Notes under the pieces: model-generated
Told to the model about the DNA's origin: nothing
Seen by the model: only the letters and a program-made list of their open reading frames with translations
Databases searched by the model: none
Shown: one piece after another, positions 1 to 64,000 of the stretch
Numbering within the stretch: position 1 is the stretch's first letter
How the letters are laid out: each line of letters begins with the position of its first letter
Position numbers and translations under genes: made by a program
Source of the DNA: Rhodosorus marinus CCMP1338
Taxonomy: Eukaryota > Plantae > Rhodophyta
Reading direction: 5' to 3'
NCBI GenBank assembly: GCA_029953675.1
Contig: JAMWBK010000009.1
Location: forward strand, 1,612,001 to 1,676,000
DNA length: 64,000 nt

Positions 1-28
1 CAGCTAGTACTTGTGTTGTGCTCTTCAG

Positions 29-3000
29 GTTGTCCCGGTCACTGTCGTGTCGGGAACTGATGACAACGCCAAGCGAGCTTTTATCGATCAACTTGTGACG
101 AGCCTGCCCAGCTTACGGATCTGCAGAGTATCATTGTCTAGCAGCAACGTTGCCCGTCAGAATGGCGAAGAAACCGCAGTGGGAGAGAGCTCCGCGGGGA
201 GCGATGGAGAGAACGGACCGGCGGCAGAGGGAGAAGTTGATGAAGTCGCAGAAGAGAACGGACATGCAGAACAAGAATCAGAGGTATGTCGTTGTTGCTT
301 CTGAGATATCCACGGGCTCATGTTCTTCTGTCGCTAAGTCGTGATGGTTTCATAACAGGCGCGGGTTCCCAGTGACACCGTAGTCGATTCCTGGCATCTC
401 TGCCAGTCATTACCAAGCGCGATGCAAGTATTAGAGACCGTGTCCCAATTGGACGGTTGTGATTATGTTATCCTTGAGACAGGTAGTGACGTGTCGGAAA
501 TGAAGGAAATTGCGTCGAAGATTACGATCCTTCAGACAGCACGAGTGGATGCGTTTGTAACTGTTGTGAACGCCGAAAACTTTCTGGATGATCTGAACAT
601 AAGCACAGAAGGGGACACGGTAAGTGCGCATGTTCCGTTTTCTGTAGCATACGTAGAGCTATGCAGAAAAGCTAAGAACCCTACTCGAGAAATAGTTTGC
701 AAAGACGGAGTCGCGAAGGAATTGCTAGGCACTGTGCTTGTTTCGGCTTCCTTAATTGTTTACTCACTCCCGCATGGACGCTTTGCAGGTAAATGAGACT
801 GGGGCTGGACAGAACTTGCAAAAGGCGACGAGCTTGGTGACGTACATCGAGAGTTCGAATATTATTATCCTTACTGCTCCAAACAAGACCGCGACGAACG
901 AGTCCTTGACCCATGTTGAAGGACTGATTCGAAGCCTGAACTCTACCGTAAACATCGTCGAACTGGTGGAGGCGAGCATACTTGCTGATGAGATTGTGAA
1001 TACGAACATGTTCGACATGGCAGCTTTTGGCACAGCCGCTTCCTGGAAACGAGTACTCGCTGTGAGTAAGGGTGCGTTTGCTTGAAAATATATTAGCTAC
1101 ACCTCAGCTGGGCTGCTTGTACACGTGCTAAAAACTACGAGTTCTTCCGAATCTGTTTTTCACGCTCGGTAGAGGCTGAAGCGGAAGAGAAAACTGTGAG
1201 ACCTCTAACCAAGGACCTCAAGGACTGCACCTTTTTGTATCAAGGCAAGAGACCTTTCCATCCGCAAAGGTTTTACGATAACATAAAAGACATGAGGACA
1301 TTTGCTGGAGTCATCAGGTCAATAGGTGAGTTGCGAAGGAATTTCAGGGGAAGGATGTTCCCTCCTTACGGATCGAGTTCAGATGAGACCTTGCAGAAAT
1401 CGCTGAGTTGCTAAGTTTTTCTCGCATTGAACAGGGCAACTGTGGCTAGCCACGCGGATGAACTATCCTCTTGCATGGAATCAGGCCGGGGGGACGATAG
1501 CACTTAAGCAAGGCGAGCGATTCTGGGCCTCCGTCCCGGAAGAGAAGTGGCCAGGTGAGATTAGGGATCTTGTACTTGCGAGATGGGACGAAAGGTACGA
1601 ATGCTGCGTTGATACTTGCGCAACACCCATGCCCCGTGTGGGTTAGGCTATGACCTTGCTGATGGATAGAATGCTCTTGACGCACGAAGGTTTGGTGACA
1701 GGGAGACGGAGATTGTGTTCGTTGGGAGAAACATAGACAAGCAGAAGCTGCAAGGACTCCTGGATAGTTGCCTTCTCCAAGATGAAGAGATGGTGTTCGA
1801 AAAGGCCTGGGAAAGCTTTGACGATCCGTTTGTGAACTTCGTACCACCGGAGGATGATATTGTTCCGATCGACGAAGAGGAACCGGAAGAATTCGACCAC
1901 ACTGCCGACTCCGAGGAAGCGGCTAAAGAAGTCCCGCAAACTAGCGATGATCCTCGTCCTGAAGTTACGGAGTCCGATCCATCTATTCAGGCGAGAGCTG
2001 AGTCGGACGGAGAAACGGAGGATGCGAACATAGCGGAGGAGCTGTCGGGCTCTAACCCGCGGAGTGAAGAGGGTTCGTGCTGACGCACGTACACGTTGGG
2101 GACTCGCACATCGAGCTCTTCCAAAATTTCTGTTGGTCCGCCTATCCTGACCCAAAGGTAATGGTCTTATCGTTTACACAGGAATTGTTGAAGACGTGTC
2201 ATCGGTGCCCCTGGAATTGTTGGAACGCATTTCGGAGTTGGACTTGCGGAAAGCCGAGTCCGACCTCCGCTTGAATCCACCCAGAAAGGAGTACGATGCT
2301 TCAGATGTTGTCATTGCGTCGGGGGATCAGCGCGTAGCGGATGATATCTTGAGACAGATTCCTAACCGAGGATTAGCTGTGACTGTGGTCACTGGTTTTC
2401 TCGGGGCTGGGAAGACTAGCCTAATTAACTATATTCTAACTCAGGTGAGCTGCGGCAATTGCGACCGTCGCTTGACTTTTACGAGTCTACTTAACAAGGC
2501 TCAATTCTCCGGCTTTTCTCTGCATCGAAAAGAATCATGGCATGAAGATTGCAGTACTAGTGAACGAGTTTGGCGAGATTGACATAGACAGTCAGCTCGT
2601 TGAAACGGAATGGGCTGATGACGACGCGATCCTGCTGAACAATGGATGTATTTGCTGTACTATTAATGACTCTTTCCTCGAAGCCGTCTATCGAGTACTG
2701 AGAAAGTCTTCAATGGTGAGGCGACTTTGGAGTTTTGCGGATCGGAAAAGGAGCCAGCTCGGCGCCTTGGTTGCTGATTGTACAATCGGTTCATACGTGA
2801 CTAGGTGGACTACTTGATTGTGGAGACTACTGGAGTTGCGGACCCGGTACCGATAGTTAACTCTCTTATGACGACGGACTTGGAGGAACTGGTATATGTG
2901 GATAGTATTGTCACGCTGGTCGATGCAGAACATTATGATCCTAGGACTCACATGAACAGCGATGCTGCTCTAAGCCAAGTTGCAGTTGCAGATATTGTAC

Positions 3001-3858
3001 GACTTCCCTACAGGGTCTGGAGCTGGATTGAACTTCTCTTTCTCACAGCGACCGTTTGTCCTCCAATCGCAGATTTTGCTGTCGAAAACTGACATCGCTT
3101 CGGAGGAGAAGGTGGAGAGCGTTGTTAAGAGCATCAACGATTTAAGGCCAGGAGCGAGGATATTGAAGAGCCAACACGGCGCCGTTCCTCTCGAAATGAT
3201 CCTGGACGTAAAACCGAAGGCTGTGTCTGAAGCTTCGGAAGTGGCGGGGAAAGTGCTTGCGGTGTACGAAGACGAGGGCCTTGATCATAGCGATTGCGAC
3301 CATGAGCATGGCCAAAGCAACCATGACCACGACCATGACCACGACCATGACGATGATTTCGATCATAACGACGAGTCGAAACCGACCCACTTTGAAACCG
3401 ACGGTTTCATGTCTACATCATTTCAGTGAGTCTGCACGGGCAGCGAGAAATTCAAGAACGAGTTTGAGCGATGGCAGCGAAGATTGACTTTCGTAATACG
3501 TGCGAATTGCGCTTAGGACATTGGAACCGTTTGATCTGGACCTGTTCTTTGCCCGGTTTCTTGACTGCTTGCCTCCTGGTGTGTTCAGATCTAAGGGCCT
3601 CTTGTATTTCAAGGGGTATCCAAAGCGCTATGTTTTCCAACTCTCGGGCAGAAGGTATCAGTTCGAGGAGGACGACTGGCCAGAGGATGTTGGGCAAAGC
3701 AACCAGGTAAGTTTTCCTTCGAGACTAGTTCTGTCAAGCACAAAACCGACGAAAGACTCAAGTTCGAGCTGGTTTCGCAGGTTGTGGTGATAGGAAGGGA
3801 TTTGGACATTGAACAGCTCAAGGGAATGCTCGAATCATGTCGTGCTAGTGCGGCATAA
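29..3858 (+). CDS. Tandem COG0523 (CobW/P47K, G3E family) metallochaperone GTPase fusion, multi-exon, 5' end outside window: degenerate YciC-like module + acidic linker + intact CobW/YjiA-like module
   Basis: Module 1 (29-2072): VPVTVVSG, DYVILET, VDAFVTVV, RPFHPQRF, GQLWLATR..WNQAG..FWASVP..WP..WDERFGDRETEIVFVG..LDSCLL (CobW_C). Module 2 (about 2350-3858): VTVVTGFLGAGKT, IAVLVNEFGEIDID, GCICC, ETTGVADP, SKTD, His-rich HDHDHDHD linker, RSKG..FQLSGRR. An in-frame GT-AG intron at 2073-2157 joins them. Confidence 0.88.
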
Positions 3859-4036
3859 TGGCCGGGGAGAAGTTGGTTGATACTGAAACAGGACAAGTAA
3901 TTAAATGGTTGTACGCGAGTATTCGCAAGTTAAGTTTGTTGTTGAGCATGGTGTTAAAAGTTCTACATTGATCAGATGCTGTTGTTCCAGCGTTGCGGAA
4001 GTTTTGGAACCCTCGATTCACGGGCGTTCCTCTCAC

Positions 4037-4147
4037 ACTCCGCTAAAGAACACAAAAAAAAACCGTTTGCTGGAGAACAGGGAGAGCTTCCTTCGACTCC
4101 GCTAAAGAACACAAAAATTCCCCCGTTTGCTGGAGAACAGGGAGAGC
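4037..4147. repeat. Imperfect tandem duplication (about 60-bp period) between the convergent CobW and Pta 3' ends
   Basis: ACTCCGCTAAAGAACACAAAAA...CCGTTTGCTGGAGAACAGGGAGAGC occurs at 4037-4087 and 4096-4147. Confidence 0.85.
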
Positions 4148-4235
4148 GCTGTTCCCATACTCAGAAGTTCCTTCGAACCGGTTCCCATTAAGAGGGTTGT
4201 CCTTTCCAGCTGTATAGGAGCGAAAGATCTGGAAG

Positions 4236-7200
4236 CTACTTGGGGGTCAACGCCGAGGTGATTGCTATGGTGTTGACCACGTCCTGGACGGTTGCTCCAC
4301 GTGGGAGATCCGCGACAGGATGATCCATACCGAGTACAAGGGGACCAATAGCAGTAGCTTTGGTCGACTGCTGGACTGCCTTATACGTATTATTACCTGT
4401 GTTCAGGTCCGGGAAAATGAGAACATTAGCCCGCCCAGCAACACCATAGTTTTCACCCTTGACTTTCGTTTTCGCGACACTCGGGTTGACAGCAGCATCA
4501 TACTGGGTGGGTCCAAAAATTGGTACATTCGGTCTCTTCTCCCGCGCGAGTTTTGCGGCGGCCGTTACCTACGGAAAGGACACAACTTTTGAGACTGAGC
4601 TCTCCAATAAGCGGTTTGCGTTCCCGGCGGAGTTTCGCACGTCTAATGATTGCGGAGAATCTGGATAATCGGCTCGCCTACCTTTTCAATTTCAGGACCT
4701 TTGTTGCTGTCCCCAGTTGCGTAAGAAAGCATCGCAACCCTCGGCCGGAGGCCAACCCTTTCAGCTACATCGGAAGCACGGATAGCAATTTCCGACAACA
4801 ACGTTGAATCAGGATTTGCGTTCAGAGCGCAGTCCGCATAAATGAGGACTTCCTTATCCAGGCACATGAAGAACACTGAGGTCAGGTACTTTCCTGGTTT
4901 TAACATCAACTTCTTCGACGATAAAATCTGAGAAAAGAACCAGTCGAAAGGAAGGATTTTAGATTCTCTCGACAGCTAAGGTTCCTGACTTGTGTGCAAC
5001 GAAATTGAAAGTGCATCACGCTACCGTTCCCCTGGTCGGACGGTTGATTCCGCCAACAAATCCATCCGCATCCCCGTTCTTAACCATCATGGCTCCGTAC
5101 CAGTACGGATCCAAAAGTGTTTCACCAGCGATTTCCTCCGGAGTAGCAGGCCAGTACAGACTCTTATCAAAAATGTCCGCGTACTCGTCAAACTGGAAGG
5201 GGGGGGACAAGGACGCTCTATTCGTTCAATACCTCGCATGTAGTGTCGTCCTTTCGCAATCATCTACCTTGGGGCTCGTATGCGGATTTACAATCTCTAT
5301 GCCTCTGCTTTGCAGGCCAAGAGAAGCTATCCGCAGATTGATACCGTCAACATCCCCAAGCAATGTAAGTCGTGCGAGTTGCCGACGACACACTTCGTCG
5401 GCTGCCAACAGGATTCTATCGTCATTGACCTCGGGTACTACAATGTGGGCCTCCTTCTGCCTCGCAAGGGAGTTGACCTGGTGAAGGAACATCTTAACGG
5501 AAATGTGCTCCAGGGGTTTCTGTACGCCTGAGAGGAGTTTGTCCGTGTTGACATTCTCGTTGAACAATTTGATTGATCTTTCCACCTTCAAAATAGACAC
5601 GAGTCTCGTTCAGATTATTTAGACAGCTGAACTTTTAAGCTTGCTCAGGTCGGGCCAAGCGCGTACTTTGCCTGAGTACGCGGTCATTTTCGTTGGTAGC
5701 TGCTCCAAACGATCCACCAGCTCGAGCGGTTCGATATCTGTTTCCAGAACTGGTACCTTCATGAGCGCCATGAGAGCTGGTGTATCGCTTATCGTTTTTA
5801 GTGTGCGTTCTGTGATGTCACTACTCGACTTGCCGCTCAGAATTATCCCTCCAAGCACGCCACCTAGAATCGCGCAGAGGTCTTAGTCAATCAGCCGCTC
5901 AGTGGATACCTCCATGTCAACCTGTGCTTGCCAGTTCTTCTCGTGCTGACTTACCATATTTTCTCGTTGCGTTCAAAGAGGTGATGGCAAGAACAATGTC
6001 CACTCGGTCTTTGGCGGTAATGAGCAGAAACTTGGGAGGTGTGCCTTCTAAATCAGACTCAATCACAAACCCGTCCATATCCGCATCTATTTGATCGACC
6101 ATTGCAATAATCATTTCTTCTCTGAAGGTTGGATGCAGCAAGCTGATAGCCTCTGCAACCCGATCATTTGGCAACCTGTGATCTACGAAGAGACGGGTAC
6201 ATCCAGTTTGTGGGCATGGTAAGTCTTCTCGTTACCATCTTCAGTCGAGAGACGAGCAACGTGGGAGAACTATCCCGTTCGTACCAGGACCCTGCGCTAT
6301 CTGTTCCGTGATCATCTTCTTCAGTTCTGCCCTACTTCGATCTATCGCAACCACTGGATTGTTCTCCACTCTATCGATCATCGTATCGATTCGCTCTGAT
6401 ACGATTCTGAGATCATCTAGGAGCAGAGGTACGTCCATGCCTTTCCCCTCTCCAAAGACCAAGTTGGCTTCCAAGCCCTCCAGGATATCGCGGAACATTA
6501 TCGAACGTAGGTAGCCATCCAGCGGAATCGAACCAAGGATTGGGACCTTGGTCGCTTTTTCAACGTTGGCCTTCTCAACATCAAAGTCTGGTGCAGCACT
6601 CGGATAGCGGTTAAGGATCACTCCAAGTATGTCCGGGTTGTGTTGCTGTAGCACAAGCAGCCTTTCCGATAGCAATCGAAATTTAGTGCGCAAATCTAGC
6701 ATGTTATCAGAAAAAGAGTTCCAGCGTCTGATTTTAGGTTTCCAAGCATGTGTTGATGGGAGCCGGTGGTACCTTACCATCAGATTCAGCAATAGAAGAA
6801 TTATCTCTGCCATCGCTTACTAGTACCACGGACGCGCCGATGGCGTTTGCACAGTTCATGTTGATCTCATTATTGAGCTCCTCACTAAAGTTTGTGCTGT
6901 TGTAGCCCTCGACTACAACAAAATCGTAGTCTTTTCGGAACTCGGAGAATCTACTAGCAACCATTTCATTGAGAGTTTCGAAATCTTTCTTGTTCACCAG
7001 CCTAATCGCTTCCTCGACGCTGCATCCATTCTGGACGCCGGTGTCGAAAATTGTTTCCACAAGGCCCGTGTGCGTTTCCTTCAAAACATCAAGAACACAT
7101 GAATCAGAGCGTCGACCATTGCCAATTCCCTTGTGAGCTTGGATAGCCTATTACCGTCGGCGCACGTGAAGCGTGCTCGATTACTCGAAAGTAGCCAACA

Positions 7201-7403
7201 GACCGCTGCTTGGTCTCCATGAGTTTCATAGTCCCCAGAAGAACTGGGACAGTATTGCATCTTGTAGACGATGGCTGGAGGAATATTGAATTCCTCCCCG
7301 TCGAACCAGCAAACTCATCAGTAGAGTAACAACGACGACGAATCGTCGGAGTGAGCCGGATTTCCGTCAACCGCCAACGACCAAGCCAACGAAGGCCGAT
7401 CAT
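4236..7403 (-). CDS. pta: Long-form phosphate acetyltransferase homolog (BioD-like N-domain, DRTGG-like region, PTA_PTB domain), multi-exon, probable mitochondrial presequence, active site degenerate
   Basis: ATG at 7403 with Arg-rich MIGLRWLGRWRLTEIRLTPTIRRRCYS. SVGYFRVI; DYDFVVVEG; GDADG; SVFFMCL..YADCA; RVAMLSYATG; QYDAAV; VLIFPDLNTGNNTYKAVQQS; TAG at 4236-4238. Confidence 0.9.
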
Positions 7404-7943
7404 CTTCGATACCAGCGATTGTAATTCAATCCTACAGTTTTTCCATCGAGTCCAGTTATTTTAAAAAAAATCAGCCTATAAGTTATTACTCGCCGACTCA
7501 CCACAACCTGTTTCAACATCGATGACTTCTTCTCCCCAAAGCCACGGATCATTCCCTTCCCCACCAATGTTTACCAAAATCGATCCATTCTGGTTTAACG
7601 GAAAATACCGGAATCTTGATACCCCAATGAGATTCTTGTTTGACCCGTTGTCACTTCACAGGATTCTCGAAGAAGATTGTGTGTCCTGAGAATCGCGGGT
7701 TGTTCCTTTTTTACGACCTGCAAGTGGTTAAGCCCACGCGAAAACGGGGGGCGGGGGGTTTATGGAGAGGTTGGGAAATAAGTGGGCAATAGAGGTGGGC
7801 AATAGGCGATTGCAGTGCGTCCATCGAACATTTGGTCAGGTGGGCAGTGGAATTTTAACGAATATCGCGGGCTTTTAGTGGGCAACGCAAAAAGGCTCTT
7901 CTGCTTGCCTTTCCTTTCTTCATGGGCAGACAAAAAGTCAGTT

Positions 7944-8295
7944 ATGTCCGCTCCCTCGCGCTTTCCGCTTTTCGAAGCGGCGCTCGAACAGGCAGACTCT
8001 GGCGGTGAAGCGGATCTCCAGCGGGCCGCGGTGAGCGTCCCCTGCGATCATGTACCGATCGCACCTCTGCAGGTGCCTCTTGAGGCGTTCCAGTTTGTGC
8101 TTACCGGTAGGTCGAAATGCTTGCTGATCAGCATAGTCTTGATCTCGTCGTGCCGCGGATTTTGCCGCGTTGGCATCCGGAAGTTTTCCGGCCATTGCAG
8201 TGTGGCGTTATTCCTTTGTTCTTGCCATCTGTCGTAGTAGTTCTGATTCCTGGGACGATTTATCAACCACCTCAAGATCACATGTATTCAATTGA
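7944..8295 (+). CDS. Hypothetical small spliced protein, divergent from pta
   Basis: ATG at 7944 after a G-rich leader (7741-7810), MSAPSRFPLFEAALEQADSGGEADLQRAA, good donors GTGAGC (8031) and GTAGGT (8107). No recognised domain. Confidence 0.3.
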
Positions 8296-11200
8296 AAGGA
8301 GCATACAGTCCTCTCTTTGACAGCAGAGTATGTCAAACCATAGCCATCGGCACATTCACATTTGCAAATTTTCCGCGATTCCCGGCACTCACAGAATATA
8401 TTCAAACACGCAAGAAAAATATATGCAAACTTTATGACCAATAGAAGAGGCCTCAGGTTCACATCCACCATTCATAATCCCTTAAGAAACCCCAAATCCT
8501 TATCATTGGTAACCATTGCTCTAATAAAAGTATAAAAATAGACTATCATTCGAAATACTACTTTATACAAATTAATCTTTTCATTTTATCCAATGAATTA
8601 TCGTAAGTATATCCATTAACCAATCATTGAATTGTCCACAAATTCAGAACGGGTCCTACCCAAGATGGGCTCTAGTTTCCACGGCATAGTCGATTCTGTG
8701 CAATGAACAAGGGTTTGGAACGCGTTTTGATGTGGGTGTGGCGGACAGGGTCAACAGATACCACCTCCCGGTTGGAGTAAAGTTCTCGTTTCTACTTGGC
8801 ATGGGCAAGAGCAATTGTGAAATATTGTTTAGCTATTTTCGCGGGCCGGGCTGGCATTTCATGTCATGTGCAGCCCTACTAATAGGGTTTCCGATCACTA
8901 CGCTCCTGGTCAGAGTCGAATGTGAGAAAGATTCATGCTACCTACCTTTGGCTTTGATCTGGAGGGTGTAGGGGATTCTTATAGGTGGGCTTGATAATAA
9001 GGTGAAGCGGAGCAGAAACTGGTCTGCTCTCGAACGAGTTGCGAAGGTATTCCATTGTACGCTTGTTAATTTTTTGGTCTGTGATGCTGCTTGGTGTCAT
9101 GTCTGGCCTCACCTGACTGTAGAAGTTCCAAGAGCCGCTGTGAGTCTCCTGTGCTCGAGTTTTGCATGATGAGAAAAATCAAGTACGCCGTTAGTGCATA
9201 CTCGGTGCAGTGGGACCGTGCGTCCAAAGGTGGCGTCTGCGTTTGAATTTCCTTGCGCTACTTGCTCCGGTACAATGAATCAAATTCATTTTAGAAATAG
9301 AAACACGTCCGTTCCGTTGGGCCTCAATACCAACGTCGACGGTTTCAGTGGTTGTACAAGCTCCCTTGTCAACAACACACCCTGTGCCTTTCAATTCGCA
9401 TATAGGAGGTGACTCCAATAAATACGCACCGAAGTCGAGGCATGGCAGATCGGGATAAAAAGCTCAAAAGAGGTTCAAGCTGGGGGGGTTCGACCGCGTG
9501 GCGGTCAATTGCAAGCCGGAAACGAAACTGTCTTCATTTGCTCGTCTGAAAGAATGAAGAAAATCGTTAAGATGCTTGAAGACATGAATGGACAAGAGAG
9601 GTGTGGACCCCAGTTTAGACCATAACCCGTTCAAGAGAACGCTACTTTTCTCATTCATGAATCTGCTCTACCGAAACCAGTCAAACCCGTCGTACAAGAG
9701 GGAAGTTGCCCGTCTTCCTAACAACAAGACCTAAACTCAACCTTGGCATCTCCAACGATTGGAAGACCCGGAGAGGATAGACATGGCAAAAAAACCATCA
9801 ACCAGTCCAAATCAAAATCGATTTCCACCTTTATTTCATACTCCGATTATAACACATCCTCTAGGCCGGCGGGACACAACTCAAAAGAGTCCCCTTCCCC
9901 CACCCACCAACTCTCGGTGGCCATCAAAAATCTAATGACCCTTTTCCTGCATGAAAAAAACTACAAAAAGAAGCCAATTCCCGAGAGGAGGGAGGCGGTT
10001 TTTCCTCCTTTTTCAGAATTTATTTTGAATATTCAATGTTTGTACCAAAAAAGGAAGAAAACTGGATACATAAAAGTAAACTTTATTTTCGATTCTCCGT
10101 GTAATTCTCCTGACTGGTTTGGGTACTGATCCTACCCCTGGGTTTTTCAGTATTAGAATGAAGTATTGAATAATTTTCCTTTTTCGCAAGGATAAGTAAT
10201 CGGAGTCATAGTCGTGATCTTACCCCTTGAATATGTTGTTTGGGGAGAGACCCCTGGTAGTTGTAAGATTTCCGTTCCGCTGTCGAGCGGTTTTCGCTCG
10301 ATTGGGTTTTTGGGAAACGCGGTGGCGGAATATTGCGGTTGCTCGTTTATCAGCGACAAGCGTGTTAAATCGGGTGAGGGAGGAGCTTGAAAAATGCGGT
10401 AGGGGGTTGGGAGAGGCGGGACACGAGACAATACAAAGCACTTCTAAGGCTGTACTCTTCCTCATCAAATTGCGTAAAATCTTTTTGGGATTTGAGGTTT
10501 CTGTTTCCTTTCCCCGATCATCATCGTCTCTGAATGGTTAGTTGAACACATGCGCTTACTCTCGTTAAAGATAAGAAGATATGGCGAGCTAGAGCGTGTG
10601 GTAATATTATAGATCAGACTCTCTAGCCTTTGGAAACCAAATCAAAAGGCAACAAAGTCACTTCCGCAGTAGGCCTTTGTCGCCCCCGCCCGTTGGCTCG
10701 ATGGCAAATCCGTTTCGTCTAAAAGGCAAGAGCTATCCAGTTAAAATATCTGTTGAATATCTATGCAAGTTACGTATGAACGTACGTAATTGGCTAAAAA
10801 TCCAACTTGAACGAATCATATCCTCCTGAGTTCTACAGCTCTTCCTACTGGATAAACAACCTACAAAATATCCAATTATCAATAAGTACCCCTTCTATTT
10901 CAATACTTCAAGAAAATTATCATACTCGTTTTCTACGGGGAGGTGCCATGCACACCTCCCCGACAAACAAAATACAAAAAACAATGAAAATACCAATATA
11001 ATTCATCGATCCTCATCTATTTACGAGGGGTAAAAGAGATGGCCAAAACACTTACCCCTGAGATTTTTTGTCTTCGGAGTATTTCATTTGGTAGTAGTTT
11101 TGTGGAGACAATTTTTGCTTCAGCCTAAATTTTTTTATTTTGAAATAGGAGGGAAGCGTTTTGCTTCGTCGACGATTAAGATTTACACCCCCCTTTGTAA

Positions 11201-11533
11201 ATGATGAGGATTCAAATAACATGGATGAAGGCGGAATGGAACTCTTGTAGGAATATCATTGAAGTTAACAGTCTTCTTGTGCACGTTGGGATAGAGCGCT
11301 GCGAAGAGGGGGGGGGGGAGGAAACGGTTCGTTTGGTGAAGGGAGTGGAGTGTTGAAAGGATAAGAGTTGCTGGTTGTGGACAGGTGCGGTGGGGATTTG
11401 TAGTATTTGCGTGGTAGAGGGAGAGAACTAGAGGATCACTTCGGTGGGAAGAATGAGGTTAGAGAAGTTGGGGAGTTGAAAAAAAGTATCTCCTGAAATG
11501 AGTAGTAGGGGGCTTGTTGAGGTTGCTCACGAA

Positions 11534-14511
11534 ATGCCTCGAGTGGCTTCGTCAGAATGGTGAGTTGTCCTTCCGTGTAAATGCTCGGTCCGTTTCTTGG
11601 TCTTTGGCTTCGTTCTTGCGTGGTCTCCGGGTCGTGGCCTGAACGTTTGGCACGTTCGCACTTTTCTTTTTTTTTTTCGTCTGGAAACAGGAGCCGTCCT
11701 GGGGTTGGAGCTGAGGACGATCTTCGTAGTGTACCGGAATGCTCCGCTTTGAAAAGGAAACCGTAGGTTTGAAGATTGATGACGATTTATGCTTCTTTTC
11801 GAATTTTCTGGATGAGCTGGTTGTCGTATATATTTTTTTTCTTGGGCGGGCTTACTCATCTGGTGCGTCTGGTTTGCTCGTTTGATTGCACAGGGCAATT
11901 GATAAGGTGAGCCTAAGCTGTGTATCTGACTTTATCCAACCTGAGGAATACAAAGATTTGCGGGGGATTGTTGACCCTGTGGACGTTGGGAAGATCAGAC
12001 GAGACCTGCAGATTCTCTACTTAGAATACGCGGCTCAGTGCGAGAAATTGTCGACTCGAATTCACCTTTCCGTTGAAGCTGAGCTTTTGGATCCCAGTCG
12101 CTGTATTCCCAGAGAGGCCAATCCGGAGAGGGCACGAACAATTGATCTCTCCCGTTCGAACCCGCCTTTGTCAGACCAGCAACTGAGGATTTTCTGCATA
12201 AGTCTCCACCGGGCAAATTGCGGGATATTGGAAGAACTGAGGTCACTAAAATTCTGCGACAATCTCATCGGGTCCACTGAAGCTGCAAGAGCTATCAGAA
12301 TGCTGATGTGCGTTGGCAACGGGAAGCTGGAGCTGGATCTGAGTAGGAACAAGAATATCTGCGATCTGGATCACGCTTTTCTCCAATTGAAACGCGATTT
12401 AAAGCGAGTGGTAAGGAAGCTGTTCGATTCGGATGAGCACAAGTCCGTGGATGTCCTACTGACGTTTGACAATTTCCTTTGGCTCATTAGGACTCTGACG
12501 TGTATACCAAGCGTTTGGGATTAAGAAGGTTGGTGCTAGATGGGACAAGTGTCAAGAGCCTTTCGATGGATGTTTGTGACATCCTTTATGGTATAGAGTC
12601 AATTTCGTTGAGCTACACCAAGATATCGAACCTATGGTCGACGACCTCGGCGCTCAGGAAATTGGGTCTTAAGAGTTTGTCGTTTCAGGAGCCGATGAGA
12701 AACTCCACATCTGCGAAGCATCCTCCAGGCCCGGGCGAAAAACCCAGAAGCAGAAGTTCAGCCTGCCGGTTCAGACTTGACAGTCCAATATGCAGGGAGA
12801 AGGCGTATCGGTCTTTTATATTGTATCAGTTGACGACCCTCGAAGTTTTAGACGGTGTAAAGGTATAGTTGCAGAGCAAGCTCAACCGGAAGAGGGTTTC
12901 TGACTATTCCAAGCTGCTAACCTTGGAGCCGCGAACATCGGTTAATACAGGTTTCATATGGTGAGCGTGCCCTCGCTGAGGAGATGGTCCATGAGCACTA
13001 TGAGATGTCGCAGCCAGTGGACAATAGTGAACGGCTTGATAGCTTGCTCCGTCTTCGTGAAAGTGGAACTACTTCCGTACCAGTATCTAGGACAGGGAAT
13101 GCTGTTAACAACGTGATGAACGTGAACAGACTGTGTGAACGAGTGCTAGAGCAGCGCGTCGATCACCCACACATATCCCAGCCATGCCCATCGAGCCTGA
13201 AACCGAGGCAGTTTGAATACAACCCGAACGTTCCAGAATACTTGATCTTCGGATCGTTTGATGGTGAGGCTGAAACTCTTCACTTGTTTTAATTAGTCTG
13301 GGGTTTTCATTTGCGAAATCGAGCTTAGTCTTGAAACGTTTGCTGTTCTGTTCACTGCTCTAGGTGGTGTATATTTGCTTGATCACGAAACTGGCAGAGT
13401 GGCGGGGAGCTCGTTCATGTCGTCTGATGCGGTTATTGGGTTGAGCTGGACCAACAAAAACCCCTTCCTCTTTTTAGCCGGCTCGGAGAGAGGTACAATT
13501 CAGCTCTTTGACGCTGCGAAGATGAGGAACCATGAGGACCCGATCAAACACTGCTTTCCTAGCTTCGATCAGCTCACTTCTCTGCACATGAATTGCAACG
13601 ACGATCAGTTCATTGTCAGCGGGTACTCGAAAGATGTATCCATATACGATTTGGAGGCAGGAAGAGTTTCAGCTCAGTTCAAGGACTGTCATGAGACGCA
13701 TGTGAACGTCGTGAAATTTTCACACTCTTCACCGAACATATTTGCGAGCTCTTCTTTCGACCACAATGTCAAGTTGTGGGATATAAGAGAACCATCGTAC
13801 AATGGGTTCAAGACGCCCATCTACTCCAGGAGGTGCGCGGTTAACTAGGGCAAAACGAGCATATGACTTTTCGCGCTTTCCTTTCATCTCAACAAGTTCT
13901 CTGTTTTGCTACATGGACCGTCCAGGTCCACGAAGCCCATCGTGATGGCTTGCTTCTCCCCGGACGACAAGTACATTTTGACCTCGGCTGTGGACAACGA
14001 GGTTAAGCAATACCTAACGAGTGATGGCAGTCTAGTGCGAGACTATGATATTCGACCGGTTCATTCCCCAAGCAACTATACAAGATCCTATTTCATGAAC
14101 AATGGCGAATATTTCGTTTCTGGGTCATGCTGTGAAAATGTCGTTAGGATCTTCAGCACTTCCACTGGCAAATTGTTGAGGGTAAGAGCTTTACCCCGCG
14201 GACAACGTCGGTTTCTTCACTAGATAGGAGCTCTTTGGATGCAAACTGTTCTTATGAACGCTCATCGGTCTTCTTCATTTGCTCGTTTTTCTTTTTGGCA
14301 AAACCAACAGGAGGTTGAGATCGATAGCAGATGGTTTAGAACTACGTGGGAAGAGTTCTCAGAGAAGGGAATTGATGATGACCACATATTTGTACAAAGC
14401 CTGAGAGGAGATCCGTTCACTCCTTTCAACTTTTCAGTGTTGGCAGCGTCACACTCCTCTAAGTCAAGCACTATTGTGAAGCTGAATTTACTGAAACAGC
14501 TGGAGGACTGA
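11534..14511 (+). CDS. DHU1: LRR + LRRcap + WD40 protein resembling plant DWD HYPERSENSITIVE TO UV-B 1 (DCAF-type)
   Basis: LRR segments (LRSLKFCDNLIG, LELDLSRN, ISLSYTKI); LRR cap SPICREKAYRSFILYQLTTLEVLDG; WD40 blocks PRQFEYNPNVPEYLIFGSFDG, HVNVVKFSHSSPNIFASSSFDHNVKLWDIR, CFSPDDKYILTSAVDNEVKQY, NYTRSYFMNNGEYFVSGSC. First two exons splice in frame (11534-11559, 11691-). Confidence 0.78.
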
Positions 14512-14821
14512 GGCGGAGGGGGGGAGGGAGTATGCCTGAGTTCTATTAATGAAGGAGAAACTGTTGGACATATAACTGCGTCGACGAGAGGACGCTTGTA
14601 TATTTGTAGATGCTACGAGTTTTGCGTTTGTCGTTACGGCCCTATTTTTCCGTTTTTATTAAGTTATAGATTTGTAGCAATAAAAGTACGCCGCCAGAAT
14701 ACCTCTTTTTTGCGCACTTGTTTGTGTCTGAAGTCGTCATTCTGACCAGCGCAGAAGCTGGTGTGCCGCCTCCGTCGATGTTCCCAACAGCTGGCCCTTC
14801 AGGCCTAACATTGGACGCTGG

Positions 14822-16103
14822 TTATCGTTTCTTTCTCCAAAGCTTGCTTTTTCTTCTGTCGGAGCACATATCCTTCGCATTCGCGGAAAAAAACCATCCC
14901 CCAATCGCTTCAATGGCTTTCCGTTTCTCTTTCAAGCCGCTTACAAAATTGTGGTGGATTGCGACTGCATCCGCTGTCGGCCATCCGCTTCCGTTGGGAA
15001 ACTGATCCAGCGACATGACCCGGGTAGTCGCAGTACCTCTCTTTCCTTTCCATCTGCACCTGTCGTTTCCCACAAGCGTACCTGTACCCCTCGGAGTCCC
15101 AGCGTACTGACCGCATAGAACCCAGTTGAATGCCTTTTGCTGAGACCTATTGCTGTTCAATCCCTGTTCAGCAATCTGCGAACACGATCCACAACATGTG
15201 GATGCCAAAACAGCAGCGACAGCTTAGAAAGATGCGGATTCATACAGACTTTTTAGTTTCTGACAATTCACCTCCTCGAACGCATCCATAACCGCAGGCT
15301 TAGGCCTTGCCAGGAAAAGACCCGAATTCAGCCTGAGGTTAAGCTTCATCGGATCATCTCTACCGTGCTTTATGTCGCTAGTCACAACGAGGTCCTCGCT
15401 GAATGTCTTCATGATTGTCAGCGGGTTTTTCAGTAGAGTTACGTCCAGGTCGACAAAAAGTACTGGCACTTTCCTTTTGAGGACCGACAGGACCGCTGCA
15501 GTCTTCGTCTGAGAGAGAATAACAAAGTCTTTCGATCCAAAATCAGCAGCTTCGGATGACAAATTGATATCTGCTTTCGACTTGTCTGTAGTGAAGAGTA
15601 CGCTTTGCACGTTTCGCTTCTGCGCGTAAGAGTGCATTTCTTCGTCGAGCGATACTAGAAGATGGTCGTGAAGCTGATGTTGCGCGAGGGACCAGAAAGG
15701 CGAATATTTTGGCGGCACTGGTCAGCACGCGGGTGTTGGCGAGGACAGTGATCTGGTTTCAACTTACTCCTACATTCCTCAAAGAGCAGATCGCATTCAT
15801 CGCAAATTCTCTGTACCCATAATTGGCAACCAGCACAACGACTGCACCGTTTCTGGAACCCTTCACAACGGAACTTACGAGTGTGCCAACTCTCTCCTCA
15901 GATTCCACGACTATTCTTGGTCGAACGTCAATAGATTCATTATAAACCTCGCTCCTAACCCCCATCAAAATGAAAACCAGGAACAACAACGTCGCAGTTC
16001 CCACCATCCCAATAATTACAAGATGCCGATTCATCGGCCCCACAACACCGTCCACAGCTTTTCGAAACCATTTTCCGTTCCTAAATCCTCGCTTGCTTTT
16101 CAT
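14822..16103 (-). CDS. Nucleotide-diphospho-sugar transferase (GT77-like), type II membrane glycosyltransferase
   Basis: ATG at 16103, single N-terminal TM (LVIIGMVGTATLLFLVFILMGV), ANYGYREFAMNAICSL, DxD motif VLFVDLDV, LNSGLFLAR, QKAFNWVLC, LDQFPNG, HHNFVSGLKEK. Confidence 0.88.
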
Positions 16104-19100
16104 CCAGTTTACACAAAGACCACAATCCACTATTCCCACCCCGCTCTCCTCAACAAATACCTACAGAATTCCTCTTCAAACCAACCCACAATACCCATTC
16201 AGCCCCATCACCACTCACCCTCCCAAATCAAACACAATTACATTCCAACAACCCCAAACAAAAAAAATCAATCCTCCCCAAACCCCATCCCAATCTCCCC
16301 CCTTCAACCTTTTCTATCCACCCAATCAAACCTGAACAAAAAAACCAATAAATCAAATCACGTCTTCCATTCTCATTGATACACAAATCCCATTTTCAAT
16401 ACATTCCAACCTTTTTAACCCTACTCACCCCCCTCCTCCCTCCCAAACAATACAGTTACCCTAACAAAATACATACATACTTGCCCCATTCTGAAGTTTA
16501 CTTGGAAATCGATCTTCTTAATAGCCTTGTTTAAGGTAAGTAACTCAATACCAGACAACGGCCACGACACACACACATTTTTGTTCCTCACCCCAAAAAA
16601 ACTAAAAAAACTGAACGGTTGTGTTTTGTTTTTGTTTTTTTGAATAATGTCGTCAACCTGTCCTATCTTATGATTTTAAGGGGACAGACTGTAAATTCTC
16701 CAAAGTTTAGGGATGAGTTTTTCAAAATCAAGAACTAGTTTTAATTTTATTTTGTTTTATGGTTATTTTATGAAATATATTCTTATTTAAGGATAGATGC
16801 GTTGAAAATAGTAGGTTGGGTTTTTAGAATGTCTGAGAAGGGAGAGGGTGGGACTACTGTGGGACAGTTCTAGACTTAGCTGACACTGTATGGGTGCCAG
16901 GCTGTGGCGCGCTCAAAGTGATTGGCCTCGGTCGCCTCATGGACAAAGACTTTAATGTTAGATCAGTAGACGACAAGACCCTCTTAATTGGGAGAGACGG
17001 TTTAGAGATCTTTGAAAGCCACACAAAACAAAGCTGTCTTGGCTTTACTGATCTCACCTTTCAAAACAGCATGTAGTCGTGAACGCCTTCATCAGCGGGA
17101 AGGCCGGACAAAAGGTTTTGAAAAGATGTGCTCGGGGGAGCTCTGTGCGGTGGGTGGGTGGGTTAGATTAGGATGGGTTCGTGAAGAAATAGAGGGTGAT
17201 AGTCTGAACGATGAGGTTTTCGAGGGTATTCATGAGGATTATGAATGATTCTGCCGTAGTCTGGAGTGGTCGAAAACTCTGTGATAGCGGATTCTCTCTC
17301 TCCCATCCCCCCCGCCCCTCGGCAGGGTGGTGGCCAGCTGCTTCAGAGGCACACCGGAGATGTAGACCGTCAGTGGTCCCATGTTGGTTCTTCCATCGTG
17401 GCATTCCCTTGTCCCAACTGTTGGGTTGAGCAAGCCTCCCGTTCAGTGATTTGCTCGGTAGGCAGTTAAAAAGCTAGCTTGGACTGTGCGCGCCGAGGTT
17501 AGGAGCGGGCTAGAATTTGTTGCATACGCGTCCACAACCGGCTCAAACCAACTTACTGCAGCTTCATGCATTAACAGGTTGATGGCAAATCCCAACACCA
17601 GAATAAAGAAAGAAATCGTCTATCAACGGACGCACTCGGGTCCAATCCAAAAACTCGTCTAAACGGGCGTACTCGACAGCGAAAGAGCGACCGGATGAAG
17701 CTGACGGTTTTCAATACAAACAAAACAGCATACTCGGCCCTTCGTTACAAAGTGTTGGAGCAGCGTAAAGGGATTGCCTCAGGCCTCAAAACCACAAGCA
17801 AGCAAGTCCAGTATTCCGGCGTTCATTCTTGCCTGGCCTTGAACGGACATCCAAACATTGCCACTGCAACCGGAGGTTCAGCACCACCGAGCAGCAAGGT
17901 GGTTGACACAGCTTTTTTTCTTAATGCTTCCGGTAGTCCCCCATAACCTCCCTCCCCGCGCATCCTTGATGTTCAAGTCAAGGACCGAGAACTCGAAGAA
18001 TCATGATCCCTGCCTTCAAAACCTCCTCTAAACCCATGGTCGGTACCTCCTGGCCTTCCCTCCAAGTCCATAATCGAATACTACTTTCACTCTTCTCAAC
18101 GCTTCAGGAAGTAAAGCAAGGCTTCCCGGTTAGAACTCTCTTAAAACACTTTCTCCATTCCCCAAACCCACTAGTTTTCTTCCTCAGGTACATAGTGCCC
18201 CAACCACCTCCACAATGGCAACTTAAGCAGACCTCTTGTGCACTGCCATCCTTCCAGACTTTCGACGGGGGCTAGTCTTTTCGACTTGCCAGTCCTTCCA
18301 TCACCAGCAAAAAAAGGGGAGTGACACTTTGCCCCTTCCTTCAAGAGCAGAGGGGCAGAGTTCGGTTTCCTTTTCTGAGCAGAGACTAAGGAAGGAATCT
18401 TGAGACTCCTTTAGAACGGAAGAGGTTAACGAAGGTAAGAAATTGAGAATCTAGGAAGAGGTTTGGATGCATGCTTGCAGGTGTTTTTAGGATTCGGGAA
18501 GACGGTGGGACCGGAGAGGAGGGGTGGATGGGGTTTGCAGGAGCTTCTTCTCGTTGAGAAAGTTGGTACGGCTTTGGTTTTGTTTTGTTAGTAGACCTTT
18601 TGTTGCTTATATTTATTTATTGAGTAGTTTTGAGGACCAAGCGCTGTGTGTGTTTGGTTGGGAAGTGTTGCAGGAGTTGGGTTGTTTGGCTTTTTTTCTG
18701 GTTCGGAAGTAGATCAAGGATTTGTCTGTGTTGGGGTTGAAGGTATTTGGATGCGCTGTGGAGTTATAGTGTTTGCGAAACAGGCGAGGTGAAAGGGACT
18801 TTGATTAGGGGTTGAGACGAGCGGTTGATCTGTGGGTTGGTGACTTGGCCGTAGTCCAAGCTGAGCTGTTTGTCGTTCGGCGGGGGCCCTTTTTTTTTTT
18901 TTTTTTGTCGTCAGTGGGTCTAGCAGGAAGTTCTTTTCATTCTTTGTCGGGCACTTGGTTTGGTGCTTTTGGAGAGTGAAGGGTGCGCGGGGTTTTTCAG
19001 CACGGCTGGCGGAGTGGGGCTTGCTTTGGGAGAGATGAGGTTCTCCCAATTCTCAAGAGTTCAAGCAGTTCGGCAGTCTCCACTGTGATCTGTACGCTTT

Positions 19101-19145
19101 GGACTTGAACGGGAATGTGATCTCCTGGCATGAGGTTCTAGGACC

Positions 19146-22100
19146 ATGGCTGACGGACAGGAAAAAAGTGAGACCCTTGAGGAGCTTCGTGCGCTCATTC
19201 CCGGGACGAAGTTCGGAAATGATGTGAGTAGACCCGAGGTTTCCTAACCTCAAAACTTTTCACCAAACCTGCGTTTCCGTATTTCCCTGGTAGATTGTGC
19301 TTGTTGGCTTTGGTTAAAGTTCCCTATTAATAATCGGTTGTCGTTCTTTGGCAATAGGCGAGCACAAACCGCACCACGCCGGCTGCAACCAGAAGACCAG
19401 CTTCGCAGAAGATGCAGCCCGAGATGAGATCCGCTGCAGGGTTGCATCAACAGGTAATTTGGAAATGGTTGGTTGAATTTGTGATCATGTGTGTGGATCT
19501 AAGCTGTAGGTCATGTGCTTGACTGACTGCAATAGGCTTTTCCGGCTCAAGGCATGGGCACCGGCCCGCCCGCAATCGCACATCAAACGGGAGCTCCTAA
19601 CAATGTAAGTGATACTCGAGCTTTCCGCTTTGGTTCCAGTCCGTCTGGAGACCAGTTGTTGCCGCACTTGTGAAACCTGGTAGCAGGCAGCTGACAAAGT
19701 ACGTGTGACAACGCCTGCTTACACAGAACCCTTCGAACGGAACCGAGAAAGAGTTGATGGCTTTGATCGATTCTACGAAGAAAAGAGAACCGAGTTCCGG
19801 TGCGTCTAGGAACGTTGACGAGTTGAAGCAGTTAATCGGGAATACAAAAGCGAGAGCGGCCTCTGCTCCTGGCTACAGTGCTCCCACGGCGACGAGAGCG
19901 CCAGCAACCAGCCCCCAGAGCGGGAGGAGGACTCAAGCTGAGGTCTGTCGTTGCCCTACACTTCATAGTCGTCCTAAGCTCAGGTCCTCACACCTACCAT
20001 GGTCCACGTGTGCATTTACGTAGGGCGCTGGAAGCACTGCGGGCGAACTTTGGTCCTTGATTGGAGACAATAAGCCCAAAAAGGAATCGACTTCAAGCAC
20101 TTTGGCGGAGCTGAATGCTCTTGTCAGCAGCACGTCTGCCTCGGCTGCGAAGACGGGGACCAGACCAAGCAATTACAAAAAGCCGCCCACTCCCACTGCT
20201 CAGCCGGTGACGCCCCATAGTGCACCAGTCCAACCCAGAAGTGCTACAGCCCAACCCAGAAGTGCCACAGCCCAACCCAGAAACGCTGCTTCAAAGCCTG
20301 TAAAGAGGGTTCGGGTAGGCCTTATTTGTGATTTTCGCAATACTTGGCGGGCCTTTGCGGATCTTGCTCATGTCCGTGATGACCTTTCTCATGTGGCCTG
20401 AGCAGAAATGGACGAAAAACTGCGAAGAATTGCTAACGCGGATTCGAAATTTAAACGCGGCCCCAAGAACAAGCGTTCAAACAGCAGCATCTGGCCCAAC
20501 CACGGTTGCCAAGCCAGCTTTAGGAAGACCCCGTCAGCCGTCGAAGGCTGAGTTGAGAAGTTTTCGAAGTAGGAAAGTCCTCCCAGTTCTCAGGATGGTT
20601 GCCACATCTGGATTTTCAAAGTTTATTCCACTTGCGCGCACCCTCAAACAAGCTATTCTTCCTCCCAACAACTTGCAGTGCGAAGTGGGAATGTTGATGA
20701 ACTTAGGAGGAGGTTGGGCCTGCCTCCCATGAAGTGGGACGTTAGTCCTCAGGTGCAGAGTGCTACTAGAAGTATGACCCAATTCATTCAATCCTCGGTG
20801 TTCTTTTCTTGCATACGCTTTGCGGCGCAAGTACTAACAGTGACTCACTCTGCGCAGGACCACCACAAGGCAGTCTTGAAGCATTCTTGCATTCAGTGGT
20901 GTACAAATACAAACAGAGGATTATGTCGTCGACTCGAGATGACAAGGAGACCACTATTCGCGCTTTTCAGACTCAGGTTCAGCAATTGTTTAAAGAGTAT
21001 AGGACAGGTCGAATGCCCAGTGACAAGGTACAAAACAAGGGAAGAAAGTTTCGTATCTGGTCTGATGTTTTCGTCGCTCACTGCAGTTGGCGCAAATCTT
21101 CTCGACTATTTTCTGTTCGCCGAATCTAGGTTGTGGAAGTCGTTTGTGGTAAAGGCCGCGAGATTGGTATGCCCGAGATAGATACAATGCGGCAAAAGTG
21201 GTATGCGAATGCAAAGGAGAGAGCCGCTATGGCAGGCGGCGCAGTAGGCAAAGCGAAAGGAACGGAAGCGGCAAAACCGGCAGAGACCCCAGCAGCCTCG
21301 GATTCCGTCTCGGCGGGTGCTGCGAATGTCCCGGAAGGAAAGCCAGCGAAAGGTCGCGGGTCGATTGGTTGCAAGAAGGGTAGGTTGGAGCTCGGGCAAG
21401 CAGGCCAAATGACAACCTTGTGAATAGTTGGCGGAGTGTTATTTTGTTGCCCTCTTGTCTAATACTCTTTTTGCAGCTCCAGCGCAAGAACCTAGACAGG
21501 CAAACGGCAAGGTTGGAGAAGGGACACCTAAGCGGACCACGAAGAAACCCGGGGTTGCAAATGTGCCTGGTGCGAAGGCGACTACCGGTAAGGCGACCGC
21601 TACGAAAGCGACCGCTGCGAAGGCGACGGCTGCAAAGACTGCTGCGAAAGCGACTGCCGCAAAGACTGCTGCGAAAGCGACTGCTGCGAAAGCGACTGCT
21701 GCGAAAGCGACTGCTGCGAAAGCGACTGCTGCGAAAGTGACTGCTGCGAAGGCGGTCGCTGGAAAGCCGATAACTTCGAAGGCGACCGCCGCGAAAGCGA
21801 CCGCTGCCGCGAAGGCGGCTGCGGCAAAGTCTGCGAAGGCGACGGCTTCAAAGTCGACACCGAAGAACACTCCTTCGAAGGCTACTGCGGCGAAGTCCTC
21901 TACTCCGAAGCCGAACCGAGGCTCGGCAAAATTATCCGCTGGTGAAGCGAAGTCCGCGGTACGTCGCAGACAAATTGACTAGGCACTGTTTTATCTGTGA
22001 ACTCATATTTGCGTACACCATTGTAGGAAAAGACGCCGGCAACACCCGTGGAATCGGAGGATCCTGCGCTTGTTGAGGAAGATCCTCAGTCCTGGGTAGT

Positions 22101-23173
22101 ATCCAAGAAAAAGCTTTCACGTGTGATTAGTAAGGTTGTAGATGAGAACGGTATCGCTCTGAAGGAGGATGCGCTGGAATGCATGGAGCAGGCGGTTCGA
22201 GAGCGCCTGAAATATGTGGTAGCGAAACTTATGCTTACTTCCAAACAGCGGACGGAGTCGAGGAAGCGGGACTTCCTCATATCGGAGTCCGGAGTAGCAG
22301 TCGCGGTAGGTGCAATGAGACTGTGTTGTGTCAATGGAGTTTGCGCACGAACGGCTGTGTGCTGACGAAACGCGTTGTACCATTTTTTCTTCCATTCCAT
22401 TTCCTTTTCTGCAGCAACAATTGCAAGCTGCGAGAATGAATGAAGAGCGCAAGCTGGATGTTGCCGCGGAGAACAGAAAACGTCGACGTATGGAGGAGGA
22501 GGCGAAGAAGAGCGGAAAGGAGGGAGAAGGAGAACCTGGGAAGGGGGGTAGTGCCAAGCCAGATGGGACTGAAGGAAGTAGCACGAAGAAGTCTGCCGTC
22601 GACAAGAACGTTGTGGAGCGAGAAAAGAGGGCAGAAAGTATGAAGGCCACGAATAAGGCTCTCAGGAACCTCACTGCTGGCATTCGGGTGAAGAGAAAGT
22701 TTGCGCTCCCTTCGAAGAAATCGGGAGGGGACAGGAAACCACTGGATACGTCTTCACTATTGAAGCCAGGAGCAGGGGCAAAGACTGCGCCGGCAAAGGC
22801 TTTGCCCACGAAAAGTGGGCCCTCGAGGGCTGCACCGGGTGCATCGCCGACGGGAAAGAGCGCACCGCTAAAAACAGGGACAGGAACTACTGGCAAGAAG
22901 GTCGCAAAGTCGGAGAAGTCGTCTGGGTCAGGAACAACGTCCACGGCCGGTGCTAGCGGTGCCGCGAAATCCAAGCCTGTACCGAGCATTCCGTTGACCC
23001 TTCGTGACTGTCTATATTTTCTCGAGCACGAACGGTTGTCTAGGAAAACAGATTTGCTTCTCAGGTGGTATTCTAGATTGGATTGCCCTAGTCGCAAAGC
23101 ACCACCGCCAGCTGGCAAAGTAGCAGCGGACATGAAGGAACTCCCACCTGCTCCCAAGAAAGCCGCCGCGTAA
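19146..23173 (+). CDS. TAF4: TFIID subunit 4 (TAF4) with a long low-complexity N-terminus and a Lys/Ala-rich repeat; multi-exon, 5' exons less certain
   Basis: Histone fold KKKLSRVISKVVDENGIALKEDALECMEQAVRERLKYVVAKLMLTSKQRTESRK; E/R-rich helix; C-terminal LTLRDCLYFLEHERLSRKTDLLLRWY. ATG at 19146 with donor GTGAGT at 19224, after a G/T-rich leader. Confidence 0.78.
21589..21860 (+). repeat. Coding tandem repeat, 15-bp unit GCGAAAGCGACTGCT encoding (ATAAK)n
   Basis: Near-perfect units over about 21630-21750, degenerate on both sides; translation KATAAKATAAKTAAKATAAK... Confidence 0.95.
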
Positions 23174-23529
23174 AGGACCGACAGGATCGTTCGAAGCTCT
23201 CTGGCATCAGCGTCGGACACGCTGTGCTTGGGAACTATTCTAGACAAATTTTTTTTTGAATGTGTACTAGCTTACTAGAATGCTATGGATGATCTCTGCG
23301 TTCCTTTTTTTTTTGTTTCAAGCGCGATGACCATGGAATGCTCGCGCCCACATGCGTACCGACACTGCCCACCTTGCATAATGATATAAACTAAGAAAAG
23401 AAGAGTGGCAGTTGCTTGGCGGTTGTATCGCAGGGCAGGATCTTGATGACACGGGAGACGTTGTTCACCCTGGGAAAGGTGTCAACAATAACACTGAAAC
23501 CCTGCTAGGACCGGCCTCAGCGGACACTG

Positions 23530-23549
23530 GGGTTACGTTAGTCTGGGGT
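23530..23549 (+). repeat. Left copy of exact 20-bp direct repeat GGGTTACGTTAGTCTGGGGT (candidate target-site duplication)
   Basis: Identical to 25729-25748; lies immediately before the first recognisable RT codons. Confidence 0.8.
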
Positions 23550-25728
23550 AGTAGTAGAGGGCTTGACAAACGGCAGGAGCCTGCTGTCAGACCTATTGGC
23601 GTTCCTGAGGTCCTACGAAAGCTAGCGACACAGTGGGTACTAGGTCACCTGACCACACGACTTCGGGAGCTCCTCGTCCCCCTGCAACTAGGCCTTGCCG
23701 TCAGTGGAGGTTGCGAACGGTCCCTGCACGCAATACAGGCCCATCTCTACTGTGAACCACAATCGGCAGTTCTACGACTCGACCTGGCGAATGCGTTCAA
23801 CCGAATTGATCGGCGTATTGCAAAACAACTAGTCGACCGCCATTACCCAGAGCTGGCAGCCATCTACCGCCTGGGATATGGAAGCAACTGCGAGGACTCA
23901 CCTACGCTCCTAGGCTGCGCCCCAAAGCTACAGACGGCACACTGCACCCAGATCGACTACACCTGCAAGCGCAGACGGGAGTACAACAAGGAGATCCTTT
24001 GGGACCTGCCTTACACGCCCTCACTGGCGCCTTTTCTCGAAGCAATGCGGCAGAAACACCCTGAGCTGACTACTGTCGCCATCCATGACGATATCACGCT
24101 CGTGGGCCCCCTGGAGTCAATGAAAGCTGCCCTACTGTGTAGTCAAAATGCCCTCCCTACCATTGGGGCGGAACTACAACCTCAAAAGTGCACCCTATTC
24201 GGCTACCACATAGCATCACCTCGACTGGTTAGCAGATACATGCCGGACCTCAATGTTTCTCGCGAAGGAGTAACCAGACACTCCATTCCCATTGGGACGA
24301 GAAAATATGTGGAAGAAGCTTTGAGAACACTACAAAACAAGCATGAAACACCGGGCAAAGAGATTGCCCATCTGCCTCCTGAAGAGCTCAACACACAACT
24401 GGCGCTGTTCCGATACTGCTCGGAAACGAGACTTGACTACACCCTAAGGACAGTGGCTTACCACTACGGCAGAAGTTTAGCACGTGAAGCGGACTACAAC
24501 ACACGACTACAGTTGGAAAGGCTACTAGGCTGTCTACAAACAGCCCATGCGGACGACCCTGACGGAACGCACCCGGCTTGGAAGCAGGTAGCACTCCCCT
24601 GCCGATGGGGGGGACTGGGATTCTGCACTAGGAGTCCCGCTCCCAAATCCTAGTGGCAACTACAGCCATTAGGGGGAGACTGAGACCGGAAACCAGCCCC
24701 CGAATAAGGCAGCTCCTCAACCCCACGTACCTGACTGCTGCCCCTCCAGCAAATTCCCCCCCTGACCAGTCTGCGGTGAAGCAAGGTTCCTTACAGCAGA
24801 CCCTCTCAAGAGAGGCACACCTTACTGCTTTCACCCGACTGGTCACGGATCCCTTACTCGACCCGGAACATCGTGCCCGAATCCGTTCCGTTGCAGGCGT
24901 CTGGCTAAGAGATTTACCACAATTCGGAGCCCGACTGAGTGGGAGAGGCATGCACCTGAATATCCGACAATTGCTGGGTCTCCCGATTCGGGGACTGCGG
25001 ACGACGGAGAGGTGTACTACGTGTAATAGTACACACCGTACGAACGGTGTACAAAGATTCCATCATTGTCAGACCTCGACTGGGCTCTGGCAACGGCGAC
25101 ATGATCAGCTCTGCACTGAGCTGGCGCGTTGGCTTAACAGATGGCAGTTCAGAGATGTTCAGGAAGAACCTACAGACTACTTCACGAACTCGAATCTACG
25201 ACCTGACTTGGTAGCTATACACCCTCGGACATGGCAACGATTTGCGATCGATGTGACGGTGGTGTCACCCCTACAGGCGAGACACCAACCCAACAGCAAA
25301 GACAACAATGGTTATGCAGCAAAACAGGCGGAGCGTTGGAAACTGCACACTACAAGGAGGCGATGGTGACAGAGCATCCAGATGACAAACTGATTCCGAT
25401 TGCGATAGAAACCTTCGGCCGAACGGGGCAGATGACCCAAGACTTTCTCCGAGAGGGCTGTGGGCACATGCTAACTAAGCAGTACGAGTTGAGCAACGTG
25501 CGGGCTCAACTAAACAGAACACTTTGGGCAGGGAACGCAGAGCTCGCGTTAGGGGCTTTGCGCGTGGATCAGTCGGACCAGCCACTGATCCCTTATTTTT
25601 CTTTTTTATCGTAGCTAGAGACCCCGGGAGACGGGGTTAAACACACACATTTTCCCTAGATCTTGATAGAATTAGTGTTGCCCTGCACTAGGCATTTGCC
25701 GAGTAAAGTTTACAGCTACGTTAGTCTC
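23550..25728 (+). mobile_element. 5'-truncated CRE/SLACS-clade non-LTR retrotransposon (RT + CCHC + restriction-like endonuclease), inactivated by frameshifts
   Basis: GLDK..VRPIGVPEVLRKLA; LVPLQLG; LRLDLANAFNRIDR; GVQQGDPLGP in a shifted frame (23978-24007); IHDD; ALPCRWGGLG; CTTC...HHC; RHD; RPDL; IDVTV; IPIAIETFG; stop at 25612-25614. Confidence 0.88.
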
Positions 25729-25787
25729 GGGTTACGTTAGTCTGGGGTTAGGCAGCTGCCCAGTAAAGCTTACGGTTACGTTAGTCT
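25702..25787 (+). repeat. Cluster of TACGTTAGTCT-containing repeats, including the right copy of the 20-bp direct repeat (25729-25748)
   Basis: TACGTTAGTCT at 25717, 25733 and 25777; 26-mer AGTAAAGYTTACRGYTACGTTAGTCT at 25702 and 25762 (3 mismatches). Confidence 0.85.
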
Positions 25788-26850
25788 AGACTTTTGAACA
25801 GCCAACTTCAGATTGGTCGGACAGACCTGCCTATGGAGTGAGTTAAATTATCAAGTCCTTAACATTCGACCATCTGCAGTGAGCTTTTCTTTCACATACA
25901 AGCTAAGAACGATTTTTTCTTTTGAGTTAATTAGCTACCACCGCCACTTTCGAGTCCATTCTTCATTTCCCAATCCCAACTGGACTCAACGGCCTCCGCC
26001 GGAATTTGATCAGATCCAACTCCACAGGCGCAACTCAAATGTCATATGACCAATTTGCTTTGATCCTTTTTTGGGGGGGGGAAAACCGAAATCACGTTCA
26101 ATAAATACAATCTAAATGATATCAACCCGCGGACTAAATAAAAGCCATTGGCCAATTAAATTCCAGTTACCTGATCGGGAGTCGGTTTTGACCAATCATC
26201 GTATAAACAAATCGTGCTCCTCAACAACGATTCGATAAGCATAGCCGTGCAAATATTTTTGATATTCAAATATGATCGCCCCCTGAGATATTATTCGTCT
26301 TCTCTTTCAACTTGTAGCTCAGGGGATGAAAACACATAAAAAACAACCTACGGTTATTATTATTTCCACAAAAGCATCAACTTCGATGAACTCACTAAAA
26401 CAATCCACCCCTTTACTAACCTCAACGTCAGAACATTAAAAAACACTTAAATCTACGACGGATATTTTCCTTCAAAATTATTTAGTCTTTTCTTAAAAAA
26501 GCGATAAAATCGATTAGCGAATCAACGAATGGAAAAATCCACGAAACCGGTGGCGGACGGTAACTTTAATATTGTCATTAAATAATCCGCAAATCCTTGT
26601 TAGTCCCTGTTAGATTACTTCCGAAACAAGGGTTTTTCGTAGACCGCCTTGAGTACCACACTCAAATTTGGTTATTTTAAGATCGATTTTGTGCGTATTT
26701 TCGGCGGGTTATATTAGGCAATAGAGGGTTTTAGGGTTTTTAGGGTTTTTGTTTTTGTTTAAGTGTTTTTTGTTTTTTTTGGGTGGAGGAAGAAAAAGAC
26801 TGAAGTCCGAAAGTTTGGTGAGAGACTCTGTGTGCGGGACCCCGCACAGA

Positions 26851-26878
26851 GAGAGAGAAAAGACACACACAGAGAGAC

Positions 26879-26912
<34 letters not shown>
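26851..26912. repeat. (GA)n/(CA)n compound microsatellite upstream of serA
   Basis: GAGAGAGAAAAGACACACACAGAGAGACAGAGAGACAG followed by a (AG)n run. Confidence 0.9.
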
Positions 26913-26917
<5 letters not shown>

Positions 26918-27071
26918 TTGTTGAGTAAGGTTTTTGTGCACAGGAAGAGAGAACTAGTTTTTTGGATTGTTGGAATGGATGAGAATGGATATTAGAGAGG
27001 AGAGGGTTGGGATTGGAGTGTAAAGGAGTTGGGGAGGGTGAGGAAGGAGTTTGTTTTTGTTTTTTTTTTGT

Positions 27072-27115
27072 GGTGGGGGGTGGGTTGGGGTGGGAGGGGG
27101 GGGGGGGCGGCGGGG
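27072..27115 (+). promoter_or_regulatory. Potential G-quadruplex in the serA leader
   Basis: G6-T-G3-TT-G4-T-G3-A-G12-CGGC-G4 on the sense strand, 135-180 nt upstream of the ATG. Confidence 0.5.
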
Positions 27116-27250
27116 AAGGTGATGAGAAGGAATTTTTATATCGCAGGGTGGTGATCTGTTTTACGTAATTTTTTTTGTTTGACTGCTTGGTTTTGTTTTT
27201 TTTTTGGAGGTAGGGGTAGGGGTGGGGTGGTTTTGATTTGTTTGGTTTTC

Positions 27251-29672
27251 ATGGTTGAGTTTGGGTTTGTGGTTGGGGCGGAGGTGGTTCGTGGGTCGTT
27301 GACTCGAGAGAAGACCGTGTCGACCCGTGGGAGGTCTGTGACGTCGGTTCGTTCGAGATCGACTGTTGTTTGTACGGCGCTTCAACCGCCGTCGGTTCAG
27401 AAAGTGGGTTCGGATAAAGACGTCGAGAAGATGAGCGTTCTTCTGCCTGAGAAGCTTTCTGCGGAGGGTATTGCGATCCTTCAGGAGGAGTATGATGTGA
27501 GCATCAAATACGATCTCACGCCGGAAGAGCTCCTCGAGCAGATCCCAATGTATGAAGGCCTTATCGTTCGCTCGGGTACCAAGGTTTGTTTCTGCCCCGC
27601 ACCCAAGCTTGTTGTTTACTTACTCACCACGAATGGATCTCAGGGCGCGGCGACTCATATCGATCGTATCCACAACTCTCACCTCGCCGACTTTTCAACT
27701 TCCTCTCTCAAAGGTTACCCGTGAAGTTATTGAAGCTGGAAAACGACTGAAGGTTATCGGTCGCGCTGGCGTTGGTGTGGATAATATTGACCTCAACGCC
27801 GCTACCGAGCGTGGTGTTCTCGTTGTCAATGCTCCTACAGGTACGTACATTCCTCCCCGTCTTCGCACCCACCGTCCAATCCACACCTTTGGACTCCATC
27901 TGGACTGCAACGGAACGGAGACACTTTCGCTCCCTTTGGATGTGGACCTTAGACTGAACCGATCGGCGATTTCTCTGCGTTGCACGAATAGGAAACTGTG
28001 TTGCAGCAGCCGAGCATGCGATCGCTCTGCTTTGTGGAGTTTCAAGACTGCTATCTTCCGCAGATTCCACGTTGAAGAATGGAGGATGGGACAGGAGCAA
28101 GTTTGTGGGTGTTAGCTTGGTAGGAAAGACCATCGCTGTTGTTGGTTTGGGTCGAATCGGTCGCGAGGTTACCAAGCGTTGCCAGGCAAGTCATGGAGGC
28201 ATTGCCACCAGGTGCTCAACAAACTCAGATAATCGCGGTCCATCTGAAGGTTAGTTTTCGGGTTTTGTAGGGCCTTGGCATGAACGTGATTGCACACGAC
28301 CCGTTCACCTCGCAGGAAGCAGCGACGTCTCTGGGTGTTCGCCTGGTCTCCCTCGAAGCAGCTGCGGCTGAGGCGGATTTCCTGACACTCCACCTTCCGC
28401 TCACGGACGGAACACGTGACATGATCGATTCCAAGATTCTGTCGATGATGAAGCCCACAATGAACATTATCAATGCAGCTCGCGGCGGAGTCATCAACGA
28501 GGACGCTCTGTTGGAGGTATGAAAATCCGAATTTTTTTTGTTTGTCGAGTCCAGCGCGCTGATGAGAGCTGTTGTGCCCAATTTTGAAAAAAAAGGCCCT
28601 CGAATCTGGAAAAATCATGGGAGCTGGGCTTGACTGTTTCCTTGTTGAGCCTCCAAACAAGGACCCAGAGTCGGTCTCGTACAAACTTTCGACTCATCCC
28701 AGGGTTTTGGCAACCCCGCATCTCGGCGCTTCCACCAGAGAAGCACAGGAGGATGTCGCGATCGAAATCGCGACCAACGTGAAGAATGCCTTGTCTGGAG
28801 ATCTGGTGCCTACGATGGTACGTTAGGATAGCTCCAAAGGACGGAAATCGGTGTTGTGTGGCTCTTTCAGTTTGTCTTAGGTTGCTTCTCTGTCAATTTG
28901 CTGCTACTAGGTCAATGCTCCCTCAATTCACAAGGAGCAGCTGACGAAGCTCCTTCCGTTCGCATTGCTTGCTGAACGCCTGGGGCGACTGGCGATGGGT
29001 ATTGCAGGCCCCGCAGCCGCTGGGGAGGTGGTCATCAACTACAATTTCCAAAAGCCTGTCGATACTAGGCTTCTGAGGGCTGGGTTGATCAAGGGTATCA
29101 TGCAGCCAGCATTGGACATGCAAATAAGTATTGTGAATGCCGACGGGGTGGCCAGGAAGCAAGGCCTCAAGGTTACAGAAGTAACCAACCTTCAGAGTAA
29201 GGAGGACAACTCCATTTCGGTCGAATTCAAGGGCGCTCCGATCGTCGAGGGAAGAGTCATCAGTGAGAAGCCAACGGTAACTAGAATTGGTCAATTCCTT
29301 CCGGATTTGCGCCTTGATGGATACCTTCTGCTATACGTTCACGATGACAAGCCGGGACAGATGGGAAAGGTAAGCGGGTCCTCTTCAAGGGTGTTCACGT
29401 CATAGAGGCAATCGCACGCGAAGACCTGCAAACTGAAGGCTAGAGGGTTGGGAAACTGATTGCCTTGAGTGTGATTCGTTTAGGCTGGTGTATACCTGGG
29501 TGACCGTGGCTTCAATATTTCGTACATGACCATTGCCCGAGGGGAAGTTCCTGGAGGAAGGTCCCTCGTTTTGACTGGACTGGATAACAAGCCCGACAAG
29601 GAAGTGCTGGATGGAATCTTTTCGCTGGTGGGGCACCCTGAGCTCGCTCCAGTGCTTGTTGAATTCAACTAG
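27251..29672 (+). CDS. serA: Plastid D-3-phosphoglycerate dehydrogenase with ASB and ACT domains, multi-exon
   Basis: Transit-like [18 protein letters not shown]...; [75 protein letters not shown] start; TAG at 29670-29672. Confidence 0.95.
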
Positions 29673-29818
29673 ACCAGAATCAAGCAGTAACTGCGTTTTC
29701 AACGTTGATGTGCTTGCGTTCATGAAAAAAAGATTACAATAGTTCAACGACGACAGTGGCAAATTAGCAAAACAGGTCAAGCAAGTAAGCGCGTTCACGT
29801 TTAAAATGCGATCGAGGG

Positions 29819-32800
29819 TCACTGCGCGGGGGGGCTTGGTGTAGGGTACTGGGGCGGCAATTCGCTCCCAAAAGTTAGTCGCCCGCTGGTCCCTTCGCTT
29901 CCAATCCGCTGGGAGACCCGCTTGTCCAACGCCAACAAGTCCTTGAAATCACCGGCCTTGTCCGGGAAGTAGCTCAGAAAATAACGCAGCTGGCCGGCCC
30001 AAGGCGCTATGAGACGCCTGGCAATAGCGGAGACGTGGTCTGCCTGCAGCGATGTGGAGAAAACGCTCTGCTTGAAAATGAACGAAAAGAGCATTGTTGC
30101 AATCCTTAGAGCAGTGCTCGGTCCATGCCGAAGGGCGAAGTAGACCAGTTCATCCGTGACATAGTGCATCTCGAAAAGCAGGTCCATGTAGTCCGGATTC
30201 CTCATAGTCTCGTCAAGCTGCTGGAACCAATCATCCAGTGATGGCAGCCCTGCAGCGGCCGATGCGTTTCTTTGCTTCTCTCTTATCTGTGCCAGCATGT
30301 TTTGAACGGAGTCACTATCACCGCTTTCCGATGCTACAGCCATGGCAACTGAATCAACTCCAGCACCAGCAACTCTTGGTCGTCGGATGTTCACCCAGAA
30401 GGCGGACGACTTCTGCAGGAAGAGTGCAACCTAAATGATTTGAGACGAAGCGAACGGGTGAGGCTCCTGACTTCCCAGGGCGGGGTCAATCATGGTTGTG
30501 CTGTCGGTTGGTTGAAACCTACCAGCTCCTCCAGAACGGAAAATGTGTATGCCCGGGAGTTCATAACCGCAGAAAACTCACTAGCTCCTCCAAAAGAAAT
30601 GCGGAGTCGCACCCAATAGTACTCCTCGGGCAGCCTTTTGTTGTAAACGGCAATGTGCTCCTCCACGTACTTCTCCTTTACCAGGAAAGCCAGCCTCTCA
30701 AGGAGCCGAGAGACGCGCAACTTGAGCGTCAACTTGGCGAAACGGTTTTGGTCTACCAAGCTCCCAACCAGCTGTCCGTCTGAGGAGAAGAACAAGGAAT
30801 CGTTTCTAACCGCGTAATGCAGTTCATCATCAAACAGGTTGTGCACCTCGAGGACCTTCTCAAGATGGCTACCCTCCTCAATCAGAGCCTTATATATTGC
30901 CTGTTCAGAATCTCGATTGTGCACCGCAGGCGACATCAGAGAGCTCTTCACGGGAGTCTTCCTCGCTTGCGACTTGGTCATATTGAGCATGTTCAAATTC
31001 AAGTCAAACAAGAAGTCCGTCTGATTCAGCTTCAGCTGCGGAGGCCGGCAAGTTGCGGTTATTTCGATAGTCTCCTGGAAATCCTTGACAAGCCGGCAGT
31101 TAATAGAAACATTGAACTTGCGAACAATGGTCGTTGCTACCAAATCGCCCTGCAAGTGCTGCAGATCCTCTTCCTCCAATCTTGGCCGAAAGTACAGGAA
31201 GATTCGACGTTTCTGCCGAGGATTTATCCACAGCGAATTGACTTTGCGAAGAGTCGCATTGGTGGACGAGAAATTGACCTGCAAGTTCGCCATTAGTTGT
31301 TCAGCACCTAGTGTGAACCCGAAAGATCACGTATTGCGGCGGGTGTTACCTCAGTTCGCCACCAGGACGGAACGTCATGACTCAGCAAGAATTCCAATTC
31401 ATAATTTGAGTCATTGCAGATAAAAAAGGATCTATGTCTATACACGTGATCGAACGTGGCCATGGAATACTCAAGACTTTGTTGACCACCATCGCATAGA
31501 ACAGAGAAGTACTCTCTGCTTATCCTGGAAACGCTGCCGTCTGCGACCACCTGATGGAGTTTGATAGCTTTTCGATTAGAATTCTCTTAAAAACGGATGG
31601 GGTAATACCTACTTCCTACTTTCCAAGGATCAATGCGGGAGTCCTCGATGCTGGCATCTCTCCCTACCTCGATTGATACCCGTATGGTCTTGAGATCCAA
31701 AGAGTTCTCTCGGTTTTCAATCAATAAATAGGTTGAATGGACTCCAATTCTCTCCTGATCATCGCCGAAACATGAGGCAGACCAGGCGAAATTAGGTGGA
31801 ACCTTCAAGCCGGCAAGACGATGAACTCAGTCGCTACAAGTTTTGCACCTACCGAAGAGAATGCGATCTCGAGGTTCTGAACCTTCCCCTTCTCAAGAAT
31901 TCCACCATTTCTGCTGAGAGAAAACCAACGCTCGTCCGCCTCATACCCATGCATTTGGTGGACCTTGTACTCCACTGGCTCATCCTCAGCGGATTCCAGG
32001 GTCAATTTCCATGGGGAAACGGGTTTCCCCACGGTCACCTAAAGAGGGAACGCCCTTAGAACCAGGAAAAAGTATTGGACTTCAAACGCAAGCGTGTTGT
32101 TCGGAACAAACCTGTCCGACGTCTGTCTCATATCGGAGTCCACTGCCCGGGAGGGCAGAGCAGCCCTTCACAATTATCACATTGTCTAGGGTACCCAAGT
32201 GTGACAAATCCTCGGTTGAAGTCATTTCCTTCTGGACGGACTTCGGCTTCCTCGTGACGGAGACGGGCAGTTCGAAGACCGCAGCATGCTCCTCTAACAC
32301 GCCGTCACTATCGATTCCCTTAGGAGCACGCCCCATCCCTGCGCCTCCGCTCTCCCCTTCCTGACTTCTAGCTCGGAAAAGAGCTTGCAGAATGGGAGCC
32401 TTGGGGGTCTGGAGATCCATATCGCCGAGCTGGTTCAGACCACATGGATAGTTAACGGACAAAGTAGAAAGCTGCACATCAGTTTTGCGCCTGCGGTTCA
32501 CTGTTCAGCGGGCTGACTGGAAAGGGCTACACGATGCTTCTTCAAATTCCCCACGAAAGGCAATGGCCTCCCAGATGGCTAAGAGCCGATCAGAGTGCTC
32601 GCTGATCGAGTGGCCTACCTCTTTGTTCGAACCGCTGTGTTCGCCTGATATCGGTTCGTTCCTGGACATACTCTTGCTGAACGACACTGCGAGTGAGACT
32701 GTGACAGGTGGGGCACTTCCGCGGCTCTTATCCCTCAACATAATCGTGGCGTGACGAGGTGACCCTTCCTTAACCAGAAAATCGTCCTGAGCTCTTTTCG

Positions 32801-35800
32801 CGTAAACCTGCGATTGAAGTTTGCCAGCGTTGAGATTCATTGCTGCGCCGGCTCCATAGCTAACTATCAACGGGGTCATACGTTCGGGCGCGGAGACAAA
32901 AACCACCGTTTTGAGAGCCCTGCAGATTGCGGTGGACCGAGCTCACCTGTAGTTCCAACCTACCACCAGCAGGCACTGTTCCCTCCGTAGGCTTGAGAAC
33001 AACGCTCAAGCTACCGGGCAGTCCAAAGACCACGGCTTCAAAGTGTACGTCGGCGTCTGCCCAGAGGTTCTGCAGCAATACACGCTCATGAATGTTCCTC
33101 ATTTCGGAGTCGCTCTCTGTGCCGGTGTCTTGATGATCCGGGGAACGCCCAACAAAGAGGGTCAACATTGAAGGGGACACGGAGATAGAAGGTCCCGCGC
33201 TCAACTGCCCTACAACGTTTACTACCTCCCCAGGCTGACGTAAATCCCCTACGATGCAACCAACTTCGAGAGATCCGTAGAGGGCGTTAACTTCCTCGAC
33301 CTACTCGAAAAGGCATAGAGTTTCAGAGGCTAGGCGAGGGCATGAAATCACAAACGAAAGACGGGGCCCAAGCGAATTCTTCGGCGACTGTACCTGATCA
33401 TCGAAGTCTTCACCGGTAGGCACAGATTTTTCCGACTCAAACTCCTGAAGGAGCGTGGGGGAGGACTGAGCGAATCGATTCAATCCTAATCCACTCGAGG
33501 ACGATTGGTCCATATCGAATGACTCAGAGGTCGGCGATCCGTCAAACGTTTGAGTTCTCGGAAAGCAGCTGAGGATTTCCTCAAGACTGTCCGGTCTTGA
33601 AACTCTTGTGTTGGGTTCAAGCATCACTCTGATCTGTAAGCCGAGCAACCAAGCATTACGTATTCGAAGTGAGAAAATGCTATCAAGGACCGCTTGTTAG
33701 GTTTAGCAAACACACGCACCGCAATAGACTCTCCGCTGCTCAGCGTGGTAGTCTTCAAGGGTGACCCCGAGGACAGCTCCGAAACGGTAATGGTAAAGAG
33801 GTTGGAGAGCTTGGCTTGCCCTTCGCGCAGCGAAAAGTCCAGAACGCTAAGCTCCTCGCCAACATTGGTTACTCTGAACCATCCTTCACAAGTACCAAGG
33901 CTCGGGACAGTCACAGGAGGTAAAACAAGCTCCCATGGCTCGCCGCTGCCCAGCTTGTCAAAAGCAAGGCAGGGCGTGGTAACGGTGGCAGACAGCATCA
34001 ACGCCTCCGAGTTCTCCTTATTTCTAAGGTTCCTCACTGTTGCCATGAGTGCTACTTCGCCCATTGCGTGATCCCTGAGTCGCTCAGCCACTAGTTTCAA
34101 TCGAATGGTCGCAGTTCCCCCGCCCGGAATCTCTCCAGAGCCAGTATCATCCAGTATCTCAATTTCTGCCGGTTGCTTGGAAACCTCATAGCTAGTTGGG
34201 ATTCGAGTCATATTCTCCAGCTCGGCTTCGGCGACCATGCTAGTCCATCCATTGCTATGGCCGATGTTGCCAAATTCAATCGGCTGTGTGTCCTTAACAC
34301 GAATCTAATCACAACATATACATTTCCATGTAAGCAGAGAAGGTTAACCAAGCGAGTCTGCCGGGGGGTGCCATTTACCTTCGAATAGCACATTAAGCCG
34401 CTAATCTTAAGCGCCTTGATGACCCAGTTATTCGTGCCCCACATGATTCCGTCCTGGCCTCTAGATGTAGAACAAAGCAGTACGTACGTGTAAAATTCCG
34501 TACTTCTGTGGTCTCGCAATTCTTGCGCTTGTTTCAGAGTCAGAGTTTCCTGCTTAGCATGAGACTTTCTGGTCAGGTCAAAAGCTGATAAGCATTGCAG
34601 GCCTCCCAGGCTGTCACGAGCTTGCGATGTTTATCCACTTACGACAGATCCTTCCACGAATCTTGCTTCAACTTCCACTGCGTCGCGATTTCCACCCAGC
34701 TCGAAGGGCATTTCACAAGGGGAGAACACTTCGAAGCCGGGCTGTGGTGCTGCTTTGCGCTGCTGAGCTTGCTCCCACGACATAGCTTCCGCAGAAGCAA
34801 ACTCGATTCTCGACCTCGAGGTGAAATAGCAAAACTCGGTTTTCCTCATTTTGCCCTCCATAGTTCGCAACCAAAACTACAATTCAACGCAACGGGAGAG
34901 CCATTCCTTAGACGACGTATTCTTGGCTTTCTCATCTGGCGATCCAATTTCGTCGATACATACCTTCACGGCCTCAGAGAAGGAGATATTCCACTTCCTC
35001 TGGTCCTCCGTTGGACTGACAAATAGGGTTACTCCATCCACATCATCGATTCCAAGGTTGTCTTGCCTAAGCGGAGTTTCAAGTGTATGCAAAACTTGCA
35101 GCTCATGCGGGTCGACAAACGCTCCTATTGGTACAACTTTGGTGACCGCAGGAACATCCAGGTTCCTGACTTTTATCGTCTCAACGCACATTCCCACTGC
35201 GCCTGAAGCAAGAGTCATCCTCAAAACTCGAGACGACTCTGGAGGGAGGGAGACGCGAAGTTCTGACAATCTAACACGATCTGAGCTTGGGATCAGCTCA
35301 AGCTCGGCTGGTATTCCTTTGGAGCGATTAGTAATGGTAAATTGATCCCTCAAGACGGCACGGATGGAGCTCACGGCTCCGAGGTTTAGAACAGCTCGGT
35401 CGACATCAACGAGCATCATTCCAACTAAGGCGGAGAACTTCACAGTTTGCTCAACAAGTACCTGTGTCAGGTTGTCAATGGAAAGCATTCACAATCCTCG
35501 AGGTTAGCGCGGAGGAATTCCGGGGGGAGCTTTCCGGAACATATCTAGGGAACATCTTACTGTGCTATTGCCTTCTTCGTGCTCGGTCAGAACAAAATGG
35601 AGCCCGCCAACAAGAGACTTGCACATGCCGTCCTTGAGCTCCTCTACTTCCAAGTTTGGTGCGACGCGTACTCGAACGGCACGTGCGCCGCGGGGAGCCA
35701 GAGGGAGGGAGTCCCCTGAGCCCTCATCTTCCTCATGAACGAACACCTGGGAAGAAAGGTTTGAGCTGCAGCCGAAACCGCGTTTGTGAGCGTCAAAAGC

Positions 35801-38800
35801 TGGCTACAACTTCAAGACCACGCGACCTGCTATCGTACCGAATCTTGACCCACAAGTTCCTAGGAGATCTAGATCGCAACGTGATCTTCTTCTCTATAGC
35901 AAAAGCTTTGCTCTCATGAGCGATCCCCTGGCCGAGGTTAAGCGCGCCATCCTCGTCGGCCTCCGGAATTTCAATCAGAGGCTTCACGATGCTGTTCACG
36001 CAAACTTGAAGTACTCGTTTGAACACCTCTTCGCCTTTCGTACATTGCACGAGCACGCTCTGAAAATGTCTTCCGGAGGAAACAGAAGCAACTTCCAGGT
36101 CTATTGTGATCTGCAATGGCAACCATACGCAAGAACCCACTCAGCGCCGAAACAGTTATGGCGAACTTGTGTATTAGTGAATAGCTATCGCTGAAAGCAC
36201 TCACGCTCTTCTCCACGCCGATTTCACCAGCAAGCGGGAAGGCGACAACCTCAACGTCAGAGGATACATCAACCTGCTGCGACCCGAGTCCGTTCTCCTT
36301 CGACGAGCTTTCCCGAAAAGTAGCTCTGTGACGGTAAGAAAAATCGCATATCCAACTCCTTTAACTCCTGGCACCAACAGATCAACAGATAAAGTTCGTC
36401 CCCACCCAACTAGCGGAAGCTTACCCCTTGGATTCAGGCGTGCCAGAGGATCCGGCTCCCCTGTTCGAATGTTTCGGAATAATGAGGCGAAACTCGAGAG
36501 GCTCAAGCAACATGTTCCTTATCACGAAAGATGATCTCTTGCTTTCCCCGCCAACCACAACTTCGTTCAGCTCCACGCTCCGTGTGCTAAGCCCAATTGC
36601 CTCAAGGTTGTTCTCGTTGAGCAGGAGCTGCTCGGGAGATGACTTTCCTACAAGTTCCGCCTACAAAGATTGAAAAGCCGGCTTTGTGAGCGGGTTCGTC
36701 AATGCGCTTGCAGACTAGACCCTGCTCTCTGTATTGATAATTCTCGTACCTCCTGTACCCGGGATTTTACGGGGGCCCTTGCTCTTTTTATGTGGGCAGT
36801 GCAGTCAATCGCCTCCAGTTGATCTTTGTTCTTCGTTTCGTAAATATTTATTGCAAAGAAAATCTTCTTCGATGCGCTGCCCTCCGCGGGAACTATTCTC
36901 ACTTGTAGATATCGGCCTTCCCCGCCTTTCACTGGGACCACTTTGCTGACCTGAAGACGTTGTCCTTCCGAGGCCGAATCCTGTTGTATGGAAGAGATGT
37001 TCTTAATGAGTTTCTGCTTATGGTCATATGTTGTCCGAGATCATCCTGAGCAAAGAGTAGACTACCACTTCAGCCGCGCTCTCCTCTGATTGTGCGTCTT
37101 GAGCTTTCAGCTGTGCTATCGTTTCCATAGCTTTCTCGGCTTTCGCCAATTTGCCTTTTCGCTTATATGCCTCCACCTTCATCTGCAGGGATGCAATATC
37201 CTCAGACTGCGGGAGGGATTCCAGATGTTGAGCCTGGTCTTCAACGTATAGTATACAGGACGGGAGCGGGGCTTCGTTGCTAGCGTTTGCCTAACCAGCG
37301 AAATGCATTGCATGTCAGACCACTCGTCACCTGTTCTTCCTGGCCATGACCACAACTGTTACCTCGGTCTGGACTGATCGGAATCCAACTTCAGCCGCAA
37401 ACTTTCTAGCCTTGTCCGAATCGTTGGTAATTTTCACGCGAAGAACCTCCTCCGAAGGACCATTTGATGGCACCCGTCCGAAATCGGTCTTCGAGAGAAC
37501 CTCTAAGTGGAAGTTCCGCCTCTTAAGTACTTCTGCCTTGATTTTCACGGACTGAACGTCGCGGGGGTCGAGGAAATTGTTGATCGTGATAACTTCCTCG
37601 TAGAAGCCAGCAAGGCTCGGTGAAAATACGAAATGAATCTTTCGAAGTGCAGATGAACACCACGCTAGACGGTCAGCAAGAGCAGAGCTGGTGATTTTCG
37701 GCATTTCGTCGGTGATTGTCTTACTTCTTTAGATGAGTAAGGCCTCACAACCCCGAATCTTCCCACATCAAACCGAAGATCGCCGCTTGCTACAGAACCT
37801 GATTTCTGTATCCCGTAGAGCAATGGTGCTTCTGCTTTGTTTTGAACAACAATGGATTTTGCTCTGCGCTCATTTAGCCGTAGTTTGCCAAAATTCAGTA
37901 CCTTTTGAGCAACTTCGAGTTCACTGCGGCATGCTAGCACTGAGAGAGTAAGCTCTCGTGGAGCAATCTTCGAGGAAAAAAATGAAAACCAAAACATTAG
38001 CTTGAAAAACAAGACACCCACCACGCGCTTGATCACTAGACCTGCCAGTACCTGTGCTGGGTCCAGGGGAAACTCTTCGCGGGTTTTGTGCGATGATAGT
38101 CTCGTCTCGTCAAACTCGACGAGTCTTACGTAGAGTTTCTCTTCAATCGGCCTAAAGCGCGCGCGATGCCCAGTTTCCCTGCCGCCGCGGGCGAAGCAAT
38201 AGGTGGTTGAGCACAAGACTAGAACGAAAAGCCCTGTGACCTATCTAACCTATCTAAGCATTCTCACCATTTGTGAGCTACTGGGGTATAGCAAGCGAAG
38301 AGCGTTGATGTTTCCTCCCCAGAAAGCGAGACCTCCGAAGTCCTCTCAATGAGACCATAAGCGCTTGCCTGCTTAAGAAGCACCATCGGCTTCAGTCTCT
38401 TGTCCATGTAGCTACAGCAGAAGGGTAGAGCAAGGCCGGATCGAGGAGCGAAAATTGTTCTGTGAGCAACTCCGGAGTGCGCGTCAGGGCTTGTCGTGAG
38501 TAGTAAATACCTTCTCTCCGCGTCAGCTTGGGCAAAATAAGTTGGAATCGACGCCACATACTTCAGGCTCTCAAGGAGATCCGCAATTATTGTATTGTAC
38601 ATAACAACCTTCTCGACTTTTCCTGCAGCAGAACGGACGCAAGCAATTTCAGTCATGCATCTCTACAGTGGATGCTAGGAAAACGTTAGTTGCCCTCTGA
38701 ATGTGTCTCGCACCGTTATCGCTCTCCGTTTGCTGGTCAGTGGCTGATGACTGACTCGTATTCTTCCGAGTGGAAGCGCTCCGCGAACCTCCGCCTCCAG

Positions 38801-41289
38801 GACGCGAAGACATTCCGGGGAAGCTTTGCAGCACAAACAAGGCAACCTGCGCGCTGCCCCGGAAGCTGAGCTTGAGCCTCTGAGTAGTTATGTTCCGCAC
38901 CTGAATTAAATTTGAAAATTATGAATTATTATGTACATGAGCTTGACTTGAAGTCCATCATACGTCCTCTACAACACGAAACCCGGCTTACTTCGAACGT
39001 TGTGATGGCTGGATAGCCCTCGACAGTCATGCCCATGTCCACCTCGTTTGCTGGTGTTGGAGCAAGGATCTTGTAGAAAAGTGCGTGGACGGACACTTTG
39101 TTCCGGTCAACGACGTTTGCTCGCAGCACGAAAACTGAATCATTCTTCCTGTTTCTGCGATTGACGATGGTAATCTGCTTCTCATACTCCGGGTTGACCT
39201 TTCTAGGCACATAATTAAGAAGCAGGTCATACCATTGCCTCTTCGCGATAACCATATCTCGTACCGCTGCCGTAACACATTTCGAGACGTATTTGACATT
39301 GATAAAAGCTGGAAGGTCCGAATAATTAAAAATTCGAACGACGGTCGAGCTCTGAGTCTGTACATTGCAGTCTCCAAGGTTGACCTGCCAACGATTTCGT
39401 TTCTTCAGTCTCCAAAGCAATCCTTCGTGGCGAGGTGTGCTTCAATGCTTACCTCCTTGGGACTGATTTTCACAATGGACTCGCAAACGCGTGATCGGCA
39501 ATAAATAGTCTTCGATACGTGTGTAGACGATCGAAAAAGAAGACGAAACGATTTGTTCTGCAGAGTACCAGATTTCAGCGCCGTTGAACGTGGGCCACTT
39601 CCGCCTTCAGCCGTGCTGACGGTGGGTAGGAACCAGATTCTTAGCCATTTGGTCTAATTCAACCAAGAAAAGATGGGGCTGTCAGGATGCGGGTCCATCT
39701 ATGCATCAGCTGGTATTGGATTTTGGGATCAATCAACCTGGCCAGGGTTCAGCGAGAGTTCTTCAATGCTGTTTCTCTTGTACGAGTGCCATTTTTCTTC
39801 AGTTCCTTCCGCACCTGAGTCCTGATTTTCTTCCTGCATTGTGGCCAGAGACCTGTTCTTAGCTCTAGAATTCTCAAAGTTTAAATCTACATATGGGATC
39901 AGTTTTTGCGCTCACCTTCGAAGTGCTAGTCCCGTTGTCACCGAATCCGTTCGCAGATCTACTCGATCCTTGGTCTCCCGGACGAGCTGAGCTTGTCAAT
40001 ACCTGCGGGGTGCTCTGCCCGGTACTAGCTGGAGACGTCGGGGAGAGGTCTGAAATAGATTCCAGACGCTGGCCGGGAGTTGATTCATCCTCCTCCCGCA
40101 TTGCAAGCTCATAGGCAATGTGAGAGGGTACGTCAGACGACATCTTGATAGCTAATGGCTCATCGTGAATATTTCGTAGCCAAATCTTCTTCGGATACGG
40201 ATGAAATGCGTATCTGTCCCCAAAATCGAGTTCATCCCCACAGCTAATTTCCAGGCCAGTAATGGGGGTATCCACAGTCACGGTTGCGAAGATCCGAATC
40301 GACTGTGTATTCTGAACATTTCTCGTGTTGTTAATATCGAGTACGTACTCAACCTGTTCGGACAAGAAAACCGTGTATTTCAGAAACATGCTCCATCAGT
40401 TGTTCACGTGACCACGTCAGACTGGTTGTCTTGATCACACCTCTCCTACTTTCAGCGGCTGGAATATGACTCGTAGCCTTTTGTGACTGAAATTTCCTAA
40501 CTCTATTCTTGCGCCCTGAGCTGCCAGTGATGCTCCCGTCTCGTAGTCTGAGTACTGTAGTACGGGATTCTCATCGCTTCCATTCTCTCCAATGATGTTG
40601 GTAGACCTCAACCGAACAATTGTGGGGATCTCAGAACAGTTCCGCACTGTGAAGTCTTTCACATACTTCTTCAGCGGTTCACATGAGTTAAACATTAACT
40701 CTGCTACCTCAGCATTAATTATTGATGCGCAAATTCTCCCCTTGACATCCACGTATTTTTCTTCCGACGCTTCTACGTTTTCGTCTGATGTGGACTCAAC
40801 GATCTGCTCCTTGGCGACAATTTTTCCAGCGAAATGCACGAGCTCTTGCTTGTCAACTGAATCCGGACTTGAGAGAGGCTGAAACTTTGCAAGGATCAGC
40901 TTATTTGAGTGTGGTGACACCTAATTGACAGAAAAATATTTGTAAGTTTTTCTTTTTTCTCGTACGCAACGGGGTCTCATCGCACTCACAGTAAACCACT
41001 GATCTCGCAGGCCCTCATGGAACATCAGGTTCTCATCTTCGCCAAAAACCGGTGGATCAGGAACCGCCTCTTCGGGATCAGCAGTTTCTGCATCAGCCTC
41101 GAAGATTTCCTCAAAGTCGATTCTGTCAGCAACAGCCAGCAAGTCAGAGTCACCGGCGAGTTGCACATTCAAAACCCTATCCTGATCATTGCTTATTACA
41201 ATCCTACGTGAAATTCCCGGTTCACCGCATGCAACCTCTCCTAAGTGGATCTCAGAAGAGCTCCCACCAGCCGTCATCCGCCAACCCAT
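29819..41289 (-). CDS. Giant uncharacterised protein (roughly 3,000 aa, 25+ exons) with at least 10 ASH/PapD-like Ig-fold repeats and a helical C-terminus
   Basis: Continuous chain of minus-strand exons from ATG 41289 to stop 29819 with no internal G/T-rich leader. Recurring L[DN][FL]G-x(8-14)-hxhxN motif (IHLGE..IVISN, LDFGD..IWLRN, VNLGD..VRIFN, LNFGK..IVVQN, TDFGR..VKITN, LNLGA..FTITN). Confidence 0.8.
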
Positions 41290-42178
41290 TCTGAACCTAT
41301 CCCGAGCGCTGGCAACCCTATAAACAAAACCCTAACCCGTAATCAACCCAAAATCGCTCTACACATTCTTCCTCCAGGACAAACCTAACCAACCTCCTGT
41401 CCTTCAACAAACTAGAGCTATCTATATACAACAAAATTTACATTTAAAACCACAGCGAAAGTCTGTGAAAACCGTGCTCAATAAATCTTCAGGCCATCCT
41501 CACCCTCCGCAGGCTATCTTCACCATCCTCAACTACACGAAACCTCAAAAAGAAGCACCCCACCTACCTACAACGAAACTAGGTTGAAAGCTGAATGTCC
41601 CATATCCCGGAAACTTTTGGCTGGCCAATACCGTGTGGCGAATGATACCCGATCCGATTTCCTCCTCCACAGGTCGTTATATCGCTCAACGTCTTCTTTA
41701 TTCACGATATATTAGTGTTTATACTTTATATTTAATTTTATTGCATAAAACTTGTGAGGGCTCGTAGTGCCTTTTTATTTTTTTTGATGTTCGGGTCTTT
41801 TCGAGCAAATCTGGACGACATCTTCGGTGCGAATGGCAAGGGAAGAGGGGCTGTGAAGCAATGGCCTAGTCTGCACTCTTGCGGGTTGCTATGACGCATG
41901 GCTTGACGTATCTCATTGCGAGGATGCGTCATGAGGTTCTTGTGAAGACCATAGGTGTAGATCAAAGTTTAGTGAGTTAAGATGGTCATTGTGGGCTAAT
42001 TTGAGCGGTTCGGTATGTGAGTGGTTGTACAGGGATAAGCGAGCCGTGGTTGCAAAAATCGTTTGGGCTGATTTTTTCATGGAGGTGCTGCATAAAAATA
42101 GTTCTTTAGGTGATTTGCGAAGATGACCTTGGTACTTTCCATTCATCGACTCTCAAATCGAGCGGATCTGCACAGGAC

Positions 42179-43651
42179 ATGCTATCCAGGGGGGAACTGG
42201 CTGCGTTGAGCAAAAATGAGTTGGTCGAAAGGGCTATCGAGCTACAGACACAGCTCGCAGAAGTCCAACGGTCAGTTCCTGCTCCGAATTCGCGAGAAGA
42301 AAAAGAAAGACACTCGGAAAGGAAGAGAAAGGGCCGGTCGATAGCCTTCGAGGCAAAGCGTCTTATTGCGCTCAAGGTTGCCTACATCGGGTGGATGTTC
42401 CATGGGTTCCAGATCCAGAAAAGTAAGGAAGACACCGTGGAAGGCAGGCTGTTTGAGGCTTTAAAAAGAACACAGCTTATCGAAGAAAGTGCGAGTATGT
42501 CCGATGTCGATTGGAGCCGAGGAGGTCGAACGGATGTTGGAGTTTCAGCCATAGGAAATGTTGTGGGCGTGCGCGTCCGCTGCAAACAAAACGTGGAGAT
42601 GGACTACGCGAAAATTCTTAACGGGGTGCTTCCGGATGGCCTTAGAGTTCTTTCATGGGGCCCTGCTGTCGAGGCTGGAGTGATGGTTGCTGGGCGCAGA
42701 CGTATGCGTGAAAATCAATGCTTCGACGCGAGGAACGACGCCCTGTCAAGGACGTACAAGTACCTCTTCTTCAAGAAGAATCTGGACATCGGCCTGATGA
42801 GAGAGGGAGCGAAAGCGTTTATTGGACAGCATGACTATCGGAACTATTGCAAAATAGACGTCAATGACACGAAAGCGTCATATGTCAGAGTCATTCTCGA
42901 CGTTCAGATAAATCCTGTGAAGTCTAGTCGACTTTGCCTTGACCAGAATCTCTTTGAGATCGTCGTTAAAGGCTATGCTTTCCTTTGGCATCAGATCAGA
43001 TGCATGGCAGCTGTCCTTTTCCGCGTTGGCAGCCGTTTGGAACCTCCTAGCATAGTTGAGCGACTTCTCAGGGTAGGTGATGGGGCTGAGTTTTCTGGAG
43101 GGAAACCGACCTACAGACTGGCCTCAGAGATCCCACTGATCCTGTATGATTGCGAGTACCCTCCGGGTATTGCGCCGTTCTGTGATTACCAAGCTCCAGG
43201 TGGAATGGTGAGCAAAAGAATGGATGACCCCTTCATGGACACTTGGCTTCGATATGCGATGAGAGGTACCCCACCGACAATGGTAGTCCTTTTCCAATGG
43301 CTGCATTCGTGCTAACACGGTTTCCTCGTCCTGCTTCTTGTACGAGTAGCCGCTGTTACAAGTTCCTTTATTCGTGAAGTTGATGCGATACCGATTGAAG
43401 GGGGAGCTCTGTGGGCTGATGAAAGGAATTCCAGTGAGCCCCTGATTCTTGACAAAGATCCGGAAAAGCTGGCGCTTCCGAAACGGCGAAGAGAAGGTGA
43501 GGAAAAACCATGCAAGTTTTGCAGTCGTGTGCAAATACACTCCCTGAAGTCAAGAATTTGTTTGGATATCTAAGGAACTATAGACAAGAAGCAAGAGCTG
43601 CACAGACGGAAGTTAGATAGAAAGAACAAGGCAAAATCAGCCAGTATGTAA
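42179..43651 (+). CDS. PUS3: tRNA pseudouridine(38/39) synthase, TruA/Pus3-Deg1 family
   Basis: RLIALKVAYIGWMFHGFQIQ..TVEGRLFEAL, SRGGRTDVGVSA (catalytic Asp), FDAR..RTYKY, FIGQHDYRNYCK, AFLWHQIRCM, LILYDCEY. In-frame ATG at 42179; inferred last exons end at TAA 43649-43651. Confidence 0.92.
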
Positions 43652-43694
43652 ACCGTACGTTACTGTCAGGCACAGACTGAAGCGCTCGTAAGCG

Positions 43695-44399
43695 TTAATT
43701 CAATCTTTCAAAATGGGACAAGCAGCGAAGAGGCGTATTGCCGAATGTTGCTTGCAGGATCCTGGTGGAGGAAGTCACCCACTCAAATTCTGCTGCTGAC
43801 GAGATCAATGAAAAAAAATCCCTGGTGCACAAGAAGTTGTTGTCGTTGCTATCCTCGTGCAGTCGCTTGCATAACATCCTAGCCATATATCGTCCGCGTT
43901 CGGTTGTATAACATCCCAACAAAGGAACAGACCAAAAGACTCAGTGAAATTCTCCACCACAGAGATCAAGATAAAGGGCAGTCTCCGACAAGATCAGTAT
44001 TTGGATCGGAACAATACATACCCAAGGCTGATGCGGTGGAGAAGAATCCCCTTCGGACCGGGTGATTCATAACGAACCCGTTCCAGAGGTGGGTGCTGGT
44101 CACTTCAATTTACGGTTGATATTTTCACGCACGGGTTCGTTTTGAATCCCTCCCCCTGAAGTTAAGATTCACCAGCCAGATCGGTTTAATCGGAAGACCT
44201 CCGCAGGTGAGTGTTCATTGCCTGGCTTCCTGAACTCCTGGAACTCCTGTGCTCCTTCCAATGGGCTTCTGAGGAGACGCACCTTCTCCTCAGCACTTGG
44301 CTCCCTTCCCCTATTTGTGACAGGAGCCCGTAGTGCCGTGTGGGTGTTCTTTCTGAGGAAACCATGGATAATTCTGTCCCGAGCTGCGGAGACTGCCAT
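43695..44399 (-). CDS. Possible small hypothetical gene; exon structure not resolved
   Basis: ATG at 44399 (MAVSAARDRIIHGFLRKN), several donor- and acceptor-like sites, faces an AT-rich intergenic block at 44600-44870. Confidence 0.25.
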
Positions 44400-45019
44400 G
44401 CTCTCGACTTATCGTCGGTTCCTTGAGTCGTCAAAATTTGGGGGCGGGTTGGAGGCTTCAACGCTTCAAAAGTCAAGGCTCCGCCTCCGATGGCCGGCTG
44501 ACTCGCTCGCCTCCGCTCAAAACATATCCGCGAAGGGTGCCGCAGTCTTCGCCATGCAAAAGCAAATAGCGACTACGAATTTTCCTTTCTGGAATCTGGC
44601 TTAGCCATAAACAATGACTAGAATACGGTATATATCTATATCAACGTCAAAATATAAATATTTTAAATACGATATCCGTGTATGCTTGAGTTCTTCTATT
44701 CAGAATCACTACTAGATCTGTAATTGTCCCAGATTCTCAGTTTTCCGTCTCAGCCACCGATGCTGGCACTATCGGTGGCTTGCGATAGTGACGCTATTAA
44801 AGACATTTAAATCTGGATTCAAGGATATATTAATTAATAATTGATATGTTTGCATGATGCCGAATTGTATTAGTCCGTTGATAAGTTTAGATCGAAAGCG
44901 GTGGAACGCAGTTTTAGGGCGGGGTGCGGATGCGTTGGGATTCGGAAGTGGGAGGAGGGAGAGCTGTAGTACATGGTGGTCGGATAGGGAGGGATGAGAT
45001 AGATCGAAGATAGATCAAA

Positions 45020-46820
45020 ATGGTACCCGACGCTGAGGTGAACGAGAATGAAGAAATTGAGTTGAACAATTCTTGGATCAAGTCTGACTTTCCTCTCATG
45101 TTTTTGAACAATGATTTCGATGATCGCTTCGGATGTGGTGAACAGAACGGTGTCGAGGGCCACTTTGGAGTTGACTTTGAGGACACAAAATCCCTAAGTG
45201 TGGATTTTGACGAGGTAAGCAAAGAATTTCTTGGCATTCACGTCGAGATGCCTGCCGTGTGGATTCGTTTGTTATGGATGGTTGTCATGTTCACACGCGC
45301 AAATTTTTCGCGCCGTTCGGGCTGACTTGTTGTAGCTCGTCCGGCTCCTGAGGTGCGCAATATGAACCGGTAGATTCGTGTTGAAATCCGCGCTCGCTAT
45401 CAGTAGGGCTCTCGGAAATTTCATCTGCCAACACTTTACCGGTAGCGCTTTCTATTGATTGCTGAACGTCTTATTGTTTGGTACATGCAATAGTTTTGAT
45501 TTGAAGCTCACGATGCGAGCATTAATTTCCACTATCTCGCGTTTGGCAAACAGGGTACCCTTAAGAATTGCGGGCAAGAGTCTGTAGACCGCGGGCTGCA
45601 CCCGATGAGCAGCCAGCAGTTCCCGCTTGAAGCATGGACTGACAGCACAGCACTCAATTCTCAACCTCTTGCGTCCTATGATGAGCAATCACTTGAAAAC
45701 GAGAGACTCAGATGCGCATTGGCGGAAAGGGATACGAGCGTTGAGTTGCTTCAGAAAGCTCTGCAAAAAATGAGGGATAGAAGGGCAAACACTAAGGCAC
45801 TACTCGGCTTGTACAACACGGGAAAAGAAAAGGTACGTTTAGAACGCTTTTAGTCCAATTTCTACTTGACTGTGACAGCTTAGGCTCACTTTGGTTCCTA
45901 CGAATTCCGCACACCTAGATTGCCGAGCTTGCTCAGAGGTGCGAGATGCTCACAGATGAGAAGCGGAGGATGCAGGAGGAAAATCTGCGTTCTGAACGCG
46001 AAATTAGGACAATGAGGCTCAGAATTCAGGAATTGACCAGCTCGAGGAACGCCGCGGAGTCTCAAGTACTGGAGTTGAGAAGAAAAAGAACTGCGACCGC
46101 TGATTCGGAGTTGACGCGGTTGAGTGAGGACCGCGAGGAGGCGCTTAAGCGCTGTAAGTCTCTCGAAGCGCAGGTAGCCGCGCTCCGTGAAGAGAAGGAG
46201 GAGGCGCTGCGGACAAAGCGGATTGATGGCGATGGATGGACTTCGACTAAAAAGAGAAAACTAGAGGAATCTGGAGACGAAGCTTCGTTTGTGGATCTCG
46301 GGAAGCTCCCAAGAGCAGAGTAAGTGGTCCTATTTTAGTAACAATTGGTCTTTCCTGGTTTGCTAACTTTAGGTTGCTCATGGAACCCCAGCAGTAAGAT
46401 CGAAGGAGTTTCTACTTCTCAATCCGAGGTAGAAAGGATTCTATTAGCATCATGTTGCACAGAAATGGATCTGGACTGGGTGTACAATACACTAATTTGT
46501 GAAACCATTTGGCCTTCGTTTTCCCGAATGGCTTCGAAACCGGAGGTTCTGAGTCGTCAGATCGAGGTTCTAGGTATGCTGGCTTTGTCTACGTTATGCA
46601 AGCGCTTCGTGGATTTCGGAACTGATCCACCCTTTGTTCGCCACTCGACGTTCGGTCGATCCTCTCAGGTGTAATTATTGAGAAAGGGGTTAAAGAATCT
46701 GCAGATGAGAGATCAGCTTCGGTTCTTGAGGTTCTCCGCACAAAACTAACAAAGCTAACCAACGAACCAAACGTTCATGTTTCCATCCGACGAGCGGCAG
46801 AGATTGCTTTGGGAAAGTGA
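45020..46820 (+). CDS. Coiled-coil protein with C-terminal domain resembling ICE1 (little elongation complex) / plant MEE22; first exon tentative
   Basis: Acidic exon 45020-45214 (donor GTAAGC) is in phase with an acceptor at 45553. Coiled coil ENERLRCALAERD...EEKEEAL; C-terminal DLDWVYNTLICETIWP..IEVLG..GVKES..IRRAAEIAL; TGA at 46818-46820. Confidence 0.65.
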
Positions 46821-47589
46821 TTCTTTTCATCGAGCTGCAGAGCCGAGGGGCGCTTGGCCGCATTTTGGAAGTTTCAGCCCTTTAAGAATGATCCGCATTG
46901 CTATCGTGCGACCAATGGCACCAGTCGACCCTCGCGAATTGGGCAACTGTACAACAATGGGATGAATGCAAAGTCAGCGGGAGAGGGGATACTTGAAATC
47001 CTTCTGTTGTATACCCACACAACAGATGGGTAGTACCTGGGTCCTTAGCCGATCGTGGAGCTCTCGCACTGATGTCGCTAGTAAACTCACCGCAACCCAG
47101 TTTTCCCTCAAGAAATGAAATCTGATCGTCCTCGCGCTAGTTTTAGAATGAAAGGAACCTGCTAAGAAATCACAGTTGTTTTTCTTATCACGATGAAGTC
47201 CTTCCCAGACGCTCTATTGTGCTCATCTCCATCAGGAACGGGATCGGACATCGCGGCCGTGACCAGTGCCTCGCCACAAGTCCATAGAGCATGCCCAATT
47301 ACTGATTGAAGCCGCGTCCTATGATCTAAAAAAAGACAAAATTTCCAAATTCTGGATCTCTTGCTCCTGATCCTTAATCTTGACACAAAGTACCCCTGAA
47401 ACAGCTTTGGGTATAGTTTCTTGGTGGTTTTCTGGTTTGGCTTTTGGGGATTTGGATCATACGGATGGTGAACGAATCGGGGTTGCTTGGAAGAGGGAAG
47501 GCAAGAATTAATGCTGAGTTCAGTTCACTGGCTGTCTGTTCTGGATCATTATGAAATGATTTGCGGGGTAAAATTGATCTAGTAGAGTT

Positions 47590-49337
47590 ATGACGGACAA
47601 AGAAGGTCGAGAGCAGTCCGAAGCGGAGAAGCTGAGCGAGTCCCTGCAATCCGCTCAGATTAGCGATGGCGAGGCTAAGATGTCAGAGCATCGGTTCTGG
47701 AATACTCAACCAGTACCTCAGTATGACGAGGATGATACTGAGGAGATTGGTCCCATCGATGTACGTCTCTTGATCCAGGATTTGTTGGATCTGTATGTAT
47801 AACATCTGACAGGAGAATGGGGATCGCTCCCTCCCGTGTTTTTGATTATCATACAGCCTGTTCAATCAGCTGACGAGATCCAGAAGACGCCATATCCACT
47901 GCTTGGACAGTTCGAGTGGAGTGAGTGTACCGTCGAAGACCCAAAGGAAATCGATGAGATTTACCAGTTTTTGAACAACAACTATGTGGAAGACGACGAT
48001 GCCATGTTTCGCTTTGATTATGGACGAGACTTTTTGCAATGGGCGCTGATGCCCCCTGGGTAGGGCATTCCAAACGATTCCCTTCAATGTTCCAAGAACT
48101 GGATGACGAGAACATGTGCACGTCTAACGCTTGCCTGCCTTTGTCTCTAGATGGAGAAAGGAATGGCACGTTGGAGTTCGTGTCAAGCAGTCCCGTAAGC
48201 TCGTTGGGTTTATTACAGCGATTCCAGCGCGATTGTCAATTCACGGATCGAGCAAGGACACTGTCGAGATTGATTTCCTTTGCATCCACAAGAAACTCAG
48301 ATCGAAGCGACTCGCCCCGGTCTTGATCAAAGAAATCACGCGAAGGTATCACACTGCACTAGGAATGAGAAAAGATCGCTCTTTCACTCCGAAAACCGCC
48401 TGATGCCACGAAGCCATTGGTCTAAAAGAACTTTCTTTGTCCCATGCTCTGCAGAGTAAATCTTGTGGGCATATTCCAGGCCGTTTATACTGCTGGTGTG
48501 TTGCTCCCAAGGCCACTTTCCCGTTGTCGATACCATCATCGATCGTTAAACCCAAAGAAGCTTATTAAGGTGCGCTCTACTGGATCCAGAAGATGTGGGC
48601 AGGTCAACGTGAAGGCATGTTTCCTCCGTCTTGACTGACCTTCCTCCGCTCCTATGAACGTTAGGTGGGATTCTCTCGTCTCGCCCCGAGAATGACAATG
48701 ATGAGAACGATCAAGGTGTATAAGCTGCCGGAGAAGCCAGAAACACCAGGATTCAGGAGGATGGAGGAGAAGGATGTGGACTCAGTCCTCGAGTTGATGA
48801 GAAAGAAGTACAAGGATTACAAGCTTGCGGTTGAATTTTCGAAGGAAGAAGTGGCTCATTGGATCCTGCCGCATGAAAATGTCAGTGAGAAGAGAACCCC
48901 TGCAACTTTCTCATAAACTTCCCCACAAGCATCAACGATAGCTGAAGTTCGCATCTGTTTCTGTGTTCTGTTGTCCTGTCTAGGTCGTCTATTCATATGT
49001 TGTAGAGGATCCAGAGACGAAGCAAGTGATGGATTTCTGTAGCTTTTATCTTCTCCCAAGCAGTATTATTCAGAACACGGAGTACGATACACTCAGCGCC
49101 GCGTACCTCTTCTACTATGTGGTCGATGCAACGAGAATGGAGATGGTGATGCGAGATATTCTGATTGAGGCGAGGAACGTCGGGTGTGATGTTTTCAACG
49201 CACTGGACGTGATGGAAAATACATCCTTCTTGAAGGATTTAAAGTTCCATATAGGAGATGGAGAACTTAACTACTACCTCTACAACTGGAAATGTCCTCG
49301 AATGGAACCGCAAGAAAATGGCCTCGTAATGTTGTAA
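47590..49337 (+). CDS. NMT: Glycylpeptide N-tetradecanoyltransferase (N-myristoyltransferase), multi-exon
   Basis: [96 protein letters not shown]. Confidence 0.96.
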
Positions 49338-49619
49338 CAAAATGAAGGAGCTTTAATAAAAATGATGAACGAGGCACCTTCACGTCAGGCGCAGTATGTG
49401 TGTGGGAAAAGATTTTAAATGTACAGATTTAGATGCTTATACCGAGATCCTGTCCATCCAAGCCCATTTTCTCAATCGTTTTTTGTGGTCCGACCCTCTG
49501 TTCTGAGGTGCCACACACTGCGAGATTTTCGATAAACACCGCGATTATGAGCTTTGGAGCGAGCGCGGGCGTCGTCCAAGACCTTATACTAGTGAAGGGA
49601 CCGAGCCCCTCGTGACGAT

Positions 49620-50371
49620 CTATTGAGATAACAGCTCGAGCAACGCAAGTACTTCGTAGCTACTGCTGCATCGCGTCCGGGTTTGCTGGTTTTGAGCTCT
49701 CAGTTGCTGGCTTCGTAGGGGCGGTTTTTGATGGCGGGGTTGGCTTCGGGTCTGTTCCAGGCTTTTCTACTTGTTTTGGAGGTGCCTTGCTCTCCACCTG
49801 TTGGGTTATACAGGCCAATTCTCTTAGAGGCTCTGTATCGCAGTGTGTTGTATTCTGGAATTATGCTGAATCACCTTAAGTTGATAGTTTTGAGATGTCA
49901 GCTGATGCTTCTCTGGGGGCAGCTGGATACCGACCTTATCCTCCAGCGGAGGCAGAGGAATTGAGTTCCTTTCCCGCCCCAATTGCAATAAGACTTCCCT
50001 ACATCATCATTGTTCGTGGGTTTAGGAAACGCATATTCAGTTAGGGCAAAATTTTTCATTGCAACGTTTAAGGGAGAAGTCTGGGCCCACCTTGATGGTG
50101 GCTGCGTGAATGAATAACTTATTCGTGACTGAATTGAAAGTCGGACATCCTCTATACCGAGCTCTTTCTTCCCCGCATACTCGCAATACCCCCGGGCCTC
50201 GTCAATAATTTCACGCACATACCGATACAATAACTCCATCAGTTGGTTAACAACCCGATCCTCATACGACTCAACACCCATCGCCTTCAAAATCGCCGCC
50301 ATCACTTGAGCATCCTTAGGCACATCGTTCCCAAGAGCACTAGAATCGCCCGGACCTTCCTCACCAGACAT
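49620..50371 (-). CDS. TAF9: TFIID subunit 9 (histone-fold TAF); 3' end approximate
   Basis: ATG at 50371; PKDAQVMAAILKAMGVESYEDRVVNQLMELLYRYVREIIDEA..Y..YAGKKELGIEDVRLSI..SFTQPPSR; RNSIPLP..GIQLPPEKHQLTSQNYQL. Confidence 0.9.
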
Positions 50372-51527
50372 TGTTTTCTTCTCGCGTGTAGAAAATCCAC
50401 GCAGATGATTAGAATCTATCTGGAAAGTTGTCTCATGAAATACCGTTGGTCTGCTTCTAAAATTCCAGACGTACACACACACAGCCTTCGAGCTCGTCTT
50501 CCCTTACCAATTGTTCGTTGCTGACTGTCGTATTCCAACACTCCTTTTTGCTTGTAGCTTGTTCACAACAGGCTAAGGGCTTCCCGGGGAGGGAGTAGTT
50601 GTTGGGAAAGAGTTGGATTGGCTTTAAGAACAAACGACGGCCGATAATTTGATTTTTATCTTGGACATTGGAACTGGAGTATCATTGTCCCCGTCAGCCG
50701 GATCGTTCTCACCAACCGCGTTTCTCTAGGGCCTTTGAGTTTGAAGCTGTCGGTCGGAGCAGAAGGATGCGGCCCATGGATAAAGGAAGCGTTTAGGCGT
50801 ATAGTGCTTTCCATCCTGAGCATTAGAAATGTCGCATTGTTTGCTCTGGCCAATCCGATCGTCCTCGCCAAGCAGCAACAGCGATGGTGTTTGGTATATG
50901 TTGATGGCAGAAGAGTTTTCCGGAAATTCTGGGAGGGTGCGGTGTTGGGTGGTGCAGTGTTCGTCTTTTCACGAAGCGGAGAGTTTAGTCTTACGAGGAT
51001 CTTAATTTGAAAAATGGAAATTCTGGGCGCTCGTCTCTCCCTACCCCAACTTAGCAGCTGCTTATTGATCAGTGGAGAATATTTGAGAATGGTTGTGCTG
51101 GGTCACCGCGATTCACCCCTGTGGACATCGTTGAAGAAGTCCAGCAAGCACCTCAATTTAATAGAACGAACGACATCTGTTCGGGTGAAAAAGGAAAAAA
51201 GAATTCTTGAGCGTATCTTTCTCCTCATGCTTGCTGAGGAACCGAAGCCATTGACCTTGCCCGCGCTCTCAAAGCCCTGTTCCGAGCGTTCCCATTGACA
51301 TAGGGCTATTTGTGCGAGTTTCCACGATTCTTCTCTGGTTTTTTTTCTCAAGGTTTGCATATGTGGTGTATCCCTCCACTCTACGGTAGCTCTATTTCTT
51401 CAAGAATCAGCCATTCCGCGGACACAATTACCTCCCAGAGGTTCCGGAAGCGCCTATCACCGCCTCCCGAGCTATATTGAGAGTCCAGGAAGTCCGCTGC
51501 ACCAGTGCACAGCAAGCGTTGGGAACC

Positions 51528-52811
<1,284 letters not shown>

Positions 52812-53599
52812 TCTCAAAGCTAATCCCTGAATCCGATGCTACAACCGTCACCGTCAATCACAATAGAAGAAGAACAAAGAAGAAATCTTGTATCCCCCTA
52901 GATCACAGTCGCTCTTCCTCCTCACCCTCCCCCTTCTTTTCCTCACAGACACATCCCCTGTACAACACATTGGCATCCACAGAACAGGCTCGTCAACCCA
53001 AACACTGCCCACCCCACTCCCCCACCTCTCTCCCGCCCCGAGCAAAAAAAGAAATAAAAGTTTCTACATCTGACTCTGTAACACGCACCGTGACGAGACC
53101 GATCCGAAATCAAAGCATCAGATCGTCAATACTTTCGTACTTTCCATTCCGACCGTCGCTTTGAAAAATAAAATAAAATTCCAAGGCATAAGAAACCGCT
53201 CCTCCCAAACAAAAATTACAACTTGCGGATCGGGGTTTACCATTTAATGATTGAATACGTGGATAATCCACTTTAATTGGTGAATACTATGTATTGACTG
53301 AATAATCCTTTTTTTAATCCCATAGGAAATGCTTTTGCGATCTCGTTGGGGTTCGTGTTCTTAAACACCAATCCACACACATTTAGTTGTGATTGCTAAG
53401 TTTTTCGATTGTACACTAGTACTTTCTTTCAATTTGGTTGTTTTTGATTTGTTGGGGCCGGTGAGGGAGGTGTTTGGGTAAGTTGTGGATACTGTTGAGC
53501 CGCCGCAGTTTGAAATTGCGCTTGGAATCAAGCAGACTCAACTCAAAGAGTTATCAAGAGTTAGTTCATTCGCGGCACTGTCTTGTCGAGGTTTAGTAC

Positions 53600-55400
53600 A
53601 ACACTGGAGCACATCTTGATCAAGTCACAGTTTCAGGATAAGGAACTGCGCAACAACAAAAAACGGCAACCGCCTGGGGAGAAAGCGCCCCGACGGAAAC
53701 CTAAGATCTGGTGCTGATAAATTTTCTCGAGGGCCCATCGTAATTTGCAGATCCTCAGTGGTTAATACTAGGACTTGGTTGTTGCGATTTGAAAATTAGC
53801 TAAACGCCATGACTTCTCAACTCAGGATTCGTGCGGTGGGGGGCTTGATGAATAGAGTAACGTCTCAAACACACGACTGCGTTTGGCGAAGACTGTCATT
53901 CAGTGGCCTCTGAACCTGTGACTCAGTGCGTGCAATCGAAAACTTGCTATAGGGGTTCCAACCCTGGTACGGCTGAATTGAAGAAGGCCATTCCCACGAC
54001 CGGTCGCGGAGGTAGATAGGCATTCTGCGTTTGCGAACAATCTTCTTCAGTCGTTGCGAAAGGACCCGTATCTTTTAAAACTGAACTGCAAAAAGCTTTG
54101 AAGGTTTGGTCGCGCTGTCTCGGCCTGCCAGGAATACAGGGAGCGGCCTTTGTGCAGATGAATGCTGCAGGGTTTTTTGTTCACCTCGTAGAGCTACAAG
54201 ACAGGGGAAACTCCTGACACTGCACAACGCAAGGCAAGGATTCGCAGGATGACCCGCTAACCTGGTTCATTGCAGTAGTAGATTGAATAAACAAAGCTAA
54301 GAATAAATCGACCGCCTGCGCGCTCTAGATGTTTGAGCTAAAAAACCAGACAAGAGTAAAATTGTTCCCCACCCTGCACGCTGGATCTTTGTCTATCTCG
54401 TTCAGCTACCCAATCTCTTTGAAAGGCTTCAGCACCCAGCGCAAAATTATGAAATACTAAGCCTGCGTTCCATAGCCGGCACCGGTCTTAGGATTACAGT
54501 CAATTAAGAAAGTCCTTGCCATCGCACCGACGAGATCCTTACCCCAATTGACTCTCTCCACTTGCAATAAGCAGCCACAATCCACTAGTAATGGAAGGAA
54601 AATCTGAAATATACCCTTTCTGTTTACTCGTGGCGACGTCTGTCTGCGTTATATCTCCAGGCAAAAGGGTTTGCAAAGATCGGTATGGAGATTTCCAAAC
54701 TTGCTAGCAAATTTGAGTGTCATCGGCAGAGAGTATATAAATTGATCGTCCCCAAAACTATGTAGCACCATATCCTATCCCGACGGAACAAAAACTATGT
54801 CAATTCAAGCTCAAAGTTGTTAGGAAACTACGCCCCAATCAGTTTATAAAAGCTTCTAGCCGTTTGATTGGGCAGGATTGTTTAGGATCTTTCTGAAATC
54901 CAATGAAAAGCTTTGAAATACGAGATTAATGAAGATCATGCTCTAGTCCAATAATTTTCAATTAGTGTGTTATTTATGGTGTAATTCTCATAATAAAGTC
55001 CAATTAATAATTTCCCGTAGAGAATTCCACCATACAGAATTCGTTTTCGGTTTCAGACACTATCGCCGCCCTGAAGTTTGCTAGTACGGGGTAGACGACA
55101 AAAATCAGAACAACCTGATACAAGTTGCGTATCCTGTATTATATTTTTGCCAATACTAACTTCTTGGCTTTTGCTGATTTTGTCCGTTTGTCCGTAAGGG
55201 GGGTAAATCCGACGTATTTTCCGCTTGCGCGTCACTGAAATTGAATCTTCGCTTTTCCCACTACAAAACAAAAGCGCGGTAGAAGAATCTACTGTTTTCT
55301 CTAAATAAGTTTTCCGTATAGATGTCCCTGCAAAACTTTCGCTTTCCAATCGAGGGGTAATGTTGACTATGAGATGGAACGTTTTCGTATTCGAGTACAA
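53600..55400 (-). mobile_element. Heavily decayed LINE (non-LTR) reverse transcriptase relic
   Basis: Broken RT motifs in correct order on the minus strand: MIFINL..KAF (about 54900-54940), ILSADDTQI (about 54710-54735), LEI/NAD across a frameshift (about 54640-54665), VERV..K.L. Many stops and frameshifts. Confidence 0.45.
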
Positions 55401-56487
55401 AATTGGACTATATTTCAATTTGCGAGCGAAGACATCAGTCCCAATGACTTTCTTCCCCCTCCCCCCCCTGAGAACGTTCGGAATGGCAGCTCCCCTTGAA
55501 TCACTTTAAAAATTATAGGTTGAACGAAAAACCGTCGAAAACAAGAAACAAAAATCTTTCATTATTCCTAAATACGGACACGGAGATAATTGGAGATGCC
55601 AAGATAGATGAACAGCCCTTTTTTCAATCAAGAAAGGATCTTGGTTGGATTAAAAATCGCTCTGCTCAAAAAAATCAGTTCATATTCAATCTCTTCCTGC
55701 AATTTTTTTTCTTGGCCAATCAAGTACAAAAGTTCTGTCTGCATTATAAATTTTAACGATAAGACAATTTTCCAGGCGGCCGCGAAATATAGAATCACAA
55801 AATAAAAACACGGTCCCATGAGATGGTGTAAGTTTTACCATTTTACAAGTTCTTAAAATATTGAATGATGGGAAATTTATAACTGTGTTGGGGTTCCATT
55901 GTGTGGAAGGATAAAGAAGGCAATATTATTTCCTGAATGTAGGAAGACGGTGGTTTTGGTGGGGTTCAGTTAGCATGCTAGGTTTTCTTGGGGTTGGGAA
56001 GGGGGGTTGTCTTGCAGTCTCTTGGTATATAATTGAGTGTATCTGAAAAGGCGTGGAACTTTGGACTATGAATCCTATAGGTGAACCTTTTAGGCAAGGA
56101 CGAGGGGAGGGAGGGAGGAATGTGGGCGGAGAGCGGATGTGGTGTGAGGGTGGTGTTGAAGCGTTGGGTGTAGTGGGCTTTTGTGTGTGGTTTGGGATTC
56201 CACTGCTCTTCGGAAGGTATTGAGGCGCAGGAGTTTGCAAATAATTTTTTGTGAGTGTGATAGTTTGTTTCGAGGAGAATGGCGAAGAGAAAGAGGAGTT
56301 GATGGGGGTTTTCAGGGTTTTCAGGTCGGGGAAATACTTATTATTGAGACGCTTGTGGTTGCCGTCTGAATAGCAGCAGCGCTTGCTTTATTTTTTTTTG
56401 TGTGGGGGGGAGTGCGTGTCTTCGAGTTGGCTAGGCTTTAGGAAGGTATATATTGGGACTTGATTTCTTCGGGGAAAGTTTGGAAAG

Positions 56488-57946
56488 ATGGAGGTTTTGA
56501 GGTCTGCAGCATTTGTACCGTCGAGTGCCCGTGTTTTGAGAAGAAAAGGTCGCGTGACTTGTACTGTCTACGAACCCACGAGACATTCTCGAGCAAAGGT
56601 GTTGGTAAGTTGGACGTGTGCTCAGGTGTTTCGTCAACAAACTTGTTTAGAAGAGCGTATTTTATTTTGTGACCGAATGCTGACTTTCCATGGCTTGAAC
56701 TGATTCCTTCAGGTGAGCAATCTTTCTGCTAGCGCGCGGACTTTGTTCTCTCCTCCTCAAAACCCGGCACAACATGCCCCGACTGATGACAAGCAGATGC
56801 TGTTGAAGTTGTTCAAGCAGCTCGCGCTGCTCGGCAAAATATTCAGCGTAATAATTGTGCTAATGGCTAGCATCGCTGTGGTCAGTTTGGCAAGGGTAAG
56901 AGGCGTGGCAGAAGAAGTTATTCTGTTAAACCCTGGACTAACTTTGTGAGGATATTGTATGTAACCAGACGCAGGCAGTTTTTGTCTTTACCGTAGTCGC
57001 GGCAGTATGCGGTGTGTTCGCGCTTCATGTTGTGTACCAACACGTCGAGTTCATGATGTGTTCGGTTGCTGCGAATGTGTTAACCCCGCCAGTTGCACCT
57101 GTCAATCGTAGACCGAAGAGAATCTTTTTGGTGCGCCATGGAGAGTCCGAGGGGAACGTGGATAGGAATCTCTACCGAGTTTTACCGGACAACAAGCTCG
57201 AGCTTACGGAGAAGGGGAAGAGGCAAGCCTTCGAAGCCGGCAAAAAGTTGAAGCAAGAGATTGGTGACGAGAACGTCCTGTTCTACGTGTCACCGTATGC
57301 ACGAACAAGGCAAACACTTGCTGAGATGCTTGAAGCGGGTGCCTTTCGTGACTATTCGGTAATGGAGAATCCCCATCTCCGAGAGCAGGAGTTTGGAAAT
57401 TTCCAGGATCCCAAGAAGTTTGATCACTACACGAGGGAGAGAGAGGCCTGCGGATGGTTTTACCATCGGATGCCTGGTATGTAGACTGTGTACCCTGCGG
57501 GCTTTGTGTTCTTTCGGAATTGTGTTTTCTGACCCAGCCCATTTTAATTGCACTTAACAGGGGGAGAGTCCGGGGCAGACTTGTATACAAGAGCACACTT
57601 GTTCCTGGAGACCATGTTTAAGGACGTGGATAGGTTCTCAGGGACGGATCAAGCCGTGGAGAACATAGTCATCGTCACCCACGGACTGACCATGAGGCTC
57701 ATTTGCATGAGGTACTTCGGATGGTCAGTGGAGTACATTCAACAAGTTAGACCTCCGTCCAATGCGGAGTCCTGGAAGTTTGAGAAAGCGGATGACGTGA
57801 CAGGATACGAACTTGCAACTGACGTGTCTCTTAGCAGTCCAGAGGCTGATCTGATTGCTCAAGACCCGAGCAACGCATGGGAAACACTCACTGAAAGGTG
57901 GCGAAAACGATTCTTTGAGAAGAAAATGAGTCCACGTCGAGCGTGA
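56488..57946 (+). CDS. Histidine phosphatase (phosphoglycerate-mutase-like, Det1/AT74 type) with transit-like N-terminus and two TM helices
   Basis: MEVLRSAAFVPSSARVLRRK; TM segments IFSVIIVLMASIAVVSLA and AVFVFTVVAAVCGVFAL; RPKRIFLVRHGESEGN, VSPYARTRQT, LREQEFGNFQ, GESGAD, IVIVTHGLTMR. Confidence 0.9.
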
Positions 57947-58416
57947 GGGGTTAACGACTGTTCTCTGGGGGAGCACCTAACTCAATTGTTAACAGTTTAG
58001 CGTCTCGACGTTTCGGGTCTTCAGTTTTCTCCATGAGGAGTTGTCATTTTAGGATAAGGAATGACTTGTAGCGTTGTATATATTTATGCCACCCACACCT
58101 ATGTATAGGGTTGCTTGTATTTTGCTTGCCTCTGGTATGGGGGCATCTACCGTTTCCCGTGCTGTTGTCATGGAAGAAGATTTTCAGGAGTAACGTATGT
58201 AGCGCAAGTTCAAATAGCAAGATGAGATTGAGATTTCTTATAAAGTACGAGCGATTTAAGCGTTGAACAATACCAGATGCCAAGAACAAGAAAATCATGC
58301 AGAATTCTATTTACAAATTCTCTCCGGAGCAGGTCACCTCGCCGCCTTCAGTTTCTCTGCTTGCTTGCTTGGAAGGATTCCCACCGCCCCAAAAAAGATA
58401 TTGGGGACTATTCACC

Positions 58417-60231
58417 TTAATCCTCATCATAGTCTCTCCCTGCACCGAATTTGAGGCTTTCCCTCAAGCGGTTGTGTTCGAACGTAGAAGACGACGAAGA
58501 AGATTCCGTGTCCGGCAATAGTCTATGTCTCACGTCGTAAATAGCAAGGGCTACATAGTGGACCCACCAGTCAAGCAACGGGGCCAAACCCACGTGATTT
58601 AGTATTTTCCAAACGAGGACGGGGTCTGTCATCATACCCGTTATCGCTCGTGTCAAGCCGGGAAACTGAATAACATCTTGAAGGAAAGGTCTTAAAGTGC
58701 TGTCACCCATGCGATCCATTGCCGAGAAGTTGGACCGAAGCACTTTGTTGATGATGTCTGGGTCGGCAACTTCGCGGTCTGCGGGTACGCTCATCGCCCG
58801 TTGGAACAACCACGTGACAGAAAGGGAAGGCATGTACGGACTCAAAAGCTTAAGAGAACCTTTGTCGAGTGCGTCATACTTCAGCGCCTCAGATACGGCA
58901 AGATCTATTCTCCTCAAATGTCTCAGCATTGCCCCAAATCCCCCGAAGCTCAGAGGAGACTGGATGCCGGAACTGTCACCAAACATCAGTAGGCGGTCAA
59001 ATTTCGTCCGCAGTGGAGAGTTCTTGTAGGTTGGAAAAGCGGCAAAGAGTGCTCTGATCGGTTCGATCTCGTGTATCTCCTTTCCTTGGTATTCTGGCAA
59101 CCAGTTCAGGTATGCGTCGTAGAATTCAGCTAGCGATGGGCGCTCCATGTTCGTGTCTAGGTATGAAAACATGTAGGTCGTCCGCAGATCAGAGGGACCG
59201 CCCTTCGAGCTCGAAGGAAACGCTTCCCAAAAGTATTGCAGGTTTCCCTCAATAGGTGTAAACGAGTAGAGAAGGTCTCCCTGATCGTTGGAAGGCCAAT
59301 CAGCCCTCGCACATGAGCCAACAACAAGGCAAACGCCTTCGGGAATTTCTCCAGCCCTCTGCTGTTGGACGATAGGCGAAAAGTTGCCCATGGCGTCTAC
59401 CAGCAGGCGAGCACGAAGTGCGACGGTCTCGGATGAGCTCTCACCCTCTGTGCCCGCTCCACCGCTCCCCAATGATCCGGAAGCACCGCTTTGTACTCTC
59501 AGGTTAACCTGGACCGCGTTGTGTCCTACTCTAGCGTTCTCAAAAAGATGTTCCTCAAGAAGCGTCCCTCCGAGGTCCTCCACGAATCTCGTACGGGCCT
59601 TCTCAAGCAACCATTTTGGACTAACTCCGCAGTTGAGAATATCTGAAATATGAATGTCATCCATGCCCTTGAAAGATACGCGCACAGGGTTAAACTCAGA
59701 TACTATAGCTTCCTCGATGTCTTCGCCTGTCAGCAGTCCCATCTCGATCAGAATCTTCATCTCCTTGCGCGATACGTTCCACTCCTGGTCTCTGCCAATA
59801 AGCCGTCCTCTCTCAACAACAGCTACACGGATACCTCGCTTCGCAAGCGCAAGAGCTAGAAAGATGCCCAGTGAGCCGCCGCATATTAGCACATCGAAAT
59901 CAATCTCTGCAAAATCCTCGGACGGGGTCTCGTCAATAACAGTTCTGACGTGCTCTTTGCCGGTTCTCATTCGCATTTTCAACCACATTTCATCAGCGCG
60001 CATCAATCCAGACAACGGGTCTCCTGGAGCCCTTCTCATGAAGTCTCTGACACGCTCCGAAACATTCCCGACTCCCTTTTTCCCCGGCGCTTCAACAACG
60101 GGCAAAGGATCATTCGCACTGGGTCTTTGAGCAGCCGTATAATAACGACCCCGACGAGCAGACCGTCCATTCCGGCAATGTGCCTTGGTCGGTCTCCCGC
60201 AACCTGCGACAAATTCGACTACAAACGCCAT
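58417..60231 (-). CDS. cruP: CruP/CruA-type FAD-dependent lycopene cyclase family protein, plastid-targeted, intronless (604 aa)
   Basis: MAFV transit peptide; ADEMW; FDVLICGGSLG..VAVVERG..GRDQEWNVSR; LLVDAMGNFSPI; GVCLVVGSCA; QYFWEAFP; RTTYMFSY; GDSSGIQSPLSFGGFGAMLRHL; PYMPSLSVTWLFQRAM. Confidence 0.85.
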   Translation of the reverse strand: MAFVVEFVAGCGRPTKAHCRNGRSARRGRYYTAAQRPSANDPLPVVEAPGKKGVGNVSERVRDFMRRAPGDPLSGLMRADEMWLKMRMRTGKEHVRTVIDETPSEDFAEIDFDVLICGGSLGIFLALALAKRGIRVAVVERGRLIGRDQEWNVSRKEMKILIEMGLLTGEDIEEAIVSEFNPVRVSFKGMDDIHISDILNCGVSPKWLLEKARTRFVEDLGGTLLEEHLFENARVGHNAVQVNLRVQSGASGSLGSGGAGTEGESSSETVALRARLLVDAMGNFSPIVQQQRAGEIPEGVCLVVGSCARADWPSNDQGDLLYSFTPIEGNLQYFWEAFPSSSKGGPSDLRTTYMFSYLDTNMERPSLAEFYDAYLNWLPEYQGKEIHEIEPIRALFAAFPTYKNSPLRTKFDRLLMFGDSSGIQSPLSFGGFGAMLRHLRRIDLAVSEALKYDALDKGSLKLLSPYMPSLSVTWLFQRAMSVPADREVADPDIINKVLRSNFSAMDRMGDSTLRPFLQDVIQFPGLTRAITGMMTDPVLVWKILNHVGLAPLLDWWVHYVALAIYDVRHRLLPDTESSSSSSTFEHNRLRESLKFGAGRDYDED

Positions 60232-61409
60232 CCTCTAGATTCAAAAAAGGGTTCAAGGCGCGATCTTTCCTCCCCCGCACTGAAAGACTCTTGCTTCGAA
60301 CATTTACACAAAGCCGCAAACAGGAGGCATGTCCCGCACTCATCGTCAATTATGATCAGCCTCTCCGCTGCAGTGTATTTATTACGCGCACTAATATGCG
60401 CATTATTTCTTTCACCGCAAAACCTTGCCCTGTGGTGCTTGGTACCAATGCTTCGATCCCTTCAGCTCGAGCAGGTGGTACGCCACACATATCCTCTTGT
60501 CTGGCAGCCACAGGCAGACCATTCGCACAGCTTCAGCGTGTCGTGATACAAATGTTAACAAATTATCAATATTTATGAAAACTATGCTGACTCTTGTCAC
60601 GTTGCAATATGAAAAGTTCGTCGATTCTTGGTATTGAGAGTACTTTTTTGAGCCTTTCGGTCCATTTAGCTTCACTATTCGATTTCGGAAATAAAATACT
60701 TGTGAGCAAATGATTGGCTATTAAAATAGTCGTCTTTGCAATATTACAAAAAAATATCTCGTGGTTGGATTTGTTGGTGTTGCTTTCAGAGGAGGTATCC
60801 CGTACTGATTGGTGCACAGGTATTGATTCATTTTGAAAAAATAGTAGCTTGCGCAACCTGTTTATGTGAAAGCCCAGCATCAGAAGCGCCCCGTCTGGAG
60901 TCTTCGCGCGGGTAAAAGGCGCCCACTCGATGAGGCCGGAGCACAGTCTCACGGGTCCAGTGAATGCCTTAGTTCAGCAGGGCGGTGTAGGGGTACATGG
61001 CTTACAACTGAGGACCTTTCAAAAGCACAGAACCTGCACTCTGCTACCAATCGTGCGAAGGGGAAGTGCCCGCTTTATAGGCCTCCTACCATGAAGGTAT
61101 TGATATGTCGTTGCCTAACCCGTCCTGCCAACTTCTGCTTATCCAAGAGAACTGAGCCATGAGTTCTGCTGGACAAAACGTCCAACAATGTTCAAATATT
61201 ACCGGGACAAACTCTCCGTTCCATACTTTAATTCCAGGAAGAAAGCTCTCAAAAAAGCGTAACGACCTCGGCTCTCACCACGGTGGCCAAGGACTGCGAA
61301 AATTGCACCTCTCCACCCGAACATTGTGAAAAGAGCTACGATGGAAGCATTTTGCAAATACGGTCATGCGTACAGAGACAATTGCTAGCTAAGGAAACAT
61401 TGTACACTC

Positions 61410-62022
61410 TTAGATCTCAGCCTCAGCCTTTGGCTCGCCTCCAGCATCTCCGCCGAGGCCATCGTCATTCTTCGCGTCCCAGAAGCTCAGCCCGGCAGAG
61501 ATAATGCCCAGCACAAAATTGACCCAGAAAAAGGCAATGACTGCATGGGCAAAAAAAACAATTCGCATCTTAGGACAAAGGCAGCAACAGAATAGAGCTA
61601 TTCAACATTGTCAAATCGTGTGCTTACCCGCATTCCAGTTGCTTTGGACAAGTGGTCTCACAGCAGATACAGAGATTCCGCCAATAAACCAGAAGATAAC
61701 CACGAGCACACACTGAGAGTAGAACTCAATCATGGCTGGGAAATGATAGTTAGTAAAGTAATCCATAATTGACCTGCGGAAGCAAACAGTAAACCATCAG
61801 CAATCAACGCATTCACGCCCACCCAGCGTTTGCAGAAAGAATTGTCACTTACCAGACCAGGAGCAAGGTCAAGGGAATGAAAGTAAGCACACCCCAAGCA
61901 ATTGCAAAGTTGACAATTGAGCTCCGGAGAGGTTCATTCGCAGCAATAGCAAAAATACAAATCGAAAAGATCCACTCAATGCCCAGTAGGGCAGTTCTGG
62001 AAATCGTCAACGGGGTAACCAT
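61410..62022 (-). CDS. MARVEL-like four-TM membrane protein, 3 exons
   Basis: Reconstructed MVTPLTISRTALLGIEWIFSICIFAIAA..VNFAIAWGVLTFIPLTLLLVWSIMDYF..IEFYSQCVLVVIFWFIGGISVSA..NAVIAFFWVNFVLGIISAGLSFW..EI*; both introns are GT-AG and phase-compatible. Confidence 0.8.
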
Positions 62023-64000
62023 TTTTCCAAACTTCAACAATGACAACGTCAACTCTCAAAATCTCTGCTCAAATAACCCTCACAAACAACAACAACAACA
62101 CGTTCTTCCTTTATCACTCTATCTTACTCACAACGGTATCATACACACAACTCAGTCGCTCACGACCTTCCGTCCTCCCTCTACCCGAAGTCAGATATGA
62201 AGCCTTTTATTATGTACTCACAAAAGCCCCTCGGCCTAGAATCCAGGTTTTTCCTTTCACTCTGCTGACGGGATGACAATTAAGATATCTCCAATAATAC
62301 CTATCCAACTCCTTTCCACCCCCGCCCCCTCCCTCTCTCACGACCACGGCGGGTGGGAACATCCAGCTTCACTATTGTCTTCAAAAATTTAGTTCTTTTA
62401 TCTTTTTTGGAGGAAATCTAAGGAAAGCCATGTTCGATGAGCAACTTACCCCAGGGGTCGAGACCAGGCGTCACGCTCCCCAAGCACTTGGGTTGGATTT
62501 TGTTTTTGGTTTTCGAACTTTTTCGCATTTAGGAGCGGATTTTCTTTTGTTTTTCTGGGCACGGCAACGACCAGCCATAATTCGATGCGAAGCTTCTCAC
62601 ATCTTCCTGAGCATTGCTGTTTGTCCGTAGAAAATTGAACCGTTCACTGGCAGAGCACTGACACCCCCGAGTATGCGCTTCCCCGCGCTTTTACCTTAAA
62701 ACTTTCCCCCCTCCCCCTTTCAAAATTCTTGCAAATGATCGCCTGCACGGTGTTGGGTACCAACCCCCCCCTACACTTGCCAGAGCTGCATGTCTTCTTC
62801 GGAGCCAACCAACCCGTATCAACTACGTGCAAAATTTCGACCACTAGTATTTGACCTCCTAGAGCCACTCTTTTCTATATTAGGCAAAAAGTCTTTTAAT
62901 GGGGAAGAAACGTAGAATTGAAATCTAAAAGTTAGTTGAAATGAAATTACTTGTCTTTTGACTCTAGATTTGGAACCACTTATGTTTCAAAACACGCATC
63001 GCTCGAATTATGGATTCGCACTAAATAACGAACCCCGGTAGGGGTGACCAACATTCCTCCAGGAATCGAATCGATCTCTGAGGGGTAGGTTCTTGATGAG
63101 ATTGACCGTACACATTGATCCTCGTGTATTCTTGTCGCAAAACTGAGCTGACTACTATATTGTTCGATGGGATGAATTTGAAAAACTACAAAAATAGCCT
63201 TCCACCCGTGGGCTCCACCTTCCTCGAAAGGAATTTTTGATTCGTCGTCACAGTATACAAGATAAAGTAATTTATGTTTCAGTGCTGAGCTGGTCTGCAG
63301 AAGCGACGACCAAATTCAGTCTGGGGGGTTCGGCTAGGGTATCTGCCCGGAGATACTTCGTATATCAAAGATATACTGGGTTATGTGTAATATTTTTTTG
63401 ATCCTCACATTTTTTCCCCCCTTCGTACCATTGTGTTTCACAGCTTACACCCCTATAGCGTACAATTATATTCAACTCATTGATTATACTTCGCAATAAA
63501 CCCCGCTCGGACAAATCCAGGAATAAGTGGGTAGTGGATATGGCCGTAGAGGGGTCTGCAGAAGCCGAGACCAGGAAAATTCAAGAAGTCCCAGGGGTGC
63601 CAGGATTGGTACACTTTACCAGCACAGGACACCAAACAGAGAAAAAAATCAGGGGGTTCTCAGTTTTCAAGAGCGATTTGACCTACATTATTTCTCCAAT
63701 CCTGCCCCGCAGTGAATTGAGAGAAGGCGGATTTTTGCTCGCGTATTATTACTAAATATTTGTTTGTCGTATCTTCATAGCAGCTAACCCCTAAACGGAA
63801 AATGGGACAAACGTATCTTCTACATGACCCACACACTGTCTCTCTCCGACAGTTGGGGGGAGGAATTTCCGATCGGGCTGTGCACCGGTATCTCAATGAT
63901 CGATTCCCTGTTACTACTGGTCCTGAACGGCTGGAGGGTGGCTATTTTCATGTATTACCATATTTTCTGAAACAGAGATGAGAGCCCTCCCACTCCCTCC

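What the first reader, a model, noticed from the sequence alone, without database searches (positions are those of the whole stretch)
29..3858. Pseudo-GTPase + active GTPase: two different COG0523 zinc-chaperone modules spliced into one protein
Seen: the two CobW-like ORF sets that look like separate genes are joined in frame by an intron at 2073-2157 (GT..CTGAC..AAG), reading SEE-G-NGLIVYTG-. Module 1 lacks Walker A (VSGTDDNAKR in place of GFLGxGKT) and the CxCC metal site (HLCQSL at 395-412 in place of GCICC), yet keeps a well-conserved YciC/ZagA-type CobW_C domain. Module 2 has intact GFLGAGKT, GCICC, ETTG and a His-rich linker. Known: COG0523 proteins are GTP-driven Zn/Co/Fe metallochaperones reported to dimerise. 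Inference: a covalent heterodimer in which the dead module acts as a client-binding or regulatory partner. The two modules appear to come from different subfamilies, so fusion is more likely than duplication.
Basis: partly seen in the sequence, partly recalled or inferred. Interest (0 to 1): 0.72.

Follow-up and report, generated by a model that had tools for sequence, protein, structure and literature searches.

The report
Fused dead-plus-live metallochaperone GTPase gene
A red-alga gene really does join two different metal-chaperone GTPase modules into one protein, the first with its GTP and metal sites destroyed yet kept under selection in every major red-algal class, an arrangement of a known chaperone family that none of my literature searches found described.

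Summary
Window 29-3858 (+) is the 5'-cut part (917 codons, 12 exons) of a red-algal (Rhodosorus-like) gene. It encodes two complete COG0523 modules in one reading frame. Two Rhodosorus marinus transcript peptides read ...EEG|IVEDV... across the junction. Florideophyte and Porphyridium genomes carry the same two-module protein as one uninterrupted ORF.

Module 1 has no Walker A, no switch I, no CxCC and no [NST]KxD motif in any red alga examined. It is still predicted to keep the YjiA fold and is under purifying selection. Its C-terminal domain is as conserved as the live module. Module 2 has every motif. Its nearest non-red-algal relatives, sampled in two genomes, are cyanobacterial COG0523 genes in Zur/ThrRS-type zinc-starvation clusters.

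The modules share about 20% identity and fall in different COG0523 clades (100% bootstrap). That indicates an old fusion of paralogues, not a duplication. The fusion occurs from Cyanidiophyceae to Florideophyceae and is split in Pyropia.

The "covalent G-domain heterodimer" remains untested. An adaptor role for the dead module is my preferred, inferred mechanism. I found no paper describing this architecture.

The parts
29..283 (+). Exon (first in the window; gene is cut at its 5' end). Encodes beta1, pseudo-P-loop, alpha1, beta2 and the start of the acidic insert of module 1
   Evidence: AG at 27-28; tblastn to P0001 residues 91 onward; model
47..76 (+). Pseudo-P-loop VSGTDDNAKR in place of GxxGxGK[ST]
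   Evidence: hhalign pairs it with TGFLGAGKT of module 2; no GK[ST] in any of the 18 homologues covering the site
137..379 (+). Acidic low-complexity insert replacing switch I (NEFGE region); spans intron 284-358
   Evidence: Variable in length and sequence across the family; pLDDT below 50
359..619 (+). Exon 2
389..412 (+). SWHLCQSL: degenerate CxCC site, one Cys left
   Evidence: hhalign pairs DSWHLCQS with NNGCICCT; WISCSS in florideophytes, WVSV in Pyropia
461..496 (+). DYVILETGSDVS: remnant of Walker B / switch II (hhhhE[ST]TG)
789..1071 (+). Exon 3; includes IIILTAPNK (861-887) in place of the [NST]KxD strand
1173..1325 (+). Exon 4; start of the module 1 C-terminal domain
   Evidence: P0001 reads LAVSKEAEAEEK across 1071/1173
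1196..1849 (+). Module 1 CobW_C domain of the long ZigA/ZNG type (WLATR 1443-1457, GDRETEIVFVG 1694-1726, CLLQDEEMVF 1769-1798); spans two introns
   Evidence: Pfam CobW_C 66 bits; ZigA profile positions 120-389, 189 bits; 59% identity to florideophytes, as high as module 2
1435..1594 (+). Exon 5
1690..2072 (+). Exon 6; end of module 1 CTD and the acidic inter-module linker
2073..2181 (+). Inter-module intron (phase 1, GTTCGT...CTGAC...ACAG) with an in-frame TGA at 2081-2083 if retained
   Evidence: P0001 and P0020 read EEG|IVEDV; branch A at 2150 is 31 nt from 2181
2182..2444 (+). Exon 7; conserved pre-G-domain segment and P-loop of module 2; contains no Met codon
2394..2417 (+). Walker A GFLGAGKT of module 2
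2533..2715 (+). Exon 8; NEFGE (2563-2577) and GCICC (2644-2658)
2805..2996 (+). Exon 9; DYLIVETTGVADP (2808-2846), Walker B / switch II
3073..3425 (+). Exon 10; LSKTD (3079-3093), end of the G domain, and the His/Asp-rich linker (3286-3375)
3517..3706 (+). Exon 11; module 2 short YjiA-type CobW_C domain
   Evidence: Pfam CobW_C 66.5 bits; YjiA residues 255-312
3781..3858 (+). Last exon, with stop TAA at 3856-3858

Best explanation
Shown.
- Window 29-3858 is most of a nuclear red-algal gene for one protein of about 1,000 aa. The protein consists of two complete COG0523 modules, each a G domain plus CobW_C, joined by an acidic disordered linker.
- Module 1 descends from the long-CTD ZigA/ZNG-like branch. 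It has lost Walker A, switch I, CxCC and [NST]KxD, so canonical GTP hydrolysis and canonical metal binding are excluded by sequence. It keeps the predicted fold and is under purifying selection, and its C-terminal domain is as conserved as the live module.
- Module 2 descends from the cyanobacterial branch. Its relatives there, sampled in two genomes, sit in zinc-starvation-type clusters or beside a ThrRS gene (FUR regulator, ThrRS, FolE, HisI and CysRS paralogues in one; ThrRS in the other). It keeps every catalytic and metal-binding motif plus a His/Asp-rich linker.
- The fusion is present in Cyanidiophyceae, Compsopogonophyceae, Stylonematophyceae, Porphyridiophyceae and Florideophyceae. 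It is split into two genes in Pyropia.

Inferred.
- The protein is imported into the plastid, because orthologues start with the red-algal F-based presequence.
- Module 2 is the working GTP-dependent Zn (or other metal) insertase.
- The dead module serves as a permanently attached adaptor. Its conserved CTD, on an inert G-like scaffold, supplies a second protein-binding surface that selects or holds the client, or tunes module 2.
- Whether the two G domains touch each other is not known.
For: Fusion:
- Transcript peptides P0001, P0020 and P0002 span both modules.
- Single uninterrupted ORFs occur in L001, L002 (florideophyte-like contigs) and L003 (Porphyridium).
- No Met codon lies between the end of the module 1 CTD and the module 2 P-loop.

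Dead module:
- Motif columns across the family.
- Pfam cobW scores only 22.7 bits, over the second half of the profile.
- phmmer finds no PDB hit, yet hhalign to module 2 gives probability 98.4% over the full length.
- AF2 pLDDT is 85-96 and module pTM 0.79. YjiA is the best Foldseek hit, E 2.7e-12.

Selection:
- dN is 0.08-0.12 (m1 G-like), 0.067 (m1 CTD) and 0.054 (m2 G), against 0.31-0.38 in the linkers.
- Deep identities are 24-28% (m1 G core), 59% (m1 CTD) and 65% (m2 G).

Different origins:
- NJ split with 100% bootstrap, m1-m2 identity 19.8%. NCBIfam and PDB profiles agree.
- Cyanobacterial hits share 44-50% identity with module 2.

Zinc link:
- Gene neighbourhoods L004 and L005.
- Anabaena thrS2/all4722 forms a Zur-controlled operon (PMC4787780).

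Plastid:
- AF[VI]xP lies near the N terminus in eight orthologues, and Pyropia P0190 begins MATSFVAS.
- The F-based motif is described in PMC7038456.

CTD as an interaction domain: PMC11672702.

Distribution. Pyropia split.
Against: - No experiment or read data from this organism. The junction evidence comes from a relative whose protein is 90% identical.
- The N terminus of this copy is outside the window, so targeting is inferred from orthologues.
- The metal is not identified, and COG0523 members also handle Co and Fe.
- The adaptor role rests only on conservation and on a general statement about COG0523 C-terminal domains. No client is known.
- In Cyanidioschyzon, module 2 itself lacks CxCC. 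There the pair cannot work through the canonical metal site.
- dS is saturated (1.4-2.2), so dN/dS values are rough.
- Timspurckia has a module-2-only transcript with its own presequence. The modules can therefore exist apart.
Confidence: 0.6

Rival explanations
1. The two G domains pack against each other as a covalent pseudo-heterodimer, in the manner of HypB/UreG or SRP54-FtsY dimers. The dead G domain acts as a built-in activator or brake of GTP hydrolysis and metal release by the live one.
For: - Other G3E and SIMIBI GTPases work as nucleotide-dependent dimers (PMC11672702).
- The Foldseek lists include HypB, UreG and the SRP54/FtsY heterodimers.
- Full-length AF2 pTM is 0.52 although 28% of residues are disordered. 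That is more than module 1 alone could contribute (0.79 x 427 / 1017 = 0.33). My inference from this is that the model places part of module 2 relative to module 1 with some confidence.
- Both modules are retained even where split, as in Pyropia.
Against: [quoted passage not shown]
- The part of module 1 that would form such an interface (P-loop, switch regions, CxCC) is the part that decayed or was replaced by a disordered insert.
- The module 1 G-like core is the least conserved folded part (24-28% deep identity). The CTD is the best conserved.
- No contact map or PAE could be obtained.
Confidence: 0.2
2. The fusion is facultative. The main products are separate proteins: module 1 alone by retention of intron 2073-2181 (stop at 2081), and/or module 2 alone from an internal start. 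The fused form would be a minor read-through isoform.
For: - An in-frame TGA lies 9 nt into the intron.
- The donor GTTCGT is the weakest in the gene.
- MMETSP assemblies contain partly spliced transcripts of this gene (P0020).
- Pyropia and Timspurckia encode stand-alone versions.
Against: - P0020 retains two other introns but has this one removed.
- No Met codon is available for module 2 before its P-loop.
- Intron-less florideophyte, Porphyridium and Cyanidioschyzon genes can only make the fused protein.
Confidence: 0.1
3. Module 1 is not nucleotide-free. Like the YjiA-like C1-C2 domains of Shulin/DNAAF9, it binds a nucleotide non-catalytically as a structural ligand between its G-like and C-terminal domains. 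This is compatible with the adaptor model.
For: - Shulin is the second-best structural match of module 1 (6zyx_Y, E 7e-07).
- The Shulin paper reports a nucleotide between C1 and C2 that 'plays a structural role' (bioRxiv 10.1101/2020.09.04.282897).
- There are weak Pfam DAAF9_2 hits.
Against: - The Gly-rich loop and the Lys/Thr of Walker A are absent in all family members. So is the guanine-specificity [NST]KxD motif.
- The Foldseek match to Shulin may only reflect common descent from COG0523.
Confidence: 0.1
4. Module 1 is a decaying relic of a duplicated or captured gene, carried along with no function of its own.
For: Loss of all catalytic motifs and low Pfam score of its G domain.
Against: - dN of module 1 is a quarter to a third of the linker's.
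- Its CTD is 59% identical between Rhodosorus and florideophytes.
- It is retained in every red-algal class sampled, kept as a separate gene in Pyropia, and duplicated in Porphyridium.
- It is predicted to fold with high confidence.
Confidence: 0.02

Closest known systems
COG0523 metallochaperone GTPases (E. coli YjiA; cyanobacterial Zur-regulon members such as Anabaena all4722)
   Same: Module 2 has the complete motif set and domain order. It hits YjiA at E 6.7e-39 and shares 44-50% identity with cyanobacterial CobW-family proteins. The two cyanobacterial loci sampled lie beside FUR/ThrRS/FolE/HisI/CysRS paralogues or a ThrRS gene.
   Different: Here the module is the C-terminal half of a eukaryotic, probably plastid-targeted protein, and it is preceded by a second, dead COG0523 module.
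ZigA / ZNG1 / ZNG2 branch of COG0523 (long C-terminal domain; ZNG2 is the plastid family of green plants)
   Same: Module 1 matches the ZigA profile from position 120 to the end (189 bits). It clusters with stand-alone long-CTD proteins at 100% bootstrap. ZNG2 is plastid-localised and has a His-rich linker, and is said to occur in some red-algal genomes (PMC10642216).
   Different: Module 1 lacks all GTPase and CxCC motifs, which ZNG1 and ZNG2 keep. The His-rich linker sits in module 2, which belongs to another clade. Orthology to ZNG2 could not be tested because no reference sequences were retrievable.
Shulin / DNAAF9 C1-C2 domains
   Same: A YjiA-like two-domain module reused as a non-enzymatic structural part of a larger protein. 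It is the second-best Foldseek match for both models.
   Different: Shulin is fused to Spt16-like domains and packages dynein arms. It is not paired with a live COG0523 module and has no link to metals.
IcmF (G3E GTPase MeaB fused to its client mutase)
   Same: A G3E metallochaperone permanently fused to a partner polypeptide (PMC11672702).
   Different: In IcmF the partner is the client enzyme. Here it is a dead copy of the chaperone fold itself.
Chlamydomonas CBP1 / HCR1 (CobW/CobW_C + WW regulators)
   Same: COG0523-derived proteins, one lacking the G domain, that are used for regulation through protein contacts (bioRxiv 10.64898/2026.09.01.748463).
   Different: Nuclear or cytosolic, with WW domains and no tandem COG0523 arrangement.
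EngA/Der double-GTPase
   Same: Two G domains in tandem in one polypeptide, including a chloroplast form.
   Different: A TRAFAC-class ribosome-assembly factor in which both domains are active. It is unrelated in sequence.

Membership tests
COG0523 (G3E P-loop GTPase; Pfam cobW + CobW_C): module 2 | Walker A GxxGxGK[ST] | tested here: met
   GFLGAGKT at 2394-2417
COG0523: module 2 | CxCC metal-binding motif between switch I and Walker B | tested here: met
   GCICC at 2644-2658; aligned to YjiA GCICC
COG0523: module 2 | Walker B / switch II hhhhE[ST]TG and [NST]KxD | tested here: met
   LIVETTG within 2808-2846; SKTD within 3079-3093
COG0523: module 2 | CobW_C C-terminal domain after a variable linker | tested here: met
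   PF07683, 66.5 bits; cobW 177.6 bits
COG0523: module 2 | GTP hydrolysis coupled to metal binding or transfer | not testable with these tools
   Needs purified protein
COG0523: module 1 | Walker A GxxGxGK[ST] | tested here: not met
   VSGTDDNAKR at 47-76; no GK[ST] in any of the 18 homologues covering the site
COG0523: module 1 | CxCC motif | tested here: not met
   WHLCQ at 392-406; one Cys at most, none in Pyropia
COG0523: module 1 | [NST]KxD and switch I | tested here: not met
   IIILTAPNK aligns with IILLSKTD; switch I is replaced by an acidic disordered insert
COG0523: module 1 | Common descent and fold (G3E G domain + CobW_C) | tested here: met
   hhalign probability 98.4% over the full length; CobW_C 66 bits; AF2 model best matches YjiA, E 2.7e-12. 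The fold is predicted, not solved
Pseudo-GTPase (G-domain fold, catalytically dead, functionally retained) | G-domain fold kept, G motifs lost, sequence under purifying selection | tested here: met
Pseudo-GTPase | No nucleotide binding or hydrolysis | not testable with these tools
   Needs a binding assay; the Shulin precedent shows a structural nucleotide is possible
ZigA equivalog (NCBIfam NF038288): module 1 | Full-length score above the curated cut-off (600 bits) | tested here: not met
   189 bits over profile positions 120-389 only
ZNG2 (plastid COG0523 of Archaeplastida) | Placement inside the ZNG2 clade | not tested
   No ZNG2 reference sequences could be retrieved; the held supplement of PMC10642216 is cut
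ZNG2 | Plastid localisation | tested here: inconclusive
   An F-based presequence is present in orthologues; the N terminus of this copy lies outside the window; there is no localisation experiment

The most novel reading that the evidence does not exclude
The red-algal protein is an obligate COG0523 pseudo-heterodimer. The dead module docks on the live one, in cis in most red algae and in trans in Pyropia, and gates its GTPase and metal release. That would be the first evidence that a COG0523 chaperone works as a dimer-like pair with a dedicated regulatory subunit.
Probability: 0.2. Interest if true: 0.75.

Novelty: new variant of a known kind. Interest (0 to 1): 0.58.

Why it matters
How COG0523 metallochaperones find their clients, and whether they act alone or in pairs, is still open (PMC11672702). 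Here evolution has welded an inert copy of the fold to a working copy. It has kept the pair across all the red-algal classes sampled and has separated them again in one lineage. That offers several handles:
- a natural cis/trans pair for testing module-module contact;
- a C-terminal domain whose conservation points to a binding function;
- a candidate plastid zinc-delivery factor in the lineage that gave rise to the plastids of diatoms and other major marine algae.

It is also a clean example of a pseudo-GTPase in the G3E class. Practically, current annotations hide the architecture. [quoted passage not shown] Precomputed Pfam annotation misses the first G domain.

Tried and rejected
- Searching with the whole fused protein returned only 19 hits. 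I suspect, but did not test, that low-complexity words filled the candidate list. I re-searched each module separately.
- phmmer of module 1 against PDB found nothing. Homology had to be shown by hhalign and by fold.
- I looked for double-COG0523 proteins outside red algae among ten other long hits. Each has a single CobW module. Five are joined to NUDIX, Pyr_redox, DUF1826 (two proteins) or short-chain dehydrogenase domains, and the other five have no other Pfam domain.
- The idea that the ~500-aa red-algal 'stand-alone' hits to module 2 are paralogues was largely rejected. Most sit on contigs too short to hold the full gene, or include the end of module 1 (P0199), and they interleave with fused module 2 sequences in the tree. 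Only Pyropia P0190 is a clear stand-alone gene. Timspurckia P0200 probably is.
- dN/dS proper could not be computed because dS is saturated. I used dN relative to the linkers instead.
- Nine literature searches found no description of a tandem or pseudo-GTPase COG0523 or of the named accessions.
- The supplement of PMC10642216 is truncated in the library.
- Model coordinates and PAE are not exposed, so inter-module contacts could not be measured. No model files were present in /data when I listed it.
- Rfam and tRNA scans of the window were empty.
Full report
WHAT IS IN THE SEQUENCE

The region lies in a nuclear eukaryotic sequence with short GT-AG introns. Splicing twelve exons gives an open frame of 917 codons ending at TAA 3856-3858. 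The exons are 29-283, 359-619, 789-1071, 1173-1325, 1435-1594, 1690-2072, 2182-2444, 2533-2715, 2805-2996, 3073-3425, 3517-3706 and 3781-3858. Position 29 follows an AG acceptor, so the gene starts to the left of the window.

The best database hit is a transcript-derived peptide of the red alga Rhodosorus marinus (P0001, 1017 aa). It is 90% identical over 100% of the model and has about 90 further N-terminal residues. Pfam finds cobW and CobW_C twice each (E 2.7e-56 and 1.2e-37).

THE JUNCTION

P0001 reads ...SQGEEG|IVEDVS... across the junction. So does a second transcript ORF, P0020, probably from the same organism. That places the acceptor at ACAG|GA 2181, not AAG 2157.

The CTGAC branch A at 2150 is 31 nt from 2181. 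Four of the five other introns of this gene with a YTRAY motif have one 27-33 nt from the acceptor, and the fifth at 38 nt. The same A is only 7 nt from 2157. Either acceptor keeps the frame.

Three further observations bear on the junction:
- The intron carries an in-frame TGA at 2081.
- The exon that holds the module 2 P-loop has no Met codon, and neither does the acidic linker before it. Module 2 therefore cannot be made alone with its Walker A.
- P0020 retains two other introns but has this one spliced out.

THE FUSION IS NOT A SPLICING OR ANNOTATION ARTEFACT

- Florideophyte-like genomic contigs encode the two-module protein as single uninterrupted ORFs: L001 3001-6153 and L002 3001-6081.
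- Porphyridium purpureum does the same (L003 2001-5600).
- Named members are Galdieria sulphuraria Gasu_41680, Cyanidioschyzon merolae XP_005536923.1, Compsopogon caeruleus A0A7S1TII8, Chondrus crispus (a partial model) and Porphyridium 'putative metal chaperone YciC'.
- In Pyropia vietnamensis the modules are separate genes on different contigs. P0018 is module 1 only and P0190 is module 2 only, and neither locus holds the other module within 8 kb.
- P0190 has its own N-terminal presequence. It keeps the conserved pre-G-domain segment that sits in the linker of fused proteins.
- In the tree P0190 groups with florideophyte module 2. Together with the presence of the fusion in the early-branching Cyanidiophyceae, this argues for an ancient fusion and a later split in Bangiales. 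That last step is my inference from accepted red-algal phylogeny.

MODULE 1 IS A CONSERVED PSEUDO-GTPASE

Profile-profile alignment of the module 1 family against the module 2 family is significant over the whole length (probability 98.4%, E 6.5e-15, 20% identity). It pairs these segments:
- VSGTDDNAKR with TGFLGAGKT
- DSWHLCQS with NNGCICCT
- DYVILETGSDVS with DYLIVETTGVADP
- IIILTAPNK with IILLSKTD

None of the 18 homologues covering the site has GK[ST]. At most one Cys of CxCC survives. Switch I is replaced by a variable acidic insert.

Sequence methods barely see the G domain. Pfam cobW scores 22.7 bits, phmmer finds no PDB hit, and the precomputed Pfam annotation lists only CobW_C.

AlphaFold models it with pLDDT 85-96 outside the insert, and module pTM is 0.79. 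The model's best structural matches are YjiA (E 2.7e-12), then Shulin, then MeaB, SRP GTPases and HypB.

Between two florideophyte orthologues, dN values are as follows:

| Region | dN |
|---|---|
| Module 1 G-like domain | 0.08-0.12 |
| Module 1 CTD | 0.067 |
| Module 2 G domain | 0.054 |
| Module 2 CTD | 0.041 |
| Linkers | 0.31-0.38 |

dS is saturated, so ratios are rough.

Over deep divergence (Rhodosorus against florideophytes) identities are as follows:

| Region | Identity |
|---|---|
| Module 1 G-like core | 24-28% |
| Module 1 CTD | 59% |
| Module 2 G domain | 65% |
| Module 2 CTD | 56-60% |
| Linkers | 12-28% |

The inert G-like core therefore behaves like a scaffold, and the CTD like a functional surface.

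MODULE 2 IS A COMPLETE COG0523 OF CYANOBACTERIAL TYPE

It matches YjiA at E 6.7e-39 with all motifs aligned. Outside red algae its nearest relatives are cyanobacterial 'CobW family GTP-binding proteins' at 44-50% identity.

I sampled two of these loci:
- In Leptolyngbya the gene lies in a cluster with a FUR-family regulator, a ThrRS paralogue, DUF1636, FolE, a second COG0523, HisI and CysRS.
- In Nostoc it lies next to a ThrRS gene.

This matches the Zur-controlled thrS2/all4722 operon of Anabaena (PMC4787780) and the zinc link of COG0523 (PMC2770081). The metal for module 2 is therefore most likely zinc. That is an inference from relatives, not a measurement.

DIFFERENT ORIGINS

In a neighbour-joining tree (52 sequences, 308 columns, 200 bootstraps) the split {module 1 + stand-alone long-CTD ZigA/ZNG-like proteins} versus {module 2 + cyanobacterial proteins} has 100% support. 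Module 1 is monophyletic at 100%.

Module 1 matches the ZigA profile from position 120 to the end. Module 2 matches only its G-domain part, and scores equally on YjiA and CobW models. The exact sister of module 1 inside the long-CTD clade is unresolved, and I could not test orthology to plant ZNG2.

LOCALISATION

Eight orthologues carry AF[VI]xP near the N terminus, and the Pyropia module-2 protein starts MATSFVAS. Red algae use an N-terminal phenylalanine-based plastid targeting motif (PMC7038456). Plastid import is therefore likely but inferred, and the N terminus of this copy is not in the window.

MECHANISM

The 2024 review of bacterial metallostasis makes three relevant statements (PMC11672702):
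- COG0523 proteins may act as monomers.
- Their CTD is a candidate protein-interaction domain.
- The YjiA CTD would block a HypB/UreG-type dimer.

Combined with the conservation pattern, I favour an adaptor model. Module 2 would do the GTP-dependent metal transfer. Module 1 would contribute a second, conserved CTD on an inert scaffold that recruits or holds the client, or tunes module 2.

The only hint in its favour is the full-length pTM of 0.52, which exceeds what module 1 alone could contribute. No PAE or coordinates were available.

Two precedents show COG0523 parts reused as non-enzymatic modules. One is Shulin's YjiA-like domains with a structural nucleotide. The other is Chlamydomonas CBP1/HCR1.

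NOVELTY

The proteins are in public databases under generic names. None of the literature searches found a description of a tandem COG0523, a COG0523 pseudo-GTPase, or these accessions. Ten other long COG0523 proteins I checked have a single module. I rate it a new variant of a known kind, of moderate to good interest for metallochaperone and plastid biology.

LIMITS

- There are no reads from this organism.
- The fold is predicted.
- The tree is distance-based on sequences chosen by similarity.
- dS is saturated.
- The metal, the client and the inter-module contacts are not determined.

Noticed in passing
window 4037-4147: A unit of about 60 nt is duplicated in tandem about 180 nt after the stop codon. 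Two exact sub-repeats of 22 and 25 nt recur with spacing 59-60. It lies in the 3' UTR or intergenic region.
   Followed up: no
window about 4200-5500, minus strand: A phosphate acetyl/butyryl transferase gene (PTA_PTB, E 1e-20 for the ORF 4643-4906) lies convergent with the CobW gene.
   Followed up: partly
window 21567-21807, 23412-24653 and 26848-26913: A 15-nt unit is repeated 16.5 times, and there is an (AG)33 microsatellite. An ORF of 413 aa has a weak reverse-transcriptase hit (RVT_1, 21 bits, below the cut-off), possibly a retroelement remnant.
   Followed up: no
window 42110-43315 (+) and 58417-60231 (-): ORFs with a TruA-type pseudouridine synthase domain and an FAD-binding oxidoreductase domain. 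No tRNA genes and no Rfam families at gathering score were found anywhere in the window.
   Followed up: partly
L003 (Porphyridium purpureum) 1-1473 and 5516-5650: A module-1-only paralogue (P0023, 764 aa, pseudo-P-loop ISIVSGCDAALR) sits directly upstream of the fused gene. The last ~45 codons of the fused gene's CTD continue in another frame past the annotated stop, which indicates a frameshift or an unmodelled intron in the public model.
   Followed up: partly
P0027 (Cyanidioschyzon merolae XP_005536923.1), P0025, P0028: In this Cyanidiales-type variant, module 2 keeps a P-loop (GLPGAGKT / GAPGAGKS) but has no CxCC and only a partial cobW match. There both modules have lost the canonical metal site.
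   Followed up: partly
L005 (Leptolyngbya) 715-9179: A zinc-starvation-type cluster holds a FUR regulator, a 240-aa protein with a weak CobW_C hit and no G-domain hit, a metallophosphatase, ThrRS, DUF1636, COG0523, FolE, a second COG0523 and HisI. CysRS lies nearby.
   Followed up: no
P0020 (R. marinus transcript ORF): This assembled transcript begins inside the intron that corresponds to window 620-788 and runs into the intron after ...ILTQ (window 2445 onward). Incompletely spliced RNAs of this gene are therefore present in the MMETSP data.
   Followed up: no
P0200 (Timspurckia oligopyrenoides): A module-2-only transcript with its own Met and a presequence-like N terminus groups with Porphyridium's fused module 2. 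This suggests a second, independent split or an alternative first exon in Porphyridiophyceae.
   Followed up: no

Follow-up and report, generated by a model that had tools for sequence, protein, structure and literature searches.

A phosphotransacetylase-like gene of the red alga Rhodosorus marinus lacks key active-site residues and is conserved and expressed

The window, that is, the whole 64-kb stretch analyzed here (contig JAMWBK010000009.1 of assembly GCA_029953675.1), contains a gene of Rhodosorus marinus, NDN08_006951 (KAJ8902548.1), whose product resembles long-form phosphotransacetylase (Pta). The gene lies on the minus strand at 4236..7403, and all its features given below are on that strand. 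Our splice model has nine coding exons (7403-7155, 7078-6778, 6695-6285, 6182-5955, 5863-5667, 5585-5268, 5192-5025, 4927-4682 and 4568-4236), separated by in-frame introns of 75-113 nt that are GT-AG throughout; it ends with a TAG stop codon (4238-4236) and encodes 816 amino acids. From Met59 onward, the product of this model is matched exactly by the GenBank protein (P0002), whose start codon (Met59, 7229) is probably placed too far downstream, which leaves the PTA domain unaffected. Missing from the GenBank model is an Arg-rich extension of about 30 residues, MIGLRWLGRWRLTEIRLTPTIRRRCYST (7314..7403), and the upstream Met is also the start in transcript products P0004, P0007, P0008 and P0010. 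The extension is a putative organelle presequence, and is the one feature that points to the mitochondrial location proposed in the original prediction. The annotated neighbors are CobW, DHO dehydrogenase and WD40 genes. The CobW/COG0523-type GTPase gene (CobW_C-cobW-CobW_C; 1..3858, plus strand) is convergent with the Pta-like gene and cut by the window start; its end, 378 nt past the Pta stop, is inferred from the annotation rather than read directly. The 64-kb window contains neither another Pta gene nor a remnant of one, and no ackA adjoins the Pta-like gene among the annotated neighbors examined.

The protein has the long-form (type II) architecture, in which a regulatory half precedes the PTA domain. 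An AAA_26 (dethiobiotin-synthetase-like) domain occupies residues 56-244 (6514..7238, introns 1 and 2 included; PF13500, E=8.6e-16), and is followed by a weak DRTGG-like segment at residues 371-451 (5700..6033, intron 4 included), which scores under the curated cut-off (PF07085, E=0.087) and whose KDRVDIVLA aligns with the DRTGG segment of relatives. The PTA_PTB domain itself, at residues 494-810 in exons 6-9 (4257..5492), covers positions 1-318 of the 319 of profile PF01515 (E=4.9e-92). In the AF2 model its pLDDT is mostly above 85, and the best Foldseek match is the E. coli C-terminal domain 7T88 (target-normalized TM 0.92, rmsd 2.2 Å), which is also the best of the solved Ptas by HMMER (245 bits, 44% identity). 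With a full-length domain and the two-lobed Pta fold, the protein belongs to the PTA_PTB family, and its three-part layout is that of E. coli Pta and of the annotated Ptas of oomycetes and green algae.

In Pta, the hydroxyl of Ser309 stabilizes the transition state and Asp316 is the proposed catalytic base, while the Arg87 or RKxK loop touches the 3'-phosphate of CoA and Arg133 its pyrophosphate. Residue equivalences, in M. thermophila numbering, were derived from HMMER alignments to solved Ptas including 7T88 and 6IOW, and the numbering of the latter (P. gingivalis) was verified against its published R89/R135. These alignments and the codon positions in the nine-exon model bear out, coordinates included, the three residue changes originally reported, at Arg87, Arg133 and Ser309. 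The CoA 3'-phosphate loop ELRKxKG is replaced by KSLYWPA (5145..5165), with Leu580 (CTG, 5159-5157) at the Arg87 position. The segment GGINRPTRGT/ILSS (4919..5042), whose slash marks intron 7 (5024-4928), a junction also read in transcripts, has Leu626 (TTA, 4924-4922) at the Arg133 position; one HMMER alignment is offset by one residue, to Ser627, and Arg is absent under either alignment. In the catalytic loop PVADLPRGATVQD (4281..4319), as aligned to solved Ptas, NDLSRG reads ADLPRG, with Ala792 (4313-4311) at Asn306 and Pro795 (CCA, 4304-4302) at Ser309. Four changes thus add to the initial list: Asn306 to Ala, Pro134 to Ser (Ser627), His126 to Arg (Arg619) and the loss of the RKxK Lys. Four residues upstream of the Arg133 position, Arg622 (in PTRGTIL) is a possible shifted arginine.

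Compared with a canonical long-form Pta, the protein therefore has Ser309 and Asn306 substituted, the RKxK loop replaced, and Arg133 moved or lost; it shares Asp307 (Asp793), Arg310 (Arg796), Asp316 (Asp802), Thr128 (Thr621) and most structural motifs. Of the features of a competent Pta (EC 2.3.1.8), Asp316, Asp307 and Ser/Thr128 are in place, and the Ser309-Arg310 pair, of which Arg310 is kept, and the Arg87/RKxK loop are not. The P. gingivalis enzyme is inactive as S311A, D309A or R312A, whereas R89A keeps 42% and R135A 79% of its activity (PMC6461089). It is therefore Ser309Pro, and not the arginines, that carries most weight.

To evaluate how unusual these changes are, we examined the 150 best relatives out of 1.84 billion representatives, together with 80 metagenomic Pta loci. 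The latter came from an alignment-query metagenome scan that was dominated by bacterial Ptas with 41-48% identity; the same kind of scan with a single-protein query gave no matches. Full-length word-index searches with the window protein or with a Porphyridium Pta (P0026) returned only each query's own cluster, and a search with the PTA domain of P0026 gave about 8000 bacterial and metagenomic Ptas, among which there was no red-algal entry, not even P0026. Arg87 is Arg in 225 of the 230 sequences (146/150 best relatives and 79/80 metagenomic loci), and Ser309 and Asn306 are each present in 223 (143/150 and 80/80). None of the sequences that depart at Ser309 is an otherwise intact relative; one of them, P0016, is also eroded. 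Arg133, on the other hand, is Arg in just 124/150 best relatives and 76/80 metagenomic loci. It is absent in 30/230, and since about 13% of otherwise canonical relatives do without it, it is not diagnostic. Sequences without it often have an Arg at minus 4 (odds ratio 19, p=3e-4), a configuration present in otherwise canonical Ptas. As Arg133 is often missing while Arg87 and Ser309 are near-invariant, two of the three losses first singled out as key hold up as significant, to which Asn306 is to be added. Of 75 family-conserved columns, the Rhodosorus protein is off consensus at 11, against a median of 1.

A second Rhodosorus strain is represented by four fully spliced MMETSP transcript products (P0003, P0004, P0011 and P0012), one of which, P0004, is colinear with the Pta-like protein over its full length. 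All four read RGT/ILSS, FDKSLYRQT and LVADLPRGATIQD, and hence carry the same substitutions. They read the exon 7/8 junction directly. The view that the changes are not errors, already taken from the intact reading frame, is thus confirmed by these transcripts and by the identity of P0002 from Met59. The two strains are 90% identical over the protein, 92% in the PTA domain and 70% in the Arg-rich extension. Exons are 89-91% identical and gap-free, compared to 70-87% with gaps for introns, and dN/dS is 0.17 (dS 0.31) over 339 codons, calculated on the DNA of exons 3-6 only. In exons 7-9, where the altered sites lie, protein identity between the strains points to purifying selection as well. Differences between the strains tend overall to spare family-conserved sites (Mann-Whitney p=0.006). 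The former RKxK loop nevertheless has three consecutive changes (KSLYWPA versus KSLYRQT), and the second strain has Leu in place of Pro790, which lies beside the catalytic loop and is conserved to 99% among relatives. This pattern is consistent with a constrained fold and a relaxed former active site.

The regulatory half contains an EF-hand-like loop of 12 residues, DADMDGFVIESD (residues 353-364; 6052..6087), about 20 residues upstream of the DRTGG motif DRVDIV. It matches the pattern D.[DNS].[DNS]G.[ILVMFC]...[DE]. No Pfam family matches this loop, which lies in a region of low AF2 confidence. Only a small group of Ptas has such an insert: among about 150 sequences, the pattern occurs at this position solely in the Rhodosorus proteins and in five relatives (P0016, P0021, P0026, P0033 and P0149), including those of Porphyridium. 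Pfam EF-hand_1/EF-hand_6 reaches the curated cut-off in Porphyridium P0033, and stays below it in P0026 and P0016.

Similar erosion was seen in just two other proteins among the relatives, Porphyridium purpureum KAA8493511.1 (P0033) and P0016, a transcript product of JGI sample 3300016809 from a red-algal-type organism that we call X. Each stands beside a canonical Pta, P0026 in Porphyridium and P0021 in organism X. Both resemble the Rhodosorus protein in having lost the Arg87 loop (an alignment that is ambiguous by one residue in P0033) and in bearing the EF-hand insert, and P0016 also shares Ser309Pro; P0033, unlike Rhodosorus, keeps Ser309, Asn306 and Arg133, but has Asp316Glu. Identity of their PTA domains to that of Rhodosorus is only 44-46%, and the three cluster with neighbor joining bootstraps of 95-100%, a result that holds with gamma correction and after conserved columns are removed. 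The N-terminal half of the Rhodosorus protein and its gene neighborhood match instead the canonical lineage (P0021, P0026 and P0149).

A PTA fold that gave up catalysis for another role is known from the PTA domain of MaeB (PDB 6ZNG), and a MaeB-type sensor had been put forward as an analogy. The two domains are structurally close (target-normalized TM about 0.87), with a sequence score of 141 bits compared to 245 for 7T88, but MaeB is fused to a malic-enzyme domain, of which the domain search found none in the Rhodosorus protein. MaeB keeps R535, K538 and R581, on the 3'-phosphate and pyrophosphate side, and lacks the equivalents of Asp316 and Ser/Thr128; R535, the Arg87 equivalent, is required for acetyl-CoA binding, which its loss abolishes, and the TME enzyme of S. 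meliloti, without these basic residues, is insensitive to CoA and acetyl-CoA (PMC7902834). The Rhodosorus protein has the reverse pattern, with Asp316 and Thr128 kept and the Arg87 loop lost. The analogy is thus inverted, which makes a MaeB-like role as acetyl-CoA sensor unlikely.

A repurposed or catalytically impaired Pta is the best reading, because the substitutions are real and reside in an intact, spliced, expressed and conserved gene under purifying selection. We hold with moderate confidence that the product is a maintained protein derived from Pta, that its acetyl-CoA/acetyl-phosphate activity is slight or absent, and that its role is non-catalytic. The loss of activity would follow from mutagenesis of the P. 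gingivalis ortholog. The PTA domain retains its fold and, in the active site, the residues on the phosphate/acyl-phosphate side (Asp307, Arg310, Asp316 and Thr128), and has given up both the Ser309 hydroxyl and the basic loop that grips the CoA 3'-phosphate; with these two losses, it could probably no longer interconvert acetyl-CoA and acetyl phosphate fast enough to be useful. Pta domains dimerize, and long Ptas are hexameric through their N-terminal half, so that the protein could serve as a regulatory or scaffolding subunit; alternatively, it may be a sensor that binds phosphate or acyl phosphate. The regulatory half contains the degenerate EF-hand-like insert, which may point to calcium control of acetyl-CoA/acetyl-phosphate metabolism. 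Some residual or altered catalysis is possible, because the four retained residues would be superfluous in a pure scaffold. We know of no natural Ser309Pro Pta, this protein included, for which enzymology has been reported. The pseudoenzyme reading of the original prediction is partly supported: the intact, expressed and conserved gene speaks for it, the mild effect of the arginine mutants in P. gingivalis and the possible replacement of Arg133 by Arg622 speak against it, and the MaeB analogy needs correction.

Those same retained residues, together with the activity left in R89A and R135A, would also be expected of a working phosphotransacetylase with altered kinetics, that is, a higher Km for CoA/acetyl-CoA and a lower kcat, in which Arg622 stands in for Arg133, and another group or a water molecule for Ser309. 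Strong purifying selection across the PTA domain and the Arg-at-minus-4 arrangement of otherwise canonical Ptas are in its favor, as is the locus, which holds canonical Ptas in two related organisms. We nevertheless regard this alternative as less likely: S311A is inactive, Pro has neither a hydroxyl nor a backbone NH to offer, Asn306 is lost too, the invariant neighbor Pro790 differs between strains, and among the 230 sequences Ser309 is dispensed with by no otherwise intact relative. The enzyme could also have kept its acyl-phosphate site and discarded the CoA-nucleotide site, and use a non-CoA thiol acceptor (a phosphopantetheine carrier or free pantetheine) or another acyl phosphate. The losses do cluster at the contacts with the CoA 3'-phosphate and pyrophosphate while phosphate-side residues are kept, and the acyl-ACP:phosphate transacylase PlsX is distantly related to PTA_PTB in structure. 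This is improbable, as loss of Ser309 would harm any thioester/acyl-phosphate exchange of the same mechanism, nothing positive points to another substrate, and the CobW, DHO dehydrogenase and WD40 neighbors are uninformative.

Missing catalytic residues and the many partly spliced isoforms of this gene in the MMETSP assembly might further indicate early decay, with an expressed unitary pseudogene yet to gain stops. Such decay is very unlikely, and in its neutral form largely ruled out, given the dN/dS of 0.17, exons devoid of indels next to introns that diverged with them, a PTA domain far better conserved between strains than the presequence, and variable sites that track family constraints. 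As for an assembly, annotation or splice-model artifact, its probability is negligible: besides P0002 and the second-strain transcripts, another run (SRR32518362) yields a genomic contig that follows the window colinearly, and a sequencing or splice artifact is thereby ruled out.

Beyond this one gene, we tentatively propose an undescribed pseudoenzyme group among the EF-hand-bearing red-algal-type Ptas, present beside canonical Ptas, in which Ser309 and the CoA 3'-phosphate loop would have been lost repeatedly. Its members might act in organellar acetyl-phosphate/phosphate sensing or regulation, with calcium acting via the EF-hand. In Rhodosorus, the eroded PTA domain would then sit at the ancestral CobW-linked locus, behind a canonical-type regulatory half; if so, one domain was replaced by that of a paralog, and Rhodosorus possibly has no working Pta.

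The eukaryotic Pta-Ack pathway is patchy and has been studied mostly in green algae and oomycetes, and automated annotation gives the name 'phosphate acetyltransferase' to every PTA_PTB protein. At least some red-algal or red-algal-type Ptas are without residues whose mutation inactivates the bacterial enzymes, although these Ptas are conserved and expressed, so metabolic reconstructions that assign Pta activity to Rhodosorus or to one of the two Porphyridium copies may be wrong. Our literature searches on Pta/Ack in red algae, Pta pseudoenzymes, EF-hand Ptas and their calcium control found nothing relevant. Should the protein be a pseudoenzyme, the PTA fold would have been put to a new use a second time, independently of MaeB and with the converse set of residues kept; this would help to tell ligand-sensing residues from catalytic ones.

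With regard to phylogeny, the Rhodosorus protein gives a mosaic signal, with an eroded-type PTA domain and a canonical-type N-terminal half. No clean recombination breakpoint emerged, as sites shared with lineage A alone and with lineage B alone interleave over residues 501-704. The EF-hand-bearing group includes two further organisms with the tail-to-tail pair of Pta and CobW genes.

The minus-strand gene NDN08_006951 consists of nine exons between positions 7403 and 4236 (-) and, rebuilt from three reading frames, encodes a product of 816 aa; its eight introns are all GT-AG and 75 to 113 nt long. An exact-sequence match identifies the product as KAJ8902548.1 of the stylonematophycean red alga Rhodosorus marinus (contig JAMWBK010000009.1 of assembly GCA_029953675.1), labelled 'hypothetical protein' in GenBank. 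That model (758 aa) begins at Met59 of ours; starting instead from the ATG at 7403 brings in an Arg-rich extension (window 7403-7230). The longer model is preferable, because transcripts of a second strain begin at the upstream Met and not at Met59, and because the first 58 residues hold the conserved start of AAA_26. Pfam recognizes AAA_26 at aa 56-244 (E=8.6e-16) and a full-length PTA_PTB domain at aa 494-810 (E=4.9e-92), with a weak match to DRTGG between them (aa 371-451, E=0.087); judged from these matches, the order is that of a long, type II Pta. The best solved structure by sequence is the E. coli Pta C-terminal domain 7T88 (245 bits), ahead of the B. subtilis, P. gingivalis and M. thermophila Ptas, with MaeB PTA domains far lower (~141 bits). 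In an AlphaFold model of aa 336-816 the PTA domain is confidently predicted and superposes on 7T88 with a target-normalised TM of 0.92 and an rmsd of 2.2 A.

Within this fold, canonical active-site residues are replaced, all in the 3' third of the gene. In M. thermophila numbering, Leu580 stands for Arg87 (5159-5157 (-)), inside KSLYWPA where canonical Pta has ELRKxKG; Leu626 stands for Arg133 (4924-4922 (-)), in codon 2 after intron 7; and Pro795 stands for Ser309 in the catalytic loop (4304-4302 (-)). The original prediction had named these three replacements, with Arg310 and Asp316 kept, and codon positions bear out both its residues and its coordinates. Asp307 and Thr128 are likewise unchanged. 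It had not singled out that Asn306 is replaced by Ala792, Pro134 by Ser627 and His126 by Arg619, nor that the RKxK loop has also lost its other basic residue, the second. Equivalences were checked on an HMMER alignment to P. gingivalis Pta, in which the published R89 and R135 are chain positions 93 and 139; the placement of Arg133 moves by one residue in one alignment, and neither alignment offers an Arg.

How unusual these changes are was assessed by searching 1.84 billion representatives exhaustively with HMMER; the closest match reached only ~36% identity. We aligned 148 of the best 150 matches listed with the GenBank protein and P0004, the full-length second-strain product, and added a second census of 80 metagenomic Pta loci. 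Arg87 is Arg in 146/150 and 79/80 sequences, respectively; Ser309 and Asn306 are each conserved in 143/150 and 80/80, and Arg133 in 124/150 and 76/80. Of 75 columns with a conservation of at least 93% among relatives, 11 are altered in Rhodosorus and 1 in the median relative. As for Arg133, an Arg four residues upstream (for example, TTRETIL) is found in 6 of the 25 relatives without it versus 2 of the 124 with it (odds ratio 19, p=3e-4), and Rhodosorus PTRGTIL has this same configuration; its 'loss' is therefore a recurrent natural variant, in which a shifted arginine at minus 4 likely replaces Arg133. Thus, of the losses first held to be key, those of Arg87 and Ser309 are indeed rare in relatives, but that of Arg133 is not exceptional. 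Across long Ptas, sequences without Arg133 tend to have an Arg at minus 4 (TTRETI[LTS]), a pattern that suggests a second possible position for the arginine that binds pyrophosphate, and the minus-4 arginine bears on how 'essential' Arg133 gets scored in annotation.

In P. gingivalis Pta, no activity remains in S311A (Ser309), R312A (Arg310) or D309A (Asp307), D318A (Asp316) retains 11% of wild type, and activity is down 58% (specific activity) in R89A (Arg87) and 21% in R135A (Arg133); M. thermophila variants, as summarised in the same report, assign Ser309 and Arg310 to kcat, and Arg87 and Arg133 to Km (PMC6461089). In MaeB, the acetyl-CoA 3'-phosphate is held by R535 and K538 and the pyrophosphate by R581; neither R535A nor R535E binds acetyl-CoA, S. 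meliloti TME, without these basic residues, is unresponsive to CoA and acetyl-CoA, and MaeB inactivity is attributed to changes at the Asp316 and Ser/Thr128 positions (PMC7902834). Given these mutants and residue roles, Ser309Pro with Asn306Ala is, of all the substitutions, the likeliest to abolish catalysis, and the CoA nucleotide should bind less tightly now that the RKxK loop is lost. The analogy originally drawn with MaeB turns out to be inverted: Rhodosorus keeps the Asp316 and Thr128 positions that MaeB lost, whereas it is without the CoA-phosphate basic residues that MaeB kept, a pattern that makes a MaeB-like acetyl-CoA sensor unlikely.

Another Rhodosorus strain contributes 12 MMETSP transcript products to the 90% cluster. 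P0004 (814 aa) is 90% identical to the window protein overall; identity is 70% over the putative presequence and 92% over the PTA domain. Spliced cDNA restoring RP and SRG had been named as evidence against the substitutions; instead, four fully spliced isoforms read RGT then ILSS across the exon 7/8 junction and show Leu in place of both Arg87 and Arg133, with ADLPRG as the catalytic loop, so that an artefact is scarcely conceivable. The isoforms P0001, P0005-P0010 and P0013 either keep intron 2, 4 or 7 or splice from another donor in exon 3, and all truncate the protein upstream of or inside the PTA domain; they may be either regulated or assembled from unspliced RNA. A 1361-nt contig from run SRR32518362, a second genomic source spanning exons 3-6, is 89-91% identical to the window in exons, gapless, and 70-87% in introns, with gaps. 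Over 339 codons of exons 3-6, dN/dS is 0.17 (dN 0.052, dS 0.31; Nei-Gojobori), below 1 as anticipated, and exon 6 alone gives 0.12. For exons 7-9, which hold the altered residues, a protein divergence of 8% against a dS of ~0.3 suggests that constraint is probably similar. Within the PTA domain, 28 of 354 positions differ between the strains; mean family conservation is 0.50 at these, versus 0.65 at invariant positions (p=0.006). Differences thus fall mostly at family-variable positions, and the fold is under ordinary constraint. Some differences stand out: a run of three in the former RKxK loop (WPA versus RQT), and Leu in the second strain for Pro790, a residue that is 99% conserved and lies two positions ahead of the catalytic loop. 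They would mark relaxed constraint where the active site used to be. Transcripts and dN/dS together speak against the combination of silence and neutral evolution, and a gene in decay is very improbable.

The reading that we favour, at about an even chance, is a protein derived from Pta that is maintained, has little if any Pta activity and serves as a non-catalytic regulatory subunit or as a phosphate or acyl-phosphate sensor. A still-active enzyme with altered kinetics is a weaker but serious candidate: the retained Arg310, Asp316, Asp307 and Thr128 are the main argument for surviving chemistry, or at least for ligand binding at the phosphate site, to be set against the changes at Ser309 and Asn306. 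A transacylase using a non-CoA acceptor, which would accommodate the missing CoA contacts, seems doubtful.

Among the best 150 matches, erosion is common to only two other proteins. P0033 (Porphyridium purpureum KAA8493511.1) keeps Arg133 and Ser309 and has Glu at Asp316 and at Arg87, the latter an ambiguous call with an Arg one residue upstream. P0016, a transcript-like contig of JGI sample 3300016809 (organism X), has His, Lys, Pro and Glu at Arg87, Arg133, Ser309 and Asp316, and Asn at Gly311. Canonical copies exist alongside both: P0026 in Porphyridium and P0021 in the P0016 sample. The Rhodosorus PTA domain clusters with P0016 and P0033 (lineage A; NJ bootstrap 95-100%), even with gamma-corrected distances and conserved columns removed; with lineage A taken out, it joins oomycete Ptas, never the canonical P0021, P0026 and P0149 (lineage B). 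The N-terminal half clusters with lineage B (support 62% overall, 83% in the group-specific insert, 77% once lineage A is removed), and its best BLASTP matches are P0026 and P0149. Moreover, 11/13 derived states common only to lineage B are N-terminal, and 5/6 common only to lineage A lie in the PTA domain (contrast Fisher p=0.0025). Gene order, too, points to lineage B: the tail-to-tail pair formed with a CobW_C-cobW-CobW_C GTPase (window 1-3858 (+) with 4236-7403 (-)) is also present at P0021 (organism X) and P0149 (organism Y, JGI sample 3300016707), whose catalytic loops and residues are canonical, and is absent at both Porphyridium Pta genes among the neighbourhoods compared. This mosaic may reflect inter-paralog conversion, with an A-type PTA domain placed at a B locus, or rate differences and differential loss of tandem copies mimicking conversion; NJ trees of ~40 sequences are too little to choose between them.

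An EF-hand-type loop (aa 353-364, window 6087-6052 (-)) precedes the DRTGG 'DRVDIV' motif by ~20 aa. Among ~150 long Ptas it is restricted to Rhodosorus and five relatives, namely both Porphyridium genes plus three transcript-like sequences from JGI, where it starts at aa 457 (P0016), 343 (P0021), 371 (P0026), 443 (P0033) and 363 (P0149). P0033 matches Pfam EF-hand_1/EF-hand_6 at the curated cut-off; the Rhodosorus loop DADMDGFVIESD has no Pfam match. The group suggests a candidate calcium-regulated Pta lineage, of which no description was found in the literature searched. Between the convergent Pta and CobW genes (intergenic or 3'-UTR), window 4037-4147 holds a two-copy tandem duplication of ~60 nt, in which blocks of 22 and 25 nt match exactly at a spacing of 59-60 nt. 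Near the CobW-type C-terminus, a 12-nt repeat (3320-3351 (+)) encodes a His/Asp-rich stretch (HDHDHD...), typical of COG0523 metal chaperones. Elsewhere in the window lie 16.5 copies of the 15-nt tandem repeat CTGCTGCGAAAGCGA (21567-21807) and an (AG)33 microsatellite (26848-26913).
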